Assembly (NCBI GenBank): GCA_964618805.1
Contig: CAZUBM010000007.1
Span: 30,183 to 94,182, forward strand
Direction of reading: 5' to 3'
Length of the DNA: 64,000 nucleotides
Source of the DNA: an uncultured Nitrososphaerota archaeon
GTDB lineage: Archaea; Korarchaeota; Korarchaeia; Korarchaeales; Korarchaeaceae
The notes below the pieces were generated by a model that was not told the origin of the DNA, did no database searches, and saw only the letters and a list, made by a program, of their open reading frames with translations. Shown here one piece after another: positions 1-64,000 of the stretch; the first letter of the stretch is position 1, and each line of letters opens with the position of its first letter. Both the position numbers and the translations under genes were made by a program.

Positions 1-70
1 GAAGTTTATAAAGGAATTGGCCGTGAAGAGCCAGCCTGCTCATTAGTACGATGTTCTTCGAGCGCATCAT
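1..70 (-). CDS. 5' end of a gene running off the window (MMRSKNIVLMSRL...), possibly a glycosyltransferase
   Basis: ATG at 70 overlaps the TGA of the GT2 gene (translational coupling); the frame is open to the window edge. Confidence 0.45.
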   Translation of the reverse strand, partial: MMRSKNIVLMSRLALHGQFLYKL

Positions 71-1182
71 CAAACCTTACCCTCACTAAAAGCCCTTCTG
101 CCTAGGATGAGCCCCTTTAGGAAGCCGATGCCGATCAAGTTGTGCATGAGCCAGAACATGGCGGGCAGGATGAGCGCCAGCTTGCCTACTTTTTTGTAAA
201 GCCATAAAGACATCAGAAAGTTAACAGCCCAATATACCAGCAACGGGATCAGGAGCGCGATGTCAAGGCCCCTCACTAGGATCGCTGGTATCAACGCCTG
301 GTAGGATACGAACAGGGATGGGACGAACCATGCGGGATGAAAGTAGCCCTTTCTGACGCATAATCCCCTTGCGGCTCCGTTGTCGAGGGTCTGAGACACG
401 AACTTGGAGAAGGAGTTCCTTGTGTAGTAATAAGACAAGATTTCCGGGTTGTAATACAGCTTGAACCCCTTCTTCACAAGCCTCAGGCTCAGCTCCAGGT
501 CGTTGCCTTTTATCATGTCCTCATCGAAGTGCCCAACTTCCTCAACTATGGCCTTATCGTATAGTGCATATGGAACCGTTTTCGCGAAGTGCGGATTTGT
601 CGAGCGCCAAAAACTGCTCCCGCCTGAGAATGGGGAGAGCATCATGGAGGCTACGATCTTGGAGATTAGTCCTCCGTGGATCGCCTCGACCCTCCCGCCA
701 ACAGCTACAACCCTTGGGTTCTTCTCTCTCGCTTTGAGAAGGGTCTCAACCTCCTTTTCTATGAAATCTTTCTCCACGAAGGAATGTCCGCTGAGTATGA
801 TGAAGTAGTCGCCTCTGGACTCGCGTATGCCCAAGTTGAAGGCATGCACGTGCTTTATCTTCTCGTTCTTGAGTACCCTAAGGTTCATCCTCCCTTTAAA
901 ACTTCTGACGACCTCTAATGTTCGATCCTTTGACATGCCGTCTATTACGAGGACTTCAAATCTTTCATTAGGATAAGTCTGTCTGGTTAACGACTCTAGG
1001 CACCTTCTAATGTATCTTTCTTCGTTTCGAGTGGGGATTATAATTGATATGAATGGTAGCGAAGGGGCGGAGGCATTTTGCTTTGCCGAAACCTTACCTT
1101 TGTTTTCAGGGGACAATAAGCATCCCTTTCTCAATGGATGTGATGTCTCCTCTTTAAAAGCTTTGATAAAGCTAGTAAGCAC
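70..1182 (-). CDS. GT2 family glycosyltransferase (ExoA-like) with C-terminal TM helices
   Basis: ISIIIPTRNEE, VIDGMSKDRT, GNDLELSLRL motifs; hydrophobic C-terminus; true start may lie downstream of 1182. Confidence 0.9.
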   Translation of the reverse strand: MLTSFIKAFKEETSHPLRKGCLLSPENKGKVSAKQNASAPSLPFISIIIPTRNEERYIRRCLESLTRQTYPNERFEVLVIDGMSKDRTLEVVRSFKGRMNLRVLKNEKIKHVHAFNLGIRESRGDYFIILSGHSFVEKDFIEKEVETLLKAREKNPRVVAVGGRVEAIHGGLISKIVASMMLSPFSGGSSFWRSTNPHFAKTVPYALYDKAIVEEVGHFDEDMIKGNDLELSLRLVKKGFKLYYNPEILSYYYTRNSFSKFVSQTLDNGAARGLCVRKGYFHPAWFVPSLFVSYQALIPAILVRGLDIALLIPLLVYWAVNFLMSLWLYKKVGKLALILPAMFWLMHNLIGIGFLKGLILGRRAFSEGKV

Positions 1183-1376
1183 GTTTTTGATGAGCTAGTA
1201 GCAAATGAGACGTTTAGCATCCATTAAAGATGTAAAAGAAAGGGAGTGGCAGCTCAAGTTACAAGCATGATGAAGCCATCAAACCGGATTTGTTAGAAAT
1301 AGAAGGGCGGAGTGTTGGATTGCGAACAGTTATTAAGTACGTGATTGCTGGAATAGTGAGTCGGAAAGTGCTCCAA

Positions 1377-4300
1377 ATGAAAGCGCGTAACCTCTTGACC
1401 CACCTAGCTCCCATAGTAGTCTCGATACCAATTTTAATTGCACTAAACTATCAGCTATTCGAATCCCCTTTTCTATACGCGGTTATACTATTTGAAGCAG
1501 GTTTAACATACTCTTTTTACCTGTTGTTCTATCACAAATATCTGGTGTCGTTAAGGCTCCAGATAGGGCTAGTGAACGTCTTCAAGCTTAGGACTTTGGA
1601 CATTGCTGTCATCTTGTTGTGTGCCTTCCTTTTTTTCGTAAACTTGTTTGGCCTTCACTTCCTCAACAACGTGATAATCTCCACTTTTATCGTCTGTTTT
1701 GCCCTTGGGTATGCAGTACTGCGTTATCTTAACTTTCGACCCCTCGTTAGCAATGTTGAATGGATCTTACTTTCCTTTTTCGTTAGCATACCAGTGAATT
1801 GTCTCCTCTTCACTATTTCCCTTTTCTTCCCTGCAGAAAGAAGGACTAGCATCCTCTCTTTTATCTACCTTATTTACGTCCTAGCAGTCATCACTTACGC
1901 CAAGAAGGATCTCTCTGGGGAAAAAGCTGGCAACATCGTCCTTAGATTTGATTTAGGGGAGGCAACATGTCTCATCTTGGGAGCAGGGTTCGTTCTCCTG
2001 TCTCTTGCTTATACCTACCCAGAGATGGCTCTCTTGCCTGGGTTAGACATTGTAAGACACTATTCTTCAGCCCTCCTCATCAACACAAACCCTGAGGAGT
2101 ACTCTTCCCCTTATCCCTGGTTTCACTTTCAATTGGCAACAGTACAGCTCCTTTCGAGCCAAGATATAGCGGTATTCCAAACAGTAATGGCTCTTTTTGG
2201 GATGCTATTAGTTCTTGCCATATATCTATTAGCTAAAACTTACCTTTACGGGTTGGATAGGAGGATACCTGCTCTCTCAACGGTTCTTTGGACAACTTTC
2301 TCCGGATTCGGCTGGCTATCGATGTTCTTACTGAAAGATGACATGTGGTCACATGATCGGCTCATCTACTTGAGCAGAGTCTTTCGAGAGTCGTTCTGGG
2401 ATGTGGGATATGGGCAAGGACCTTGGTTGTGGTTGTGGTTTAGACCGTTTGCTGTTGGTATGATAGGGGTAACACTTCTTCTTTATCTCCTGAAGCGGAA
2501 AGACCTTAGTTCGAATGTCTTTCTGACTGTTGCCTTCTTAGTATCGCTCGGAAGTTGTTTAGTCCATTTTCCTGAGTTTGCCTTCTTTGTCGTACTATTT
2601 TCGGTAATCAGCTTATTTCGCATCGAGGAATTGCGTCTTAAAGACATGAACATCTCCTTGATTGGTTCTATTGCTGCTGCCCTCGGTTTATTGGGTATTT
2701 ATGACTTGCTGGGCATTAAAATTGGTATTCCGCTAACTTTCTTACTCTTGCTCTTTGCATTTCCTGCAATTGCTTTGATAGGCAGGTCTAAACTGCTTCA
2801 GATAAAAAGAAGGGTTGGACTAAACTTAAAATGGATCTCTCCAGTTATAGCATGTGTTTTGATAGCTTGGACAGCTTTCATTGCTTATTGGGCGTTGAAT
2901 GTTGAAAAGTTCTCTGCAGTTGCATCTAACTATGCTCTGCAAGTCCCCTGGATGTTCTATCCCGTCTTACTGGGAATTAATGGGTTTCTAGCCCTTATTC
3001 AGGTGCTCATCTCGTTTAGGGATCGCCATTACATGAGTTTTGTTGCTTTGTTCGTCATTATGTTTGTTGTTAGCGTGTTTTTTGGAAAAGCGATATCTCT
3101 TTTTCATATTTACCAAATATCCCTAGAATATTGGGAAAGGCGTGTGATAGGGCTTGTCTTCCTAGCTTCTTCTATAATATCGGCACCAGCCCTTATCCAC
3201 ATATTTAACTCTTGTCCTAAGGCGTTATCGTCCTTATTCTTATCATTAATGGTTTTTAGCGGCGTAACCTCAACTGTCCTAAGCGTAGAGCTTCAACACC
3301 TTTCTACGTCTAGAAGCGCTCTCACACAAAGCGAATTGCTTGATCTAAGTTTCCTAGAAAAGGCGGGCTACGGTCATTATCTGCTCCCGACCTCTCTAAG
3401 ATCCTTTTACGTATCTGAATACGTTCCCTTTAAATGGAGGATTAAGTGGTTTAGATACCAAATCTTAGAGGCTCAGTCAGGGGAATTTGTGTTAAATGCA
3501 CTGTTTTCAACGGGATATCCAGCTATTGTTTACACCGGGGAGAGGGGAGAATCTGTGCTAAGAGAGAATTATTCTAAGAGCTACATCTTACTTCACTTTC
3601 TCAACTCAGTTCCCGCCTTAGACAGGAATGGATCTCACCTGTTCAGGTTGCCTCCTCAAGCACCTCCAGCTGAAAGAAGCGGGGTGGTTCTTGTCCTCCC
3701 AGATGACATCTCGGTTGATTCGGTCCTTTGGTATGGCCTCGACTTTCTATCGACTGCTGGCTACAATTATACTACTGCTCTTCTTTCTGACCTCAAGATG
3801 CTTGGAAATGCGGAGGTCTTGATCGTCCCAAGCTTTAGCATTTACTCTAGACTTTTGGAGTTTGGAAGGACGATTCAGCTTCCTAAGAGAGTTATCCTCT
3901 TAAACCTAGTTAATGCGTCATGCTCACAGGCTGCGAATTCTGAGGAAAATATAAGCGCCAAATTAACAGTTTTGGACCTATATCCACACATCAGAGATTT
4001 GAAAAGGGGACAAAAGGAGTTGTACTATAGATTTGGGGAGATAATCAGGGAAAAACTAGATCTTTCAGGCAATTACATGTTTGAAGAGAAACCCATTAAT
4101 TCTGGAGAAACTGCGGCTTTTAAACGGGCTAAAGTCAGAGGAAAAGTGATCATGACTTTTGAAACTATCCTGATAAAGCCCCTTGTAAATGAGCTGTTGG
4201 CCAATGAAGAGAAGCTAATCCTTCCCAAAAATACTTCGCTCATCACGGCCTTAGATTATGATAAAGCACTCTTGAGGGCTGATTACGCAGAGATTATTCC

Positions 4301-4790
4301 AGGGAAGGGATTCTACCTCAAAATATTGCTTAAGAATGCCACTATTTCGTTCAGCGGAGGTTCTGCTGATCTCTTAACCTTCTCAAACTGCACCCCTATG
4401 CTTCTTCTAGAAAACGTCGAGACGGTAAATATGGAGAAAATGGAAGCTCTAGTGAGAGGATTAGTAGTTGAGGGGAACGGAGAAATAGAATTTGAGGATT
4501 TCTACGCATATGGTTCGCTGTATAGAGAGATTAGGGTCTTAGGTGAAGAATGGGGATTAAGAGGAAATTTTACGTTTGTTGGCTTTTTGGGAGATCAATA
4601 CAGCATTATAAGGGATTTCAGGTACAATGGCGTTGAACTGCTCTCTAGCCCTCAAGAGCAAGCGGAACTCGTAGACAGGCGTGCACTGCGCATTTTATTG
4701 ATTGTGATCATTGTCATGTTTTTGATCCTAATATTTGTTAGAGCAAAGGAAGGGACCTCCGATGAGGAAAACAGTATTAATAGGGCTTGA
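1377..4790 (+). CDS. large polytopic membrane protein, GT-C-like, with a soluble C-terminal region and terminal TM anchor
   Basis: about 20 hydrophobic segments; loop motif PGLDIVRHY resembles the GT-C DxxxH loop; ORF track starts at 1290, but ATG 1377 is more likely. Confidence 0.6.
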   Translation: MKARNLLTHLAPIVVSIPILIALNYQLFESPFLYAVILFEAGLTYSFYLLFYHKYLVSLRLQIGLVNVFKLRTLDIAVILLCAFLFFVNLFGLHFLNNVIISTFIVCFALGYAVLRYLNFRPLVSNVEWILLSFFVSIPVNCLLFTISLFFPAERRTSILSFIYLIYVLAVITYAKKDLSGEKAGNIVLRFDLGEATCLILGAGFVLLSLAYTYPEMALLPGLDIVRHYSSALLINTNPEEYSSPYPWFHFQLATVQLLSSQDIAVFQTVMALFGMLLVLAIYLLAKTYLYGLDRRIPALSTVLWTTFSGFGWLSMFLLKDDMWSHDRLIYLSRVFRESFWDVGYGQGPWLWLWFRPFAVGMIGVTLLLYLLKRKDLSSNVFLTVAFLVSLGSCLVHFPEFAFFVVLFSVISLFRIEELRLKDMNISLIGSIAAALGLLGIYDLLGIKIGIPLTFLLLLFAFPAIALIGRSKLLQIKRRVGLNLKWISPVIACVLIAWTAFIAYWALNVEKFSAVASNYALQVPWMFYPVLLGINGFLALIQVLISFRDRHYMSFVALFVIMFVVSVFFGKAISLFHIYQISLEYWERRVIGLVFLASSIISAPALIHIFNSCPKALSSLFLSLMVFSGVTSTVLSVELQHLSTSRSALTQSELLDLSFLEKAGYGHYLLPTSLRSFYVSEYVPFKWRIKWFRYQILEAQSGEFVLNALFSTGYPAIVYTGERGESVLRENYSKSYILLHFLNSVPALDRNGSHLFRLPPQAPPAERSGVVLVLPDDISVDSVLWYGLDFLSTAGYNYTTALLSDLKMLGNAEVLIVPSFSIYSRLLEFGRTIQLPKRVILLNLVNASCSQAANSEENISAKLTVLDLYPHIRDLKRGQKELYYRFGEIIREKLDLSGNYMFEEKPINSGETAAFKRAKVRGKVIMTFETILIKPLVNELLANEEKLILPKNTSLITALDYDKALLRADYAEIIPGKGFYLKILLKNATISFSGGSADLLTFSNCTPMLLLENVETVNMEKMEALVRGLVVEGNGEIEFEDFYAYGSLYREIRVLGEEWGLRGNFTFVGFLGDQYSIIRDFRYNGVELLSSPQEQAELVDRRALRILLIVIIVMFLILIFVRAKEGTSDEENSINRA

Positions 4791-6294
4791 TGGCTGCTGT
4801 TTTGACATTTTAAACCGCCTTATGGCTGAAGGAAAGCTGCCAACATTATCAGAGATAATCTTAGAAGGTTCTCGAGGAGTCCTTAGATCTACAATCCCTC
4901 CAAACTCCCTACCAGCTTGGACAAGCATCTTCACCGGCGTTAATCCTGGAAAGCACGGGATAATTGATTCAATACTCCGTATTAACGGAGAGATCAGGGT
5001 TGCTACTTCTAGAGACAGGGTTGTGCCGCTGTTATGGAAAATCTTGGACGTATACGGTGTGAAACAGGTTGTCGTCAACGAACCAGTCACGTATCCACCA
5101 GAACCGATAAATGGAGTTTTGCTTACGGGTTTTTCAACTCCCCCATCGGCTCAAAACTACATTTACCCATCCGAGCTAAGGGAAGAGGTTGATAGAGCTT
5201 GTGGAGGCTACATGCCTGACTTAGAGCCCGACTTTGAGAGAGCAATATCCAGGGATAGAAGCAAAGGTCTTGAGATAATAGAGGATTTTGCAAGGAGAAC
5301 ATTCGAAGCTGCTTATTATTTAGCTAAAAACTACGAGTGGAACCTTTTTGCCTGTATCTTTACGTCTACGGATCGTCTTTTGCACTTCTATTTTAACGAC
5401 TTCAAAGCCATTGCGTCGCACCTTAACCTAATAGATGGTATGATTTCAAGGGTGTTAGAATTGACAGAAGCCAATGTTTTGATAGTATCGGATCACGGCT
5501 TCGGTCCGTTAAATAAATCTTTTCATATAAATTCATGGCTTAAGAAATTAAATTTCCTTAAGGAAAGGAGATCTTTGCTCAATAGGCTGCTGTTAGGGCT
5601 TGGATTGGATTACAAAAGGCTTGCTTCCCTCCTCACCAAGGTTAAATTGTACAGGGCCGCTGCAAGGCTAACGCCCAAGTCGATTAAAGAGGCGATACCA
5701 ACAGATGCTGGGGAATCAGCAGTAGATCATAAAGAAAGTTTATTTTACTCTTTGAGCGTCAACGGGGGGATATACTTCAATGATAGGGGAATCGAAACAC
5801 CTGATCTCATAGACTACTTGATTGATAGGTTGAAATCCCTTGTTATTGATGATGAGAGGCCAATTGAGCGAATTTTTCTAAAACATGAGGTTCTTTGGGG
5901 GAATTGCATCGATAGAGCCCCTGAAATTTTGTTCTTCCCATCCTATGGATACGAAGTATCGCCAAGGTTACGTTCATCGATTCTAGACTCTCCAAGAGCG
6001 TTTGGGGATATTAGGACAGGAACCCATAGACCTGAGGGAATATTTCTGGCATTTGGTCCAGACATCAAGAAAGGAGGGCTTTTGCGCACCATCAATGCTT
6101 GGGACATTGTTCCAACGATTTTACATGGGTTTGGATTACCAATACCGAGTTACATGGATGGTCGAGTTTTAAAGGAAATATTCAAGGAGAATAGTGAAAT
6201 CTCTACTAGATCCATTAAGCTCGTTAATTGGAACTTAGGTTGGGGGCTGCCTGAAAAGATAAAAAGGATTAAGCTGAGAAAACCGAAGAAATGA
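4762..6294 (+). CDS. alkaline phosphatase superfamily protein (type I phosphodiesterase/nucleotide pyrophosphatase)
   Basis: LIGLDG, STIPPNSLPAWTSIFTGVNPGKHG, IVSDHGFG, GTHRPEGIF motifs. Confidence 0.9.
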   Translation: MRKTVLIGLDGCCFDILNRLMAEGKLPTLSEIILEGSRGVLRSTIPPNSLPAWTSIFTGVNPGKHGIIDSILRINGEIRVATSRDRVVPLLWKILDVYGVKQVVVNEPVTYPPEPINGVLLTGFSTPPSAQNYIYPSELREEVDRACGGYMPDLEPDFERAISRDRSKGLEIIEDFARRTFEAAYYLAKNYEWNLFACIFTSTDRLLHFYFNDFKAIASHLNLIDGMISRVLELTEANVLIVSDHGFGPLNKSFHINSWLKKLNFLKERRSLLNRLLLGLGLDYKRLASLLTKVKLYRAAARLTPKSIKEAIPTDAGESAVDHKESLFYSLSVNGGIYFNDRGIETPDLIDYLIDRLKSLVIDDERPIERIFLKHEVLWGNCIDRAPEILFFPSYGYEVSPRLRSSILDSPRAFGDIRTGTHRPEGIFLAFGPDIKKGGLLRTINAWDIVPTILHGFGLPIPSYMDGRVLKEIFKENSEISTRSIKLVNWNLGWGLPEKIKRIKLRKPKK

Positions 6295-6540
6295 AGGAAT
6301 CCAGAATAGCTTTCTGCATCGAAAGAAATTCGCTATATACCTGCTAGAGGCCAGCGCACTAGTTAAAACATGTCCTGAACTTTTACAGAACCATAGGCTA
6401 TTTTAGAGAATTAGTAACTTTCTGAAGGTTAACCCTATTCCGAAGTGAGGTAGACAACAGTAGTAGCCGAAGATTGCTATTTTGAATTTTTCTATTACAA
6501 ACAACTTAAAAATTAACGCGCTATATCTAGGCTGTTATAG

Positions 6541-7236
6541 ATGGCGTACAACGTATCAATAGTGGTTCCAACCTACCAGGAAAGAGAAAACATCGCATAC
6601 TTCATATACAGGATTGAATCCGCTCTAAAGGGCCTTAACTTTGAAATAATCGTAGTTGATGACAACAGCCCTGATGGAACTGCTGATCTAGCCGAGAAAC
6701 TAAACGATCAGTACGGAAATATCAAAGTGATAAGGAGGCCAGCAAAGCTTGGGCTTGGATCGGCTATAACCGACGGAATTAAAGCCTCAAATTCCGATGT
6801 GATAGTTGTAATGGACGCTGATCTTCAGCATCCGCCTGAGCTGCTACCAAAGATGTTGCAGAAGATTAAACGAGACAATGACCTAGTTATAGCTTCAAGA
6901 TACGTTAAGGGAGGAGGAATAGAGGGGTGGACCTTAGGTAGGAGGATTATCTCTAAGGGAGCTAAGCTCTTGGCTCACTTCTTACTGCCTAAGACGAGGA
7001 GTGTCAGAGATCCTGTATCCGGCTTCTTCATGTTCAGAAGAAAAGTGGTCGAGAACCTTGAGTTAAAGACCTCCGGGTACAAGATACTTTTAGAAATCCT
7101 CGTCAAGGGCTCATACAACTCGTTAGCTGAGATCCCTTATACCTTTGTTCAAAGAAAAAGGGGTAAGAGCAAGCTGACTTTGAAAGAAATGTTAGGATAC
7201 GTTAATCTATTAATTAATTTGATGATTGGCAAATGA
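6541..7236 (+). CDS. dolichol/polyprenol-phosphate mannose (hexose) synthase, DPM1-like GT2
   Basis: VVDDNSPDGT, MDADLQHPPE, DPVSGFF, RKRGKSKL motifs. Confidence 0.9.
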   Translation: MAYNVSIVVPTYQERENIAYFIYRIESALKGLNFEIIVVDDNSPDGTADLAEKLNDQYGNIKVIRRPAKLGLGSAITDGIKASNSDVIVVMDADLQHPPELLPKMLQKIKRDNDLVIASRYVKGGGIEGWTLGRRIISKGAKLLAHFLLPKTRSVRDPVSGFFMFRRKVVENLELKTSGYKILLEILVKGSYNSLAEIPYTFVQRKRGKSKLTLKEMLGYVNLLINLMIGK

Positions 7237-7271
7237 GGGTAACACAATAGCTGTCAACTGGAGGGAATTAC

Positions 7272-9383
7272 ATGTCAAAGATCCTCTATAGCCTTCTAAA
7301 ATTCTGGTTACGTCTCAAAGGATATTTAATTTCGAAGAAAATAATCCCTGACATAATAGTCCTCGTAGGCATCATGATTTACACGGTTTACTTCTCGAAA
7401 TTAGCTATTCTCAGATACAGGACATTTGATGCATACGCGTGGGATTTGGGATTGTTTAACCAGGCTTTCATAACCACGATTAAGTATGGCAAGCTCTTCT
7501 ACAACACAGTCGAACTTTACATTAGCTCTACTGGCTCATTGTTCGCAATGCATCTATCCCTTGCTTTGTTCCTTCTCTTGCCATTTTACGCCCTGAAACC
7601 AGGTCCAGAAACCCTTTTAATAATTCAAACGGTCTTGCTTGCGTTAGGTGCAGTCCCGCTCTATGCTCTAGCCATAGAGAAGTTAAAAAACAGGTGGGCC
7701 GCATCTTCCGTCGCTATTTCCTATCTTCTGTATCCTCCCTTGCACGGAGTAAACTGGTTTGACTTTCATTTCCAAGCCATGATTCCAGTCTTCTTGTTCT
7801 CTTTTCTATACTTCTTCGAGAAAAAGAAAGTATTTTACTCCATGCTCTTTGCCATACTCACTTTGAGCGTTGAAGAGATGGGAACTAGCCTCCTCATGGC
7901 TTTACTTTCCTTCTACACTTTATGGAGGTATAAGAAGATAGAAATATCTGTCTCTAAAGAGAGTTCAGAAAAAGAGAAACAAGAGAAGGAAGATGATGAG
8001 AAAAAAGATGAGGAAGAGGAAGTAGTCTCCATTACCCTTGATCTCAGTGATGAAAGGGCTCAGATTTCACTTTTCGTCCTTATCATATCAATCTCCTGGT
8101 TCTTTGTGGCAAGATGGTTGAAAGGAGCGTTTTTCCCAATAAACCCGGATTTCATTCGTAGCTACAAGGCAAGCAAGAACTGGGATGTCCTAGGAGTGGC
8201 TGATCCAATAAAAATCCCAAAACAAATCCTGCTCCATCCATCCAAAGCTCTAGAGGCACTACATTACGACATTTTCTGGAAGTTCCTTTACATAATCCTC
8301 CTCTTCGGACCACTCCTTTTCATTCCTGCTAGAAGCGGCTTTTCCCTAGTCATCATGGCGTTCCTAACCCCATTCCTACTATCTAACTACATGCCTTACT
8401 ACCTGATAGGCCATCAATACCCTGCTTACATCATACCTCTTGTGTTCGCGGCCTTCTTGGACGGCTTGCCTCCCTCCCCCAAGGGCATAGACCGCAGAAC
8501 TCTGGCTTGCGTTATGTTGCTGACCTTCTCCTCCTTCACAGTTGCAAGTCCTCTGGGACCAGCGAGCGCTTATTACCAGATATCCCCTGACTTCAGGCCT
8601 TTAGAGATAACGGAGCACGTAGAGCTATTAACTAAAGTTGTTAATAACATGCCCAACGGCAGCATTTTAACCCAAAATAACATATTCCCCCATCTGTCCA
8701 ACAGGATGGATGTGTATGTTATCCCCTCTTTCTCCATGAGCGATCCTGAAGCCAAGAAGTACCTAAAGTACACCCGAAGTCTCTTGGAAAGGGTAGATTA
8801 CATACTTGTTGACACCAACCTCGATCTATTCGCTCCGAGTCTAGTTACTGATCTCATGAAAGATGAATTTGGGCTATATGCCTATGGAGACGGCATATTT
8901 CTCTATAAAAGAGGGTACAAGGGTCCTATAACCTATCTACTACCTGTGCACGAAGTCTTCGATTACAAGAAGTTGATTCTAGATAACGGGGAGATCATCA
9001 AGGATCCAACAGCCAATAGCGATCGTGTCCTCTATCACAGTAAGTATGATCCCAAGGGAACTTTCTGGTTTGGACCCTACGTAACGTTGCCACGAGGAAA
9101 TTATACCGTTATCTTCAGGTTGAAGGTCGATGAACTTGGCAAGGGTCACCTGATAACCCTTGATGTGGCTACTGATATTGGATCGAAAATTTTGGCGAGC
9201 TATGATGTTGATTTATCGGAGTTTAGTGTAGCTGGAACTTGGAAGAACTTTAAACTCAATTTGTTCTTACCAAAACCAGCCGAAAAGATCGAATTTAGAG
9301 GTATCAATGTATCTAACCTCACAGGCATTTATCTGGACTATGTAGAGGTGGTTAAATCTGAGGAAGGTATTGAAGGAGGTTAG
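7272..9383 (+). CDS. DUF2079-family membrane protein (GT-C-like) with C-terminal beta-sandwich domain, paralog 1
   Basis: AWDLGLFNQ, LYPPLHGVNWFDFH, HQYPA motifs typical of DUF2079. Confidence 0.8.
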   Translation: MSKILYSLLKFWLRLKGYLISKKIIPDIIVLVGIMIYTVYFSKLAILRYRTFDAYAWDLGLFNQAFITTIKYGKLFYNTVELYISSTGSLFAMHLSLALFLLLPFYALKPGPETLLIIQTVLLALGAVPLYALAIEKLKNRWAASSVAISYLLYPPLHGVNWFDFHFQAMIPVFLFSFLYFFEKKKVFYSMLFAILTLSVEEMGTSLLMALLSFYTLWRYKKIEISVSKESSEKEKQEKEDDEKKDEEEEVVSITLDLSDERAQISLFVLIISISWFFVARWLKGAFFPINPDFIRSYKASKNWDVLGVADPIKIPKQILLHPSKALEALHYDIFWKFLYIILLFGPLLFIPARSGFSLVIMAFLTPFLLSNYMPYYLIGHQYPAYIIPLVFAAFLDGLPPSPKGIDRRTLACVMLLTFSSFTVASPLGPASAYYQISPDFRPLEITEHVELLTKVVNNMPNGSILTQNNIFPHLSNRMDVYVIPSFSMSDPEAKKYLKYTRSLLERVDYILVDTNLDLFAPSLVTDLMKDEFGLYAYGDGIFLYKRGYKGPITYLLPVHEVFDYKKLILDNGEIIKDPTANSDRVLYHSKYDPKGTFWFGPYVTLPRGNYTVIFRLKVDELGKGHLITLDVATDIGSKILASYDVDLSEFSVAGTWKNFKLNLFLPKPAEKIEFRGINVSNLTGIYLDYVEVVKSEEGIEGG

Positions 9384-11382
9384 ATCTCTATCTACCTCCT
9401 TCATGGTCAAAATAAAGACAAAAAAGGCGATCGAGGCGGCAGTTTACTTACTGATTTTCCTATATACCTTGTTTTTCTCCAGGTACACTATAGAGAAGCA
9501 CAGGGCCTTTCTTACTTATGCTTGGGATTTGGGGATATTCAATCAAGCCATGTACACAACAATCAGGCACGGAAAGTTCCTTTACTACACATTGGAGACC
9601 CATGTTAACCCAAGCAATTGTTTCTTTGGAATCCATTTTAGTCCAATATTGCTTTTGATCCTGCCTTTCTATGCCATAAAACCGGGACCAGAGACCCTTT
9701 TAGTGATTCAGTCAGCTCTAATAGCTTTGGGAGCCCTTCCTGTCTACTGGCTAAGTAAGGACCTACTAGACGATAAAATCGATGGTCTAGCATTGGCAAC
9801 CTCTTATCTCCTTTATCCTGCATTGCATGGAGTAAACTGCTTTGATTTTCACATAGAGGCCTTTATCCCCGCCTTTCTTTTATTCTCCATATACTTCTTC
9901 TTCAAAGAGAGGTGGAAAGCCTATTTCTTCTTTCTTTTGTTGTCCTTGATGTGTTTAGAGCAAGCCTCCTTCCTCGTCCTTCTGCTTGGCTTCTACGCCT
10001 CTTGGCATAACAGAGGATCTATAATCAGCTTTGTTAAACGGAGGAATGAGGTTAAGACAAGGGCTTTAGTTCCAATTATAACGGTCTTCCTTGCTCTGTC
10101 TTGGCTCCTTCTTTCAAATGCAGTTCAAGGCTTTTTCAACCCAAATCCTCCAGTAGAGTTAAAGGCTGTTCACAATTGGGAGATCTTGGGAGTGGAAGGA
10201 CCAACACAGATACCTATTGCCGTGCTGAAGAGTCCAAGCAGAGCGTTAAAAGCTCTTTCCTATGATCTCCAAGCCAAACTTGCTTATGTAGTTTATCTAC
10301 TTGCTCCATTGCTCTTCTTACCAATACTGAGTCCTTCGATGCTCGTTCTCACCGTTCCTTTCTTTGCCTTCTCCCTCCTATCAAATTATGAGCCATATTA
10401 CTATCTAGGTCTGCAGTATCCAGCTGTTGCCGTTCCTTTTCTTTTTGGAGCTGCTGTTTTAGGAATTAAGAGGTGTATTGGAGCCAGAAGGGCCATTGTT
10501 TTTCTTGTTTTGGTATCTTCGGTTCTTCACTCAGCTATGTTGAGCCCTGTTAGCCCCATAGCCCTAGCTCAACCGCGGCCTGCGTACGACAAACCGTTTA
10601 TGGAAAATGATCACCTCGAGGACCTGTACAAGATGATCGATCTTATTCCAAAGCAAGCATCCGTACTAACAGTAAACAGCATATTTCCTCATGTCTCTAG
10701 CAGGATGAACGCTTACTGCATTCCACCATGGCATCTATTGATCAAAAGGTACAATGAGACCATCAGAAAAGCCCTTAGTGCTAGCGGAGGTGATCAAGCC
10801 GAGTTCATCCTTCTGGACTTGAAGTACAGCGAGATCTATAGCGATAACGAATTTCTGATGTCTTGGGCTCTTAAAAACCGAAACTATTCGCTGTACGCCT
10901 ACTCCGATAGCATATTCCTTTTTAGGAGAGGATACAAGGGAGAACCCATGTTTCTGAGGCCAATACGCTTTGCTCTCAATTATAAGAACCTTTACGTCCG
11001 TTTCGGGAGTAATACAACCGATCCAACCTCTGAAAGTAACCTTGTTCTTGTGCATAGAAAGCAGGATGACCAAGGGACTTTCTTTTTTGGACCATATGTC
11101 ACGTTACCCCCTGGAAACTATACTGCTACCTTTAGGTTGAAGGTTGATGAGTTAGGGGCTGGGCATCTGATAACCATTGAGGCAGCTGCAGAGTTGGGAA
11201 TAAAGGTGTTTGCAAGCCATGAGATCGACCTTTCTGAGTTCAAGGAAGCTGGTGTGTGGCAAGATTTCGTGCTAGAGTTTTCCTTAGACGTCCCGGTGAG
11301 AGATGTTGAGTTTAGGGGAATCTACGCCTCAAATCTGACGACCCTGTACCTCGATTACATAGAGGTGGTAAGGGCTGGATGA
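9370..11382 (+). CDS. DUF2079-family membrane protein (GT-C-like) with C-terminal beta-sandwich domain, paralog 2
   Basis: AWDLGIFNQ, FFGIHFSP, GVNCFDFH; colinear with the upstream paralog. Confidence 0.8.
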   Translation: MKEVRSLSTSFMVKIKTKKAIEAAVYLLIFLYTLFFSRYTIEKHRAFLTYAWDLGIFNQAMYTTIRHGKFLYYTLETHVNPSNCFFGIHFSPILLLILPFYAIKPGPETLLVIQSALIALGALPVYWLSKDLLDDKIDGLALATSYLLYPALHGVNCFDFHIEAFIPAFLLFSIYFFFKERWKAYFFFLLLSLMCLEQASFLVLLLGFYASWHNRGSIISFVKRRNEVKTRALVPIITVFLALSWLLLSNAVQGFFNPNPPVELKAVHNWEILGVEGPTQIPIAVLKSPSRALKALSYDLQAKLAYVVYLLAPLLFLPILSPSMLVLTVPFFAFSLLSNYEPYYYLGLQYPAVAVPFLFGAAVLGIKRCIGARRAIVFLVLVSSVLHSAMLSPVSPIALAQPRPAYDKPFMENDHLEDLYKMIDLIPKQASVLTVNSIFPHVSSRMNAYCIPPWHLLIKRYNETIRKALSASGGDQAEFILLDLKYSEIYSDNEFLMSWALKNRNYSLYAYSDSIFLFRRGYKGEPMFLRPIRFALNYKNLYVRFGSNTTDPTSESNLVLVHRKQDDQGTFFFGPYVTLPPGNYTATFRLKVDELGAGHLITIEAAAELGIKVFASHEIDLSEFKEAGVWQDFVLEFSLDVPVRDVEFRGIYASNLTTLYLDYIEVVRAG

Positions 11383-11383
11383 G

Positions 11384-12544
11384 TTGAATGTGGCAGTTGC
11401 TAACATCTCTTTGAACTTCTGTGGGGGCGCACAGGCAGTAGCCCTCGAGGTCATTAGTGCTTTGGCTAACAGAGGGCACCATGTCACACTAATTACAGCT
11501 GACAAGGTGAATTGGGAAAAGATCAAGAACCTTATGGGTTTTGATAGGATTGCAGAGCGGGAAGTGTTTGCTGTTAACTATGATCTGGTTGAAAATGTGA
11601 ATAGGGATCCTATGAAGGCCTTCCTCTTGGTAATTTCATTTCTTGGAAAGCTTTTTGGTGCTAAGAAAAGGTATGATGTCGTTTTGAATTCATATGGCGA
11701 CTTGGATTTGAGTGTTAACTTAGCACACATAACTCTCATCGGGAGTTTTCCATTCAGCCTCTCAGGACGCTACCCTGATATGGCTCCAATCTACCTCAAA
11801 AATCCGTTCACCATAGCAGCTTACAAGACTTTCAGGGAGCTCTTGGTCAGAGAACCATCTGGAATATTGCTTACAAATTCCCTCTTCATGAAGAGGATTT
11901 TAAAAAAGTATTTGGGATGGAATACAGTTGTTTTACATCCACCAATAAAGATCAATGACTTTTACACCTCTGAAAGGAAGGAAAACGTTGTAGTTACTGT
12001 TTCAAGGTATGTTCCAGGCAAAGAGCTTTACAAGGTCCTGCTTGTGGCTAGGAAAGTTCCTGATGCAAAGTTCATTGTTGTCGGTAGAACTTACGATAAG
12101 AGTTATCTTTCAACCCTCTTGAGGATTAGAGATTCCCTGCACTTGCAGGGAAGGGTTAAATTACTTTCTGATCTATCAAGGGACCAGCTTCTGGATCTAC
12201 TTTCAAGGGCTAAAGTGTACCTCCATACGAAGAGACGCGAGCCATTTGGTATGTCCGTAGTTGAGGTTATGGCATCTGGCTGTGTTCCTGTCGTCCCTAA
12301 AGAAGGAGGCCCTTGGACGGATATCTTGGATGAAAAGGACGGGGTTTATGGATATTCATATCGCAGCATTGAAGAGGCCGCAATGCATATAAAAAGGCTT
12401 ATCTCAGAGGATTCTTTGCGAGAAAGAATCTCTAAGAGGTGTATTGAGAAGGCTAGGTCCTTTAGCAGGGAAGTTTTTCATAAAAGAATAGTTAGGATAG
12501 TTGAGAGCTGCGCTTTGGGTCTGTCTAGAACGGGGGAAAGTTAA
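11384..12544 (+). CDS. GT4 glycosyltransferase (ALG11-like)
   Basis: CGGAQAV, LTNS, YLHTKRREPFGMSVVEVMASG (ExF/G-x7-E motif), GGPWTDI. Confidence 0.9.
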   Translation: MNVAVANISLNFCGGAQAVALEVISALANRGHHVTLITADKVNWEKIKNLMGFDRIAEREVFAVNYDLVENVNRDPMKAFLLVISFLGKLFGAKKRYDVVLNSYGDLDLSVNLAHITLIGSFPFSLSGRYPDMAPIYLKNPFTIAAYKTFRELLVREPSGILLTNSLFMKRILKKYLGWNTVVLHPPIKINDFYTSERKENVVVTVSRYVPGKELYKVLLVARKVPDAKFIVVGRTYDKSYLSTLLRIRDSLHLQGRVKLLSDLSRDQLLDLLSRAKVYLHTKRREPFGMSVVEVMASGCVPVVPKEGGPWTDILDEKDGVYGYSYRSIEEAAMHIKRLISEDSLRERISKRCIEKARSFSREVFHKRIVRIVESCALGLSRTGES

Positions 12545-12577
12545 TCCTCTGTCCTCTATAATGTACCTTGGTGAAGG

Positions 12578-13654
12578 TTGTTGAAGATATTCTTTCTTGT
12601 TGACCCTTTGGAAGGTTTTCATGGTCCCTTGAGGCCCCCTCTTCTTATAGCTAAGGAGCTTAAGGGAAGATTTGATTTCGTCTTGGTCTCTCCTTTTGTG
12701 AAGAAGGAGGCTGGGGAGGTGCTTGAAGCACAAGGTCTCCCTTTTATTAACCTTAGCAAGAAGTTCTTCTTTTCAGGATCCTTGCTAACATTTGAGGCAT
12801 GGTTAAGAGGCAGCAAGTTTACAGCAAGCCTTGAAGACATAGTCGTCAACTTTTCTCAGCACTTTCTGTCAGATTCTCATATTTACTATGCCCAGGGTCC
12901 AATAACGAGGGCTTTAGATGACATGGTATCAGAGCTTGGGGTCTCGTATAGGCTCATATATCGCATATCAAGACCTTTTCTTGTCAACAAAGATAAAGGG
13001 TTTAACCACAAAATAAGAAGTAGCTCCGCTACCTTCGTTGCAAACAGCAGGTTTTGTGCCTCTATGTATGAGGATTGGGGAATACGTGTGGATAAGGTGA
13101 TATACCCCCCGCTAGACTGTGAAAAGTTCAAGCCCACGACTAAAAGCCCCTCTAGCGACTACGTCCTCACATATGCGGGCAAGGAGACTAGATATGGCGT
13201 GATAAAAGGCCTGGCTGATGCTGGCATTCAAATAAAGATGTTTGGATCTAAAGCTCCTATTCCTAGTCATCTCCTCCATCATAAAATGATCCAATTTCTA
13301 GGGAGGGTTTCGGACGAAGAACTCATAGATTTCTACTCTAACGCACTCTATACCTTATTCACCTTTACTCATGAGCCTTTTGGCTATATACCAATTGAAA
13401 GTATGGCCTGTGGAACTCCCGTCCTCACATATGACAAGCAAGGACCGAGAGAGTCCGTCTCTCATGGGATCTCTGGTTGGGTTGCCAAGACAGATGAGGA
13501 GTTAGTAAAACTGGCCATTAAGCTGTGGAAGGAGGGATACTCGCAAGAGATTAGAAGCAAAGCGAGGGAGAGGGCGCTATTCTATGATAGCCGCAAGATA
13601 GCTGGGGAATGGTACTATTTATTGAAATCTTTTTGCGAAGAAAGGACGGAATAG
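12578..13654 (+). CDS. GT4 glycosyltransferase
   Basis: VANSRF, IYPP, HEPFGYIPIESMACGTPV motifs. Confidence 0.9.
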   Translation: MLKIFFLVDPLEGFHGPLRPPLLIAKELKGRFDFVLVSPFVKKEAGEVLEAQGLPFINLSKKFFFSGSLLTFEAWLRGSKFTASLEDIVVNFSQHFLSDSHIYYAQGPITRALDDMVSELGVSYRLIYRISRPFLVNKDKGFNHKIRSSSATFVANSRFCASMYEDWGIRVDKVIYPPLDCEKFKPTTKSPSSDYVLTYAGKETRYGVIKGLADAGIQIKMFGSKAPIPSHLLHHKMIQFLGRVSDEELIDFYSNALYTLFTFTHEPFGYIPIESMACGTPVLTYDKQGPRESVSHGISGWVAKTDEELVKLAIKLWKEGYSQEIRSKARERALFYDSRKIAGEWYYLLKSFCEERTE

Positions 13655-13693
13655 AATTAGTTCTAATAATCTATTCTATTTTAGAGAGATAAA

Positions 13694-14959
13694 TTAACTG
13701 GAGGAGATTTTGGAGATTATTTGAGGTCCATTCATGCCGTTTGCAAGCAAACAATAGGTTTCGGTAAATCTCTTTGCAATGATATCCCAGCTCTCTTTTT
13801 GCGCGAAGTTCAGGTTTATTCTTCCTATTTTTTCTGCGAGGTGTTGATTATCTAGCAGCATTAGTATAGCTTTCTTTAGTTCCTCTGCATCTCCAGGCGG
13901 AACTATGATTGCTGATGCGCCCTCCTTGATTAGTTCTCTTATTTCTGGAAGATCTGAAACTATAATGGGTTTTCCAAAGCCGCAAGCTAAGTGGAAAACC
14001 CCACTCGTTCCAGTAGCAGTAAGATACGGAAGGACTACCATGAATGCCTCCTTAAAAACGGCAGGAACGTCCTCCTCTGGAACATATCCCAGATACTTGA
14101 TCCCTGGCACATCCCTTTTCTGGCTCTCTAAATACCCTGGGAAGTTTGGATGGTCATCTCCAGCTATGACAAGCTCAACGTCTTCTCTTTCCTTTGATAT
14201 CTCCTGAAAAACATCCATTAGGATGGTCAATCCTTTGTAGGGAGCCATGTGACCGAACATCAGTATAACTTTCTTCCTATTCTTATGAGGTGGATCTGAA
14301 TTTAACCCAGCATTGAACGCATCAACATAGGTTCCATGGGGTATATACACAACCCTGTCGCATCCATAATTCCTCCTAAGATAGTTGATGTAGGAAGAAA
14401 CTGTCACAGTTACCAAGTTTGCCATAGATATTAGTTTTGTAGCTATTCTTATGCCAATTCTGTTTATAATAGAGGGCTTAAGCCCACACTTCTCTAAGTC
14501 AACCTTCTCCCCGAAGTTATGAATTGTAACAAGCGTCTTCCTTCCCAACAACCTTGTGAAGAATGGAAGGCAGAGCCCTACGAAATTAGCTATCCTAGAC
14601 CTTCCAAAGCTCTGAAAGTGCACATTATAATGGACCAAGTCAGGCTTTACCTTTAGGATCTCAAATAGCATCTTAAAGATGGAAATTGGATTGTCGTGAG
14701 ACCACACCGACCTTATCTCGACCTTACTTGATCGATTTCTTCCACGTTTTGATGCCTTATCTGCCAGCACATATATTTTTTCTATAGTTGGAAGTTTAGC
14801 AAGTTTGTTCAGCAAGTTGTAGGCATATTCGCTGAGTCTTGCTTTATTTGGAGGGTATGAAGTGATAAAACATAAAACAAGGCCCTTTTGACCCGCTCTT
14901 GATTCATTGCTTCCCAGTTTTTCCTTCTTTGCCCTCGTTGAAGGATCTTTTATGTCCAT
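13694..14959 (-). CDS. GT4 glycosyltransferase
   Basis: TSYPP, YIPHG, FGHMAPYKG, LPYLTATGTSGV, GKPIIVSD; ORF track start 15007. Confidence 0.88.
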   Translation of the reverse strand: MDIKDPSTRAKKEKLGSNESRAGQKGLVLCFITSYPPNKARLSEYAYNLLNKLAKLPTIEKIYVLADKASKRGRNRSSKVEIRSVWSHDNPISIFKMLFEILKVKPDLVHYNVHFQSFGRSRIANFVGLCLPFFTRLLGRKTLVTIHNFGEKVDLEKCGLKPSIINRIGIRIATKLISMANLVTVTVSSYINYLRRNYGCDRVVYIPHGTYVDAFNAGLNSDPPHKNRKKVILMFGHMAPYKGLTILMDVFQEISKEREDVELVIAGDDHPNFPGYLESQKRDVPGIKYLGYVPEEDVPAVFKEAFMVVLPYLTATGTSGVFHLACGFGKPIIVSDLPEIRELIKEGASAIIVPPGDAEELKKAILMLLDNQHLAEKIGRINLNFAQKESWDIIAKRFTETYCLLANGMNGPQIISKISSS

Positions 14960-15103
14960 GTTCCTTCCCTTCCACACACTAACCTTTGGTCGGATTAATA
15001 AAAACAAATCCTTTGTTCAGTTGTTTACTTTTAAAATTAAAAATCTGGGTGTCCGCAGCTTTGACTCATATTCGGTAGAAAAGAGTGTAGATATAGTGAA
15101 ATC

Positions 15104-17098
15104 CTAGTTATTGGATGGAAGTTTCCCTTGTAAAACGACATCTGAGATATCTATGATCATGGAGCGATCAGATGGGCTTGACCAAATGATGTTCCCTCCT
15201 GCTTGGACTAGCATGACTCCTGCTTTTGGGTTAATTTTTCCATAAACCGGATCTATGTAGATGTACACAGATGACGGATTCAGGCTTTCCGATACAATGA
15301 CTTCCTTAACTCTATCAAGAAAGTCAGTGACATCTTCTTGGCAAGAGACGAAAACCACATTTAATGGACGATTGAAATCGCTCCTAAAGCCGCTAACCCC
15401 ATCGACTATGACGTATCCCTTGGTCTTGAAGTAGAATATGCTCTTCTCTCCCAGGCTAACAGGATATATAAAACGGGTCTTTAGATCCTTTAAAGCTCCT
15501 ATAACACTATTCCTTGCCCTCATCTTGTCCTCATTATCGGAGCCTGTTACCAGAGAATCTGAAAATAGGAGAATTGGGACCCTAACCTTGGCGGCTGCAT
15601 CTATAGTATTTGATAATATGATTCCGTCATCAGCAGAGCATACTACCGCAATCTCTGAACTCTTCCATAAGTAGTCCACTAGAAAGGCCATGCTCTCGTA
15701 TCTGTTCTTACCTCCTAGCCTTAAAACCTCATAACCGGCTTTCTTCAGCCCTTCCTCGACCTCTTTAGGACATACGGCTTCCCCTTCTAGGAGAATAACC
15801 ATTTTTGTGCCTCCTATCCTTTCATTCCAGTTAATCCCTTCCTTAGTGAAATCTTCCAGATCCAATTTAACAACCCTCATTCCCAAGGAGTTCACCAGCT
15901 CCAAGGACGGATTACTTGTTGTCCAGCTCAAGTTCACAACGTATCTCTGTAAAAGCGTGATGGAATTCAAGAGAAGCTCCTCTGAGGTGGACAAGATTAT
16001 CACAAGAGAATCCTTAGGTGAATCTTTCCTAAGCAATGTCATAGGCTCTTTCACTACATAAGTACTGGGCGGAGGATTTGTATATCTTGCACTAATCGGA
16101 ATTGAGTATAAACCTACCAAAGCTAGGATTAGCAGAAAAACAAGCTTAGAAGGAAAGCAAACGACATAGCGACAAATTTCCTTTAGAAAGATTATCCCGG
16201 AAAGCGTGAGCGATGGTATCAAATAGAGAAGCACTCTGGTTCTAAGTGAGGGAACGGGGATTGAGACGAAACCAAGGGCTAATACTACAAGCAAGTTAGA
16301 TAATATCCAGCTCATTAGAACCTTTTGCTTGTTTCTTACAACTTGAAGCAGGCCTATTATGCCAGCAGGGAAGACTAAAGGCCCCAATAGTAAAAGGTCT
16401 TCCTTCCTAAGAAAATCTGAGGCAAGATTTGTTTGGAAGGAAATGATGTCAAAATAACGCCTTGATGCTAGAAGGACTATTGTTGCTGTAATTCCGTGAA
16501 GCGAAAGACTTACGAGTTTTTTCTTGTCAAATGAACAGAGTTCTAAAAACAAGAGAGAAACCATGCAAAATAGGTAGCACAGTGGGTGGATTAGAGTTAC
16601 GATTAGGGAGACAAGGTAGGCGAAGAGGCTCCTTCCCTTAAATTCCAGGAAGATAGCAAGCAACATGAACGAGAAAGCTAGATTTTCTGGTATTGGTAAA
16701 GTGCTCCTTATCAAATATAAAGGAGAGATGAGGAGAGATGCACTGGAAATCAAGCCTATTTTTGGGTCTATTTCCTTTCCAATCATATAGATTAGGAGGA
16801 CTTGAGATGCTGAAGAGAGTAAAGCCATGAAGATAAGCGCTATTATAAGGTCCGCACCCAATTTTGCCAGAAAAATCAAGATCAGGTGAAACATGAAGCT
16901 AAAATAGTACCAAAACGGTCTGAAGCTGAGAAAGCTTTTCGATTCCTTTGAGATTATTGCTAAGCTTATGTGAAGGTATGGATCTTGACTTGGGAGAAGG
17001 GGATATTCTCTAAGTAGCAGCGCAGCTCTTATCGCTACATTTGCAACAAGTATCAGCGCCAGGATCCTTTTGTATTCTTTAGTATTGAGCCCATTCAT
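15104..17098 (-). CDS. GT-C-like membrane protein fused to a cell-wall-binding repeat 2 (CW_binding_2)-like region
   Basis: SQDPYLH loop after TM1, about 10 TM helices, then VILLEGEAVCPKEVEEGLKKAGYEVLRLGGKNRYES. Confidence 0.65.
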   Translation of the reverse strand: MNGLNTKEYKRILALILVANVAIRAALLLREYPLLPSQDPYLHISLAIISKESKSFLSFRPFWYYFSFMFHLILIFLAKLGADLIIALIFMALLSSASQVLLIYMIGKEIDPKIGLISSASLLISPLYLIRSTLPIPENLAFSFMLLAIFLEFKGRSLFAYLVSLIVTLIHPLCYLFCMVSLLFLELCSFDKKKLVSLSLHGITATIVLLASRRYFDIISFQTNLASDFLRKEDLLLLGPLVFPAGIIGLLQVVRNKQKVLMSWILSNLLVVLALGFVSIPVPSLRTRVLLYLIPSLTLSGIIFLKEICRYVVCFPSKLVFLLILALVGLYSIPISARYTNPPPSTYVVKEPMTLLRKDSPKDSLVIILSTSEELLLNSITLLQRYVVNLSWTTSNPSLELVNSLGMRVVKLDLEDFTKEGINWNERIGGTKMVILLEGEAVCPKEVEEGLKKAGYEVLRLGGKNRYESMAFLVDYLWKSSEIAVVCSADDGIILSNTIDAAAKVRVPILLFSDSLVTGSDNEDKMRARNSVIGALKDLKTRFIYPVSLGEKSIFYFKTKGYVIVDGVSGFRSDFNRPLNVVFVSCQEDVTDFLDRVKEVIVSESLNPSSVYIYIDPVYGKINPKAGVMLVQAGGNIIWSSPSDRSMIIDISDVVLQGKLPSNN

Positions 17099-17176
17099 GT
17101 GCCTATCTATCTCCCGCTTTGAACAGGATTAACCCGTCATATGTTTCAATTTATTTTTTAATTTAGGTCTTGTCCC

Positions 17177-20100
17177 TTGGAAGGAGAAAAATCGAGGGAA
17201 AATGAGAGCATGAGGTTAAAGGAATCTAACATAGTAGAACTGCTTGCTTATCTATCGATCTCACTCTTCTGCCTGAGAAAACTCTTCGACGATGGGGTTT
17301 TTGCTGTGCAGGACCTCTCACCCATTTATAAGTTTGAGCAGCTTTACAGGCCAATGGAATTTCCTTGGGATCATTACTCAAATACGGGCGTCCCAAATGT
17401 TCTCATAGGAAATCTGCTGTATAACCTTCCTCTTATGGCCCTCTCCAAGGCCCTTGGATCTGTAATAACAGCTCATAAGATTTATTTCGTCATTCTGCTA
17501 ACTTTAGGGGCCTATGGGCAGAGGCTTGTTTTCCAAAGACTTTATAGGAGAGGTGGATTTATCTCAGGCCTCGTTTACCTGCTCAACCCTTGGACCGTTT
17601 ACAGGATTTCCAGGGGTCATAACCTCATAATCATGGGATCTGCCCTTCTTCCTTTTGCTTTTATCTCGTTTTTATCCTTTGAGAAGAAGTACCGCGTTTC
17701 ACGAGCTTTATTGTCAGGATTTCTTTCATCACTTTTGCTCTTAATCTCGCCGCACATGGGATACATCTTCTTCATCATCCTTTTTGTTTATGGGCTAGCT
17801 AAATTTCTCAACTCAGGTCTAGCTTTAAGAAATCTTCTTAAACAACTTGTTCTGCTTTGCCAGACGGGCTTCCTTGCCCTATCCTTCGGAATGCCAGTTC
17901 TCATATTGGCCATTAAGGGAATCGGATCGAATGTAACTGTTGTTAGATTGGAGGAGACTCTGTTCTACAGCCTTAGCATCGATTTGTTGAAGGAAAGATG
18001 GCCCTATCTTGTCATTGGTTTAGGAATCATGCTAAGCCTTTTCATATTTGTTGGCTTAGTGAGAGAACTCCTCTTCTCCATACTCCTGGTTTTTGTAGGA
18101 ATGATGCTGAGCTTTGGTGGCGTGTGGCCCATCAGTCTTCTCATAGAACTATTTTACAAGCATCTCCCTGGATTTTTTATATTCAGAGAGCTAAACAAGT
18201 TCCTCTACATGGCGCTTTTCGGAGGTAGCCTTCTTTTCGAGGTTTTAATCTTGGGATTAAAGGACTTCACCGAGTCCATAATCGGGAAGAGAGGGTTGCT
18301 CGGCCTCAAATTCAAAAAACTCACTGGATTCGTTTTTATAGCTTTAGCTCTCTTTATCCTCATAATTCCAGACAAAGATATGATTTCAGGCGACTTTGGA
18401 GGAAGCGTAAAGACCGTAAAGCTCCCTTCTCATCTCAAGGAGTTGGATCGCTGGTTAAGATCTGAGAAGGGGGAGTATAGGGTGGCTTTCTTTCCACCTG
18501 CCTGCTGGGCAGCACGTTATGACTGGTCAGAGAGATGGTTCCTTGATCCGATGGTTAGTCTCCAGGCAAAACCCACAATTGAGATTAGGAGTGAGATGGA
18601 TATCACGCCCTCCAACAACTTCGTTAAGTGGGTTTACATGGCCCTTTACTTCAACAGGACGAACAGGATTGGAAGGCTTTTAGGGCTTTTGGGAGCTAGG
18701 TACATTATCTACCGCCCAGATGTGGACATGCCTGATGAGAGGGTAGATTTACGCCATCTAGGCAAAGAGCAGACGATTCCTATCTTTAGGAGGAAAAATG
18801 ACCTTCTATTAATTAAGAGGATTGGGGAGTATGAGATATACCTAAATAAGCATGCTCTTCCCCTGATTGTTGAGGGATTCAGGCCAGTTTTGGTTGTTGA
18901 GGATAGGAAGGCGCTGATTTCTCTCTCACATCTAGATTTAAATTTCTCTGAAAACGTATGTTTGTTCTTGGACAATTTGTATGACTATGCTGACTTAGAG
19001 GAATTGGTTAAAGGCTGCAGATACGTGATAATTAATCCAAAGAAGTGGATAGACCTCCAGTTAGCATTATCTGAAGATAAACTGGTGATAAAACCCTGGG
19101 AATTTGTAGAGATGTCGACTGACGCATCGAACAAGTGGATTAGAGGAGACTTCTCTTGGTATCTGTATGGAGGAACGCTAAACGTTGCTCCAGATGATTA
19201 TGTCATGACAAACAAATCAGACAATTCCCTATCTCTCCCATTCACCATTCCTAGGGGCGGTAATTTTACCCTATTCGTCCAGACATTTACAACATCAAGC
19301 GAAAGTTTTGGAAAAATATATGTGAAAATAGATGATTACCCCCAAGAATCGATTCAGATCAGGGTTTCTGGGGAGATCGGAGGTTACTATAGATGGGTTA
19401 AGGTAGGGAGCTTCCATTTAACGAAGGGAAAACACTATGTTAAATTTAGAAGTTCTGAAGGGGCTGCTTCCATATCTAAAATAGTTCTTTTGCCGGAGAG
19501 CGAGTTTAACAAATCTATTACTATAGATTTGAGCTCATTACCAAGCATTGCTCTTCTCATGGACGATGACTTTTGGGATGTTGAGGTTCCCGATGGCTTT
19601 GCCGAATCCCCTGAATTCAGCAACGGAAGGGCCGTTTATTTGTTAAATAAGACCGTTTATGGCTCCTTCTATATCCCAAGGGGAGGAGAATACACCCTGG
19701 TCTTAAGAGCGTATGCAAGGGAAGAGAGCTTGATTAAAGTATATCTAGATGATCTCGAGTATGACGTGGTGATGGAGAAAGAAAAACAAGTAAAAATCAG
19801 ATCTTTGAGCATAGAGAAGGGAACACATAGAATAGGGATCAAAAGCAATCATTTTTGCCTACTTGACTTAGCTCTCCTCGTGGAAGGGGCAGAGGCTCCC
19901 CTCTTAGGGAGGTCAGAAGAAAAACCTATTGCATTGAACCCTATTCATTCGAATAGGCATTGTTCATGCAATTTGTCTGTTAATTCCTCCCATCTCCTAT
20001 TTTTGGAGACATATGAGCCGGGTTGGAGGTTGATCTGCGAGAAGGAGATGGAACCTATACAAGCTTTTAGTTATGCTAACCTTTACTCAATAAAGGAAAT

Positions 20101-20242
20101 GCCCAAGGGGGATTGTACGCTATATTTTGTGGGCTGTAAGCTTATTTGGAACGGTTTTCTGATAGGCTTAGCGTTGATGATGGCCAGCGTGTCGAGCATT
20201 ATGATCTTTAAGAAAACTGAGTTGATGTGGAGGGAGACTTAG
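17177..20242 (+). CDS. large GT-C-like membrane protein (AftD/DUF3367-like architecture) with extracellular beta-sandwich domains
   Basis: YLLNPW, FIFRELNKF, SGDFGG, LGLLGARYII, FLETYEPGW, YANLY motifs; terminal TM helix. Confidence 0.6.
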   Translation: MEGEKSRENESMRLKESNIVELLAYLSISLFCLRKLFDDGVFAVQDLSPIYKFEQLYRPMEFPWDHYSNTGVPNVLIGNLLYNLPLMALSKALGSVITAHKIYFVILLTLGAYGQRLVFQRLYRRGGFISGLVYLLNPWTVYRISRGHNLIIMGSALLPFAFISFLSFEKKYRVSRALLSGFLSSLLLLISPHMGYIFFIILFVYGLAKFLNSGLALRNLLKQLVLLCQTGFLALSFGMPVLILAIKGIGSNVTVVRLEETLFYSLSIDLLKERWPYLVIGLGIMLSLFIFVGLVRELLFSILLVFVGMMLSFGGVWPISLLIELFYKHLPGFFIFRELNKFLYMALFGGSLLFEVLILGLKDFTESIIGKRGLLGLKFKKLTGFVFIALALFILIIPDKDMISGDFGGSVKTVKLPSHLKELDRWLRSEKGEYRVAFFPPACWAARYDWSERWFLDPMVSLQAKPTIEIRSEMDITPSNNFVKWVYMALYFNRTNRIGRLLGLLGARYIIYRPDVDMPDERVDLRHLGKEQTIPIFRRKNDLLLIKRIGEYEIYLNKHALPLIVEGFRPVLVVEDRKALISLSHLDLNFSENVCLFLDNLYDYADLEELVKGCRYVIINPKKWIDLQLALSEDKLVIKPWEFVEMSTDASNKWIRGDFSWYLYGGTLNVAPDDYVMTNKSDNSLSLPFTIPRGGNFTLFVQTFTTSSESFGKIYVKIDDYPQESIQIRVSGEIGGYYRWVKVGSFHLTKGKHYVKFRSSEGAASISKIVLLPESEFNKSITIDLSSLPSIALLMDDDFWDVEVPDGFAESPEFSNGRAVYLLNKTVYGSFYIPRGGEYTLVLRAYAREESLIKVYLDDLEYDVVMEKEKQVKIRSLSIEKGTHRIGIKSNHFCLLDLALLVEGAEAPLLGRSEEKPIALNPIHSNRHCSCNLSVNSSHLLFLETYEPGWRLICEKEMEPIQAFSYANLYSIKEMPKGDCTLYFVGCKLIWNGFLIGLALMMASVSSIMIFKKTELMWRET

Positions 20243-21426
20243 GAGTGAGGATTCTCATAGTTCAACCACACATTTTTCCTGGTGGTGCTGAAAAGGCTGT
20301 TGTCTACCTATCGCACCATCTCAGGAGGATGGGAGATCGCGTTTCAGTGGCTACACTATCGGTGGAAGTTCAAGGCCTTCCCCCAATAGCCAAGGAAGTC
20401 AATTACATAACTCCAAAGGAGCAAATCTATCCAAAAAGTGGATTTTTCAAGAACTCTCTCGATGTCATAAAGACGTTTCTGCTTGAAACAAGGAAATTAC
20501 GTGAAGTTATATCAGATAACGCTGACAACTATGATGTGATAAATCCTCACATATTTCCCTCCTATTGGGCTACGGCTGGAATAAATCCAGTTGTTTGGAC
20601 ATGTAATGAGGTTTTAGGGCCTTATGATAAAACCAGGAAGCTTTATGGTTCTTCTTTAACCTTCAAATTCTTTTTCGAGCTCGTTAAGGAAGTCGATTCC
20701 TTCATAGTTTCACACTTCATCCATCAAATCCTTACGAATTCCCCCTTCAATAACAAGCTAATTGAGAGAAGGTATGGAATGAGGCCCATATTGGCTCTTC
20801 CGGGCGTTGATCTAGAATTCTTCCAGGAAGATGTGCCTGATGCCAAGGAAAGGATCGGTTTAGGCGATAAATTAGTATTGTTACAAGTAGGAGCTTTGTT
20901 GGAGAGGAAGAGACATGATTTAGGGATTAAAGTTCTAAGGAAGCTGAAGTCTGAGATCCCTCACGCTTGTCTGCTCATAGTTGGGAGTGGTCCGCTAAAG
21001 AAGGAGCTAAGGGAAGAAGCCATAAGGCTTGGAGTTAGTTCTGATGTGAGGATCTTCAGCAATATAGCAGAAAATGAGCTTAGACTTGCTTATAAGGCAA
21101 GTGATGTGCTCCTCTTTCCGGTAGTAGATCAAACATTTGGCCTTGTTCCCTTTGAAGCCTTAGCTTCTGGTACACCAGTTGTGGTCTCTAAGAACGCTGG
21201 TTGTGCCAAAATAATAGGGAGAGAGTCGTTGGGAATAGTCGTTAAACCCAATGTAGAGGAGTTCTATGAAGCAGTTCTCTCGATCATAAGGGGTAAAAAT
21301 AACGTTGAAGACATGTTGTTAATGGCTAAGAGCTACATTAAGAAAAATTTGACTTGGGAGAAATTTGCTGAGGTTCACAGAATGGCTTTTGCTAAGGTTT
21401 GTGAATTGAAGCAGAATGGTGTTTAG
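20227..21426 (+). CDS. GT4 glycosyltransferase (ALG2-like)
   Basis: HIFPGGAEK, LTNS, QTFGLVPFEALASGTPVV motifs. Confidence 0.9.
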   Translation: MEGDLGVRILIVQPHIFPGGAEKAVVYLSHHLRRMGDRVSVATLSVEVQGLPPIAKEVNYITPKEQIYPKSGFFKNSLDVIKTFLLETRKLREVISDNADNYDVINPHIFPSYWATAGINPVVWTCNEVLGPYDKTRKLYGSSLTFKFFFELVKEVDSFIVSHFIHQILTNSPFNNKLIERRYGMRPILALPGVDLEFFQEDVPDAKERIGLGDKLVLLQVGALLERKRHDLGIKVLRKLKSEIPHACLLIVGSGPLKKELREEAIRLGVSSDVRIFSNIAENELRLAYKASDVLLFPVVDQTFGLVPFEALASGTPVVVSKNAGCAKIIGRESLGIVVKPNVEEFYEAVLSIIRGKNNVEDMLLMAKSYIKKNLTWEKFAEVHRMAFAKVCELKQNGV

Positions 21427-23290
21427 CATGAAGATCGCATTTAGGAGGATCCTCTCTGTAATCTTGCTTATAATATCGAGCTCAGGCTTTTTAATTCCTG
21501 GTAAAATAGCATTTTTCCTCGAAAAAGGAACGGAGAACGTTTATGTTATAGCAATCCTGCACTACGATTCTTATTTCGATAAGGAACCATTAGATACATT
21601 AGAAGATGCCCTCAAATTCCTGAAATCTATAGATTTCCCCCTAGAGAAGCTTGCAATAACTGTTTGGAGGGATATCCTGGAGGGAGATAGTAAGTTCTAT
21701 AAGTTCAAAGATTTGCTTGACTCCTACAACTTTCCCTTTGACAGAGAGCACATTGGCGTCTTTCTTCCTTCTGAAGACGCAAACGATAGGTTCATAGTAA
21801 CTTTAGCGATGGAAGATTATAAAAGCAGGTTTGGCGAATATCCTTCTTTCGTTTCAGGTTTTGCTGCAAGTAACGACACTTATTTTTGGCTTCAGATGTT
21901 TGGGGTCAAAGTTACGTTCTTTAATGCTTGGGAGGATGGACAGGATTACAGTTATAGGGGGTTAAGTTGTCCAGATAAGATGAAAGGAGCCAATTGGGAA
22001 GGATCCCCCTTTCAACCATATAAACCAAGCATTAGATCCGCTAATGCCCCAGGAATTCACCTGGGAGATGAAGTAGACATTTGGGAATGTCTCTGGGTCT
22101 TTAGAAATCCTTCATACGCATACTTGAGGTCAAACTATGCTGGCTGGGGTAGCATTCACCCAGGGGATCTTTTGATAAAGTCAGGAGACGTCTTCGAACC
22201 GGTTTCCGTCGAAGAAGCTATGAATAGGCTCGATAACATACTAAATCTCGTGGATCAAAACGCAAAGTACAATAAATTCCTTGTTCTCAGCTATATTACT
22301 GAAGTCTATGCGATGAAGAGTTTTCCAAGACGCTTTGAAGTATGGAAGAGGTCAATACTTGAGTTCCTTGAGAGAGGATACAGCTTCTTAAGCCCTCTTG
22401 AGCTTCGCAAAAAGCTAGACTCAAGCCCAGAGCCGTTATCATATGTGTGGGTGGATAATTCAACGCTTTCAGATTGTGTTCGACCGAATATCGAGCTTCC
22501 TTTCGCTATGGTGGTAAGCCCATACGGTAGGTTCATATTTTGTAGAAAGGATCTCGAAAAGGATCCATACACTCCTCACTTGTCTTTGGTAAGTTATGTA
22601 TCAGCTAGAGCTCACAATAGGACGTTTCAGAGCATAAGAGAGGCAATAGGTGGAGAGCTTATGAAGCTTAACGTGATGGTTAACGGAACACCCATATTCA
22701 TGAGATGGGAAAGAGATATAACTAGGATAGAAGTGTCACATGGCTGCGTTATGATAGAGTTCAATTACACCAAAAAAGAGGTCCCATTCTTGGACTTTTT
22801 GAGCAGAATCTATCTAACCCCGTATGGTATTTATGTGGCTGATCAGATTAAATTCAAATCAAAAGCCTACGTGGACGTTAACTTTGTACAATACGTTACT
22901 ATGGGAAATAATAGCCCTACGTCTTCGTGTGATGATGGCCTTCTAGTATTGGATGACCATCTCAAGCGATATATCTTCTCTGGAAACAACGAGGAAGTCA
23001 TAGGCACAGTCTTTGAGGGAAATCTTCTTCTCTTCAAAGCAAAGGATGGATACTCCTTCGGTTTAAGAGCTTTAAGTCGCCCGGAGAGGATCGTGGTTTA
23101 CGATGAAATTGGGGCGTGTAAATGGGAAACTGTTTCGTACTACTATGAGCACAAAACTTACTTCCAAGGAGAAGAGCTTAACTTCTCTTACCTAATAGTC
23201 CCAGCAGACTCCGTAGGTCAAGTTCTCCTGATGTCTGACGAGCTTCTTAAATTCCTAGAGATAACTGTAGACATCAGACATGAGGGTTAG
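21416..23290 (+). CDS. secreted/membrane-anchored protein, possible carbohydrate-active (deacetylase/GH57-like barrel) domain; probably 3'-truncated
   Basis: N-terminal hydrophobic signal; WEGSPFQPYKPS motif; the frame stays open for 41 codons beyond the TAG. Confidence 0.55.
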   Translation: MVFSMKIAFRRILSVILLIISSSGFLIPGKIAFFLEKGTENVYVIAILHYDSYFDKEPLDTLEDALKFLKSIDFPLEKLAITVWRDILEGDSKFYKFKDLLDSYNFPFDREHIGVFLPSEDANDRFIVTLAMEDYKSRFGEYPSFVSGFAASNDTYFWLQMFGVKVTFFNAWEDGQDYSYRGLSCPDKMKGANWEGSPFQPYKPSIRSANAPGIHLGDEVDIWECLWVFRNPSYAYLRSNYAGWGSIHPGDLLIKSGDVFEPVSVEEAMNRLDNILNLVDQNAKYNKFLVLSYITEVYAMKSFPRRFEVWKRSILEFLERGYSFLSPLELRKKLDSSPEPLSYVWVDNSTLSDCVRPNIELPFAMVVSPYGRFIFCRKDLEKDPYTPHLSLVSYVSARAHNRTFQSIREAIGGELMKLNVMVNGTPIFMRWERDITRIEVSHGCVMIEFNYTKKEVPFLDFLSRIYLTPYGIYVADQIKFKSKAYVDVNFVQYVTMGNNSPTSSCDDGLLVLDDHLKRYIFSGNNEEVIGTVFEGNLLLFKAKDGYSFGLRALSRPERIVVYDEIGACKWETVSYYYEHKTYFQGEELNFSYLIVPADSVGQVLLMSDELLKFLEITVDIRHEG

Positions 23291-23826
23291 GCAAACTTCA
23301 GTAGCATACCAGTTGTAACAGTAATCGAGATATCTGGTGACGGTAGAAGCGAGAGCGAGAGTGTATTACCTGAAATTACTGCAGGAAAAACAGGATTCCT
23401 CTTAAGATTGACTTAACGGAAGAAATGGCGAGAACCCTTCTTCTGGAAGACCGAGATCTGAGAATTACTGTAGAGACACCTGTGATTAACGTATCAAGGG
23501 ATATAAGGTGGAGAGCTCTCATCAGAAACTTAAGAGTTGAGAGAGCAGGATTTGTTACCTATGGAGCATATTCTCGTGTAGACTTCAGAATTTCTTTCGA
23601 AAATATTGGATTGTGCAACTTGGATACGAAGTTTGTGGTTTCTCTTCTGGACAAGAGTAAAAAAGAGCTTGCAAAAAGGGAATTGGATGTTTTTGTCTCA
23701 AGAGGAAGCTCTTACTCTGAAACAGTGAGTTTTACAATTCCTAGCTATAAAGCAGCTCAAATAGCTTACTTTTGCATAGATATCTCGGATCCTGCAATAG
23801 TTCGCTTTGGGATCCCTTTGGGGTGA
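23291..23826 (+). pseudogene. detached C-terminal beta-rich (CARDB-like) part of the upstream gene; includes ORF 23425-23826
   Basis: in-frame continuation after TAG 23288-23290 and a one-base frameshift in the A run at 23386-23390 join it to the 23425 ORF (ISFENIG motif). Confidence 0.5.
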
Positions 23827-23830
23827 TTTA

Positions 23831-24273
23831 ATGAATAGAGAACTTGCTGTCAGGGGTCTAATTAGAGGCACAGCGACTTTCTTGACTATGTCCCTAGCAT
23901 CTTGCTCTTAACGAGGATAATAAGAGACCTGCACCCTGATTTAGAGGTTTTTACGAACATAAGAATGGTAGCAGCAATTGGGTTCCTTATAGCTTTATTC
24001 CTCTCTATTAGGGAGATTAAGAGGGAAGAAGATCTAGGTTTTGTGTTCGGAATTCTTGGAACGATGCTTTCTATGCCCTACGTAATAATTTTGTTTTCTG
24101 GACCGACTGGTTTGGGATTTGTTCGCATTTCCTACAATAAGATAACTCTCGTACTAAATCTTAGGAAGTATGTTTTCCTCTTACTTATCTCTCTAAGCAT
24201 TGGAGCGCTCATTGAGCTGATAAAAAGCTTGAGCGCGCGCTTAAAGAAAACCAGCGATATTGCAAGTAAGTGA
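23831..24273 (+). pseudogene. small membrane protein with a frameshift near 23900
   Basis: ATG 23831 with GGTGA RBS reads MNRELAVRGLIRGTATFLTMSLA; a one-base shift continues as LLLTRIIRD (ORF 23902-24273). Confidence 0.55.
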
Positions 24274-24386
24274 AGAAAGGATTTAAGAACTTATTCTAAC
24301 CCTCTCGCTTTACTTAACTTCTCCATAATCTAGATGAATGTTCTCAAGAAATGTTGCCATGAAAGATGGCGGTTGTTTTCTGGCAA

Positions 24387-24596
24387 TTATAGATATCCTA
24401 GCGAACGCAACCTCCTCTTTATCTCCTCTTCTTCCTCTGGTGTATATACGCTCTCTTGTTCCTCTTCAGAGAGCACTTCCTTTAGTACGAATTTGATGAA
24501 TTCTCCAACGCTCTTGAACTCTCCGCTTTCAACGTATTCCTTCTTAATCTTATCATAAAGTTCCCTGGGTATTTCAACAGAGATCTTTTCAACCAT
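24387..24596 (-). CDS. CopG/ribbon-helix-helix protein with C-terminal EEEEEIKRRLRSLGYL tail
   Basis: ISVEIPRELYDKIK...FKSVGEFIKFVLKE RHH pattern; TATA-like TTTTAAG upstream on the minus strand. Confidence 0.85.
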   Translation of the reverse strand: MVEKISVEIPRELYDKIKKEYVESGEFKSVGEFIKFVLKEVLSEEEQESVYTPEEEEEIKRRLRSLGYL

Positions 24597-24930
24597 AGGA
24601 ATCTGCCCTCTCTCGGCAACGAAGACTTAAAAATTTGATTAGGTTATACTATGTCATTTTTGTGATCTTGATTTTCTATGCTTCTCGTTCGAGAGACTAG
24701 AGATTTTGACTTGTTTATAGAACTCTTCTTTGCAGGAAGGCTTTATAAGAAGCTCATTTCAATTATTCTGATCCAGGAAAGTCATCCTTATTAAATCTCT
24801 TTTCTCAAGGCTTACATAGCAAAGAGAAAGAGATTCATAATAATCGTTTGAAACTAAAAATAGGGCATGTTGAGAGTTCTTTTAAGTTAATTAATACCGC
24901 AAAACAAAATAATAGGAGAAAGAAGGGAAA

Positions 24931-25260
24931 TCAGCCTTCTTTCATGATTGCAACCTTGTACTTCATATAAGTTGCTTTGAAGCCTATGAATAGTGTGAAG
25001 ATAGATGGGCTTACAGTTATTGGTGCAAGCCTTATCCCCTAGGGGTGGAGTGTAATTGAGCAAAAGGTCCTATTAATGGGACTATTGCCAGGCTCAGCCC
25101 AAATTCAAAGCAAGCCTCTCCATCCCTCTCAGCCCCTTCTTTTAAAAAAAAGCTTCTACACTCACAGAACCCGGTAGGTAAAGGACGAATAAGGAGCCAA
25201 GCATCCATCTGATCACCATCCAAGGAAGGAGATAGGTAGGAGCCGTGAGAGGAAAGAACC
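24931..25260 (-). pseudogene. DUF1616-family membrane protein remnant
   Basis: fragments in different frames: IRWMLGSLFVLYLPG, MERLALN, GLSLAIVPLIG, LLNYTP, GIRLAPITVS; one in-frame stop and several frameshifts. Confidence 0.7.
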
Positions 25261-25451
25261 AAGTTGATCTTCAAACTATGGACGTACAGCCAAGAGCACG
25301 ATTATTTCGTGTTTAGGTGGTTATTCAGGAGATGAGAAGAGGCCGTTGGCTACAGATCTGGTTTAACGCCACTGTGCCGAATGATTTCCGAAAGATTTCG
25401 TGAAGAGATTCCATGCTAACCTTTTTGAATCCTATCAGGATGTGTCTTCTA

Positions 25452-25868
25452 ATGCTTGATGAAACCGAGTACGCCAGATGGATCAAAGCATCTAAGGGGA
25501 CATTGAGATCAGCAAGAGGGGACTTGGATAGAGGAGACTACAACTGGACCTGTTTTAAAGCTCAACAGGCCGCTGAATTCGCAGTCAAAGCTCTTTTACA
25601 CGGACTAGGACTGCCAGCTTATGGACATAGCATCTCAGGTCTTTTAACTAGAGTCCCAGAGGATCTAGCAGTTCAGGATGAAGTGATTCAGGACGCCAAG
25701 ACCCTAGATAAATATTACGTCCCTACCAGATACCCTAATGCTTGGGCAGAGGGAATTCCAGAAGAATATTACACAAAAAGGGATGCTGAAAGCGCGATTA
25801 GATGCGCAGAGGAAGTTATTGGGTGGGTTGAAGCATCATGGAGGTCATTGAAAGGAGGAAGAGGTTGA
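25452..25868 (+). CDS. HEPN domain protein of a HEPN-MNT module
   Basis: YNWTCFKAQQAAEFAVKA, YGHS, LDKYYVPTRYPN; ORF track start 25413. Confidence 0.9.
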   Translation: MLDETEYARWIKASKGTLRSARGDLDRGDYNWTCFKAQQAAEFAVKALLHGLGLPAYGHSISGLLTRVPEDLAVQDEVIQDAKTLDKYYVPTRYPNAWAEGIPEEYYTKRDAESAIRCAEEVIGWVEASWRSLKGGRG

Positions 25869-26179
25869 GGGAAAAGATCATTGAGGATGCCTCTGTTTGG
25901 GCTAGGAAACTTTCCCTTAGGACTACCGCGGTTCTAATTGGATCCTATGCTAGGGGGGATTTCAACCTCTGGAGCGATGTTGATGTGCTGTTAATCTCTG
26001 ATGATTTCAGAGGAGGACCTGTTGAGAGACTCAATTCGCTGGAGATACCTCCTGGATTTCAGGTAATACCCCTGACTTCTAAGGAATTTAGGAGGCTCTT
26101 GAAAAGGAAGGACATTTTGGCCGTGGAAGCGGTTAAGTATGGGATAGTCCTGAGAGATGATCTAGGGATGATGTCCTAA
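25838..26179 (+). CDS. minimal nucleotidyltransferase (MNT)
   Basis: LIGSYARGDFNLWSDVDVLL (GS-x-DxD); overlaps the HEPN gene. Confidence 0.9.
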   Translation: MEVIERRKRLREKIIEDASVWARKLSLRTTAVLIGSYARGDFNLWSDVDVLLISDDFRGGPVERLNSLEIPPGFQVIPLTSKEFRRLLKRKDILAVEAVKYGIVLRDDLGMMS

Positions 26180-26230
26180 TTAGTTCGTTTTGCTCCACTT
26201 ATTGCTCTGAAAAGGCTCCTTTCTCCAAGC

Positions 26231-27928
26231 ATGAGAAGAAGGGCTTCATCTCCATCTATTTTCGTAAAAACTTTAAGTAGGGAACCTAGATTAAGCTTGT
26301 TGAGTCCTCCTAGTTACACATATGCTGCTGTAGTTGTCATAGTAGATGGATGTACGGTTGAGTGTCTGGCTAAGGCTAAAACCCCTTTCCTAGACAGCCT
26401 GATTGAAAAGGGATCTCACAGCTTTTCCTGCAAGTCCATATATCCTACAGTCACTTACGCAGCTCACAGCTCCATACTCACTGGAGTTAGGCCTGACGCT
26501 CATGGAATTGTAGGAAACGCCTTCTACGACAGAGAATTGGGCAGGATCTTTGACCTAGATGAGTACGACGTTAACTCCCTGCTCCTATCAAAGACCATGT
26601 TTGAGATAATTGAAGGAGTAAAGGCTGCAGTTGGCGAACCGGTAACAAAAGGAGCCGACATAGTGATCTCAAAGAGCGAAGTGCAGGCTTCAGGCTTGTG
26701 GGAGCAGGATGAATACGCAGTTAACAAGGCAATCGAAGTGATGACGAGGCACAGACCAATCCTCATAGTAATTAACTTGCCTGGAATGGATGCGATATGC
26801 GAGAGGTTTGGTCCTAGAAGTAGAGAGGCAATTATGGCCTTAGAAAATGTCGATAAGTTGATCAAGAGGCTTGAAGATGCCCTTCGTAACACATATTCCG
26901 ACCACTTGCTTGTTATCCTGTCGGATCACGGGTTAACTGAAGTGAGCAAGAACCTCGATCTAAGAGCTTTGATGAAGAATTTGGGCTTAGAAGATGGGGT
27001 CATCATATGTCCCTCTCACAGGTTTGCCCACATTTACATGAAGGATCCTAGGAGGAGGGATGAAGTTAAAGAGCTCCTTAGGTCAGATGAAAGGTTTGAG
27101 CTTGTTTTGGATGCAAAAGAAATGGAGGAAATAGGTCTATCAGGTGTAAGAACTGGAGATCTTGTGGTTTTCGCTGCTAGAGGCTATGAGCTAGGACCTC
27201 AGAGGCTTAAAGGGAGCCATGGAGGGATATCTCCTGAGGAGATGTTAGTTCCCCTAATAGTCAACAAACATGAGTATGTGGACATGATGAAGGATCCTTG
27301 CATAACCGATGTTCCCAAGATAGTTCTAAGGTATCTAAGGGAAAAGGAGGTTGAAGGGATTATAAGGGAGAAGCTCAGGGACGTGGATCCTTCTCACGGT
27401 TGGGAGCACGTTGAGAGGGTTCTGAGCTTGGCCACTAAGCTGGCAATTAAGTATGGGGCTGATGTAGAGGCAGTCAGGCTTTCAGCCCTTCTTCATAACT
27501 CTGAGAGAGGAGAGACGCCAGACATTCACGTTAAGAGGTCTGAGAAGTTTGCAAGAGACCTTCTAAATCGAACGGGCATTTCAACCTCAAAGATGGAAGT
27601 AGTTCTAAGGGCTATAAGGAATCACCACACAGACAAGCCAGAAAGGCTAGAAACATTAGAAGAGAAGATACTGTGGGACGCAGACAAGCTTGATGCACTT
27701 GGCCTTATAGGGCTAGCTAGGTGCCTTCAGGGAGCAGGTTATAAGAGAAAAGGTCTAGAGCATGCCTTAAATCACCTAAGAAGGGACATAGAAATGCTAA
27801 CTGAGACGATGCACTTCCAAGATACGAAGGCAATGGCTCAGGAGAAGCTAAGGAACGTAAAGGAATTCATCGAACTACTTAACAGGGAGATCGAACTTAC
27901 TAAGAAATCGTATTCTTATTCTAGGTAA
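26231..27928 (+). CDS. AlkP-superfamily nucleotide pyrophosphatase/phosphodiesterase fused to a C-terminal HD-family domain
   Basis: VDG, PTVTYAAHSSILTG, SDHG, GSHGG; then SHGWEHVERV, ALLHN, IRNHH, DADKLDALG; start possibly TTG 26297. Confidence 0.85.
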   Translation: MRRRASSPSIFVKTLSREPRLSLLSPPSYTYAAVVVIVDGCTVECLAKAKTPFLDSLIEKGSHSFSCKSIYPTVTYAAHSSILTGVRPDAHGIVGNAFYDRELGRIFDLDEYDVNSLLLSKTMFEIIEGVKAAVGEPVTKGADIVISKSEVQASGLWEQDEYAVNKAIEVMTRHRPILIVINLPGMDAICERFGPRSREAIMALENVDKLIKRLEDALRNTYSDHLLVILSDHGLTEVSKNLDLRALMKNLGLEDGVIICPSHRFAHIYMKDPRRRDEVKELLRSDERFELVLDAKEMEEIGLSGVRTGDLVVFAARGYELGPQRLKGSHGGISPEEMLVPLIVNKHEYVDMMKDPCITDVPKIVLRYLREKEVEGIIREKLRDVDPSHGWEHVERVLSLATKLAIKYGADVEAVRLSALLHNSERGETPDIHVKRSEKFARDLLNRTGISTSKMEVVLRAIRNHHTDKPERLETLEEKILWDADKLDALGLIGLARCLQGAGYKRKGLEHALNHLRRDIEMLTETMHFQDTKAMAQEKLRNVKEFIELLNREIELTKKSYSYSR

Positions 27929-28050
27929 GAATTCGCTAGAGAGAATACAGAAACAAGAGCAGTTCGATAAACGTCTTACTGGACCTTTTTCATGAAGCTA
28001 ATGGGTGAGTTAAAATATGTATCCATTTTATGTGTTCTTGGTGATACATT

Positions 28051-28308
28051 ATGTACAGAATAAGGTTGTTAACGGGCTTTAGGATAACCATTCCAAAGGA
28101 AGTGAGGGAGAGATGGGGCTTAAACGTAGGAGATGAAATGGAAATGAAAGTTGAAGGAGATAAACTCATTATCCGTCCATTAAAGTTGCCAAAGGACCCC
28201 GTTCTCATGATAGCAGGGATAGCAAAAGGAGAAGCTGTCAAGCTAGGAGAGGTCGAGGAAGCCGTTGTAAGGGAAATCGAGGATAAACTCGAGAAAGGAG
28301 TGAAATAG
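28051..28308 (+). CDS. AbrB/MazE/SpoVT-family antitoxin (VapB-type)
   Basis: RITIPKEVRERWGLNVGDEM...GDKLIIRP. Confidence 0.9.
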   Translation: MYRIRLLTGFRITIPKEVRERWGLNVGDEMEMKVEGDKLIIRPLKLPKDPVLMIAGIAKGEAVKLGEVEEAVVREIEDKLEKGVK

Positions 28309-28332
28309 ATGTTTATCGACTCAACAATTTTC
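28309..28332 (+). pseudogene. N-terminal stub of a VapC/PIN toxin (MFIDSTIF)
   Basis: ATG directly after the antitoxin stop; matches the PIN first strand hhDsxhh; ends at the stop of a convergent gene. Confidence 0.6.
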
Positions 28333-28513
28333 AACCATCGCGTTCTACCTCTTTTCTGAAGCATGAAGGACAAAGCAACTTATCCTTCAAAATCTGAAGG
28401 CACTTCCCGCAGTACAGCCTTCCGCACTTTGAGCATATACCTACGCCTACGTTTGGATTAACGGAGTGGCCGCAGCTAAGCGTTACAACCTCTATCTCAA
28501 CCCTTTCCTTCAT
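28331..28513 (-). CDS. small Cys-rich zinc-finger protein (B-box-like)
   Basis: CGH...CSKCGRLYCGKC...CPSC; ATG 28513 overlaps the upstream gene. Confidence 0.7.
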   Translation of the reverse strand: MKERVEIEVVTLSCGHSVNPNVGVGICSKCGRLYCGKCLQILKDKLLCPSCFRKEVERDG

Positions 28514-28658
28514 GCTTAACATCTTCAAACAGGTCTAGTACATGACCGCATCTCTCGCAGAATGCTGTTTTGTTAATCCAGACGATTCCCCAAGCGTCCT
28601 TTCCGTCGTCGCTTCTGTATTCCTTGCATCTCGGACAATAACCTCTCACTTCAACCAA
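28497..28658 (-). CDS. 53-aa zinc-ribbon protein, below the ORF-track cutoff
   Basis: MVEVRGYCPRCKEYRSDDGKDAWGIVWINKTAFCERCGHVLDLFEDVKHEGKG; two CxxC motifs. Confidence 0.7.
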   Translation of the reverse strand: MVEVRGYCPRCKEYRSDDGKDAWGIVWINKTAFCERCGHVLDLFEDVKHEGKG

Positions 28659-28762
28659 GAAAAAGAAAAACTAGCGAAAACGTGAAATTTACCCAAATAT
28701 ACGGTCCCTTTTCCTAAAAATAGATTTTGTCTATTGGAGCGAGGGTTAACAACTCTTAATTC

Positions 28763-29134
28763 TTATATTCTGTAGTAAACAAGAGCAATCAATATATCTG
28801 ACTCCTCTCCACCCCATTTACCAAGAGAGTTGCATGTGTAATGGAATATCCTCCTCAAAGGTCTTAATATCTTCTCATCGAAATGTGCTGGTGGCTCGGG
28901 TGGGATTACACCTTCTTTTTCGATTTTTTCTCTTAATAGGTTGAGAAGATCTCTGACTAACTGAAAACTAACACTCCACAGACGGCTCTGTAAGTTATGA
29001 TCATCAAGGAACCTAAGTGCTATGTCGGTCCCAATAGAAGCCCACCTTATTTCCTGGTCTGGATCCGGATAGTTCTGAGGATTTTGCCACACTGCGGCTC
29101 GATAATCCTTTAATTCTATTCGATAGACCCCCAA
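28763..29134 (-). CDS. hypothetical protein, possibly a degenerate PIN-like fragment
   Basis: frame is open upstream to about 29260 without an ATG; weak PIN-like words GTDIALRFL and SDILIAL. Confidence 0.4.
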   Translation of the reverse strand: MGVYRIELKDYRAAVWQNPQNYPDPDQEIRWASIGTDIALRFLDDHNLQSRLWSVSFQLVRDLLNLLREKIEKEGVIPPEPPAHFDEKILRPLRRIFHYTCNSLGKWGGEESDILIALVYYRI

Positions 29135-29507
29135 GCTTAAACAGGTGTTAATTGCTTGTCTATGTATTTTAGGAGGAATTTGCTCTAAGTACTCTTGGGT
29201 TAGGAGAATTGGCCTTATTCTAGGATCTAGATCAGGTTCGGCGATATTCGGTATATTTAAGCATAAGTAAAAAGAACTTTGATGATACGTTATAATGACG
29301 CCTATTATGTCTCTAGAATTTCTCTAAGACGTAACTTTTGGTCTAAGAGCTTCATAAAGTTGTACTTGCAACATCGGCCAACAGTAGATCTCATATAAAA
29401 TCCACAAGCAAGCTCCCTATTTGTTAGTTAGTAGCAAATCACTACCTTTAAAACATTCTTTACATGAATTATGTGAAGAGACATTATACGCTGAGATCGA
29501 AGAGATA

Positions 29508-29874
29508 CTATGGCCCATACTTATCCAAGAACTCCTCAGGTGTTAGTACATCGATTTCATCCTTAACGCCTTCATAGTCCCTCTTATTCCTTGTGATGAA
29601 GACCTTTACTCTGCCCTTTGCGGAGTGAAATTGTATTGCGTCTTCAAAATCCTCTATCCTATCTTCATTGAAGGCTGCTTTCATTATCTCACTCGTTAAG
29701 CCTATTATTTTGAAGCCTTTCGTTAGATCTAGTGTCTCTTCCTTGGCCCTTTCCTCAGAAGTTATCCTCCTTCTCAAGAAGTATATTATAGCTGGAGTTA
29801 AAGCAGAAATGTAGCCCTCGTTTCTCCCATCTCTGAATGTCTATGAACACGTTTACGTCCACGAATATCTTCAT
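29508..29874 (-). pseudogene. VapC/PIN toxin with an internal deletion and frameshift
   Basis: MKIFVDVNVFIDIQR from ATG 29874, then another frame gives DGRNEGYISALT...DFEDAIQ...FITRNKRDY...LTPEEFL. Confidence 0.85.
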
Positions 29875-29878
29875 AGGA

Positions 29879-30160
29879 TCACTCGTACCTTTCGGCTATC
29901 GCCTCAGCTATTTCCTTCTTCTCCTCAGAAATGGGTATGGGTGGGAGAGTCCCAACTAGCTTCAATATCTTGATGGAATCCTCGCTGAACTCCATTTCAG
30001 GATACTCCTTCTTCAGCTCTTCCTTCAACTCCTTCACCCTTTCCTCCTCGCTTTCCTTCAAGTACTTCCTTTCGAGGGCTGCAAGCCTATTCTCAGCTCT
30101 GGAGAGGATCTCTCTAGCTTTCTGCAACTCCCTTCTGAGGTAGGCTATTTCTTCTGCCAT
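29879..30160 (-). CDS. putative antitoxin (coiled-coil) directly upstream of the PIN pseudogene
   Basis: small charged protein ending 4 nt before the PIN ATG; LKLVGTLP motif; ORF track start 30169. Confidence 0.65.
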   Translation of the reverse strand: MAEEIAYLRRELQKAREILSRAENRLAALERKYLKESEEERVKELKEELKKEYPEMEFSEDSIKILKLVGTLPPIPISEEKKEIAEAIAERYE

Positions 30161-30304
30161 CTCTACCAATACTATTTTTGAGTTCTTAAATAATTATTGC
30201 CAAATTTGTAGTTTTTAGATCATAGAGAGCTTACTAAGTTATTGGAAGAAATGGAAGCTTCTATGCCCGAAACACTGATTTTATCCCTATTTTAATTCCA
30301 TTTC

Positions 30305-30635
30305 ATGGCCAAATACACGGTCAAAGATGCATTAGAGGAGTTAAACGAGCTAAGGAATAGACTTCAATCAAAGGTGGATCAGCTACTCTCAAAAAGGGAA
30401 GTTGAGAAAGTTGCCTATCTCCTATTCAGCCTTGAGAAAGAGGTAGCTGAGATCGAGAAGGAGGCTGAGGTTAAAGGGAGAGCTTGATCTAGGAGTTTAC
30501 AGGACATTAGTTAAGGGATACCATGAGTTCATGAGGTTTATACTTGAGGAGTCTACAAAGCACGGAGTTGAGAGGGACGTCAAGAATTACTACGCCTGCC
30601 TGAGGGCTGAGTATGCTTTGAGCATGAGATCGTGA
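30305..30635 (+). pseudogene. helical hypothetical protein, apparently frameshifted near 30480
   Basis: ORF 30305-30487 continues in a shifted frame as ELDLGVYRTLVKGYHEFMRFILEES...YALSMRS*. Confidence 0.45.
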
Positions 30636-30691
30636 GGAGAGTAGTGCGATGTTCACAACGATTTTAAGATGATTTTGGTAAGCTCTCTCAT

Positions 30692-31657
30692 ATGGAAAAT
30701 GATCAAAATAAAGGGATTCTGAATAAGGAGAACATCACTTTAGCTATAGCCGTTATAGGCCTTCTGCTTTCTGTAATAAATACTGCTCGTCCTTACTTTA
30801 CGAAGGCACCGATAGAGATAGAAATAGTAGAATCGAGAACTATTGGCCCAGCACCCGGTGCTTCTTTCATAATTAAGCTTGATTGCATCGTTAAGAACTC
30901 TGGAGAAGTAGACGGGTTCATAAACAGTATTGAACTACAAGCTAGGACTAAGACGCTGCGATACGTTGCGATTCCAAAGGTATTCATACTAAAAGATCAT
31001 GAGGTTGTTAAAGAGGTTAGAGTACCGTCTCATTCCAGCACTTGCTTTTCGATCCTTGCTACATTGGATTACGGACATTATCGACGAGAAGTATGCGATG
31101 ATTACAATCTGACCATTTATTACGAGTATTTCAATGGTAGAAGTACCAAGTTAGGATCCGTTGGTCCGCCCACAGGGATAAAATTTCGTCTCGAGTGGCA
31201 TTATCCGTCGTCTGGTAGCATAGTTCATCAACAAGGGCAAAGAAAGGTTTTCTTTGATGTGTCCAAACCTTACAGAATACTCTCAATATCGCAGGTTCTT
31301 AACCAAGATACGGCCTCGCCCTTCTCGCTAGAGACTGATTACTTCAATATCGAAGATCTAGAGAATCTTTCACTAAGAAACATAGGAACCAACACGATCT
31401 ATATAGAGGCGGTTAATTGGGACCTTTACGACGGGACATCTGGTGAACTAATAGAGTATGGTCAGATAGAAATGGACAGATTTCGTCCCCTTGATGTTCT
31501 AGGTACATTAAGGCTGAATCTGACACTACCACTTGATATAATGAAGACGGAATTCGAATACCGGAATAGCGTATGGCTCTTGATCTGGATAAGGTATCTT
31601 GAGATGGGTAGATACAAAACAGTTGAAATCGTCATTCGACAATCTGTACGTATTTAG
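30692..31657 (+). CDS. membrane-anchored hypothetical protein with beta-rich extracellular domains
   Basis: single N-terminal TM; VKNSG and LRNIG Ig-like strand motifs; TATA-like TTTTAAG upstream. Confidence 0.7.
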   Translation: MENDQNKGILNKENITLAIAVIGLLLSVINTARPYFTKAPIEIEIVESRTIGPAPGASFIIKLDCIVKNSGEVDGFINSIELQARTKTLRYVAIPKVFILKDHEVVKEVRVPSHSSTCFSILATLDYGHYRREVCDDYNLTIYYEYFNGRSTKLGSVGPPTGIKFRLEWHYPSSGSIVHQQGQRKVFFDVSKPYRILSISQVLNQDTASPFSLETDYFNIEDLENLSLRNIGTNTIYIEAVNWDLYDGTSGELIEYGQIEMDRFRPLDVLGTLRLNLTLPLDIMKTEFEYRNSVWLLIWIRYLEMGRYKTVEIVIRQSVRI

Positions 31658-31835
31658 TTTGAGAAATCAGACTAATTCTGCACAAATCCTTAAATTAGCA
31701 CCAATTCATCTCGCAATTAATCTTAATGGAAGCGCGCGCTAAACCCCTCTCTCGCAGTGTGTTTTCCCCAATAGTTTCTGAAGTTAATAGGCAGATATGA
31801 CCTTAGGAGTGACTGAATTCTACTTTGAATTCTCC

Positions 31836-31859
31836 CTTCTCCTATTTACATAGGAGAAG
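31836..31859. repeat. perfect 10-bp inverted repeat (CTTCTCCTAT-ttac-ATAGGAGAAG)
   Basis: read directly from the sequence; function unknown. Confidence 0.6.
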
Positions 31860-31884
31860 TTTCTCTTCAAGAAACTTCAGTTAA

Positions 31885-32085
31885 TATCCATTGGGGATAA
31901 GCGATCTGATAAACGTTAGCGTGATGAGGAGGCTTGATATCTCTGAAATTGCATCAACCGATACGGGCTTTGACGAAGTTTCTGGCATAAAGAGGGTTTT
32001 CTAGGAATTTAGTCTTGAAGATGGATTTAGGTCTTTTTCTGAAAGGCTTATATCGTTAGGCTACAAGCTTGATTACAAATTGTGA
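31885..32085 (+). pseudogene. C-terminal remnant of a VapC/PIN toxin
   Basis: YPLGISDLINVSVMRRLDISEIASTDTGFDEVSGIKRVF* matches the PIN C-terminal D...(S/T)xDxxF pattern; no start codon or N-terminal half. Confidence 0.75.
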
Positions 32086-32214
32086 ATAGGACTTCTAGAA
32101 CGTAAGAATAGAGAATAATACGAGTACGAAAATGACCATAATGTATAGTGTTTTTAAAGAAAGCAGGAAAAGTTTGTTCTTAATAGTATTGAATTTTCGT
32201 TTTTGGTGATCTAA

Positions 32215-32607
32215 ATGAAATATAGGCTCTTAGACCTCCTTGCATGCCCTATCGATAAGCATTTTCCCCTGGAGTTAATAGTTCTTGAGGAAACAAAGCC
32301 ACGTGAGGAGAAAGAGCAAAATAAGCCGCTTTGTGAGAAGTACTGCGGATTTCATGGGAAGATGGTGGAAGAACTCGATCCAGAAAGTCTAGCAAAGGAC
32401 TGCGCTCAATGTCTATCCAAGGAGATAGTTAAGGGTGTACTGAGATGTCCTGAGTGCGGAAGGTGGTTCCCAATAATAGAGGAGATCCCACACATGCTTC
32501 CAGATGAGCTAAGGGATTCAAAGGAGGACATTGCTTTCCTTCAGGAGAATCAGGATAAACTGCCTGATGAGATCAAGCTTCATGGAAAGCCATTTAACTT
32601 AGCTTAG
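32215..32607 (+). CDS. trm112: Trm112-family methyltransferase activator
   Basis: MKYRLLDLLACPIDKHFPL...GVLRCPECGRWFPIIEEIPHMLPDELR. Confidence 0.9.
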   Translation: MKYRLLDLLACPIDKHFPLELIVLEETKPREEKEQNKPLCEKYCGFHGKMVEELDPESLAKDCAQCLSKEIVKGVLRCPECGRWFPIIEEIPHMLPDELRDSKEDIAFLQENQDKLPDEIKLHGKPFNLA

Positions 32608-32688
32608 TCGCCCTAAAAAGAACGTTTTTATAAAATATAATGGTTACGCAGGAATCCAATACCCTAAGGACGATATTTTGGTGTCTTC

Positions 32689-34266
32689 ATGGGAGAACTG
32701 ATTGAGTACGCCAAGCTATCCGCTAAAGGAGGGATAGAACTATCCATAGGAATGGTCATATCCACGGCTCTAACTGCGATTGGAACAATCGTTGTTGCAA
32801 GACTCCTATCTCCTGAGCAATACGGCCTTTACACCATAGCTATGGTTCCTGCTGCCATGATAGGCCTCTTTAGGGATTGGGGAGTAAATTCGGCCATAAC
32901 GAGGTATATCTCCTTCTACAGAGCTAAGTCTCAGGAGCACAGGATAAGGTCGGTTCTTAAGGCAGGGATGGGGTTTGCAATCTTATCAGGTCTTCTTTCT
33001 GCTCTTTTCACTGTTGTGACCTCTGACTTGATCGCTAACTTAGTATTCAGGAAGCCGGAAGTAGCCCCTCTCATCAAGGTGTCTGCTATATGGGTTTTTT
33101 CTATGGCCCTCTTCAACGTGGGGTGGTCAACTCTCATAGGCTTCGAGAAGATGGGGCTTAACAGCATCGTCATAATATTTAGGTCTTCAATGAGGAGCCT
33201 TATATCCCCTCTTCTCGTTCTGTTGGGCTATGGAGCTCTTGGAGCTGTTATGGGCTACAGTTTTTCTGGCTTCTTAGCTGCTATCCTTTGCGTCCTATTT
33301 TTCATGAAAGCATATAAAGGAATTGAAGGAGATTCTGATTCCTCGATTAAAGGCACGTTGTTCATGCTCTTGGATTATGGCTTCCCATTAGCAATTGGAG
33401 CGATAGTTAGCGGCTTTGGCAACCAATTTTACAGGTTTCTAATGTCAAGAAGCTGCTCCTCTGAGGCAATTGGGAACTATGGTGCTGCATCCAACTTCCT
33501 CGTAGCGATGGGCCTCCTAACTTCTCCAATAACTACGGTTCTCTTTCCAGCGTTCTCGAAAATAGATGGGCAGAAGGAACCGAACAAGCTTAAGAAGGCC
33601 TTTAGGGCTTCTGTTAAGTACTCATCTGTCTTCGTAGTTCCAGCCGCTGTAGGAGTTATGGTAACATCTAAGCCCCTGGTTTTCACCCTTTTTGGTGAGA
33701 AGTACTCTCAAGCACCTGCTTTCCTATCCCTAGTGAGCTTGGGACAAGTCCTTTGTGCTCTAGGAGCCTTAAGTGCAGCCACACTTTTAACAAGCCAGGG
33801 AAAGACGAAGGAAATAATGAAGGCAAACCTCTTCTCCCTTGCAATAGGAGTTCCAGCAAGCCTCTTTCTAATCCCTAGATTTGGGATATATGGGTTAATA
33901 GCGACTATTCTTCTAGTTTCCTTTATCACGATCATTCTGCTGGACTACAGGATTTTTAAGATATATGGGTTCTGTATCGATTTACACTCATCTGGAAGGA
34001 TTTTCTTGGCATCCTTGTTCATGGCTGCCATAATCTATGGGGTAGAAAATCTGTTGGCCTCACTGATGCCTTTGATCAGGCTAGTAATAGATGGTCTAAC
34101 TGGTCTGCTTGCCTATTCAGCGTTTGTCATAATATTCAATGGAATAAGTTCTGACGATATTGAAAATCTAAAGACAATTTTCAGCAAAGCGGGGATAGTT
34201 GGGAGGGTAATTGTAGGATTTTTGAGCGGAATAGAGCTTCTTAATGAATGGATGAGGGGAAAATAG
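32689..34266 (+). CDS. MOP-superfamily oligosaccharide flippase (Wzx/AglR-like)
   Basis: VARLLSPEQYGLY, DWGVNSAITRY, LFPAFSK, LIPRFGIYG; about 14 TM. Confidence 0.9.
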   Translation: MGELIEYAKLSAKGGIELSIGMVISTALTAIGTIVVARLLSPEQYGLYTIAMVPAAMIGLFRDWGVNSAITRYISFYRAKSQEHRIRSVLKAGMGFAILSGLLSALFTVVTSDLIANLVFRKPEVAPLIKVSAIWVFSMALFNVGWSTLIGFEKMGLNSIVIIFRSSMRSLISPLLVLLGYGALGAVMGYSFSGFLAAILCVLFFMKAYKGIEGDSDSSIKGTLFMLLDYGFPLAIGAIVSGFGNQFYRFLMSRSCSSEAIGNYGAASNFLVAMGLLTSPITTVLFPAFSKIDGQKEPNKLKKAFRASVKYSSVFVVPAAVGVMVTSKPLVFTLFGEKYSQAPAFLSLVSLGQVLCALGALSAATLLTSQGKTKEIMKANLFSLAIGVPASLFLIPRFGIYGLIATILLVSFITIILLDYRIFKIYGFCIDLHSSGRIFLASLFMAAIIYGVENLLASLMPLIRLVIDGLTGLLAYSAFVIIFNGISSDDIENLKTIFSKAGIVGRVIVGFLSGIELLNEWMRGK

Positions 34267-34964
34267 TTTTCAGAAGGAGTTCATCTAAGTTTTTTCCTTG
34301 TAGTGGGTGATAAGCCTCGTAAGGGTATATGGAGACTTGTCCTCGTCTTGAACCTAAGCGTGCCTCAGATTTTGTATAGATCTCTACCTATAATCCTAGC
34401 CCTTTACGAGCCAGAACATATTTTGCTTTAATCGGCTCTAGTTTATTACTTTAAACTGGAAGCTAAGGAGGGGAAGATATTGCCAGACAAAGATCTGATA
34501 AGAGGCGAAGCTAAAGACATCAAAAAAAATCAGCCATGTATGCGGTATAAGATCATGGTTAAGGGTATTAAGGTAGTCGTTAAGGATAGGAGACTCTTCT
34601 ACGATCTTATGAGTGCGGCTTTCTCGAGGTGCAATGATGTTAGGATCTTGCTAGGCAAATCTAGATAAAGTTTTAGGAAGCTTTCCTTCCAAACGTTTAT
34701 CTCCTAATTACCTTCTGTAACAGTTACTCTCTTTTTATCTTCTACATTATCCAGCTTCCTTCCTATTCCCTCTATTGGTATAGGAGGGTTATGACGAGTG
34801 TTTTTCCTGGTCCAAGAGTTCTGAAATAATGGATAAATTGCCACAACTCTTCAAGATTTACAAAGTTTAATGATACCTCCAACAAGCAGAAGCAGTAAGT
34901 AGGTAACTATGTGATTCTTGAGCGAAAATAGAAGTGCTAAATGATTGGATGATCGCGTTGGGCC

Positions 34965-35918
34965 CTATCTTTCGAGGAGGAGATCATCTACTTTCTCCCT
35001 ATAATAGGAGACCAGTCTCCTTATGCCCTCATCTAAGCTTGTCTTTGCCTTAAATCCAAGTTGAGCCTCGGCCCTCGTAGTGTCTGCCCTGGTCCTATAG
35101 ACATAGTTCTTTATGGGACAAGGAACATATTTTGGCTTCAGTTCAGAGCCTAAGATCTCTCCTATCATATTAAACACTTGGTTAAAGCTCGTCTCAATTC
35201 CAGTTCCTACGTTGAAGATCCCATCCTTCCCTAATTGCATCGAAATTAAGAAGGCATCGACGACGTCCCCAACGTAAATGAAATCCCTAGTCTGGCTTCC
35301 ATCCCCATATATTACAGGCGCTTCTCCCTTCAACATGCACCAGATGAATTGGGAGATTATGTTTGCGTACTTGCCCTTGGGAATCTCGTTCTCACCATAC
35401 ACGCTGAATAACCTAAGACCCTTGCTTCTAACCCCGTGCATGTTCCTGTAAAGCTCTGAAAGCCTTTCAAGATAATAACGGGCCTCTGTATAATAATCGT
35501 TGACAAATACTGGCATATCTTCCCTAAATGGGAGGGGATTCCCGTTATAGAGCGAAGAAGTGGAGGCGTAGACCAAAGGACAACTAGCTTCCTTACAATA
35601 TTCAAGGACAGCTATTCCGTCCTCAACTACTTCTGAGACCAGGCTTGGTTTCTCCCTATACATCGGGGAAGAGGAATAAATTCCTAAGTGGAACACTCCG
35701 TCTGCCTTAACCTTTAGCTCAGAGATCTTCTTGCTCCTGCCCTTTATCACCTCTATTTTATCCATGACATCCTCTAGGTTTGAAATGGATCCTGTGTGAA
35801 AGTTATCTATAACTACAACCTCGCAGTTATGAGAAAGCAATCGCTTGACTAGTCTGCTTCCTATGAAGCCAGCCCCACCCGTTACGATGAATGTCCCTTT
35901 TTCCAGATTAAGTCCCAT
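34965..35918 (-). CDS. NAD-dependent nucleotide-sugar epimerase/dehydratase (extended SDR)
   Basis: VTGGAGFIGS, YASTSSLY, YTEAR (YxxxK variant), IYGDGSQTRDFIYV. Confidence 0.92.
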   Translation of the reverse strand: MGLNLEKGTFIVTGGAGFIGSRLVKRLLSHNCEVVVIDNFHTGSISNLEDVMDKIEVIKGRSKKISELKVKADGVFHLGIYSSSPMYREKPSLVSEVVEDGIAVLEYCKEASCPLVYASTSSLYNGNPLPFREDMPVFVNDYYTEARYYLERLSELYRNMHGVRSKGLRLFSVYGENEIPKGKYANIISQFIWCMLKGEAPVIYGDGSQTRDFIYVGDVVDAFLISMQLGKDGIFNVGTGIETSFNQVFNMIGEILGSELKPKYVPCPIKNYVYRTRADTTRAEAQLGFKAKTSLDEGIRRLVSYYREKVDDLLLER

Positions 35919-35964
35919 TTCTCTGTCATTTACTAAATGCTCCAGCAGATTAAAAGTCTTGAAG

Positions 35965-36645
35965 TTAAATCTTGCCTAGCATTGCCTTAAGTTTCATGGA
36001 AAGGACCGTCTTGAGAAATCTGTAAGTATCCCTTGTCATCTTCATCTTTGATCTCTCCTTTCCATAAATCGTCTTTATCTGCACCTCCCCTATCTTTAAG
36101 CTCAGCCTCTTTGCCAAGATCAGGGATGCTGTTTCACCCTCAAACCCCCTTGCCTCAACGTTCATAAGCTTGGTGAGGGCATCCTTCCTGTAGGCCCTGT
36201 ACCCACACTGGGAATCAGAAATTCTAAAGCAAAATAGTATTCTGAGCATGCTGGTCGTTATGAAGTTGGAGATTTTCCTTATTAGGGGCATTCCTTTCTT
36301 AGATCGGTATCCTACGACCAGGTCAAAGTCCTTTAAAGCTTCTATGAACTTTGGAATTTCATCTGGATCGTGCTGTCCGTCTCCGTCCATCTGAATTATC
36401 AGGTCAGATGACTCAAGGGCCTTCTTGAAACCGTCACGAAGGGCAACCCACTTTCCCATGTTCTTCTCATGTACTATAACAATGGCCCCATTTTCTGCAG
36501 CTATTTTTGCCGTTTCATCCGTGCTTCCATCATCTACAACTATTACTTTATCAACATGCTTTTTAGCCCTTGAAATCACATCTGCTATGAATTCCTCCTC
36601 ATTGTACGCTGGAATCACTACCGTAATCCTTTGCAACTCGATCAA
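35965..36645 (-). CDS. GT2 glycosyltransferase (DPM/DPG synthase-like, AglJ-like)
   Basis: VIPAYNEE, VDDGSTD, MDGDGQHDP, DSQCGYRAY. Confidence 0.9.
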   Translation of the reverse strand: MIELQRITVVIPAYNEEEFIADVISRAKKHVDKVIVVDDGSTDETAKIAAENGAIVIVHEKNMGKWVALRDGFKKALESSDLIIQMDGDGQHDPDEIPKFIEALKDFDLVVGYRSKKGMPLIRKISNFITTSMLRILFCFRISDSQCGYRAYRKDALTKLMNVEARGFEGETASLILAKRLSLKIGEVQIKTIYGKERSKMKMTRDTYRFLKTVLSMKLKAMLGKI

Positions 36646-36684
36646 GCATTACACCTAAGGCGTATATATCTATCCTATCACATC

Positions 36685-37107
36685 TTATACAATGGGCGGG
36701 GCTCTTATCCTCTTCATGTAAGAGGCTGCCCTAGGTCTAGTTAGCAGGTAAAGTATGATGAGAGAGTAAGCCGTTGGAAGGGTTAGGGAAAGGCAAGTAA
36801 AGAGTCCCCTAATCTCTCCTGCCATCCACATCAAGGGAATGCTGTAAATGAGGGGAAGGGGGGAGAATATCAAGATCAAGGCGTGGATTATTATAGCGCT
36901 AATCCTTGCTTTATCGTAGCCCATCCATAGGAATAAAGATAAAACAATCAAGACAAAACCGAAGATAATAGATACTGAGGATATGGCCAGTACGTGAGTC
37001 TGACCTGACGTTCCCTTGAAAAAGAGGGTTCCAATGCAGATGAAGAAGAGACCACATATGATCATGAGGACCGTTGATATCAATATTTCGAGAGGCGCCT
37101 TTCTCAT
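36685..37107 (-). CDS. small four-TM membrane protein
   Basis: four hydrophobic segments; YLLTRPRA ending. Confidence 0.7.
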   Translation of the reverse strand: MRKAPLEILISTVLMIICGLFFICIGTLFFKGTSGQTHVLAISSVSIIFGFVLIVLSLFLWMGYDKARISAIIIHALILIFSPLPLIYSIPLMWMAGEIRGLFTCLSLTLPTAYSLIILYLLTRPRAASYMKRIRAPPIV

Positions 37108-37243
37108 CCTTGTTTAATTGTGATTTTCAGCATAAAAATTTCTATCAAATTCACCCTACCTTAAACGAATTTTCAACGAAGAGTTCCATGCCAGTTGAGA
37201 GGGATCAGGAAAGGGTAAATAATCTTGCCGTGTCCAATAGCTG

Positions 37244-38050
37244 ATGAATTCCGAAGTCTCTGAGGAAAGAGAGGCGTGGATCATATCCATTGGAAACGAG
37301 TTGCTCATAGGTAAGGTAGTAAATACCAACTTCTCATGGCTTGCAGAGCAGCTCGAATCAATCGGTTACAAGGTTAGGAGGGGAATAACAGTTATGGATG
37401 ATATAGAGGAGATCTCATGGGCTTTTAGGCAGGCTTTGTCCTCAAAGGCGAGCCTAATAATATCTACAGGAGGTTTAGGACCAACTTATGACGATAAAAC
37501 CAGTGAAGCACTGGCCTTCGCCCTTAACAGGAGGTGGGAAATTAATGAGGAGGCTCTAGGGATGGTGAAACGGAAGTATGAATCGGTTGGAATGGAACTC
37601 ACTGAACACAGGATAAAGATGGCTAAGTTGCCTGAAGGTGCCGTTCCACTTGAAAACCCTGCTGGTACAGCTCCAGGAATAATGGTTAGGGAAGGGGATA
37701 GCTTGATAATCGCACTGCCAGGCGTTCCGAAGGAAATGAAAGCAATTTTTAACGATCTAATAGATGAACTAAGAGCCAGAACTGGAATTATGGTTGCAGA
37801 AACAGAGTTTTCGGTCTCCGGCATTCCTGAATCGTCCATCGCTCCTCTCATCGATGAGGTGGTAAGGAGGTACCCGGCTGTTTACGTGAAAAGCCATCCA
37901 AGGGGGAAGGAGTTGGAGGCTCCATTGCTCTTAATACACCTTTCAGCGAGAGCTCATACCAAAGAGGAAGCTTTATCTATGGTGAAGGAGGCAGAGAGCA
38001 TGCTCTTATCCATGATAAAGGAGATCAGAGGCAAGATCACCAAAGGATGA
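37244..38050 (+). CDS. CinA-like molybdopterin-binding-domain protein (archaeal competence/damage-inducible family)
   Basis: IGNELLIGKVVNTN, STGGLGPTYDD, NPAGTAPG, LPGVPKEM, YVKSHP. Confidence 0.9.
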   Translation: MNSEVSEEREAWIISIGNELLIGKVVNTNFSWLAEQLESIGYKVRRGITVMDDIEEISWAFRQALSSKASLIISTGGLGPTYDDKTSEALAFALNRRWEINEEALGMVKRKYESVGMELTEHRIKMAKLPEGAVPLENPAGTAPGIMVREGDSLIIALPGVPKEMKAIFNDLIDELRARTGIMVAETEFSVSGIPESSIAPLIDEVVRRYPAVYVKSHPRGKELEAPLLLIHLSARAHTKEEALSMVKEAESMLLSMIKEIRGKITKG

Positions 38051-38054
38051 GCTG

Positions 38055-38783
38055 TTATCTAATCATCCTTATCAGCAGGAGTATTGGGTCTCCTATCCAC
38101 ATCGTTATCACGTATCCGGCCAAGATGAAGGGAAGCATAGGAATCGAAGGACATATCCAAACAAGAGGCTCTTCTGTCTTTGGAAGTTCTTCTTTAGTCT
38201 CAGGGATCGAGAGAGCTGAGATTAGCTTGAACCTTTTCTTGGGCGAACTCCCTTGTTGAGCGACTGAGAAAAATTTAAACTTATGAGCTTCTTCAGCCCG
38301 AATCGCGATTGCAAGAAGGCTTGCAAGAAGTTTCCTCGGTATAGATTCCTCAAATCCATAAAAGATCTTCTCTCCTCTAAATAATAATGCCATATTCCAT
38401 GCTAGGAAAGAAATTGGAACTAGGAGGATTAACATGTTTGAGTACAACATCGTGCAGAAAGCTGGGGGGAACATGCATTTTCCTAAAGGATGATATGGCT
38501 GGAGCACGGTCAGCGTGATGAGAGCAAGAATATCTGCACCTCCCATAAGTTTAAGCCCCCAAGAAGCTAAAAGCACAATTATAAATGGGATTGAAAACCT
38601 GAGGTAACGTACAAGTAGCGTTAGGGGAGGCCTCTCCACAACTAACGCGTATGCGTCCAACGCGCCACCTAGCGAGATGCCAACCATCCACAGGTAATCG
38701 TCAACTTGCCTGTCCCTCATGTCTTGTATTGCGACTATAGACAATATGAGCAGTGAGAGTAACACTCTGATTTCCTCAAACAA
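38055..38783 (-). CDS. archaeal prepilin/prearchaellin peptidase (A24, PibD/FlaK-like)
   Basis: first Asp in QDMRDRQVDD, MGGAD second Asp, C-terminal VWICPSIPMLPFILAGY; divergent from the pilin operon. Confidence 0.88.
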   Translation of the reverse strand: MFEEIRVLLSLLILSIVAIQDMRDRQVDDYLWMVGISLGGALDAYALVVERPPLTLLVRYLRFSIPFIIVLLASWGLKLMGGADILALITLTVLQPYHPLGKCMFPPAFCTMLYSNMLILLVPISFLAWNMALLFRGEKIFYGFEESIPRKLLASLLAIAIRAEEAHKFKFFSVAQQGSSPKKRFKLISALSIPETKEELPKTEEPLVWICPSIPMLPFILAGYVITMWIGDPILLLIRMIR

Positions 38784-38973
38784 CCTTTATCCCGCATTAA
38801 TCACCAAATCCTTTTATTTTAGATGTTTGCACTACTTAGGGGGAATGCACTTTAATTAAGAAAGCGCATTTCCGATGTTAAAAACTGAAGATTACCAATT
38901 TTAGGGAAGATGACCAAAAGATTTTTTCCTTTACTATGAACTTTTTATTTTTGTGGTTACTCTTAGAATAAGG

Positions 38974-39423
38974 ATGACCCTCAGGAAAGGAGTCTCGCAG
39001 GTCACTACAGCTGTGGTGCTAATGGTGCTTGGCATAGCCCTAGCTGTCTTAGTCTATCAAGTGGTGCTAGGAACTAGCAGGGGTAGCTACTCAAGAATTG
39101 AGGCTGGTACTCCAAAATCTAACATAAAAATAATGGATCTCGATCCCGGAAACCCATCAAACGGAGTTCCTGCAAAGATCTATGTTAGAAACCTTGGACC
39201 ATTGGACATCGAGTTCTCTGGGCCTCAGGAATGGCAGGTTTTCATCGACAACCAGCCGATGAGCATACTTACAATGGATCCGGCTCAGGGAACTCTGGGA
39301 GTTAACGAGGTACTCAACATAACCCTTACAGAGGCAGTTAACGCTTCATTTTCCCACACAATCAAGGTTTATGGACCATATGCTACCGTTGCGTTTGCTG
39401 GGTGGTCTCCAGGAGGGGGATGA
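38974..39423 (+). CDS. type IV pilin with class III signal peptide; distant paralog of the major pilins
   Basis: RKG/VSQVTTAVVLMVLGIALAVLVY; shares VRNLGP, WQVFIDN and IKVYGP with the 42987 and 44159 pilins. Confidence 0.85.
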   Translation: MTLRKGVSQVTTAVVLMVLGIALAVLVYQVVLGTSRGSYSRIEAGTPKSNIKIMDLDPGNPSNGVPAKIYVRNLGPLDIEFSGPQEWQVFIDNQPMSILTMDPAQGTLGVNEVLNITLTEAVNASFSHTIKVYGPYATVAFAGWSPGGG

Positions 39424-39426
39424 GTT

Positions 39427-40326
39427 ATGATGAGAAAAGGTGCTGGTACAATTCTGCTTATAGGATTTGCGATAACAGTGCTTATAATGACCCTAGCTGC
39501 CTATCTCTCCCCGCCAGAGATAAAGATGCAAGCGGGGGTACATGAGGAGTTTGTAGACTCGCTGTCCTACCTCACATCCGTGGTAGACACAGCCGCTAGG
39601 CTACCGGGCACTACGGAGGAGAAGGCGGACTTCATAAACAAGTCCTTCTCCTACCTGAGCAGGAAGCTTATAGAGAAGGGAATAAACCTCACATACATTA
39701 ACATAACTCTTCCTGCTGCAGGCGGTGGAGAGGACAACGTTCTAGTAATTTACACGTTGACGAAAGGTGACACATTCTTCACAGGGATTCTGACCACAAA
39801 TCTAACAGCTATTGAAGAGGGAATAGGATTTGGCCATGGTGGAGGGGGAGGAGCACCTCCCGGAGGAAGCGGAGGGGAATCTCCATTTGGAACGTTCCCA
39901 GGGAAGATAGCGTTCTTCCCTGACATCAAGCGGGTGCCCTCTCCGATCATGCTCCTGGTCTTCAACTTCGATCCGACCGATTATAACCTCACGATCGAGT
40001 TTGATGGTGGAGATTGGACCCTCTGGGGTTGGTACATAAACTTCAGGCCGTTGTGGATGAAGTGGTTCTGGGCACCGCGTACCATGGATGTGTACATCTC
40101 CACTAGGGAGGGAGGTATCACTGGATTAGGGTACGTGTACATCCAGACCTTGAGGACGTCATCTGGAGACGACTATGTGCACTTCTATCCGAAAGAGGAG
40201 CCCGATCGTGTTAGTACGACGCAAATTCACTACACTAACGACTTTAAAGAATTCATAGACACCTGGAAGGAAGGCATAAAGGAGGGCGTTAGCAATCTAA
40301 GGAGATGGGCCAGAGCAGGAAGGTAA
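39427..40326 (+). CDS. minor pilin-like protein with Gly/Pro linker and Trp-rich C-terminal domain
   Basis: MMRKG/AGTILLIGFAITVLI; operon context. Confidence 0.65.
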   Translation: MMRKGAGTILLIGFAITVLIMTLAAYLSPPEIKMQAGVHEEFVDSLSYLTSVVDTAARLPGTTEEKADFINKSFSYLSRKLIEKGINLTYINITLPAAGGGEDNVLVIYTLTKGDTFFTGILTTNLTAIEEGIGFGHGGGGGAPPGGSGGESPFGTFPGKIAFFPDIKRVPSPIMLLVFNFDPTDYNLTIEFDGGDWTLWGWYINFRPLWMKWFWAPRTMDVYISTREGGITGLGYVYIQTLRTSSGDDYVHFYPKEEPDRVSTTQIHYTNDFKEFIDTWKEGIKEGVSNLRRWARAGR

Positions 40327-40341
40327 GGGGTTTCAGGGTAA

Positions 40342-40830
40342 ATGAAGCAGATAATAGCCTTCATCGTCTCTACTCTGATACTTTCAGTCTACGGAACCTA
40401 TGCTGTCCTCCAACTTAAGACCTTGAGTACAAAGGTTAATGAGGCGGTTGAACATAGGGCCGATTTGGTGGTCAGGCAGCTGTTGGAGAACTCTGGAAAC
40501 TGGTCTGTATCCCCTCCCTCAATAGGTCTGGCCGTCTCTGAGGAGGGACAAGCGGGAAAATTCGTATACCCTTACGTGATAGATGTTAATAAACTTAGCC
40601 AGCTCATCTCCCTGAATTACAGCACGCTAAGGGCCAGTCTTTCACCCGGGGACTACGATGTCAGGATCGTTTTCTATTATTATAACGAGAGCTCTGGATC
40701 CTTCCCCGAATCCCCGAGCCTAGTCATTGGATCCAGCATAATTGGTGAGATAAGAGCTACTAGGCATGTCTTAGCCCGTCTGTCCAATGGGACCTTATGC
40801 GAGGTTAGGGTTATCGTTTCTGGAGGTTAG
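40342..40830 (+). CDS. minor pilin-like protein
   Basis: N-terminal hydrophobic helix then amphipathic helix; SGNW...IGLA motif; several NxS/T sequons. Confidence 0.6.
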   Translation: MKQIIAFIVSTLILSVYGTYAVLQLKTLSTKVNEAVEHRADLVVRQLLENSGNWSVSPPSIGLAVSEEGQAGKFVYPYVIDVNKLSQLISLNYSTLRASLSPGDYDVRIVFYYYNESSGSFPESPSLVIGSSIIGEIRATRHVLARLSNGTLCEVRVIVSGG

Positions 40831-40833
40831 GAC

Positions 40834-41874
40834 ATGATAAGCGAACCCATAGAGGCTGTGATAGCTGTAGTCCTAGTGACAATAGCCCTAGCGACTGTTA
40901 TAACATACATGAGAGTTATAACAAGGCAGGAGATAGTTTCTGAGAGAGTTTTGGCAAGAAGCGTAGCCTCCGTTCTCGCCGATCTATATGCTAGAGACTT
41001 CGTAATGTACGGAAATATCTCATTTCAGGAGTTTAGGAACAAAGTTGGAGAGATCTGCTCTTTAACCTGGAAGAGAACTGGGGTTTGGGTAAACGTTAGC
41101 ATGTACATGATTTTCCTGAATGGGACAGAGGTCGAGTTCCAGGTAAATTCCACGAAAGTCCCTAGACCTCAAGGAGACAAGATAATCGTCATGGTTCCTG
41201 TCATGCCCAGAAGCGCGAGCTCCGAGATACACTGGTACTGCCTCTCCTATAGGGATTCCTATTACGTGCAGCAGCACTCAGTAGGAGCCATAACGTGGTG
41301 GGAGGGGGAGACTGCCAGGTTCTACTTCGTAGCCTACGGAGAAGATGGTCTCCCGATCCAAGGGGGGCATGCCCAGGTGACTGTTTACACAAACCTGGGA
41401 GAACTGGTAGGTACAGAAGGGGCTAACCTGGTCAACGGAATGTGTAAGATCGCCATGACCATGGGAGGAAGCGGACCTGCTCCGACGAAAATTCACGTTT
41501 TTGCCAATTACACAGGTCCCAATGGGGAAAGTTTTCCAACTAGAAGCTTCTGGGTAGACCTGGAGAGCGGAGATCCTTACAGCAGAGGAGAACAACATCT
41601 CATAGTTAATGAGACAGCTCAGGAAGATCATCACTTCTACGCCGGAGAGACTATCTACGGGAGGACCGCCAACAGGATGAACCTGACGAGCATAAGGGAT
41701 TTCCTTAAGGATTTGAGCCTGCCTCTCCCCATAAATAACATTAGCCTAGCTCAGGGTCCCTACAACGCCTCAATCATTAATGGATTCGATACAAGCAGCA
41801 GGGCCAACGTACCTTTCTTCATATTCCCCTATACTGTGAGAATAGAGGTTGAAGTGATAGCTCCAAGGGGATAG
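40834..41874 (+). CDS. minor pilin/adhesin-like protein
   Basis: MISEPIEAVIAVVLVTIALA pilin-like helix; large beta-rich region; many sequons. Confidence 0.6.
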   Translation: MISEPIEAVIAVVLVTIALATVITYMRVITRQEIVSERVLARSVASVLADLYARDFVMYGNISFQEFRNKVGEICSLTWKRTGVWVNVSMYMIFLNGTEVEFQVNSTKVPRPQGDKIIVMVPVMPRSASSEIHWYCLSYRDSYYVQQHSVGAITWWEGETARFYFVAYGEDGLPIQGGHAQVTVYTNLGELVGTEGANLVNGMCKIAMTMGGSGPAPTKIHVFANYTGPNGESFPTRSFWVDLESGDPYSRGEQHLIVNETAQEDHHFYAGETIYGRTANRMNLTSIRDFLKDLSLPLPINNISLAQGPYNASIINGFDTSSRANVPFFIFPYTVRIEVEVIAPRG

Positions 41875-41876
41875 AG

Positions 41877-42371
41877 ATGGAAGAGGTCGTCGAATCCGTT
41901 GTTGCTCTCGTCTTAGCTACGGCCATAATAATCGCAAGTTTGATGCTGATATATCCTTATATGAAGGCCAGACAGGCGGAGCAACGCCTTGAGATAGGGG
42001 AGAGGATAGCTTATTCCATCGCAAATACCTTGGAAGGGGTTGTTGCATCTGGGGTTGGGGCTTCCTCCACGATATCAATAGTCCTGCCGAAGGACATAGT
42101 TATAGTCTACGGGAACAACTCGGTGGATGTGGTGGTGATAAACGCCCCGAGATATGAGGACAACCTCACCCTAGCCAACCTTTCAATCACCTACATAACC
42201 CTGAACCCTCATGGAACCGAAATAATAATTTCAGTCCAACTAAAGTCTGGATGGCGGCTTTTAATGTCTGGACTGGCTTCTTCAGGCCAGGAAAACCAAC
42301 TTTTAATTGAGTATCGGTCGTACAATGCCACGACAAATGTAGGTACTATAAGACTGCAGTGGGGAGGTTAG
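41877..42371 (+). CDS. minor pilin-like protein
   Basis: MEEVVESVVALVLATAII; IANTLEGVVASGVGASSTISIVLP resembles archaeal minor pilins. Confidence 0.65.
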   Translation: MEEVVESVVALVLATAIIIASLMLIYPYMKARQAEQRLEIGERIAYSIANTLEGVVASGVGASSTISIVLPKDIVIVYGNNSVDVVVINAPRYEDNLTLANLSITYITLNPHGTEIIISVQLKSGWRLLMSGLASSGQENQLLIEYRSYNATTNVGTIRLQWGG

Positions 42372-42372
42372 C

Positions 42373-42813
42373 TTGAGAAGGGCAGTAATTTGGACAGCTC
42401 TTGCATTAATAGGGTTTATCCTAGCTTCTTTCTTCCTGTTCATCAGGCCATATTTCGTGGAGATGAATTTAAGAAAGGAAGCTCAAGCCATAGCCGAGGT
42501 CGTTGCCTCAGAAATATCTTTTATGTCTAGAATGAGGGAAGGTGGAGCTTTATCTGGTCAGAGAATCGTTAACATAGAGCTTGAGGGGAGCAAAGTGGCT
42601 GAAATTATGATATACAATGAAAGCGTTGTCGTCAGGCTTATCTCTGGAAGGCACGCTGTCATGGCGAACATAAGCTATTACTCCTCCGTCCCTGTAAAGG
42701 CCCCCCCTAAAGTGTATAACGGTGAGGTTATCTTCCTCCTCTTCTATAACGAGACCGTGGGCTCTTACTTCATCCTCGTATCTAACATAGTGGGGGAAAG
42801 CCCAAGGGGGTGA
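42373..42813 (+). CDS. minor pilin-like protein
   Basis: MRRA/VIWTALALIGFIL class III-like signal; EAQAIAEVVASEI helix. Confidence 0.65.
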   Translation: MRRAVIWTALALIGFILASFFLFIRPYFVEMNLRKEAQAIAEVVASEISFMSRMREGGALSGQRIVNIELEGSKVAEIMIYNESVVVRLISGRHAVMANISYYSSVPVKAPPKVYNGEVIFLLFYNETVGSYFILVSNIVGESPRG

Positions 42814-42924
42814 AATCATTTCTACCTTGAAATATATGTAAAGTACTTTCGAGCACATATAATTGCTCTCCGGGCTCAGATGCCAAGATTATACTTTTTT
42901 GTGAAAAGATATGAGTATAAGAGC

Positions 42925-43118
42925 ATTTTTATAGAACTAATAAATTACTTTATATAATACACGAAGGGATAAGAGGGGGTTTGAGCATGAAGAGAGCGGG
43001 AATCTCTAGAGTGGTTGTGGAAGTCATAATCCTCGTTATAGGAGTTGCGCTGGCCCTGCTGATCTTCAGCCCAATAGGTAGCTACATATTTGGAGCTCTG
43101 GGAAGAACCTCTGCTGTC
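42925..43118 (+). repeat. direct repeat copy 1 (pilin promoter, RBS and first 44 codons)
   Basis: matches 44096-44290 except A vs GG near 42947 and C vs T at 43108/44280. Confidence 0.95.
42949..42956 (+). promoter_or_regulatory. TATA box of major pilin A (TTTATATA); identical copy at 44121-44128
   Basis: A-rich BRE-like sequence upstream; about 30 nt before the start; GAGGGGG RBS follows. Confidence 0.65.
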
Positions 43119-43442
43119 GGTGGACAGACCACAATTAGCATACTTTCGGCTAGTGTGGATGATGAAGGCAACATGCACATCCATGTGAAAAACCTTGGTC
43201 CCAATGATGTTCAGGTTAATAGCACTACTGCTAACAAAAGTTGGCAGGTATTCATTAACAATGATGCTACGAGCATAGGCTATGCTTCAGAAAGTACTGG
43301 AGAGGATGACGGAATATTTGCAAAAGAAGAAGTCATAGAACTTGTTACTTCTGATGCTACGTTCTCCAAAACTAGCTCTTATACAATAATAGTCTACGGA
43401 CCAGGCGGAACCCAGACAGAATACCTTTACAGGGGAGGCTAA
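42981..43442 (+). CDS. major type IV pilin A
   Basis: MKRAG/ISRVVVEVIILVIGVALALLIF; own promoter and terminator; ATG 42987 is an alternative start. Confidence 0.88.
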   Translation: MSMKRAGISRVVVEVIILVIGVALALLIFSPIGSYIFGALGRTSAVGGQTTISILSASVDDEGNMHIHVKNLGPNDVQVNSTTANKSWQVFINNDATSIGYASESTGEDDGIFAKEEVIELVTSDATFSKTSSYTIIVYGPGGTQTEYLYRGG

Positions 43443-43456
43443 TCTCCTCCTTTTTT
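43431..43456 (+). terminator. hairpin plus T6 tract overlapping the pilin A stop
   Basis: GGAGG-ctaa-TCTCC followed by TCC and TTTTTT. Confidence 0.55.
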
Positions 43457-43663
43457 ATTGCTTTCTTTTAATCTAACTTGTGAGATTAAATATAATTGTC
43501 CGGTGAATAGGGTTAGCTATCCAGACTTTTTATCCAAATAACCTAATTACATCAAAGTTTATGGCTTTTTAAAAGAGGTATGAAAGTTTGACGTTAATCC
43601 ACACCATTTTATTTGTCCAGCGCTCCTAAAATTAAGTTAGTTGGGTTCTGGTCGCGACCCTAA

Positions 43664-44090
43664 ATGAAACAAACCTTAAGGCGAGAGGTCCTAAAGCCAA
43701 TAAAGGAGGAGGAAAAGAGGGCACTTGAGCCAAGAGATCTTGAAGAAGTCGTAGAACTCGTGAAAGGGGTTGTCTGGAGAGGTACTAAAGGACAGAGGTA
43801 CATAGTTGTAGAGCCTCCTCCCCCGGACGGTGAAGTGCTCCAAAAGGCAAAGGACTACGTGCTTTCTAGAATTAGCTTTGAGGATTTGAACAAACTGCAG
43901 AAGATATATGAGTGGGGGAAAAGGCGCTAAAGGAGCTCAAAAAGAAGTACGATGAGGAGGCCCTGGAGTCCCTCATATACTATTTGAAGAGGGATATAGA
44001 GGGGTATAGAGGGTTTAGGAAAGCTGGAACCAATCATGAGAGATCCTTACGTCGAGGACGTTACCCTCCCTGCTAGAGGAGGTAGGAAGC
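43664..44090 (+). pseudogene. truncated, frameshifted, diverged copy of the 5' end of the pilus ATPase
   Basis: VELVKGVVWRGTKGQRYIVVEP...SLIYYLKRDIEG...DPYVEDVTLPARGGRK; frameshift near 43920, 10-nt duplication (TATAGAGGGG) near 44000, abrupt fusion to the pilin B promoter. Confidence 0.92.
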
Positions 44091-44095
44091 GCGCT

Positions 44096-44290
44096 ATTTT
44101 TATAGAACTAATAAATTGGCTTTATATAATACACGAAGGGATAAGAGGGGGTTTGAGCATGAAGAGAGCGGGAATCTCTAGAGTGGTTGTGGAAGTCATA
44201 ATCCTCGTTATAGGAGTTGCGCTGGCCCTGCTGATCTTCAGCCCAATAGGTAGCTACATATTTGGAGCTCTGGGAAGAATCTCTGCTGTC
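44096..44290 (+). repeat. direct repeat copy 2 (pilin promoter, RBS and first 44 codons)
   Basis: near-identical to 42925-43118; spacing 1171-1172 bp. Confidence 0.95.
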
Positions 44291-44608
44291 AGTGGGCAAA
44301 CTACGATTGCTATACTCACGGTATCTGGCATGGGGGAGGCAAATGGTATGATATACGTGAAGAACTTAGGACCCAAGGATCTGTCAGGTGCCAACAGCAC
44401 CACTGCATGGCAGGTCTTCATCGATAATACAAAGCTTACGGTGTCAGGCGTTGGAGGGGCAGTAGGCACTAATGACGAGGTCTTGGAGGTCGACGGGGTT
44501 GCCGAGTTGACCGTTAATCTTAGTGCCTACAGCGCCACCAGTAGCTACACGATCATAGTCTATGGACCAGGCGGAACCCAGACAGAATACCTTTACAGAG
44601 GAGGGTAA
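44153..44608 (+). CDS. major type IV pilin B
   Basis: same N-terminus and same C-terminal SSYTIIVYGPGGTQTEYLYRGG as pilin A, different core; the ORF-track start at 44036 is an artefact of the ATPase fragment. Confidence 0.88.
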   Translation: MSMKRAGISRVVVEVIILVIGVALALLIFSPIGSYIFGALGRISAVSGQTTIAILTVSGMGEANGMIYVKNLGPKDLSGANSTTAWQVFIDNTKLTVSGVGGAVGTNDEVLEVDGVAELTVNLSAYSATSSYTIIVYGPGGTQTEYLYRGG

Positions 44609-44628
44609 AACCCCTTCTCTCCTTTTTT
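44597..44628 (+). terminator. hairpin plus T6 tract overlapping the pilin B stop
   Basis: AGAGGAGGG-taaaac-CCCTTCTCT (9 bp, one G-U) followed by CC and TTTTTT. Confidence 0.65.
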
Positions 44629-44819
44629 AAAAAGTAAAACCTGATGAATGATCTTTTTTGACCTAACCCGTGTTTGTATAATTCCCTCTAATCTCCTGTT
44701 TCTTTGTAGTGTTCATGCAATCAATTTAAGAAGGGAGATCTGAGTTAGAGGTCGATCCACATCATTTTTATTATGAGATCCCAAATAAGTAAAAGAATAG
44801 ATAGAGAGGTTACCCTTAT

Positions 44820-47564
44820 ATGAAACAGTTATTCCACAGAAAAGAAAGGGAAGTTCCAGAGAAAAGAAAGAAAAAGAGGACAATCGATGTTAAGGACCTG
44901 GAAGAGATTGTAGAACTTGTTGAGGGAGTTGCTTGGCGAGGCACAAAAGGGCAAAGATATATCGTTATCGAACCTGCTCCACCGGATCCGGAAGTATTTC
45001 AAAGGGCGAAAGATTATGTGCTTTCAAGATTGAGCTTTGAGGATTTAGCTAAGTTACAAAAATTATATGAATGGGGTGCTAAGAGAGCTCTTAAGGATCT
45101 TAAGAAGGAAATCGATGATAGCACTTTAAAATCCTTGATTTATTACTTGAAAAGAGATATAGAAGGTTTAGGAAAGTTAGAACCAATAATGAATGATCCA
45201 TATGTTGAGGACGTAACCCTTCCTGCAAGAGGAGGAAGGAAGCTCTTTGTTTACTTGGCTGGAAGAGGAGAGTGGCTGGAAACCAATATAGAACTTAGTG
45301 AGGAAGAGGCAAGACAAATTGTCCTTAAGCTTGCAGAAAGGGTTGGAAAACAAGTGTCATTAGCCGTTCCTAGATTGGAGGGTAAGCTGCCCGATGGATC
45401 AAGGGTACACGCACTTTATGGACCAGCTGTGAGCGAGGGAGGCACTATGTTAACCATCAGAAAGTTTGTCGTCAGACCTAGGATGGAGCAGCTTATCTCG
45501 TGGGGAGCCGTCTCTATAGAGGCAGCAGCTTATTTGTGGCTTCTAGCGGAGCACGGAGTGTCTGGATTCATTGTAGGAGAAACGGGCTCAGGAAAGACCA
45601 CATTTCTAAATGCTTTGCTGTCCCTTTTACCAAAATACGCTCATATCGTGACGGTTGAGGACACGCCCGAGATATATTTGCCAGATCACAAGAACTGGGC
45701 TTCTTTGATAGGTCAACCCCCTGGAATGGGGGTAAAGGGTATGGAGATTCCAGACCTCCTGAGAGATGTACTCAGAATGAGACCTGATTATGTGGTCGTG
45801 GGAGAATCAAGAGGTGCCGAAGTGAGATTGCTTGTACAATTCATACACATCGGCCACACAAGCTTCTGCCTTCCAAGAGACGAGCCTGTCTTAGTTGAAG
45901 TTGATGGAGAAGTTAAATTCGAGAAGATAGGAGAGATAGTAGAACGGGTAATTAGAGGAGAAATAAGGGACATTAAGGTTCCAGCTCTAAGCAAGGAAGG
46001 AAGAGTTGTTTGGGTCTCTGCCAGGTCAGCGATAAGGAAGGAAGGACCTAAGGAATTTGTTGAAATAGAAGCTAGGGGAGCACCTACTTTCAGGGCATCA
46101 ATTGGACATCCTGTTTATGTAATTAGAAGCGGAAAACCCCTACTAATACCAGCAGGAAAGGTCAGGCCTGGAGATAAGATCCCCGTGGCTGGAGACATTC
46201 CTGCTAAGATTTCAAAGAGAGAGATATATGTCACAGATCTCCTCAAATCAGAGGATAAATCAATCTACGTCAGAGGAGCTTCGGGCTTGCTTTATGAGCT
46301 AAAACCGTCACAACTAAGCAAACTTGCAGGGCGTAAGGTCGCCAATTCCAACATTTTCGACTGGAGAAAGAGAGGAAAGGCCTTTCCTCTAGATATTTAC
46401 GAGGCCATTGATCCAAAGGGTCGTTATAAAAGAGATATAGAGGTCATGTCTTGCTCCAGAGCAAAATGTTCTATACCAAATAGAATACCATTGAACTTTG
46501 ACTTTGGATATATAATAGGTCTCTTTCTAGCCGATGGAAGCGCTTCATACCTGAAGAATGGTTTGAGAATCAGTCTTAACCCAAGAAAAGACAAGAAAAT
46601 AGCTGACAAATTCAGAAGATCTGTAAAGAAAGTCTTTGGGCTTGAAACTAAGTGCTACCGAATGGAAAAGTCTTTAGAGCTAGTTGTTCATGCTGCAATT
46701 CTAGGAAAAGTGTTCAAAGCTTTGGGTCTCGAACTTTGTGACTCAGAGCGAAGAGTTCCTGATCTTGCATTCGAAGCTCCAAAGGAATTCAGGTTAGGGA
46801 TTCTTGTGGGCTACATAGAAGGCGATGGGCACATTAGAAGGCACGGCAAGAACTCCTATATGATTGTAGCTTATAGTTCAAGCCGTGAACTGGCCTATTC
46901 TTTAGCCTACCTGTGTAGGACTATTGGAATAGACGTATCAGTCAAGGAGAGAGATAGTAGCAGGAGCTATGCAGGGAGTGGACGAATATACATAATCAGG
47001 GTGTTAGGAGGAGAAGGTCTTGTCAAACTATCAAAAGCCCTTAACCTTCAGGAGCCCACTGTGGTTTCAAAGAAACCCGTCTATCTTGCTAAAGTAACAT
47101 CTATTAAGTTCTTGAGCCTTGATTCTCCCCTTTATGACTTTGAAGTACCTGGTTATGGGAACTTCGTGCATAGTGGTGGCATCATAACAAGTAATACCAC
47201 TTTCCATGCTAGCACAATAGAGGGAATTATATCTAGGCTAAAAGGAGATCCTATCAATCTTACAGACGAGCAAATTGCCGATTTTAAGGTTGCTGTGCTT
47301 CTTAGAAAAGAAGGGAATTTTAGAGGTATTGTGAGGATATCTGAGTTAAGCTATGATTCAACTACAGATGAGGTAGTCATGAGGGACATTTTTACTAGAA
47401 AGAGAGAGGGCGAATTGATCGGGAATCCAATTAAGAATAGTCATTTATTCATTGAAATAGCGGCCAACGAGGGAGTTCCTCGCAGCACAATAGTTAGGGA
47501 GTACATGAGTAAGGTTGAAGAGTTGAAAAAGAGAGCTGAGAGGGCGAGAAAGGAGGTTTCTTAA
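44820..47564 (+). CDS. type IV pilus assembly ATPase (VirB11/TadA/FlaI family), intein-containing
   Basis: Walker A GETGSGKTT, TVEDTPEI, LRMRPDYVVVGESRG, His box GHTSF|TTFHA split by the intein. Confidence 0.95.
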   Translation: MKQLFHRKEREVPEKRKKKRTIDVKDLEEIVELVEGVAWRGTKGQRYIVIEPAPPDPEVFQRAKDYVLSRLSFEDLAKLQKLYEWGAKRALKDLKKEIDDSTLKSLIYYLKRDIEGLGKLEPIMNDPYVEDVTLPARGGRKLFVYLAGRGEWLETNIELSEEEARQIVLKLAERVGKQVSLAVPRLEGKLPDGSRVHALYGPAVSEGGTMLTIRKFVVRPRMEQLISWGAVSIEAAAYLWLLAEHGVSGFIVGETGSGKTTFLNALLSLLPKYAHIVTVEDTPEIYLPDHKNWASLIGQPPGMGVKGMEIPDLLRDVLRMRPDYVVVGESRGAEVRLLVQFIHIGHTSFCLPRDEPVLVEVDGEVKFEKIGEIVERVIRGEIRDIKVPALSKEGRVVWVSARSAIRKEGPKEFVEIEARGAPTFRASIGHPVYVIRSGKPLLIPAGKVRPGDKIPVAGDIPAKISKREIYVTDLLKSEDKSIYVRGASGLLYELKPSQLSKLAGRKVANSNIFDWRKRGKAFPLDIYEAIDPKGRYKRDIEVMSCSRAKCSIPNRIPLNFDFGYIIGLFLADGSASYLKNGLRISLNPRKDKKIADKFRRSVKKVFGLETKCYRMEKSLELVVHAAILGKVFKALGLELCDSERRVPDLAFEAPKEFRLGILVGYIEGDGHIRRHGKNSYMIVAYSSSRELAYSLAYLCRTIGIDVSVKERDSSRSYAGSGRIYIIRVLGGEGLVKLSKALNLQEPTVVSKKPVYLAKVTSIKFLSLDSPLYDFEVPGYGNFVHSGGIITSNTTFHASTIEGIISRLKGDPINLTDEQIADFKVAVLLRKEGNFRGIVRISELSYDSTTDEVVMRDIFTRKREGELIGNPIKNSHLFIEIAANEGVPRSTIVREYMSKVEELKKRAERARKEVS
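45867..47195 (+). mobile_element. 443-aa intein with LAGLIDADG homing endonuclease
   Basis: block A CLPRDEPVLV, block B RASIGHPVYV, LAGLIDADG motifs YIIGLFLADGS and ILVGYIEGDGH, blocks F/G LYDFEVPGYGNFVHSGGIITSN, +1 Thr. Confidence 0.93.
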
Positions 47565-49159
47565 TGCCTTTTTTCGGCGAGGAATTCTTCATAAAGGCTG
47601 GAATGCCTGATCAAGATCCAAGAGAATTTCTTGCCAGGCTTTTTGCTGTGTGCGGGGTCATGTTGACCATAGCAGCCGTTCTCTATCGTACGGGATTTAT
47701 GAAGGATCCTGTACGTTTGGCGTTCATAGCAATCTTTCCATCCTTGTTTATGGCACTCACTCCTTTTTTGTCCTATTTGAATCTATCTAGCAAACTTGAG
47801 AAGGATCTTTGGGCTTATCTGGCTACTCTATGGATGTTGCAGAGGGTTGGTAAGTCCATTGGATCTTCCTTTAAGGCCATCAGCAACATAGCTGAGGATG
47901 TTGAAGTTAAAAAATACTTTCAAACAGTGTCGGCCAGGATGATGGCTGCTGGGACCATAGAAGGGCTTGACACAAACATCAGACTTTGTCCCAGCAGCAT
48001 ATGGAGAAGAATCTATTCTAGATTGCATGACTACTACTTCACTAGAGGAGAAGCTATTGATGAGATGCTCAAGCTTGAGCTAGATGAGTCCGTTGAAAAA
48101 ACCATGATGGATGTAAGGAGCAACATGGAAAGGCTTATGATGATCCTGATCATATACACGCTAACTTCAACTGCCTTTCCCTTCGTACTAATGCTGATGT
48201 TCACATTTCAATCCTTAGTATCAGGTTTTGGCGGAGGGGGGATGAGCAACCTAGTCCTAATGACCTCAGTCCTTCCATCTCCGTTTTTCGTCCTACTGTT
48301 TAAGATCCTTGCTCCAAGATACTTTTATTTCGAGAAGAAATCTGTTATAAAGGCCTGGCTATCTTTTCTTGCCGGTTTCCTAGGTGTTTACATAACCTTT
48401 ACAGTGCTGCTTCATAAGCTCCCCCCAAGTATCCAAATTAAATTGCTTAGACTTCCTGTCCCGGTTCTTACACTAAATTTGTGGCAGAGGCTTGCCCTCT
48501 CCATGTCCATAGGATCCTTGATAGGCTTCTTGCAGATCTTTAGAAAAGAGAGGAAGTTAAGGAGCGAAACGTTTGACTTTCCTCTATTCCTTCAAGACCT
48601 CTTCTCGGAGCTTAGAAGTGGGAGATCTTTCAGCGACGCAATATCTTACATGAAGATCACTTACAAGCCCCTAAAAGAGTTCGCAAGCAAGGTGAAGGCT
48701 TGGGCAAAATTGAAGCTTCCTTACACTGAGATATTGAAGAGGATGGCTGAGAGGCAGAAGCTTAGCGTCTCAAGGATGTCAACTCTCCTGATAATGACTG
48801 CTTTGGAGGCTGGAGCCGATCTTAAGGAGGCATTTTCATCTATCTCAGAGTTTGCCGTCAGGTTAAGGGAACTCTGGATAGAAACAGAAGGAGAGAAGAT
48901 GAGCAATTACTTTACTGCCATGTTTTCTTTCATGCTAGTGATCGGATCATATGCCATGCTCGTTAACGTCCTGAACATCCCTCTTCTAGCCCCACATGAG
49001 GCTGAAAAGATCAGAGAAGGAATAATGATGCAGGCATTCGTCCAGACATTGGTTATGGGAGGAACGCTAGGGCTAGTTAGGACAGGACATTTCACCTCCT
49101 CGCTTAGGGAACTTTTCATATTTTCCTTGCTTGCTTTCGTAGTCATGCTCATGATCTAG
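47564..49159 (+). CDS. pilus platform membrane protein (TadC/T2SSF/FlaJ family, two repeats)
   Basis: FPLFLQDLFSELRSGRSFSDAI, ALEAGADL; start overlaps the ATPase stop. Confidence 0.88.
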   Translation: MPFFGEEFFIKAGMPDQDPREFLARLFAVCGVMLTIAAVLYRTGFMKDPVRLAFIAIFPSLFMALTPFLSYLNLSSKLEKDLWAYLATLWMLQRVGKSIGSSFKAISNIAEDVEVKKYFQTVSARMMAAGTIEGLDTNIRLCPSSIWRRIYSRLHDYYFTRGEAIDEMLKLELDESVEKTMMDVRSNMERLMMILIIYTLTSTAFPFVLMLMFTFQSLVSGFGGGGMSNLVLMTSVLPSPFFVLLFKILAPRYFYFEKKSVIKAWLSFLAGFLGVYITFTVLLHKLPPSIQIKLLRLPVPVLTLNLWQRLALSMSIGSLIGFLQIFRKERKLRSETFDFPLFLQDLFSELRSGRSFSDAISYMKITYKPLKEFASKVKAWAKLKLPYTEILKRMAERQKLSVSRMSTLLIMTALEAGADLKEAFSSISEFAVRLRELWIETEGEKMSNYFTAMFSFMLVIGSYAMLVNVLNIPLLAPHEAEKIREGIMMQAFVQTLVMGGTLGLVRTGHFTSSLRELFIFSLLAFVVMLMI

Positions 49160-49210
49160 CCCTGTCCTCTTTTAGATCCAACCTATAAAAGATCTCATAT
49201 GAGAAGGGAT

Positions 49211-49431
49211 CTAGAGCCTTATTGACAGGATTTTTACGTCGACGTTCAAGTAATCCTTGAAATCCCAGCATAGATCCTCGAAGTAATCGTATAGACCGCT
49301 GTAGTACAATAAGTGCTGCTCATCTTCACGATAAGAACATCATTCTCAATTGAAATAAGCTCAGCAGTAGCTTCTGGGCTCCTAAATTTGTTGAATTCCT
49401 TTATTGTCGCTAAAACTTTGTTCTTAATCAT
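49211..49431 (-). pseudogene. conserved archaeal hypothetical (RSPEA...CxxCGxYDYFED type), frameshifted
   Basis: FNKFRSPEATAELISI...YCTT, then a shifted frame GLYDYFEDLCWDFKD; one base missing near 49300. Confidence 0.65.
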
Positions 49432-49475
49432 CGAGGGGTTAAACTTAGCGTGAATAAAAAGCTAAAAACCTTATA

Positions 49476-50195
49476 TCAAGGAACCTGATCTAAAACCACA
49501 TCAAGCTTCTTCTTAGGCTCTAATGCCTTGCCATCAAAGTTCAAACAATATGCTATTACGTTAACTCCTGCCTCATATGCTCGCTTAAGGTTCCTTGAGA
49601 ATTTTGGATCCATTTCCCAATTAGGTGAAAACTTCTCAGCATCCCCTCTTACCACCAAGAACAGCATGCTGGCCTCAAAACCCTCCCTCTTTGCGTTCAT
49701 TAACTCCAAAACGTGTCTGCTCCCCCTTTCTGTAGGGGCATCTGGGAATAGGGCTACTCCATCCCTAACTAGGGTACATCCCTTCACTTCAAGCAAGCCC
49801 TTCTTCACCCCCCTTTCTAAAAGAAAGTCTATTCTGCTCTTTCCGTACTTCCACTCTGTCTTCTTGATGCTCCAACCCCTCAATTCCTCTATATGTCCGG
49901 CTTCTATAAGCCATCTAGCGATTTTTGAATGAAGAGATGAGTTAACAAGCGCCCAAGTTCCGTTTGATTTAATGCCTATGACCTCTCCTCTGGTTTTTCT
50001 GTCGATGCCTTCTGTCTTTCTAAGAACTACCTCCCTCCCTCTGATTAACAGCTCAGTTAGCCTCCCCGGATCCCTAAGATGGCACCTCAATACCTCCCCA
50101 TTCACCATGATCACGGCTGTAAACCTGTTTGGTCTAGATAGGAATGTCCCTCTGATCAAGGGACCTTCTATGATGTACTTAGAGCCTAAGGACAT
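49476..50195 (-). CDS. sfsA: SfsA DNA/RNA nuclease family protein
   Basis: RPNRF, DPGRLTELL, SRIDFLL, EVKGCTL, FPDAPTERGSRH. Confidence 0.95.
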   Translation of the reverse strand: MSLGSKYIIEGPLIRGTFLSRPNRFTAVIMVNGEVLRCHLRDPGRLTELLIRGREVVLRKTEGIDRKTRGEVIGIKSNGTWALVNSSLHSKIARWLIEAGHIEELRGWSIKKTEWKYGKSRIDFLLERGVKKGLLEVKGCTLVRDGVALFPDAPTERGSRHVLELMNAKREGFEASMLFLVVRGDAEKFSPNWEMDPKFSRNLKRAYEAGVNVIAYCLNFDGKALEPKKKLDVVLDQVP

Positions 50196-50234
50196 CTTAG
50201 ATACCTTCTCATCTCTGACTTGTGAGGTCAGCTG

Positions 50235-51404
50235 CTATCTTATAACAAAATCTGACATGCGTAGCATCAATATAAGGGCCATTACATCAAATAACGTTGC
50301 GATGAAAAGGGAGGAGGCTATGTCCAAGTGATCGACCAAGGCTCCAGCAGCTACATTGCCTAGAGCTGCGAATAAAGAGGAGATCGCTTGAATCGTACCG
50401 ATGTCGGTTGCTCTGCCCTTAGGATTTGAGACCTTCACCTTTAGAGACATGAGGGCGGCATACTCAAGGTTTCCTATAGGAATTGCCCACAGGACTGCGA
50501 AGAGAAAGGGGCTATTTGTTAACGCCATCAAAGGGAGGTAAATCATGTAAGCTGATAGGGAAGTTATCGCAGATTTCCTTGCACCAAACCTATCTACTGC
50601 TCTTCCGTAAAGAGGAGAAGTTATTATGCCAGCTAAACCAGCAAAGCTGAGAACGATCGTGTAGATTGTCTTTGATCTTCCCAAAAGGATGTACATCTTC
50701 ATCACTGCAGGCAGACCGAAGAACGCGCTTCTTAATGCGGTAAATACCGAAAGTATAGTTAATTTCCAAGCTTTTGGATTTAGATCGAATGAGATGGTCT
50801 TTAGCACAATTTTTCTTGGATCTATTCGATGAACTTTTCTCTCACCTACCTCTTGGTAGGTAAACAGGAAGATAGTTGATGCGATGATCGTTCCCAAACT
50901 GCCAAGGAGGAATGCGGCATTAATGCTATAATGCTCGACGAACCAGCCGCTAAACATCCCTCCAGATGTCCAAGCTGCAGAAGTAGCAAAAGAATAATCT
51001 CCAAAGGCTCTTCCAAGTCTTGTAGATGTAGAAGCTATCGTTGCTGGCAATATCCCAGCTTCAAGCGAAAAAAAGGAGCTTATGACCCTTATTATCAGGA
51101 AATCCCTTGGGCTATCTGCTATGAAGGCATAGGCAAGGAAGAAGGGTATGGAAAGCAGGAAGGATAGCAAGATAAATGGCTTCCTTCTCTCCATGGAATC
51201 GCTGATGGCTCCCCAAAATCTTGATGATATCAAGCTTATCATAGAAGGTAGGGCCCTAAAGGAACCTAGAAGGGTAAAGGATGCACCTAAATCATACAAA
51301 TATGGCGTAAGGATGGTATTCGGTATAGAATCAAAAAAGCCCTTAAGCGAGCTTGAAACTGCTATAGAATTGAAATTCCGCCTATTTTCATCCCTAAAGG
51401 ACAT
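50235..51404 (-). CDS. MFS transporter
   Basis: WGAISDSMERRK and GRAVDRFGARK motif A; about 12 TM. Confidence 0.9.
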   Translation of the reverse strand: MSFRDENRRNFNSIAVSSSLKGFFDSIPNTILTPYLYDLGASFTLLGSFRALPSMISLISSRFWGAISDSMERRKPFILLSFLLSIPFFLAYAFIADSPRDFLIIRVISSFFSLEAGILPATIASTSTRLGRAFGDYSFATSAAWTSGGMFSGWFVEHYSINAAFLLGSLGTIIASTIFLFTYQEVGERKVHRIDPRKIVLKTISFDLNPKAWKLTILSVFTALRSAFFGLPAVMKMYILLGRSKTIYTIVLSFAGLAGIITSPLYGRAVDRFGARKSAITSLSAYMIYLPLMALTNSPFLFAVLWAIPIGNLEYAALMSLKVKVSNPKGRATDIGTIQAISSLFAALGNVAAGALVDHLDIASSLFIATLFDVMALILMLRMSDFVIR

Positions 51405-51444
51405 CTGATGTCTTAGGGGCTTTTGGAAGTCCGTATTAAAAATA

Positions 51445-52200
51445 TTAATTCTTCATGCTTGAACGATTGTTCCCGCACACCGGACAGTCTGGCCTTCTCT
51501 CCACCTCTATCACGCTAAAAGTCATGTCTTCAAGGTCCGTTATGAGAAGTCTTCCTATTAGCGGCTTTCCTATGCCGGTTATCAGTTTAATCGCTTCCAG
51601 TGCCTCTATACATCCAACAGTTCCTGCAGTTGCTCCCAATATCGGGAATTTTTCTTCGGGGACAGGAGGCTCTGGAACAATGCATTCTAAGCATGGAGAT
51701 CTTTTAGAAACTATCGTTGTTGCCTGTCCTACTAGTCCTCTAACTGCCGCGTGCACAAAGGGCTTTCCATGCATCACGCAATACTCGTTGATGATATACC
51801 TAGTTTCATAGTTATCCAGTCCGTCCACAACCACATCAACTTCGACCAAGACCTCTGAAACATTTTCCCTTGATATCTTGACGGAAACAGGCTCAATGAT
51901 TATGTCGGAGTTAAATTCTCTCAATTTTTCTGCTGCGGACTGAGCTTTTGTTTTTGAAAAATCACTTTCCCAATGTATTATTTGTCTATTTAGGTTGCTT
52001 AACTCGGGCTTCTCTGGATCTATCAGGACAAGCCTTCCAATACCGGCTCCAGCCAGGTAAAAGGCAGCAGGGCTTCCCAAGCCTCCTATCCCAACTATTG
52101 CAACAGATGCTTTCTTTAGCTTCTCCTGACCAGCCTTACCTATCATTAGAAGCTGCCTATCGTATCTTATAAGGTCTCTAGAAGTGAGAATGCCGCTCAT
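51445..52200 (-). CDS. moeB: ThiF/MoeB/UbaA-family E1-like adenylyltransferase
   Basis: RYDRQ, GIGGLG, SNLNRQ, DGLDN, CLEC and CPVC. Confidence 0.88.
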   Translation of the reverse strand: MSGILTSRDLIRYDRQLLMIGKAGQEKLKKASVAIVGIGGLGSPAAFYLAGAGIGRLVLIDPEKPELSNLNRQIIHWESDFSKTKAQSAAEKLREFNSDIIIEPVSVKISRENVSEVLVEVDVVVDGLDNYETRYIINEYCVMHGKPFVHAAVRGLVGQATTIVSKRSPCLECIVPEPPVPEEKFPILGATAGTVGCIEALEAIKLITGIGKPLIGRLLITDLEDMTFSVIEVERRPDCPVCGNNRSSMKN

Positions 52201-52265
52201 CCTCTGCTTCATCTTGATTTGATATATGCATCAAACGTAATAAATGCACTTGCCTATCTTCCAAG

Positions 52266-53540
52266 ATGTCCCACAAGTGGAAGGGTTTTAAAAGGATCAA
52301 AAGGGTGGACGAGGCCTTAAATACCTTCATCAGCTCTCTTAAGCTAAGACCTACTGAAGCAGAGCTTGTGAGGTTGGATTTTGCCCTTGATAGAGTCTTA
52401 GCGGAGGATATAATAGCTGAAGAAGATGTTCCTCCTTTTAACAGGGCTGCCATGGATGGATACGCTGTTAGAGCTGAGGATACATATGGTGCCTCTAAGC
52501 ACTCGCCAATCGTGCTTAAGGTAATAGGAGATATTCCGGCAGGGGAGGCTGTAAGCCTTGAAGTTAGAGCAGGGGAGACTGTAAGGATCCATACTGGAGC
52601 AGCTTTACCAAAAGGGGCTGATGCTGTTGTAGAGGTGGAAAATGCTGAGGAAAGTGGGGGAATGGTGAGGATTTATGAGCAAGTTCCGCCGTTCCGGAAC
52701 GTTTCAAGGAAGGGTGAGGACATAAAAGAAGGAGAAGTCTTGCTCAAGAAAGGAAGGTTAATAGGGCCTTTTGAACTTGGTCTGCTTGCCATTCTCAATA
52801 AGAAGGAAGTTTTTGTCCGAAAAAAGCCAGTTGTGTGCATGATAAGCACTGGACATGAGCTAATTGAGGTAGGATGTCAGAGCGCCCATGGAAAAATTGT
52901 AAATTCCAACAGGTGGCTCGTCAAAGGGATCGTAGAGAGGCATGGTGGCCTGTTTTCTTACAAGGGAATAGTTGCTGATGAAGTTGAGGAGCTTGCAGAG
53001 AGGATAAGCGAGTGCAAAGAAGCGAACATAGTTATAACAAGCGGAGGGACGAGTGTGGGGACCTCTGATTTCGTTCCTGAAGCCCTAGAAAGGCTAGGAG
53101 GAAAGATAATTGTTCATGGGGTTGGCGTTATGCCAGGCAAGCCGACCCTTCTTGCAATCCTTCCCGATGGAAGGCCTTTCATAGGACTTCCTGGCTATCC
53201 AGTATCTGCCGCGGTGGCTTCGCTCCTATTCCTAGTCCCTCTAATTGAAAGGTTTCTTGGGATCGAAGGAGAAAGGGTGATAAACGCCTTAAGGGCCAGA
53301 TTGAAAGGAAAGGTACCATCGAAGCCAGGGACCTTGCACTTTGCTAGGGTTAAGCTGAAGAGAGAGGGTGATGAGTGGATAGCAATCCCAGTTAGAGTAT
53401 CTGGTGCAGGAATTATGAGTTCTTTGGTGAAAGCAGATGCATTTCTCATAGTTCCTGAGGAAGTGGAGGGCTACAAAGAGGGGGATATCGTAGAGGTTAT
53501 CCCATTCAAGCGTTATTTACTGACAAATGCATTCAAATAA
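52266..53540 (+). CDS. moeA: molybdopterin molybdotransferase MoeA
   Basis: PPFNRAAMDGYA, IHTGA, STGHEL, TSGGTSVG, PGKP, GLPGYP. Confidence 0.95.
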   Translation: MSHKWKGFKRIKRVDEALNTFISSLKLRPTEAELVRLDFALDRVLAEDIIAEEDVPPFNRAAMDGYAVRAEDTYGASKHSPIVLKVIGDIPAGEAVSLEVRAGETVRIHTGAALPKGADAVVEVENAEESGGMVRIYEQVPPFRNVSRKGEDIKEGEVLLKKGRLIGPFELGLLAILNKKEVFVRKKPVVCMISTGHELIEVGCQSAHGKIVNSNRWLVKGIVERHGGLFSYKGIVADEVEELAERISECKEANIVITSGGTSVGTSDFVPEALERLGGKIIVHGVGVMPGKPTLLAILPDGRPFIGLPGYPVSAAVASLLFLVPLIERFLGIEGERVINALRARLKGKVPSKPGTLHFARVKLKREGDEWIAIPVRVSGAGIMSSLVKADAFLIVPEEVEGYKEGDIVEVIPFKRYLLTNAFK

Positions 53541-53559
53541 CATTCAGTGAGGGATTTGG

Positions 53560-55536
53560 ATGGGAGAAAGGAAGGAATTTAGAAGGCTAGCCAAGATTGA
53601 AGAAGTTTCCCACTTAATAGAATCTTACTACTCATACGTTCCAGAAGTAGAGGATGTTCCCATTGAGAACGCTGTTGGCAGGGTTTTGGCGGAGGACATA
53701 GTCTCAGAGGTAGAAGTTCCATCGTTTGATAGGGCCATGTACGATGGATATGCCCTAAGAGCTGAGGACACTTTCGGAGCAGATGAAGGGAATCCTGTAA
53801 CTTTAAGGATTGTTGGCGTTGCTGAGGCTGGAAAACCTTTTCGAGGGTTTGTATCTGAGGGAGAGGCAGTTGAGGTAGCTACAGGGGCTGTCATCCCTCC
53901 GGGAGCAAATGCTGTTGTTCCTGTGGAGAGAACGGAAATTAGGGAAGATCTCCTCCTTGTTTTCAAATCAGTTGCTCCTGGCATGAACATACAGGGTGCG
54001 GGAACTGACGTAGCCGCAGGAGAGATCCTGCTACACTCAGGTAGCCTGCTAGGACCTAGGGAAATAGGATTGCTTGCTGCTATAGGCAGAACAAAGGTAA
54101 AAGCGATAAAGAAGCCTGTTGTAGCTATTTTTAGCACCGGAAATGAGCTTGTTTCGCCTGGAAATTCTTTGGATTATGGGAAGATATATGACATCAACTC
54201 ATACACTATTTCAACATCTGTTCGGCAGGATGGAGGAGAACCTAGGGTTATGGGGATATTGCCAGATGATCTAGGATCCATCTTAGATGGGATAAAGGGG
54301 GCTCTCAAATGGGCTGACTTGGTGATAATATCGGGCAGTACAAGTGCTGGAGCTGGTGATGTAGTATATAAAGCAATAGAGAAGGCAGGAAAACCAGGAG
54401 TGCTTGTTCATGGCGTTGCTATGAAGCCTGGAAAGCCCTTTGTTTTAGGCATCGTTGGAAATAAGTTCGTCATAGGGTTACCTGGCTACCCAACTAGCGC
54501 TCTCATCACCTATAGGAAATTCATATCTCCTTTGGTGCGAAGAATGGCAGGAATTCAAGCCCTTAAGCCAGTCCCAATAAAGGCAAAAATGGGTAGAAGA
54601 GTACGTTCCTCGATTGGGAGGAGGAACTTTCTTCCAGTTGCATTACTCTCGGATGAAAAGGGAGAGGCATTAGCCTTTCCAATACCAACGGGATCTGAGG
54701 CCATATCGACCTTAAGTAGGGCAGATGGGTATATAGAGATACCAGAGAGCGTAGAATACGTGGAGAAGGGAGAAGAAGTGTTTGTCATACCATTTCAGGA
54801 GGGTATAAGGCCAGCTGACCTTGGATTTATCGGAAGCCATTGCCCAGGAGCCGATCTCCTCCTTTCAATGCTCAAGAAGGAGGAAAATCTTAGGATAGTT
54901 CGTGTAAATGTGGGATCCTTGGGGGGTTTTGAGGCCATCAGGTCCGGAGAAGCAGATGTCTCAGGAGTTCATGCCCTAGACCCAAGGACGGGAACATATA
55001 ACGTTAATTTCTTGGAAAATTACTTGTTAAAGGGGGTTGCCAAGCTCATTAGGGGATATGAGCGTGTACAGGGACTAATTGTTGCAAAAGGGAATCCGAA
55101 AGGAATTAGAGGAGTAGAGGATTTGTTAAGGGTCGACGTAAGGTTCGTGAACAGAAACAAGGGGTCAGGAACGAGGATTCTGTTGGATCATCTGCTCATG
55201 GAGTTAGCTTCGGAGAAAAATATTCCTTTTGAAACGCTAAGAGATCAAATAAAAGGCTATAGATTCGAAAGAAAAACTCATTCTGGCCTTGCTGAAGCGG
55301 TGGTAAGAGGGGAAGCGGATGTTGGCTTGGGCATAGAGTATGTAGCAAGGATCAAGGGGTTAGACTTTATTCCACTAACGACCGAGAGATATGATTTCCT
55401 CGTAAGGATGGATAGATTGAATAAACGCCCAGTTAAACTGTTTCTTCAAGTTCTTAGATCAGATGAATTCATAAATAGGCTCTCCAACATGCCCGGATAC
55501 ATAGTTAGCGAGGACATTGGTTCCCTTGTAGAGTAA
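53560..55536 (+). CDS. moeA: MoeA fused to a periplasmic-binding-protein-like domain (archaeal MoeA-2)
   Basis: MoeA motifs plus GSHC, VGSLGG, VNRNKGSGTR, ERYDF. Confidence 0.95.
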   Translation: MGERKEFRRLAKIEEVSHLIESYYSYVPEVEDVPIENAVGRVLAEDIVSEVEVPSFDRAMYDGYALRAEDTFGADEGNPVTLRIVGVAEAGKPFRGFVSEGEAVEVATGAVIPPGANAVVPVERTEIREDLLLVFKSVAPGMNIQGAGTDVAAGEILLHSGSLLGPREIGLLAAIGRTKVKAIKKPVVAIFSTGNELVSPGNSLDYGKIYDINSYTISTSVRQDGGEPRVMGILPDDLGSILDGIKGALKWADLVIISGSTSAGAGDVVYKAIEKAGKPGVLVHGVAMKPGKPFVLGIVGNKFVIGLPGYPTSALITYRKFISPLVRRMAGIQALKPVPIKAKMGRRVRSSIGRRNFLPVALLSDEKGEALAFPIPTGSEAISTLSRADGYIEIPESVEYVEKGEEVFVIPFQEGIRPADLGFIGSHCPGADLLLSMLKKEENLRIVRVNVGSLGGFEAIRSGEADVSGVHALDPRTGTYNVNFLENYLLKGVAKLIRGYERVQGLIVAKGNPKGIRGVEDLLRVDVRFVNRNKGSGTRILLDHLLMELASEKNIPFETLRDQIKGYRFERKTHSGLAEAVVRGEADVGLGIEYVARIKGLDFIPLTTERYDFLVRMDRLNKRPVKLFLQVLRSDEFINRLSNMPGYIVSEDIGSLVE

Positions 55537-55538
55537 GG

Positions 55539-56078
55539 CTATGAAACGCTTTCATATCCCCTTGCTACCCAAACTATGTGTCCTGCCTCCGGAAGGATGA
55601 GCTCTTTTAGAGCTAGCTCGACTCCCTCTGTTGACCCTGGAAGGCAGAATATTGCTTTTCCTTTGCATATTCCAGCCGTTGCCCTGCTCAACATAGCCGC
55701 AGATCCTATGCTTTGAAAGCTAAGTTGCCTAAATAGCTCACCAAAGCCCCTTATTTCCTTCTCGAACATCTCAGTTGCTGCCTCAACGGTTACATCTTCG
55801 GGGTGTAACCCAGTCCCACCGCAGAGGATAATGACATCCGCTTCATTTAATGCTCTCTCTAACTCGCTTTTTATCGATGATTCATCGTCAGGTAGCACTT
55901 TCCTTATAATTACGGAGTTTCCAGCTGATTCTATTAGCTTTGCCGCTAAATCTCCAGTAGGATCAGAAAATTCCGCTCCTTCTTTCATCGCCTTGAATCT
56001 TGAGGAACTGACAGTAAAAACGGCATATTTCAGTCTTTTAGGGGATTTAGCCTTATGCTCATGAACTGGGCTTTTCAT
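55539..56078 (-). CDS. moaB: molybdopterin adenylyltransferase MoaB/MogA
   Basis: TVSSSR, GGTG, DVTVEA, GFGELFR, AMLSRA, LPGS; ORF track start 56138. Confidence 0.92.
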   Translation of the reverse strand: MKSPVHEHKAKSPKRLKYAVFTVSSSRFKAMKEGAEFSDPTGDLAAKLIESAGNSVIIRKVLPDDESSIKSELERALNEADVIILCGGTGLHPEDVTVEAATEMFEKEIRGFGELFRQLSFQSIGSAAMLSRATAGICKGKAIFCLPGSTEGVELALKELILPEAGHIVWVARGYESVS

Positions 56079-56136
56079 CGCTTCTAGAAGGTAAGAGTTA
56101 TTATTAAATACGATATGACAATAGCGGTCATTCGTC

Positions 56137-57060
56137 ATGATACTCAGAGATCCCTACGATAGGCCTCTGCTCAATCTAAGGATTTCAGTAAACCACAAAT
56201 GCAACCTAAGGTGCTTCTTTTGTCATGCAGAGGGGTACCACGATGAAGAAAAAGAATTGATGACACCTGAGGACATAGGGAGTCTTGTAGAAATCCTTAG
56301 GGAATTTGGCGTTAGATCAATAAAGCTGACAGGCGGCGAGCCTCTTCTCAGGGAAGACTTAAGCGAGATAATCGCTCAAATTAGAGGGGTTAATGGGATA
56401 AAGGATATAGGATTGACGACGAATGGGACTCTTTTGGATGAAAGGGTTCAAGGCCTGATCGAAGCTGGTCTAGATAGGATCAACATAAACTTACCTTCTT
56501 TGAGAAGAGAGGTCTATCAAAGCATTACTGGTGTAGATGCACTAGAGAAGGTGTTAAAGGGGATAGAGAAGTCCTTATCGCTTGGCATTAAAAAATTGAA
56601 AATCAACCGCGTCATGTTGAGGGGATTAAATGAAGGAGAACTCGATCTTTTGATAGAGTTCGCGGCAAGCATAGGCGCTGATGTCCAGCTAATTGAATTG
56701 CAGGATAAGGATCCAAATTCCCCTCTTCTTAGGAAATATAGCGTGAATTTTCAAGAAATAGAAGAGAATATCAAAGAAAGGGCTTTTTCCATTAAAATTC
56801 GCCAAAACATGCATAACAGGCCCGTATATGACTTAGGAGACGTTAAGGTGGAACTTGTAAGGTCGATGAGCAATCCTGATTTCTGCTATCACTGCACAAA
56901 AATCAGAGTAACCCATTTTGGGGCTTTTAAGACGTGTCTTCTTTCAAACAAGCCCCCTATCAGGTTTTTGAAAGAGCTCAGGACAGGAAATCGAGAAGGA
57001 GTGATTAACTTGTTGTTAAAGGCTGTTTCAGAGAGAGAGCCGTACTTCAAGCCATCTTAA
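56137..57060 (+). CDS. moaA: GTP 3',8-cyclase MoaA (radical SAM)
   Basis: LRISVNHKCNLRCFFCHAEG, LTGGEPLLR, FCYHCTKIR...CL. Confidence 0.95.
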   Translation: MILRDPYDRPLLNLRISVNHKCNLRCFFCHAEGYHDEEKELMTPEDIGSLVEILREFGVRSIKLTGGEPLLREDLSEIIAQIRGVNGIKDIGLTTNGTLLDERVQGLIEAGLDRININLPSLRREVYQSITGVDALEKVLKGIEKSLSLGIKKLKINRVMLRGLNEGELDLLIEFAASIGADVQLIELQDKDPNSPLLRKYSVNFQEIEENIKERAFSIKIRQNMHNRPVYDLGDVKVELVRSMSNPDFCYHCTKIRVTHFGAFKTCLLSNKPPIRFLKELRTGNREGVINLLLKAVSEREPYFKPS

Positions 57061-57133
57061 ACTATTTGTTCGAAAACTGCGCTCGTTAGATCTTCTTAAA
57101 TAGGCCCATCTGATAGGCGCATTTATCGATAGG

Positions 57134-58423
57134 TTGATGCTAAAAGTTGGTTTCTTTGGTACGGAAGGGGTAGGCAAAACTTCAGTTAGCACGGTTTTAT
57201 CCTTCATAATGTCTTATTTAATGGAAGAAGAGGGGAAAATTGCAGCAGTTATGGATGCTGACCTACAAAAAGGTGATCTAACGAATTTGCTCCTAGGAAA
57301 TGAGGGGTTTCACGGCCTTCATGACATATTGTTAGGTAACAGATTTCCAGAGGAGGTTGTATATGATCCGCTCATATCGCTCGAGGATTCAAGCATCAGA
57401 CGCAAGCTTTCGGACCTCATTAAACTAAAAGTGATTCCTTCTGGCGATGGCGATCCTTCCACGCTATTGTACGAGCCAATTGATCTCCTCTTGCTGAGAC
57501 TAAAATCTTTGGAGGAACATCTTCATAAAATCGGCGTTGGGCTCCTCCTAGTAGATTTTCCTTCCTCCGACAGCTCTGTGAGAATCCTGCTCAAGACCTT
57601 CTTGAAGTGGGTAAATGTGTTAATTCCTATCTTACTCCCAAACAAGAACTCTGCCTTTCAAACCAAGAGACATCTCCTTTCCTTAGAGATAAACCCTCAA
57701 TTAATCCCTTTTGTTATCATAAACAAATGTAAGCGTAAATTTGATTCATATGAGATAGATTATGAGCCTATACGGAACTACTGGAATGTCCCAACTTATC
57801 TGTTGCCGTTTGATGAGGAATTTTCCCATTGCATTCAGAACGGCTCTATTTTCCTTCCAAGAATCCATAAAATGGCCTTTTGTTGTTCTTTAGTTGATGG
57901 TAGTAGACATGGGCTTAATGAAGGTGGAAGCATAACCAAGCATCTTATCGAAATCTTTCATAAGAATTCCTTTTTCAGAAACATCCATGATCAACAAGCA
58001 TTTCTTGTCAATGCAGGCTTATTAGAACAGAGATCCTCGTCAGATCTCCGCTCTGGTTTGTCGAATAATGAGCAAATCTCTCTTAAAGTCACTAGTAGCA
58101 GAGCTCCAAACGAGAGGAAACCAGTTCCTAGAGACATTTATAGAGAGATTAAGGCCTTAAGTTCCTTTCATAGCCCGTTTTCTTTCTTCAGAAAAAAGTT
58201 AAGGCTTAGGTATTTGGATGGTAGTGAGGCATTAGTATCGCGAGGAGAATTAAGGGAAGCCCTCCTCCTAACGGGTCTTAGTAAAAGATTAGCCGATTCA
58301 CTAACGTTTGGACAGGAACTTGACCTATCTTCTATTCCTTCGGAATTAAAGAAGCCAGTGGATCTTGCTCTAGCATTTTTGAGGCTTAGAGACATAAGGA
58401 GGGATGCTATTGAGTCTAAATAG
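57134..58423 (+). CDS. MinD/ParA-family (TadZ/CpaE-like) ATPase with C-terminal extension
   Basis: GTEGVGKTS Walker A variant, VMDADL, VIPSG, LVDFP, IINK, LPFD. Confidence 0.75.
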   Translation: MMLKVGFFGTEGVGKTSVSTVLSFIMSYLMEEEGKIAAVMDADLQKGDLTNLLLGNEGFHGLHDILLGNRFPEEVVYDPLISLEDSSIRRKLSDLIKLKVIPSGDGDPSTLLYEPIDLLLLRLKSLEEHLHKIGVGLLLVDFPSSDSSVRILLKTFLKWVNVLIPILLPNKNSAFQTKRHLLSLEINPQLIPFVIINKCKRKFDSYEIDYEPIRNYWNVPTYLLPFDEEFSHCIQNGSIFLPRIHKMAFCCSLVDGSRHGLNEGGSITKHLIEIFHKNSFFRNIHDQQAFLVNAGLLEQRSSSDLRSGLSNNEQISLKVTSSRAPNERKPVPRDIYREIKALSSFHSPFSFFRKKLRLRYLDGSEALVSRGELREALLLTGLSKRLADSLTFGQELDLSSIPSELKKPVDLALAFLRLRDIRRDAIESK

Positions 58424-59585
58424 AATTCTATATCTCTTAACCCTCCTTTATGGAGTGCTATTGATCTCTCTATACCTTTTCTCGTCCAAAGGAGGAATCT
58501 TAGAACTAAACCCAGCTTTTCAGTTAAAAACATCTTACAATAACTTCAGGGATCTTTTGCTTGTATGTATCCTAGGAGCAGCATTAGGAGGATGCTCCTA
58601 TCTCCAAAGCATCACAAGCTTTGGAATTTCTGGTTTACTTACATTTCTATGTTTGCCGGCTTTCATAGACCTGAAAAGTCCTATATCAACAGTTCAGGTA
58701 CTTCTGTATGGATGGACATCTTTGTACGGTTTCAGCGATTCTATTAGCCTGCTGTTAGCCCGATATATAGGGAAGAAAAAGAACCCATCGTCGCTGTTGA
58801 AATATCTGATTATTTCAGCGCTAGTAAGCTCTATAGTTCTCTCGATATCCGCTCTACTTGGCAATTTTAGAACTCTCTATTTCTCTTTTCCTAAGAGCTA
58901 TTTGCTCCTTCCATCAATTGTAGGGATGCCCTTAATCGGTTACATGAAGTATCAAGGGGAGATGAGGCCCTCTTTCGTAGCTTTCAGTTTGAGCGCATCT
59001 TCCCTAGTCTTTGCTTTATTAGGCAAGTTACAACCCATCTTTGTCACTTTAGGGTTGTTTATAGGCCTAATATTTCTTATTAAGGTTTCAAATAGTTTAA
59101 TTCTCCCTGATGAAATTATAGATAGAGAAAATCCTTTTGATTTGATTAATTCTGTAAGACGTTATAGCAGGAAAAGGCTCGTATTATCAGCCCTTTTTAC
59201 AGTATTAACTGCAAGCTTTAGCAATATTTTCTTCCTGATTTCTCTGGCAGGTCTCTTAGCAATTGCGTTAAAAGAGCTATCTTTTTACTTCTTTATAAGA
59301 TCCTTAAGGAGAGCAGGAGTTGAAGAAGTCCACCGTGCGAAGGTTCTGTTGGATTCAGGTGACATAGAAAATTGCATATTGATGGTACTTCCTTGGTTCA
59401 TAAGACTTCTATCAAAATCTCTTGAAATGAGGCCCTATGAACTTCGTTCACTCTGTGATCCTCAGAGAGAAGGGGTGAGAAGGCTGATATGGGCTGTGCT
59501 CAATCCCCCAGAGGGTAATAGGAATGATGCGGAGGAGATCCTATTAATCCTGGAATCTATGCTGTGCCATGACGAGAAAGTTTGA
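58404..59585 (+). CDS. polytopic membrane protein of unknown function
   Basis: about 9 TM segments plus a short helical cytoplasmic tail; overlaps the upstream gene. Confidence 0.7.
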   Translation: MLLSLNRILYLLTLLYGVLLISLYLFSSKGGILELNPAFQLKTSYNNFRDLLLVCILGAALGGCSYLQSITSFGISGLLTFLCLPAFIDLKSPISTVQVLLYGWTSLYGFSDSISLLLARYIGKKKNPSSLLKYLIISALVSSIVLSISALLGNFRTLYFSFPKSYLLLPSIVGMPLIGYMKYQGEMRPSFVAFSLSASSLVFALLGKLQPIFVTLGLFIGLIFLIKVSNSLILPDEIIDRENPFDLINSVRRYSRKRLVLSALFTVLTASFSNIFFLISLAGLLAIALKELSFYFFIRSLRRAGVEEVHRAKVLLDSGDIENCILMVLPWFIRLLSKSLEMRPYELRSLCDPQREGVRRLIWAVLNPPEGNRNDAEEILLILESMLCHDEKV

Positions 59586-59651
59586 TGAAAGAATTCCTGT
59601 TTAGCCTTCTTATTAGACTCTTAGAAGCGACTCGTCTAGACAGGATATCGC

Positions 59652-61043
59652 ATGAAAGAAGTCTCTAAGTTCAGGAGTTCTCGTCCTCTCGTCATAATCT
59701 CGCTTCTAATTCTAGCGACAATCAGTTCATCGCTGAAACCCAGTTACGTGAGTGCTGAGGCCTCATACACGATTTCCATTTCCGTTGATCCATCCTCGGG
59801 CGAAACTGGGGATAGCTTTACCGTAACTGCCACTGTAAGCATCTCTGGCCTAAATTCTGGAACGGCTTACGTCATCATGAAAACTATAGCTCCTGATGGA
59901 ACGTATTCTTATTACGCAAGTTCGGCTCAAGATGTGTCTCCTTACCGCCAGTGGGATCCTGAGGATATGCCAGTTTCAATGAAATATAGCTGGACCATAA
60001 CAGCTGAGGAAGAAGGTACTTACACTTCTACCATCGAAATTATAATTGATGGAGACGTACCAGAAGGTTTTCTTAGGGATAGCAAGAGCGTTACTTTTGA
60101 AGCATCCTCGTCAAGCTCATCTTCAACTAGTGGCTCCATAGACGTCTCAGTTTCCCCATCTAGTGTTCAAAGAGGCGAATCAGTGAGCATATCAGTGACG
60201 ATAGATGGGTACTTGCCCCCAAATCCAAAGATAATTACTCATGTGTATTCTCCAGGATCCTCTAACCCTGTAAAAACATATTATGGGACAGGAACCTTCA
60301 CTTACTCGGTTCCTTCTGATGACGCGATAGGGACTTGGAAGGTTTCCAGCTTTGTCAAGGACCAACTCGGAAATGTCGCTGCCAGCGATAGCGAGACTTT
60401 TAAAGTGGTCGATAACACGCCGCGATCATCTGATTCCCAATCGTCAGACGTACCAAGGCTATGGATGACTGTAACACCAAATCCAGCAGATGTTGGAGAT
60501 GTCGTTAGGGTTAGAATACATTGTTGGTACCCGCAAGATGAATATTATCCGCCAAATCCCTTACAGATAAAAGTGGGGAATTCAGATTGGGTAGATGTTA
60601 GCGGAGAATTTAAATTCACTCCAACTTCATCTGGTGCTTTGAAGATCTGGGTTAAGGGATACTTCGATAAAAGAAGCTTACCAGGACATAATTTCGGAGT
60701 ATGGAGAGATAATTTTACCACGATTTTTGTAAGAAGAGCTGTAATGCTGATTCTAGAGTATCCTAAGAGAGTTCACGTTGGAGATACGATTAACATCACC
60801 GTTAAGCTGATGTGCGGAGATAAGGAGCTGCAGGGCAAACAGATAAGAGTTTTTGTAGATGAAGGGGAGTTCTCTGTTAGCTCCGGACAAACGATCTTAA
60901 TCTTGGCAAAGAGACCTGGAACCATTGACGTATCCGCCTTGTTTGAAGGGGATCAAGAATACTCTTCCACCAAAAACGGAGGCGGTCTCATAGAGGTCTG
61001 GACTAAACCTGTGTTAAGAACAGCAATTGGTGCTAAGGCATGA
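59652..61043 (+). CDS. secreted multi-Ig-like-domain surface protein
   Basis: signal peptide; repeated ISVDPSS/VSVSPSS/VTPNPA..GD beta-sandwich starts; poly-Ser linker. Confidence 0.75.
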   Translation: MKEVSKFRSSRPLVIISLLILATISSSLKPSYVSAEASYTISISVDPSSGETGDSFTVTATVSISGLNSGTAYVIMKTIAPDGTYSYYASSAQDVSPYRQWDPEDMPVSMKYSWTITAEEEGTYTSTIEIIIDGDVPEGFLRDSKSVTFEASSSSSSSTSGSIDVSVSPSSVQRGESVSISVTIDGYLPPNPKIITHVYSPGSSNPVKTYYGTGTFTYSVPSDDAIGTWKVSSFVKDQLGNVAASDSETFKVVDNTPRSSDSQSSDVPRLWMTVTPNPADVGDVVRVRIHCWYPQDEYYPPNPLQIKVGNSDWVDVSGEFKFTPTSSGALKIWVKGYFDKRSLPGHNFGVWRDNFTTIFVRRAVMLILEYPKRVHVGDTINITVKLMCGDKELQGKQIRVFVDEGEFSVSSGQTILILAKRPGTIDVSALFEGDQEYSSTKNGGGLIEVWTKPVLRTAIGAKA

Positions 61044-62305
61044 GAAAAAAGCTCTTAGCTGCCACCACTTTCCTCTTTTTTATCTCACTCTTTTTATCAC
61101 CCATATCAGGACAGCAAACATTCGTTCAGGGACAAGTATTGGTTCTCTCCGTTCAAGTTTTAGATGAGTTGGGAAATCCAGTTGAAGGGACTCTCGTTCA
61201 CTTTTATGATGAAACTGATGGCGTGGAAATAGGGGAAGATTATTCCGATGCAGAAGGGTTTGCATCTGTTATATGGAATACTTCTCTTGCTTCGATAGGG
61301 AAGCACAAGCTACATATATGGAACGATGAGGATCCTTCAATTTTCGTAGAAAGGAGTGATACCTATGTTGAGGTTAAGATAGTGAGTCCTGCTGAATTGA
61401 CGCTTTCAATAACTTCTCCTAGCGCAGTAAAACCAGGAGAGGAGTTTGAGATAAGGGTAAAGGTCTCAAATATAGGGGGAGCCAGTGCATTATTTGTAGA
61501 AGCCTCTGTGAATGGGATTAGTAAGAATCTTGGGAACATAACTGGAGGATCTGTTTCCGAAACATCCTTTAGAGTAAGAGCTCAGAATGCTCCTGGAAAT
61601 TACACATTGAAAGTGGTAGTTAATGGCCAGGAACAGAGCACTGGAAGGAGATTATTTGTTTCTAAGACAATTTCTTACAAGGTGAAGAGGAGAGGCATCG
61701 GGCTCTCTATAGGAGCTCCAGATTGGGTTGAAGAAGGATCTACATTTGACTTCACAGTTCTTGTAGAGAACCTTGGTGAAGATCTCTTATCCTTCACGTT
61801 AAGGATAACGCTAGATGGAGCTTCACCACACTCTATTAGAAGATCGGGATCTATTGAAGCGTATAACTCATTATCTTTCGAGTTCTCTGCTCAAGCAAAA
61901 GCAAAGGATAAGATCATCATCGTTGCAGAAGCTAAAAGCGGAGATTTGAGAGAGAAAAGAGTTAAAGAGATAAAAGTTGTTTCAAGAAGCCTCCCTCGTA
62001 CAACAGCTCCACAATCTAGTCCTAGACCTTCATCTAAGGAAAAAATTAAGGAGCAATCAGGGCAAAACCTATCTGAAGTCGCGAACATTACCGAAGCCAC
62101 CGCTACTCCTACCTATAATCTTACGGAAAACAACCAATCAGCTTATCAAATTGAAGAAGTAACTGGTGAAGAGAACATTTCACTTGGAACCATAAAGGAG
62201 AGGGGAATGTACTCTGGTCCGATTATCTCACCGTTAATTGTAGCAACTTGCATTTTGATACTGTTCTCAGCACTTAGAAGGCTTTGGAAAGTAGAGAAAC
62301 CTTAA
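61040..62305 (+). CDS. Ig-like/CARDB-domain surface protein with low-complexity stalk and C-terminal TM anchor
   Basis: signal peptide; VKVSNIG and VLVENLG motifs; S/T/P/E-rich stalk; TM followed by a basic tail. Confidence 0.75.
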   Translation: MRKKLLAATTFLFFISLFLSPISGQQTFVQGQVLVLSVQVLDELGNPVEGTLVHFYDETDGVEIGEDYSDAEGFASVIWNTSLASIGKHKLHIWNDEDPSIFVERSDTYVEVKIVSPAELTLSITSPSAVKPGEEFEIRVKVSNIGGASALFVEASVNGISKNLGNITGGSVSETSFRVRAQNAPGNYTLKVVVNGQEQSTGRRLFVSKTISYKVKRRGIGLSIGAPDWVEEGSTFDFTVLVENLGEDLLSFTLRITLDGASPHSIRRSGSIEAYNSLSFEFSAQAKAKDKIIIVAEAKSGDLREKRVKEIKVVSRSLPRTTAPQSSPRPSSKEKIKEQSGQNLSEVANITEATATPTYNLTENNQSAYQIEEVTGEENISLGTIKERGMYSGPIISPLIVATCILILFSALRRLWKVEKP

Positions 62306-62406
62306 ATTCAAGAGATAAAGCAGATAATTGCTCATTCAATTTAAAACAATGTATTCTGTCAGGAGACGTCTTAAATACCCTTTCTAGCCTTTTTGTCATC
62401 TAGGAG

Positions 62407-62694
62407 GTGAAAAAACTGTCTGAGAAGATTAAAAAATTCATTAGAGAGTTTCTAGAGGATGAATCTGGACTAACACAAACCACCGAGACTGCTCTTTTGA
62501 TAGCCGCCACCATAGCTGCTTTCTTTGCTCTTGTAGTAAATCCTTTAGCAAATGCATTAGAATTCTTGTGGAATCTCCCTGATCTTACTGAAGAGAAGTT
62601 TTCAGACTTTGTCGACTGGTTAAGCAAGCATCTTAGCAATCTTTGGGGCTCTGAGAGTGAGAATCTGACAGAGGGAAACCTCACCTCGGGGTGA
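62407..62694 (+). CDS. Flp/Fap-like small pilin
   Basis: KFIREFLEDESG/LTQTTETALLIAATIAAFFALVV resembles Flp F..DESG.T..EY.LI; strong GGAGG RBS. Confidence 0.7.
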   Translation: MKKLSEKIKKFIREFLEDESGLTQTTETALLIAATIAAFFALVVNPLANALEFLWNLPDLTEEKFSDFVDWLSKHLSNLWGSESENLTEGNLTSG

Positions 62695-62703
62695 ACCGGC
62701 TAG

Positions 62704-64000
62704 TTGGGACTTAACGAGGAAGAGAGGGCCTATCATAGATTTGTCGATTCAGCGATAAGCTGGGTGAAGGATTTCTCTTTTGACCTCTTTATCGAGCCAT
62801 ATAAGACTTATGACAGAGCAAGGTTGTTGGCGGCGTTTGGAAGCAAGAAACACAGATCTTTCATTGCAGAAGTCCCTTATCCTCCCCTTAGAACACCACC
62901 AGCACAATTTGATGATGTTATAGAGGATTTCGGATGTGCTTTGCTTGCTACTCAGGGCAATAGAGTATGCTTCATACCAAAGAGTTGGATTTCTGATCCG
63001 AAGAGCATGATCTCAGTGATAGGCCTTTCTAGATTGATGAAGAGGGTGTATCCAGAAGATTCATTGGATGCTGACCTTTGGGACATCATAAGATTCAGAA
63101 AGAACCATATTAAAAGGATCCTAGGATCTAGGGAGAATTTGAGCGAAGATCTAATTCTAGAAGCAGCTGTAAGGTCAACAAAGGCTTGGCCTATCCTTAT
63201 CTTGGCAACTGGTAGCGATGTAACAGAGATATATGGTGTTGAAGGATCCCCTATTTACATAGATCACATTGAGGCTGGACGAGTAGAAATAAGCAATTTA
63301 GTTCTAGATGAGAGAGAATTTGAAAAGATAAGGACGATAGTGGAGTTACATCCATATGGAGCTTTGTATTTGAATCAACCAACTGTTAAGGTAGAATTTA
63401 CATTAAAAGACTCCAAGATCAGGCTAGGAGTTGACATTCCTCCGGTATCAAAACCCTCTTTTGATGCCAGAAATTTGTCTGCCCTTCCAAGGCTCCCGAT
63501 ACCGCGTTTAATAACTCTTGGAACGATAAGAGAAGAGCTTGCTGCTTATCTGATTGAGGCCATGTACGAGAGGAAACCAATTCTTATAGTAGGAAGGACA
63601 GGTGTTGGGAAGACTACTTTAGCAAATTCACTCTTGGCATATTCTGCTAGAGAATGGAGAATCATAAGTATCGAGGAGGTGAGGGAGATCGAGGATTTCT
63701 CGGAGTACGGCCTTAAACACCATTCTTACGTCTTTCCTGGAGAAAGAGAGAGCATGGTCACGACTTTCTTGCATAGAAACCCAGATTTGGTTTTTTTAGG
63801 GGAAATTCTAACGAAAGAACACGCCAAGGCATTTGCTTTAGCTAAGGAAAGCGGATTCAGGGTCATAGCAACGACTCATGCTAGGGATCCTGCCTCGCTT
63901 GAGAGAAAATGGTTAAGGTGGGAAATGGAAGACGCTCTGATAGGATGTTTGATCTTATTTATGGAGTTTAGGGTTGCTGAGAAGCTCTACAGGTATGGGG
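62704..64000 (+). CDS. second secretion/pilus ATPase (TadA/CpaF/VirB11 family), truncated by the window edge and absent from the ORF track
   Basis: open frame from TTG 62704; Walker A GRTGVGKTT at 63592, SIEEVREI, LHRNPDLVFLGEI, IATTHA. Confidence 0.9.
   Translation, partial: MGLNEEERAYHRFVDSAISWVKDFSFDLFIEPYKTYDRARLLAAFGSKKHRSFIAEVPYPPLRTPPAQFDDVIEDFGCALLATQGNRVCFIPKSWISDPKSMISVIGLSRLMKRVYPEDSLDADLWDIIRFRKNHIKRILGSRENLSEDLILEAAVRSTKAWPILILATGSDVTEIYGVEGSPIYIDHIEAGRVEISNLVLDEREFEKIRTIVELHPYGALYLNQPTVKVEFTLKDSKIRLGVDIPPVSKPSFDARNLSALPRLPIPRLITLGTIREELAAYLIEAMYERKPILIVGRTGVGKTTLANSLLAYSAREWRIISIEEVREIEDFSEYGLKHHSYVFPGERESMVTTFLHRNPDLVFLGEILTKEHAKAFALAKESGFRVIATTHARDPASLERKWLRWEMEDALIGCLILFMEFRVAEKLYRYG

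Follow-up and report, generated by a model that had tools for sequence, protein, structure and literature searches.

The two adjacent pilin genes described here are likely to be a fairly recent recombinant joint between two long-diverged versions of a type IV pilus locus, in which crossovers focus at the edge of a constant 5' arm and variable cores are shuffled as cassettes. They lie in a 64,000-nucleotide stretch of one contig from an uncultured archaeal genome (hereafter the window, from genome G000). Three kinds of observation carry this reading: the sequence patterns in and around the two gene copies, phylogenetic incongruence among their parts, and the positions of the breakpoints. An earlier sequence-only reading of the same DNA had proposed a simple cassette pair, with constant ends and a swapped core. 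What we see instead has the form of two diverged haplotypes joined together, and between the pilins lies a truncated ATPase relic.

On its gene content, the locus is a type IV pilus (T4F) operon of a member of the Korarchaeia, an uncultivated hot-vent archaeon, with predicted peptidase, T2SSE ATPase and T2SSF platform genes. The expected machinery domains (T2SSE, T2SSF and Peptidase_A24/Arc_PepC_II) are all present next to the pilins. The gene for a prepilin (class III signal) peptidase (38055..38783, reverse strand; Pfam Arc_PepC_II 1.4e-7, Peptidase_A24) is divergent from the operon, and in it PF01478 matched above cut-off at G000:C7:68600-68941. The operon itself, on the forward strand like all features below, begins with a distant pilin-like paralogue (38953..39423; pilin HMM 1.1e-19; 33% identity to pilin A). 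Five open reading frames follow (39427..42813), each encoding a small protein that has a hydrophobic helix at its N-terminus; these are putative minor pilins or assembly parts, and they matched no Pfam or NCBIfam family. The order of the last two or three of them before the pilin is kept in genomes G002, G003 and G004. Downstream of the pilin pair are the resident pilus assembly ATPase (44820..47564, 914 aa; Pfam T2SSE) and a TadC/PilC-like platform membrane protein (47564..49159; Pfam T2SSF 2.4e-7). The window's genome is a 62-contig metagenome draft with 3.4% contamination, and all genomes compared with it are likewise metagenome assemblies.

Pilin A (42987..43442, 151 aa) was modelled with AF2 at a pLDDT of 83.9. 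The model has helices at residues 4-26 and 29-41 and eight strands that form a beta-sandwich, and Foldseek matched it to an archaellin of H. salinarum (9eq7, E 7e-7) and to Aap of S. acidocaldarius (8q30), as well as to the pili of S. solfataricus and S. islandicus (6w8x, 6nav) and to 8fk7 of P. calidifontis. The predicted structure is the archaeal pilin/archaellin fold, a long N-terminal helix with a C-terminal beta-sandwich. Read by eye, the N-terminus consists of a short leader with K/R residues and a terminal AG, and then a long hydrophobic stretch, and we take the residues around the putative cut to be a poor fit to the usual -2 charged rule. Among curated family models for the pilin, Pfam gave none and the NCBIfam model UpsA reached E 9e-5 and 22.6 bits against a cut-off of 130; the protein is a superfamily member by fold and context, outside any named family. 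Its closest relative in a search of 5.8 billion proteins was P0002, at 75% over the whole protein.

Pilin B (44159..44608, 149 aa) begins 1172 nt after the start of pilin A, the distance given in the sequence-only reading. The first copy of the 5' arm (42925..43107) comprises a TATA-like box, the 5'UTR with the RBS, and codons 1-40 of pilin A. It agrees with the second copy (44096..44279) in exact runs of 22 nt (42925-42946) and 160 nt (42948-43107), and another exact run common to both genes, of 35 nt, lies at 43398-43432. Promoter and 5'UTR (42925-42986 versus 44096-44158) are identical in 61/63 columns, codons 1-40 in 120/120 nt and codons 41-47 in 17/21 nt. A block of 194 bp had been said to differ at two places; we count three places and four alignment columns (an indel and a mismatch at 42947, then 43108, then 43118). 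The 44-bp block near the 3' end has the single difference reported for it. Each gene keeps its own promoter, as stated earlier, and each has a start codon and an oligo-T tail; we identified the oligo-T tracts and the TATA-like box by visual inspection, and inspection by eye upstream of the pilin start codons revealed no canonical G-quadruplex motif. Within the 5' arm, ATTTTTATA is invariant in 5 aligned sequences. The middle of the genes is strongly diverged, as claimed: the exposed beta-sandwich domain of pilin A (core A, 43128..43388, 'A type') and core B (44300-44554, 'B type') are identical in 116/261 columns (44%).

The near-identity of the 5' arms extends to sites on which protein-level selection does not act, and the claim of recombinational identity at synonymous and non-coding sites holds. 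Between A and B, the arm has a pS of 0.00, and the same residue is encoded by the same codon in 42/42 cases, whereas the arms of G000 and its congener G004 differ with a pS of 0.62-0.63 (omega 0.01-0.02 at pS 0.62); the promoter identity of 61/63 points the same way. Exactly two copies of the arm are present in the 2.18-Mb draft genome. The idea that both constant ends serve as recombination arms survives for the 5' arm, whose 3' edge is a breakpoint both within G000 and between species. The 3' arm (43389..43442) covers the last 17 codons and the stop, followed by the oligo-T tract, and is identical to 44555-44608 in 51/54 positions. Its pS between A and B is 0.40 over 20 codons, compared with 0.57-0.60 between species, a weak signal for a recombination arm in G000.

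The repeat is larger than the pilin genes. Because homology continues past pilin A through a pseudogenised ATPase fragment to a sharp junction at 44095/44096, the duplicated unit is a whole 1171-nt segment, 42925-44095 versus 44096-~45252. In its first copy, intergenic A (43443..43663) is followed by a pilus ATPase relic that represents the first 432 nt of such a gene (43664..44095), is truncated at the junction and is frameshifted by just two indels, a 4-nt deletion near 43917 and a 10-nt tandem insertion near 43995-44004. This unit, with its sharp junction, resembles a classic tandem duplication. An old duplication in place could have left an ATPase copy to decay while intragenomic gene conversion kept the pilin ends alike, in which case DNA from another lineage or allele played no part. 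Relatives demonstrably show frequent conversion of the 5' arm, and since homology must stop at the junction, identity reaching the junction is expected on this account too. However, the sequence of the relic indicates that it is not a decayed copy of the local ATPase. The relic shares 77.7% identity with the ATPase of G001 and 66-69% with the 5' part of the resident gene (68.6% in one measure). In a maximum likelihood tree, the resident ATPase and that of G004 form a clade (100/100) with the relic outside it, on a short branch (0.13). Its differences are biased toward third positions: by codon position they amount to 0.14/0.11/0.42 relative to G001, against 0.08/0.11/0.44 for functional orthologues. 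A pseudogene of the age that the duplication demands should be near saturation, like the spacers, which are 42-55% identical. The spacers also differ in affinity. Spacer A and the relic are of the G001/L053 type, the spacer ('alpha' type) by homologous blocks in the alignment, while intergenic B (44609..44819, 'beta' type) is G004-like, with 80% identity to G004 over 65 nt. From the separate grouping of the relic, its short branch and its third-position bias, the array appears to join two long-diverged pilus-locus haplotypes. We found no relic donor closer than G001 (74% aa), and no other copy of core A, spacer A or the relic in the genome as assembled.

The edge of the 5' arm is also where similarity to another species breaks off. 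Contig L053 is identical to window positions 41284-43107 at 1732/1826 sites (94.9%), and beyond ~43098-43107 the identity drops to 60, 52 and 44% in successive 100-nt windows. L053 overlaps the head of the G001 ATPase contig (G001:C49) by 123 nt at 100%, and this single exact overlap constitutes the link between L053 and G001. Elsewhere, G000 and G001 are 71-77% identical, except for one 159-nt piece at 85%. The 94.9% block is left unexplained by an old duplication in place, which on all of this evidence we regard as unlikely. The locus and its relatives document homologous recombination between diverged korarchaeal lineages together with its resolution point. These comparisons mark the 3' edge of the 5' arm as a point of recombinational breakage on three scales: inside G000, between species and, as described below, across the family. 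The flanking genes of G000 are 76-79% identical to those of G004 and 71-77% identical to those of G001; these modest differences are the basis for the choice of the native haplotype.

In the recombinant joint that we favor, the 'alpha' version (core A, spacer A and ATPase relic) would have been cut by an illegitimate joint at the TATA-like box of the 'beta' version, which would consist of pilin B, spacer B and the resident ATPase. The relic runs straight into the TATA-like box of pilin B, with ~4 nt of microhomology at this novel junction (44091..44100). Truncation and microhomology would fit an illegitimate joint, the homologous breakpoint lies at ~43098-43107, and the geometry needs an extra duplication or later conversion. 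The identical block from promoter to codon 40 may have been duplicated with the joint, or may have been homogenised later by gene conversion of the kind frequent in relatives. Base composition was tried as a test for a foreign unit, and the GC and GC3 signals were mixed, picking out no single unit (GC3 of 0.33 in core A, 0.60 in core B, 0.47-0.49 in the relic, 0.33 in the resident ATPase 5' end and 0.50-0.57 in other operon genes).

A tandem arrangement of this kind could also be produced by an assembler that stitched the pilin alleles of two strains together via their common ends. The draft state and contamination of the assembly are compatible with such an error, as are a 160-nt repeat that exceeds usual k-mers and a minor related population in the same run (a 181-nt contig, 87% identical). 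As read evidence we used Logan contigs (k=31) of public runs, which break at repeats as expected. One such contig, assembled independently from run X1 at a depth of 22.9, spans 43403-44149 without differences and crosses spacer A, the relic and the junction into the promoter. The intact ATPase of another strain would continue into the gene instead of meeting a promoter, two frameshifts are present in the relic, and the pattern of constant ends recurs in many independent assemblies. Stitched alleles are therefore extremely improbable as the source of the pair. Two features of the recombinant array do depend on assembly. The order, A then B, is only as reliable as the assembler, since the 160-nt exact repeat needs read-pair phasing, and bubble-popping could have turned arms of ~95-98% similarity into arms that are 100% identical. 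Contig depths in the likely source run were 32-36 for the flanks, 22.9 for spacer A with the relic and 14.1 for core B; in a second run of the same sample, spacer A with the relic stood at 3.3 versus 5.4-5.5 for the flanks. Structural alleles, a third core, or the loss of strain variants in contig building could each account for this imbalance. A candidate 'A-only' joint (43397->44564), seen in a run of ~5x depth whose coverage of spacer A is incomplete, was set aside as a possible graph artefact because it crosses the 35-nt stretch common to A and B.

At least five core types recur across lineages; the types are old, and their tree is at odds with both the arm tree and the ATPase tree. The core of pilin B has 72% amino acid identity to the pilin core of G002, with which it forms a clade at 91% support. 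The arm tree places tandem partners as sisters, which the core tree never does. The conflict fits the suggested exchange of cores between constant ends. A search of viral contigs yielded no relative of the pilin.

Homogenisation of neighboring arms was also apparent across a family set of 74 unique pilins. The 5' arms were at least 97% identical in 9/21 adjacent pairs (which are not independent, as many come from related hot-spring populations) and in 0/2602 non-adjacent control pairs with core identity <0.7. The identical block of the tandem pairs ends 125-153 nt past the start codon. Within G000, G009, L055, L056, L064, L065, L073 and L081, arms are 98-100% identical, compared with 64-92% between genomes. 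L056 and L058 contain orthologous tandem pairs whose cores are 91 and 93% identical. Their arms differ at 0/132 positions within L056, at 15/132 within L058 and at 13-15/132 between the two; arm dS (0.44-0.48) exceeds core dS (0.11-0.12). L055 and L056 likewise have 0/132 differences internally and 15/132 between them. In three quartets of relatives (L056/L058, L055/L056 and L065/L075) the duplication is older than the homogenisation of the arms; no orthologous tandem pair was found for the G000 pilins. In the relatives, these substitution patterns are a clear signature of concerted evolution, or segmental gene conversion, of tandem pilins. A metagenome scan with the pilin profile, covering 48 loci in a set that may lack entries for the window's own genome, returned no G000-identical arm with another core.

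We propose that constraint on assembly explains where the crossovers fall. Extreme purifying selection would act on the N-terminal segment, since it has to be compatible with the peptidase, the platform and ATPase, and helix packing in the filament; omega is 0.01-0.04 in this assembly segment and 0.5-0.77 in the exposed cores of close orthologues. Constrained in this way, it would be the sole stretch with enough similarity across paralogues and species to let homologous recombination begin and be resolved. Crossovers would accumulate at its 3' edge, neighboring arms would be homogenised, and everything 3' of the arm (core, spacer, even the ATPase 5' end) could be exchanged as a cassette. The locus as it stands probably feeds two surface variants into one pilus machine, and its 183-nt direct repeats should allow pop-out and copy-number change. 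We infer, along with the order of the recombination events, that both pilin genes are expressed, that pilins A and B co-assemble, and that pilus-binding viruses or adhesion act as the selective agent.

The type IV pilin of Neisseria (pilE/pilS) joins a constant N-terminal region to an exposed one that varies through homologous recombination, and the korarchaeal pair has the same architecture. The constant-variable-constant layout raises the question of a programmed variation or switch, with a donor cassette, dedicated machinery and high-frequency transfer of cores to an expression site. The unequal contig depths could mean mixed alleles, and a homing endonuclease that might make double-strand breaks is encoded 1.2 kb downstream, in an intein. 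However, the depth differences could equally stem from strain microdiversity lost in contig building. The likeness to Neisseria that the sequence-only reading had drawn does not extend to the parts of such a system: there are two complete copies, each with promoter, start codon and oligo-T tail, no further arms or silent promoterless cassettes elsewhere in the genome as assembled, and no sign of a dedicated initiating element. The same reading had noted no dedicated recombinase nearby, and our scan of 34 ORFs between 23.4 and 59.6 kb turned up neither a recombinase nor an invertase family. Signs of an inversion switch of the Piv or Hin type were also missing, in that the repeats are direct, inverted pairs number just two, weak and unrelated, and no recombinase was found in the scanned ORFs. 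In relatives, tandem pilin genes lie 5-19 nt apart behind one promoter, which argues that they are co-transcribed and not silent. As far as the data go, change in the korarchaeal pilins occurs on an evolutionary and not a per-generation time scale. A programmed system is thus very unlikely, and we interpret the G000 pair as the product of recombination-driven cassette shuffling and gene conversion. The 5' arm could further be a standing cassette-exchange module, with varied cores and one- or two-copy arrays circulating in populations and rapid change of the pilus surface. We think this rather doubtful, although the unequal contig depths and the arms common to different species are hints in its direction. 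If true, population-level cassette exchange would give archaea an equivalent of the surface-antigen shuffling of bacteria, with no need of a dedicated recombinase.

Many archaea have type IV pili as their principal surface organelles, and to our knowledge hardly anything is known of how archaeal surfaces diversify. At the DNA level, the picture here is of an ultra-conserved assembly segment beside fast-changing exposed cores, with breakpoints focused at the border, arms of neighboring genes homogenised, and an interspecies mosaic whose reach includes the gene for the assembly ATPase. For uncultivated hyperthermophiles, this amounts to a model of pilus 'serotypes' that can be tested. The openly accessible literature that we searched, two surveys of archaeal type IV pili included and subscription journals and supplements aside, contained no description of mosaic or homogenised cassettes in archaeal pilins or archaellins.

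Tandem flagellins offer a close bacterial parallel. Campylobacter carries flaA and flaB in tandem, and the conserved ends of fliC recombine to swap its variable middle. As in the korarchaeal pilins, conserved assembly ends flank a hypervariable exposed middle, tandem copies are homogenised, and the middle is exchanged between lineages. In G000, unlike in flagellins, homogenisation is limited to the promoter plus ~40-50 initial codons, the filament protein is a type IV pilin from an archaeon, and the cassette can take in the spacer and the ATPase 5' end. Haloferax volcanii has PilA1-6, which share a conserved hydrophobic N-terminus. There too, several major pilins use one N-terminal assembly segment, each able to build pili on one machine. 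The accessible text on the six PilA pilins of H. volcanii describes a tendency of major pilins to tandem duplication (PMC4858521); DNA-level homogenisation and cassette mosaicism, features of G000, are unreported for PilA in that text. In the lpl cluster of Staphylococcus aureus, according to Tsuru and Kobayashi (2008, PMC2568036), a short conserved stretch in tandem paralogues is the recombination site that shuffles variable parts. The evolutionary unit there crosses gene borders, as does the unit of 3' arm, spacer and 5' arm in directly adjacent korarchaeal pairs, but on that account the conserved site is central, whereas the pilins have a strong 5' and a weaker 3' site, in another protein family and domain of life. 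Displacement arrays of T6SS effector-immunity genes in Vibrio cholerae are described (PMC5361080) as arising by homology-facilitated illegitimate recombination, where homology to a conserved neighbor gene anchors one end of the new module, its other end is illegitimate, and the old module and relics stay behind. The relic in G000 is, by comparison, the 5' end of the assembly ATPase gene with its illegitimate joint at a promoter, and the mechanism would be analogous. Sulfolobus islandicus has nearby paralogous adhesive pilins, pilA1 and pilA2, present as two identical copies in 7/12 genomes; the PibD site and H-domain are conserved, pilin deletion confers virus resistance, and type IV pili are virus receptors in the Sulfolobales (Rowland et al., 2019; PMC7217056). 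In S. islandicus whole genes are alike, whereas in G000 only the ends are, with unrelated core types and an ATPase relic between the genes.

The intein mentioned above is a LAGLIDADG element inside the resident ATPase (~45867-47198; Pfam LAGLIDADG_3, Intein_splicing). Breaks made by its homing endonuclease in the adjacent ATPase gene might stimulate exchange. The idea that intein homing accounts for the G004-like affinity of this region found no support, since that affinity continues beyond the intein (81.8% at 47182-48066). The ATPases of G002, G003 and G004 are without the insert, which in the resident protein has NCBIfam intein N- and C-terminal regions at aa 350-434 and aa 771-793.

The two pilin genes are co-oriented open reading frames, pilin A at 42987-43442 (151 aa) and pilin B at 44159-44608 (149 aa), with starts 1172 nt apart. 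Pairwise alignment of the two stretches with a per-segment count confirmed the near-identical ends and diverged core described in the sequence-only reading. The promoter and 5'UTR are identical at 61 of 63 positions and codons 1-40 at 120/120 (together the 5' arm), codons 41-47 at 17/21, the exposed core matches in 116 of 261 columns (44%), and the last 17 codons plus stop (the 3' arm) agree at 51/54. The near-identity of the 194-bp 5' block stands, but it differs at three places rather than two. The intergenic regions are 42-55% identical and the ~430 nt after them 66-69%, with exact runs of 22, 160 and 35 nt common to both copies. The two-pilin repeat is thus present, yet it had been recognized only in part: it is a complete 1171-nt unit (42925-44095 versus 44096-~45252) that includes a relic of the pilus ATPase gene. 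The second copy closes with the first 432 nt of the resident ATPase gene (44820-47564), and the first with the relic (43664-44095), which is cut at 44095, abutting the first base of the pilin B promoter block. The relic carries a 4-nt deletion near 43917 and a slippage-like 10-nt tandem insertion, a duplication, at 43995-44004, which together shift and then restore the frame.

Can selection or chance account for the identity of the 5' arms? The window's own genome, G000, holds exactly two copies of the arm. Between G000 and its congener G004, the 44 arm codons have a pS of 0.62-0.63 and an omega of 0.01-0.02, and between pilins A and B the arm pS is 0.00. Beyond the closest relative, the promoter block is unalignable between species, save for an invariant TATA-like box. 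As a control set, we collected pilins from 95 fetched loci and the window (145 HMM domain hits) and kept those with at least 120 bits and full-length profile coverage (108 hits, 74 unique sequences), dropping the others. The 5' arm was at least 97% identical in 9 of 21 unique adjacent pairs, a count that takes in the window's own pair and one pair identical up to its contig end (L066). Among non-adjacent pairs whose cores score under 0.7 in identity (2602 pairs), none reached 97%, and in the 3' arm the same control gave 6/21 adjacent pairs versus 0.3% of non-adjacent ones. Control pairs are not independent of one another and assemblers may turn ~95-98% identity into 100%; the gap between near-identical adjacent arms and the non-adjacent mean of 78% is nevertheless large.

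The relic matches the 5' end of the resident ATPase gene at 68.6%, that of G004 at 70.0% and that of another relative, G001, at 77.7%. Maximum likelihood grouped the resident gene with that of G004 (100/100 support) and left the relic outside, on a branch of 0.13 that is short and resembles those of functional genes. Differences at codon positions 1/2/3 are 0.14/0.11/0.42 between the relic and G001 and 0.08/0.11/0.44 between the resident gene and G004, so the relic has the pattern found between functional orthologues. The short branch and this pattern indicate that the relic stayed functional through almost all of its divergence and that its truncation is recent. Spacer A has blocks in common with the spacer of G001 and of metagenome contig L053, and spacer B with that of G004. 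Together, the relic phylogeny and the spacer affinities indicate that the array joins two diverged versions of the pilus locus, alpha (core A, spacer A and relic) and beta (pilin B, spacer B and resident ATPase). An old local duplication is an unlikely origin of the pair, given the relic tree, the codon-position pattern and the spacer types. In G000 as assembled, core A, spacer A and the relic each occur once, and a large protein collection yielded no closer donor of the relic than G001.

Three public runs, assembled as k=31 contigs, supplied the read evidence. A single contig from X1, probably the source run, covers spacer A and the relic and crosses the junction into the promoter, which argues against a chimeric assembly of two strains, the artefact considered in the sequence-only reading. 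Depth in X1 was 35.6 upstream, 50.5 in the shared arm, 32.8 in core A, 22.9 in spacer A plus relic, 14.1 in core B and 32.2 downstream, and a low-depth run of the same sample yielded a contig joining core A to spacer B. Such uneven depths and this contig could reflect mixed alleles; they could equally stem from graph traversal of the 35-nt repeat and from strain variants lost when contigs were built. X1 also contains a 181-nt contig (depth 4.8) at window 45243-45421 with 23 differences, 16 listed positions of which are mostly multiples of 3 nt apart. By this contig, the sample also holds a related population, a minor one, that has an ATPase allele of its own.

A breakpoint at the same place is seen between species. 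L053 matches window 41284-43107, a stretch spanning minor-pilin genes, promoter and arm, at 1732 of 1826 positions (94.9%). Past the arm, identity in 100-nt windows falls to 60, 52 and 44%, and the last long identical run stops at ~43097, within 10 nt of where A/B identity ends (43107). The tail of L053 overlaps the head of G001 contig C49 by 123 nt with zero mismatches, and C49 continues into housekeeping genes with ~72% identity to the window. In other regions, identity is 71-77% between G000 and G001, with a single 159-nt piece reaching 85%, and mostly 76-79% between G000 and G004. On these figures, G000 and G001 have in common a recently exchanged block ending at the arm/core border, the link between L053 and G001 hanging on the single 123-nt overlap. 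The G001 locus assembly breaks inside the ATPase 5' region, where L053 and C49 overlap, which hints at a branch, that is, sequence variation, in the G001 population at that spot. A 1.2-kb piece at 27111-28332 is 90% identical to G004, versus 76-79% elsewhere, and could represent one more segment that was exchanged recently or is unusually conserved.

The same process recurs across the pilin family. Directly adjacent pairs with a 5-19 nt gap and one shared promoter occur in several genera. Among the nine contigs or genomes whose arms are nearly identical, the shared block never begins more than 13 nt upstream of the start codon, and in seven of them it continues without interruption 125-153 nt into the pilin gene. 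The orthologous tandem pairs of loci L056 and L058 match at 91 and 93% in their cores, and their arms differ at 0/132 positions within L056, 15/132 within L058 and 13-15/132 between the two; L055 and L056 each have 0/132 within and 15/132 between. Orthologous pairs in different contigs thus show concerted evolution of arms. Between L056 and L058, dS is 0.44-0.48 in the arm, 0.11-0.12 in the adjoining core and 0-0.08 in the 3' arm, so the arm has a history different from the rest of the same gene. Tandem partners are sisters in the arm tree and never in the core tree, where core B groups with a pilin of G002 (91% support). Five or more core types turn up repeatedly in different lineages, and in close orthologues omega is 0.5-0.77 for cores and 0.02-0.04 for arms. 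In G009 a short copy of the pilin last codons and stop (L005:1480-1500) lies just upstream of the first pilin of a tandem pair, which suggests either what is left of a pilin gene once present there or a conversion tract whose source lay in front of the second gene. In the 2.9-Mb genome G014, about ten paralogues of the major pilin are spread over several loci, many of them paired side by side, and hot-spring metagenomes hold dozens more variants.

The following model is the most likely account of these observations. The N-terminal pilin segment would be frozen at the protein level by its need to fit the peptidase, the platform and the filament helix bundle, so the arm would be the only stretch of similar DNA in a locus that otherwise evolves fast. 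Recombination by homology, between neighbours or with incoming DNA, would begin and resolve there, leaving homogenized arms and cassette-like swapping of everything downstream. In G000, an additional illegitimate joint, with ~4 nt of microhomology at the TATA-like box, may have set the alpha cassette and truncated ATPase before the beta pilin, the identical promoter-arm block being either duplicated by that event or made alike by later conversion. Both pilins are probably produced and able to enter the same filament machine, as both genes retain the same promoter, ribosome-binding region, signal peptide and oligo-T tail. Pop-out to a single gene should be possible through the 183-nt direct repeats.

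The korarchaeal locus follows the same logic as Campylobacter's tandem flagellin genes and as fliC middle-region swaps. The S. aureus lpl cluster (PMC2568036) and, in an archaeon, the twin genes pilA1/pilA2 of S. islandicus (PMC7217056) also match it. A likeness to Neisseria pilE/pilS is not supported, as silent cassettes are absent from the genome as assembled; the 5' arm edge as a recombination breakpoint holds. Nor is an inversion switch supported: no invertase was found among the 34 open reading frames scanned between 23.4 and 59.6 kb, and no relevant inverted repeats were found. In the literature searched, which left out supplements and subscription journals, we found no description of segmental homogenization or cassette mosaicism of archaeal pilins or archaellins. 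The main interest lies in clean evidence, at three levels, for the 5' arm edge as a recombination breakpoint in a class of archaea that is uncultivated.

G000 is a 62-contig draft genome from a hydrothermal-vent metagenome, and its group belongs to the class Korarchaeia of Thermoproteota. Its ATPase combines a T2SSE domain with an intein bearing a LAGLIDADG domain, and the next gene encodes a T2SSF domain. A class III signal peptidase gene lies on the opposite strand (38055-38783), and a distant pilin paralogue and five small genes, whose products have an N-terminal hydrophobic helix, precede pilin A. No curated family model matched the pilin above cut-off. An AlphaFold model of pilin A (70-sequence alignment, pLDDT 83.9) has an N-terminal helix (residues 4-41) and a beta-sandwich, and its Foldseek matches include archaellins and Sulfolobales and Pyrobaculum pilins. 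Both cores contain N-X-S/T sequons by eye; just upstream of the pilus locus, at 32689-36645, polysaccharide flippase-like, NAD-dependent epimerase/dehydratase and family-2 glycosyltransferase genes may serve pilin glycosylation. The intein (~444 aa, 45867-47198) has no counterpart at this site in G002, G003 or G004; the G001 ATPase has a much larger insert, with 3.4 kb between matching parts, and P0121, a partial protein of 1523 aa, carries intein domains. Elsewhere in the window, at 25413-26179, a gene for a HEPN-domain protein (151 aa) and the overlapping 113-aa open reading frame that follows it may form a HEPN/nucleotidyltransferase pair.
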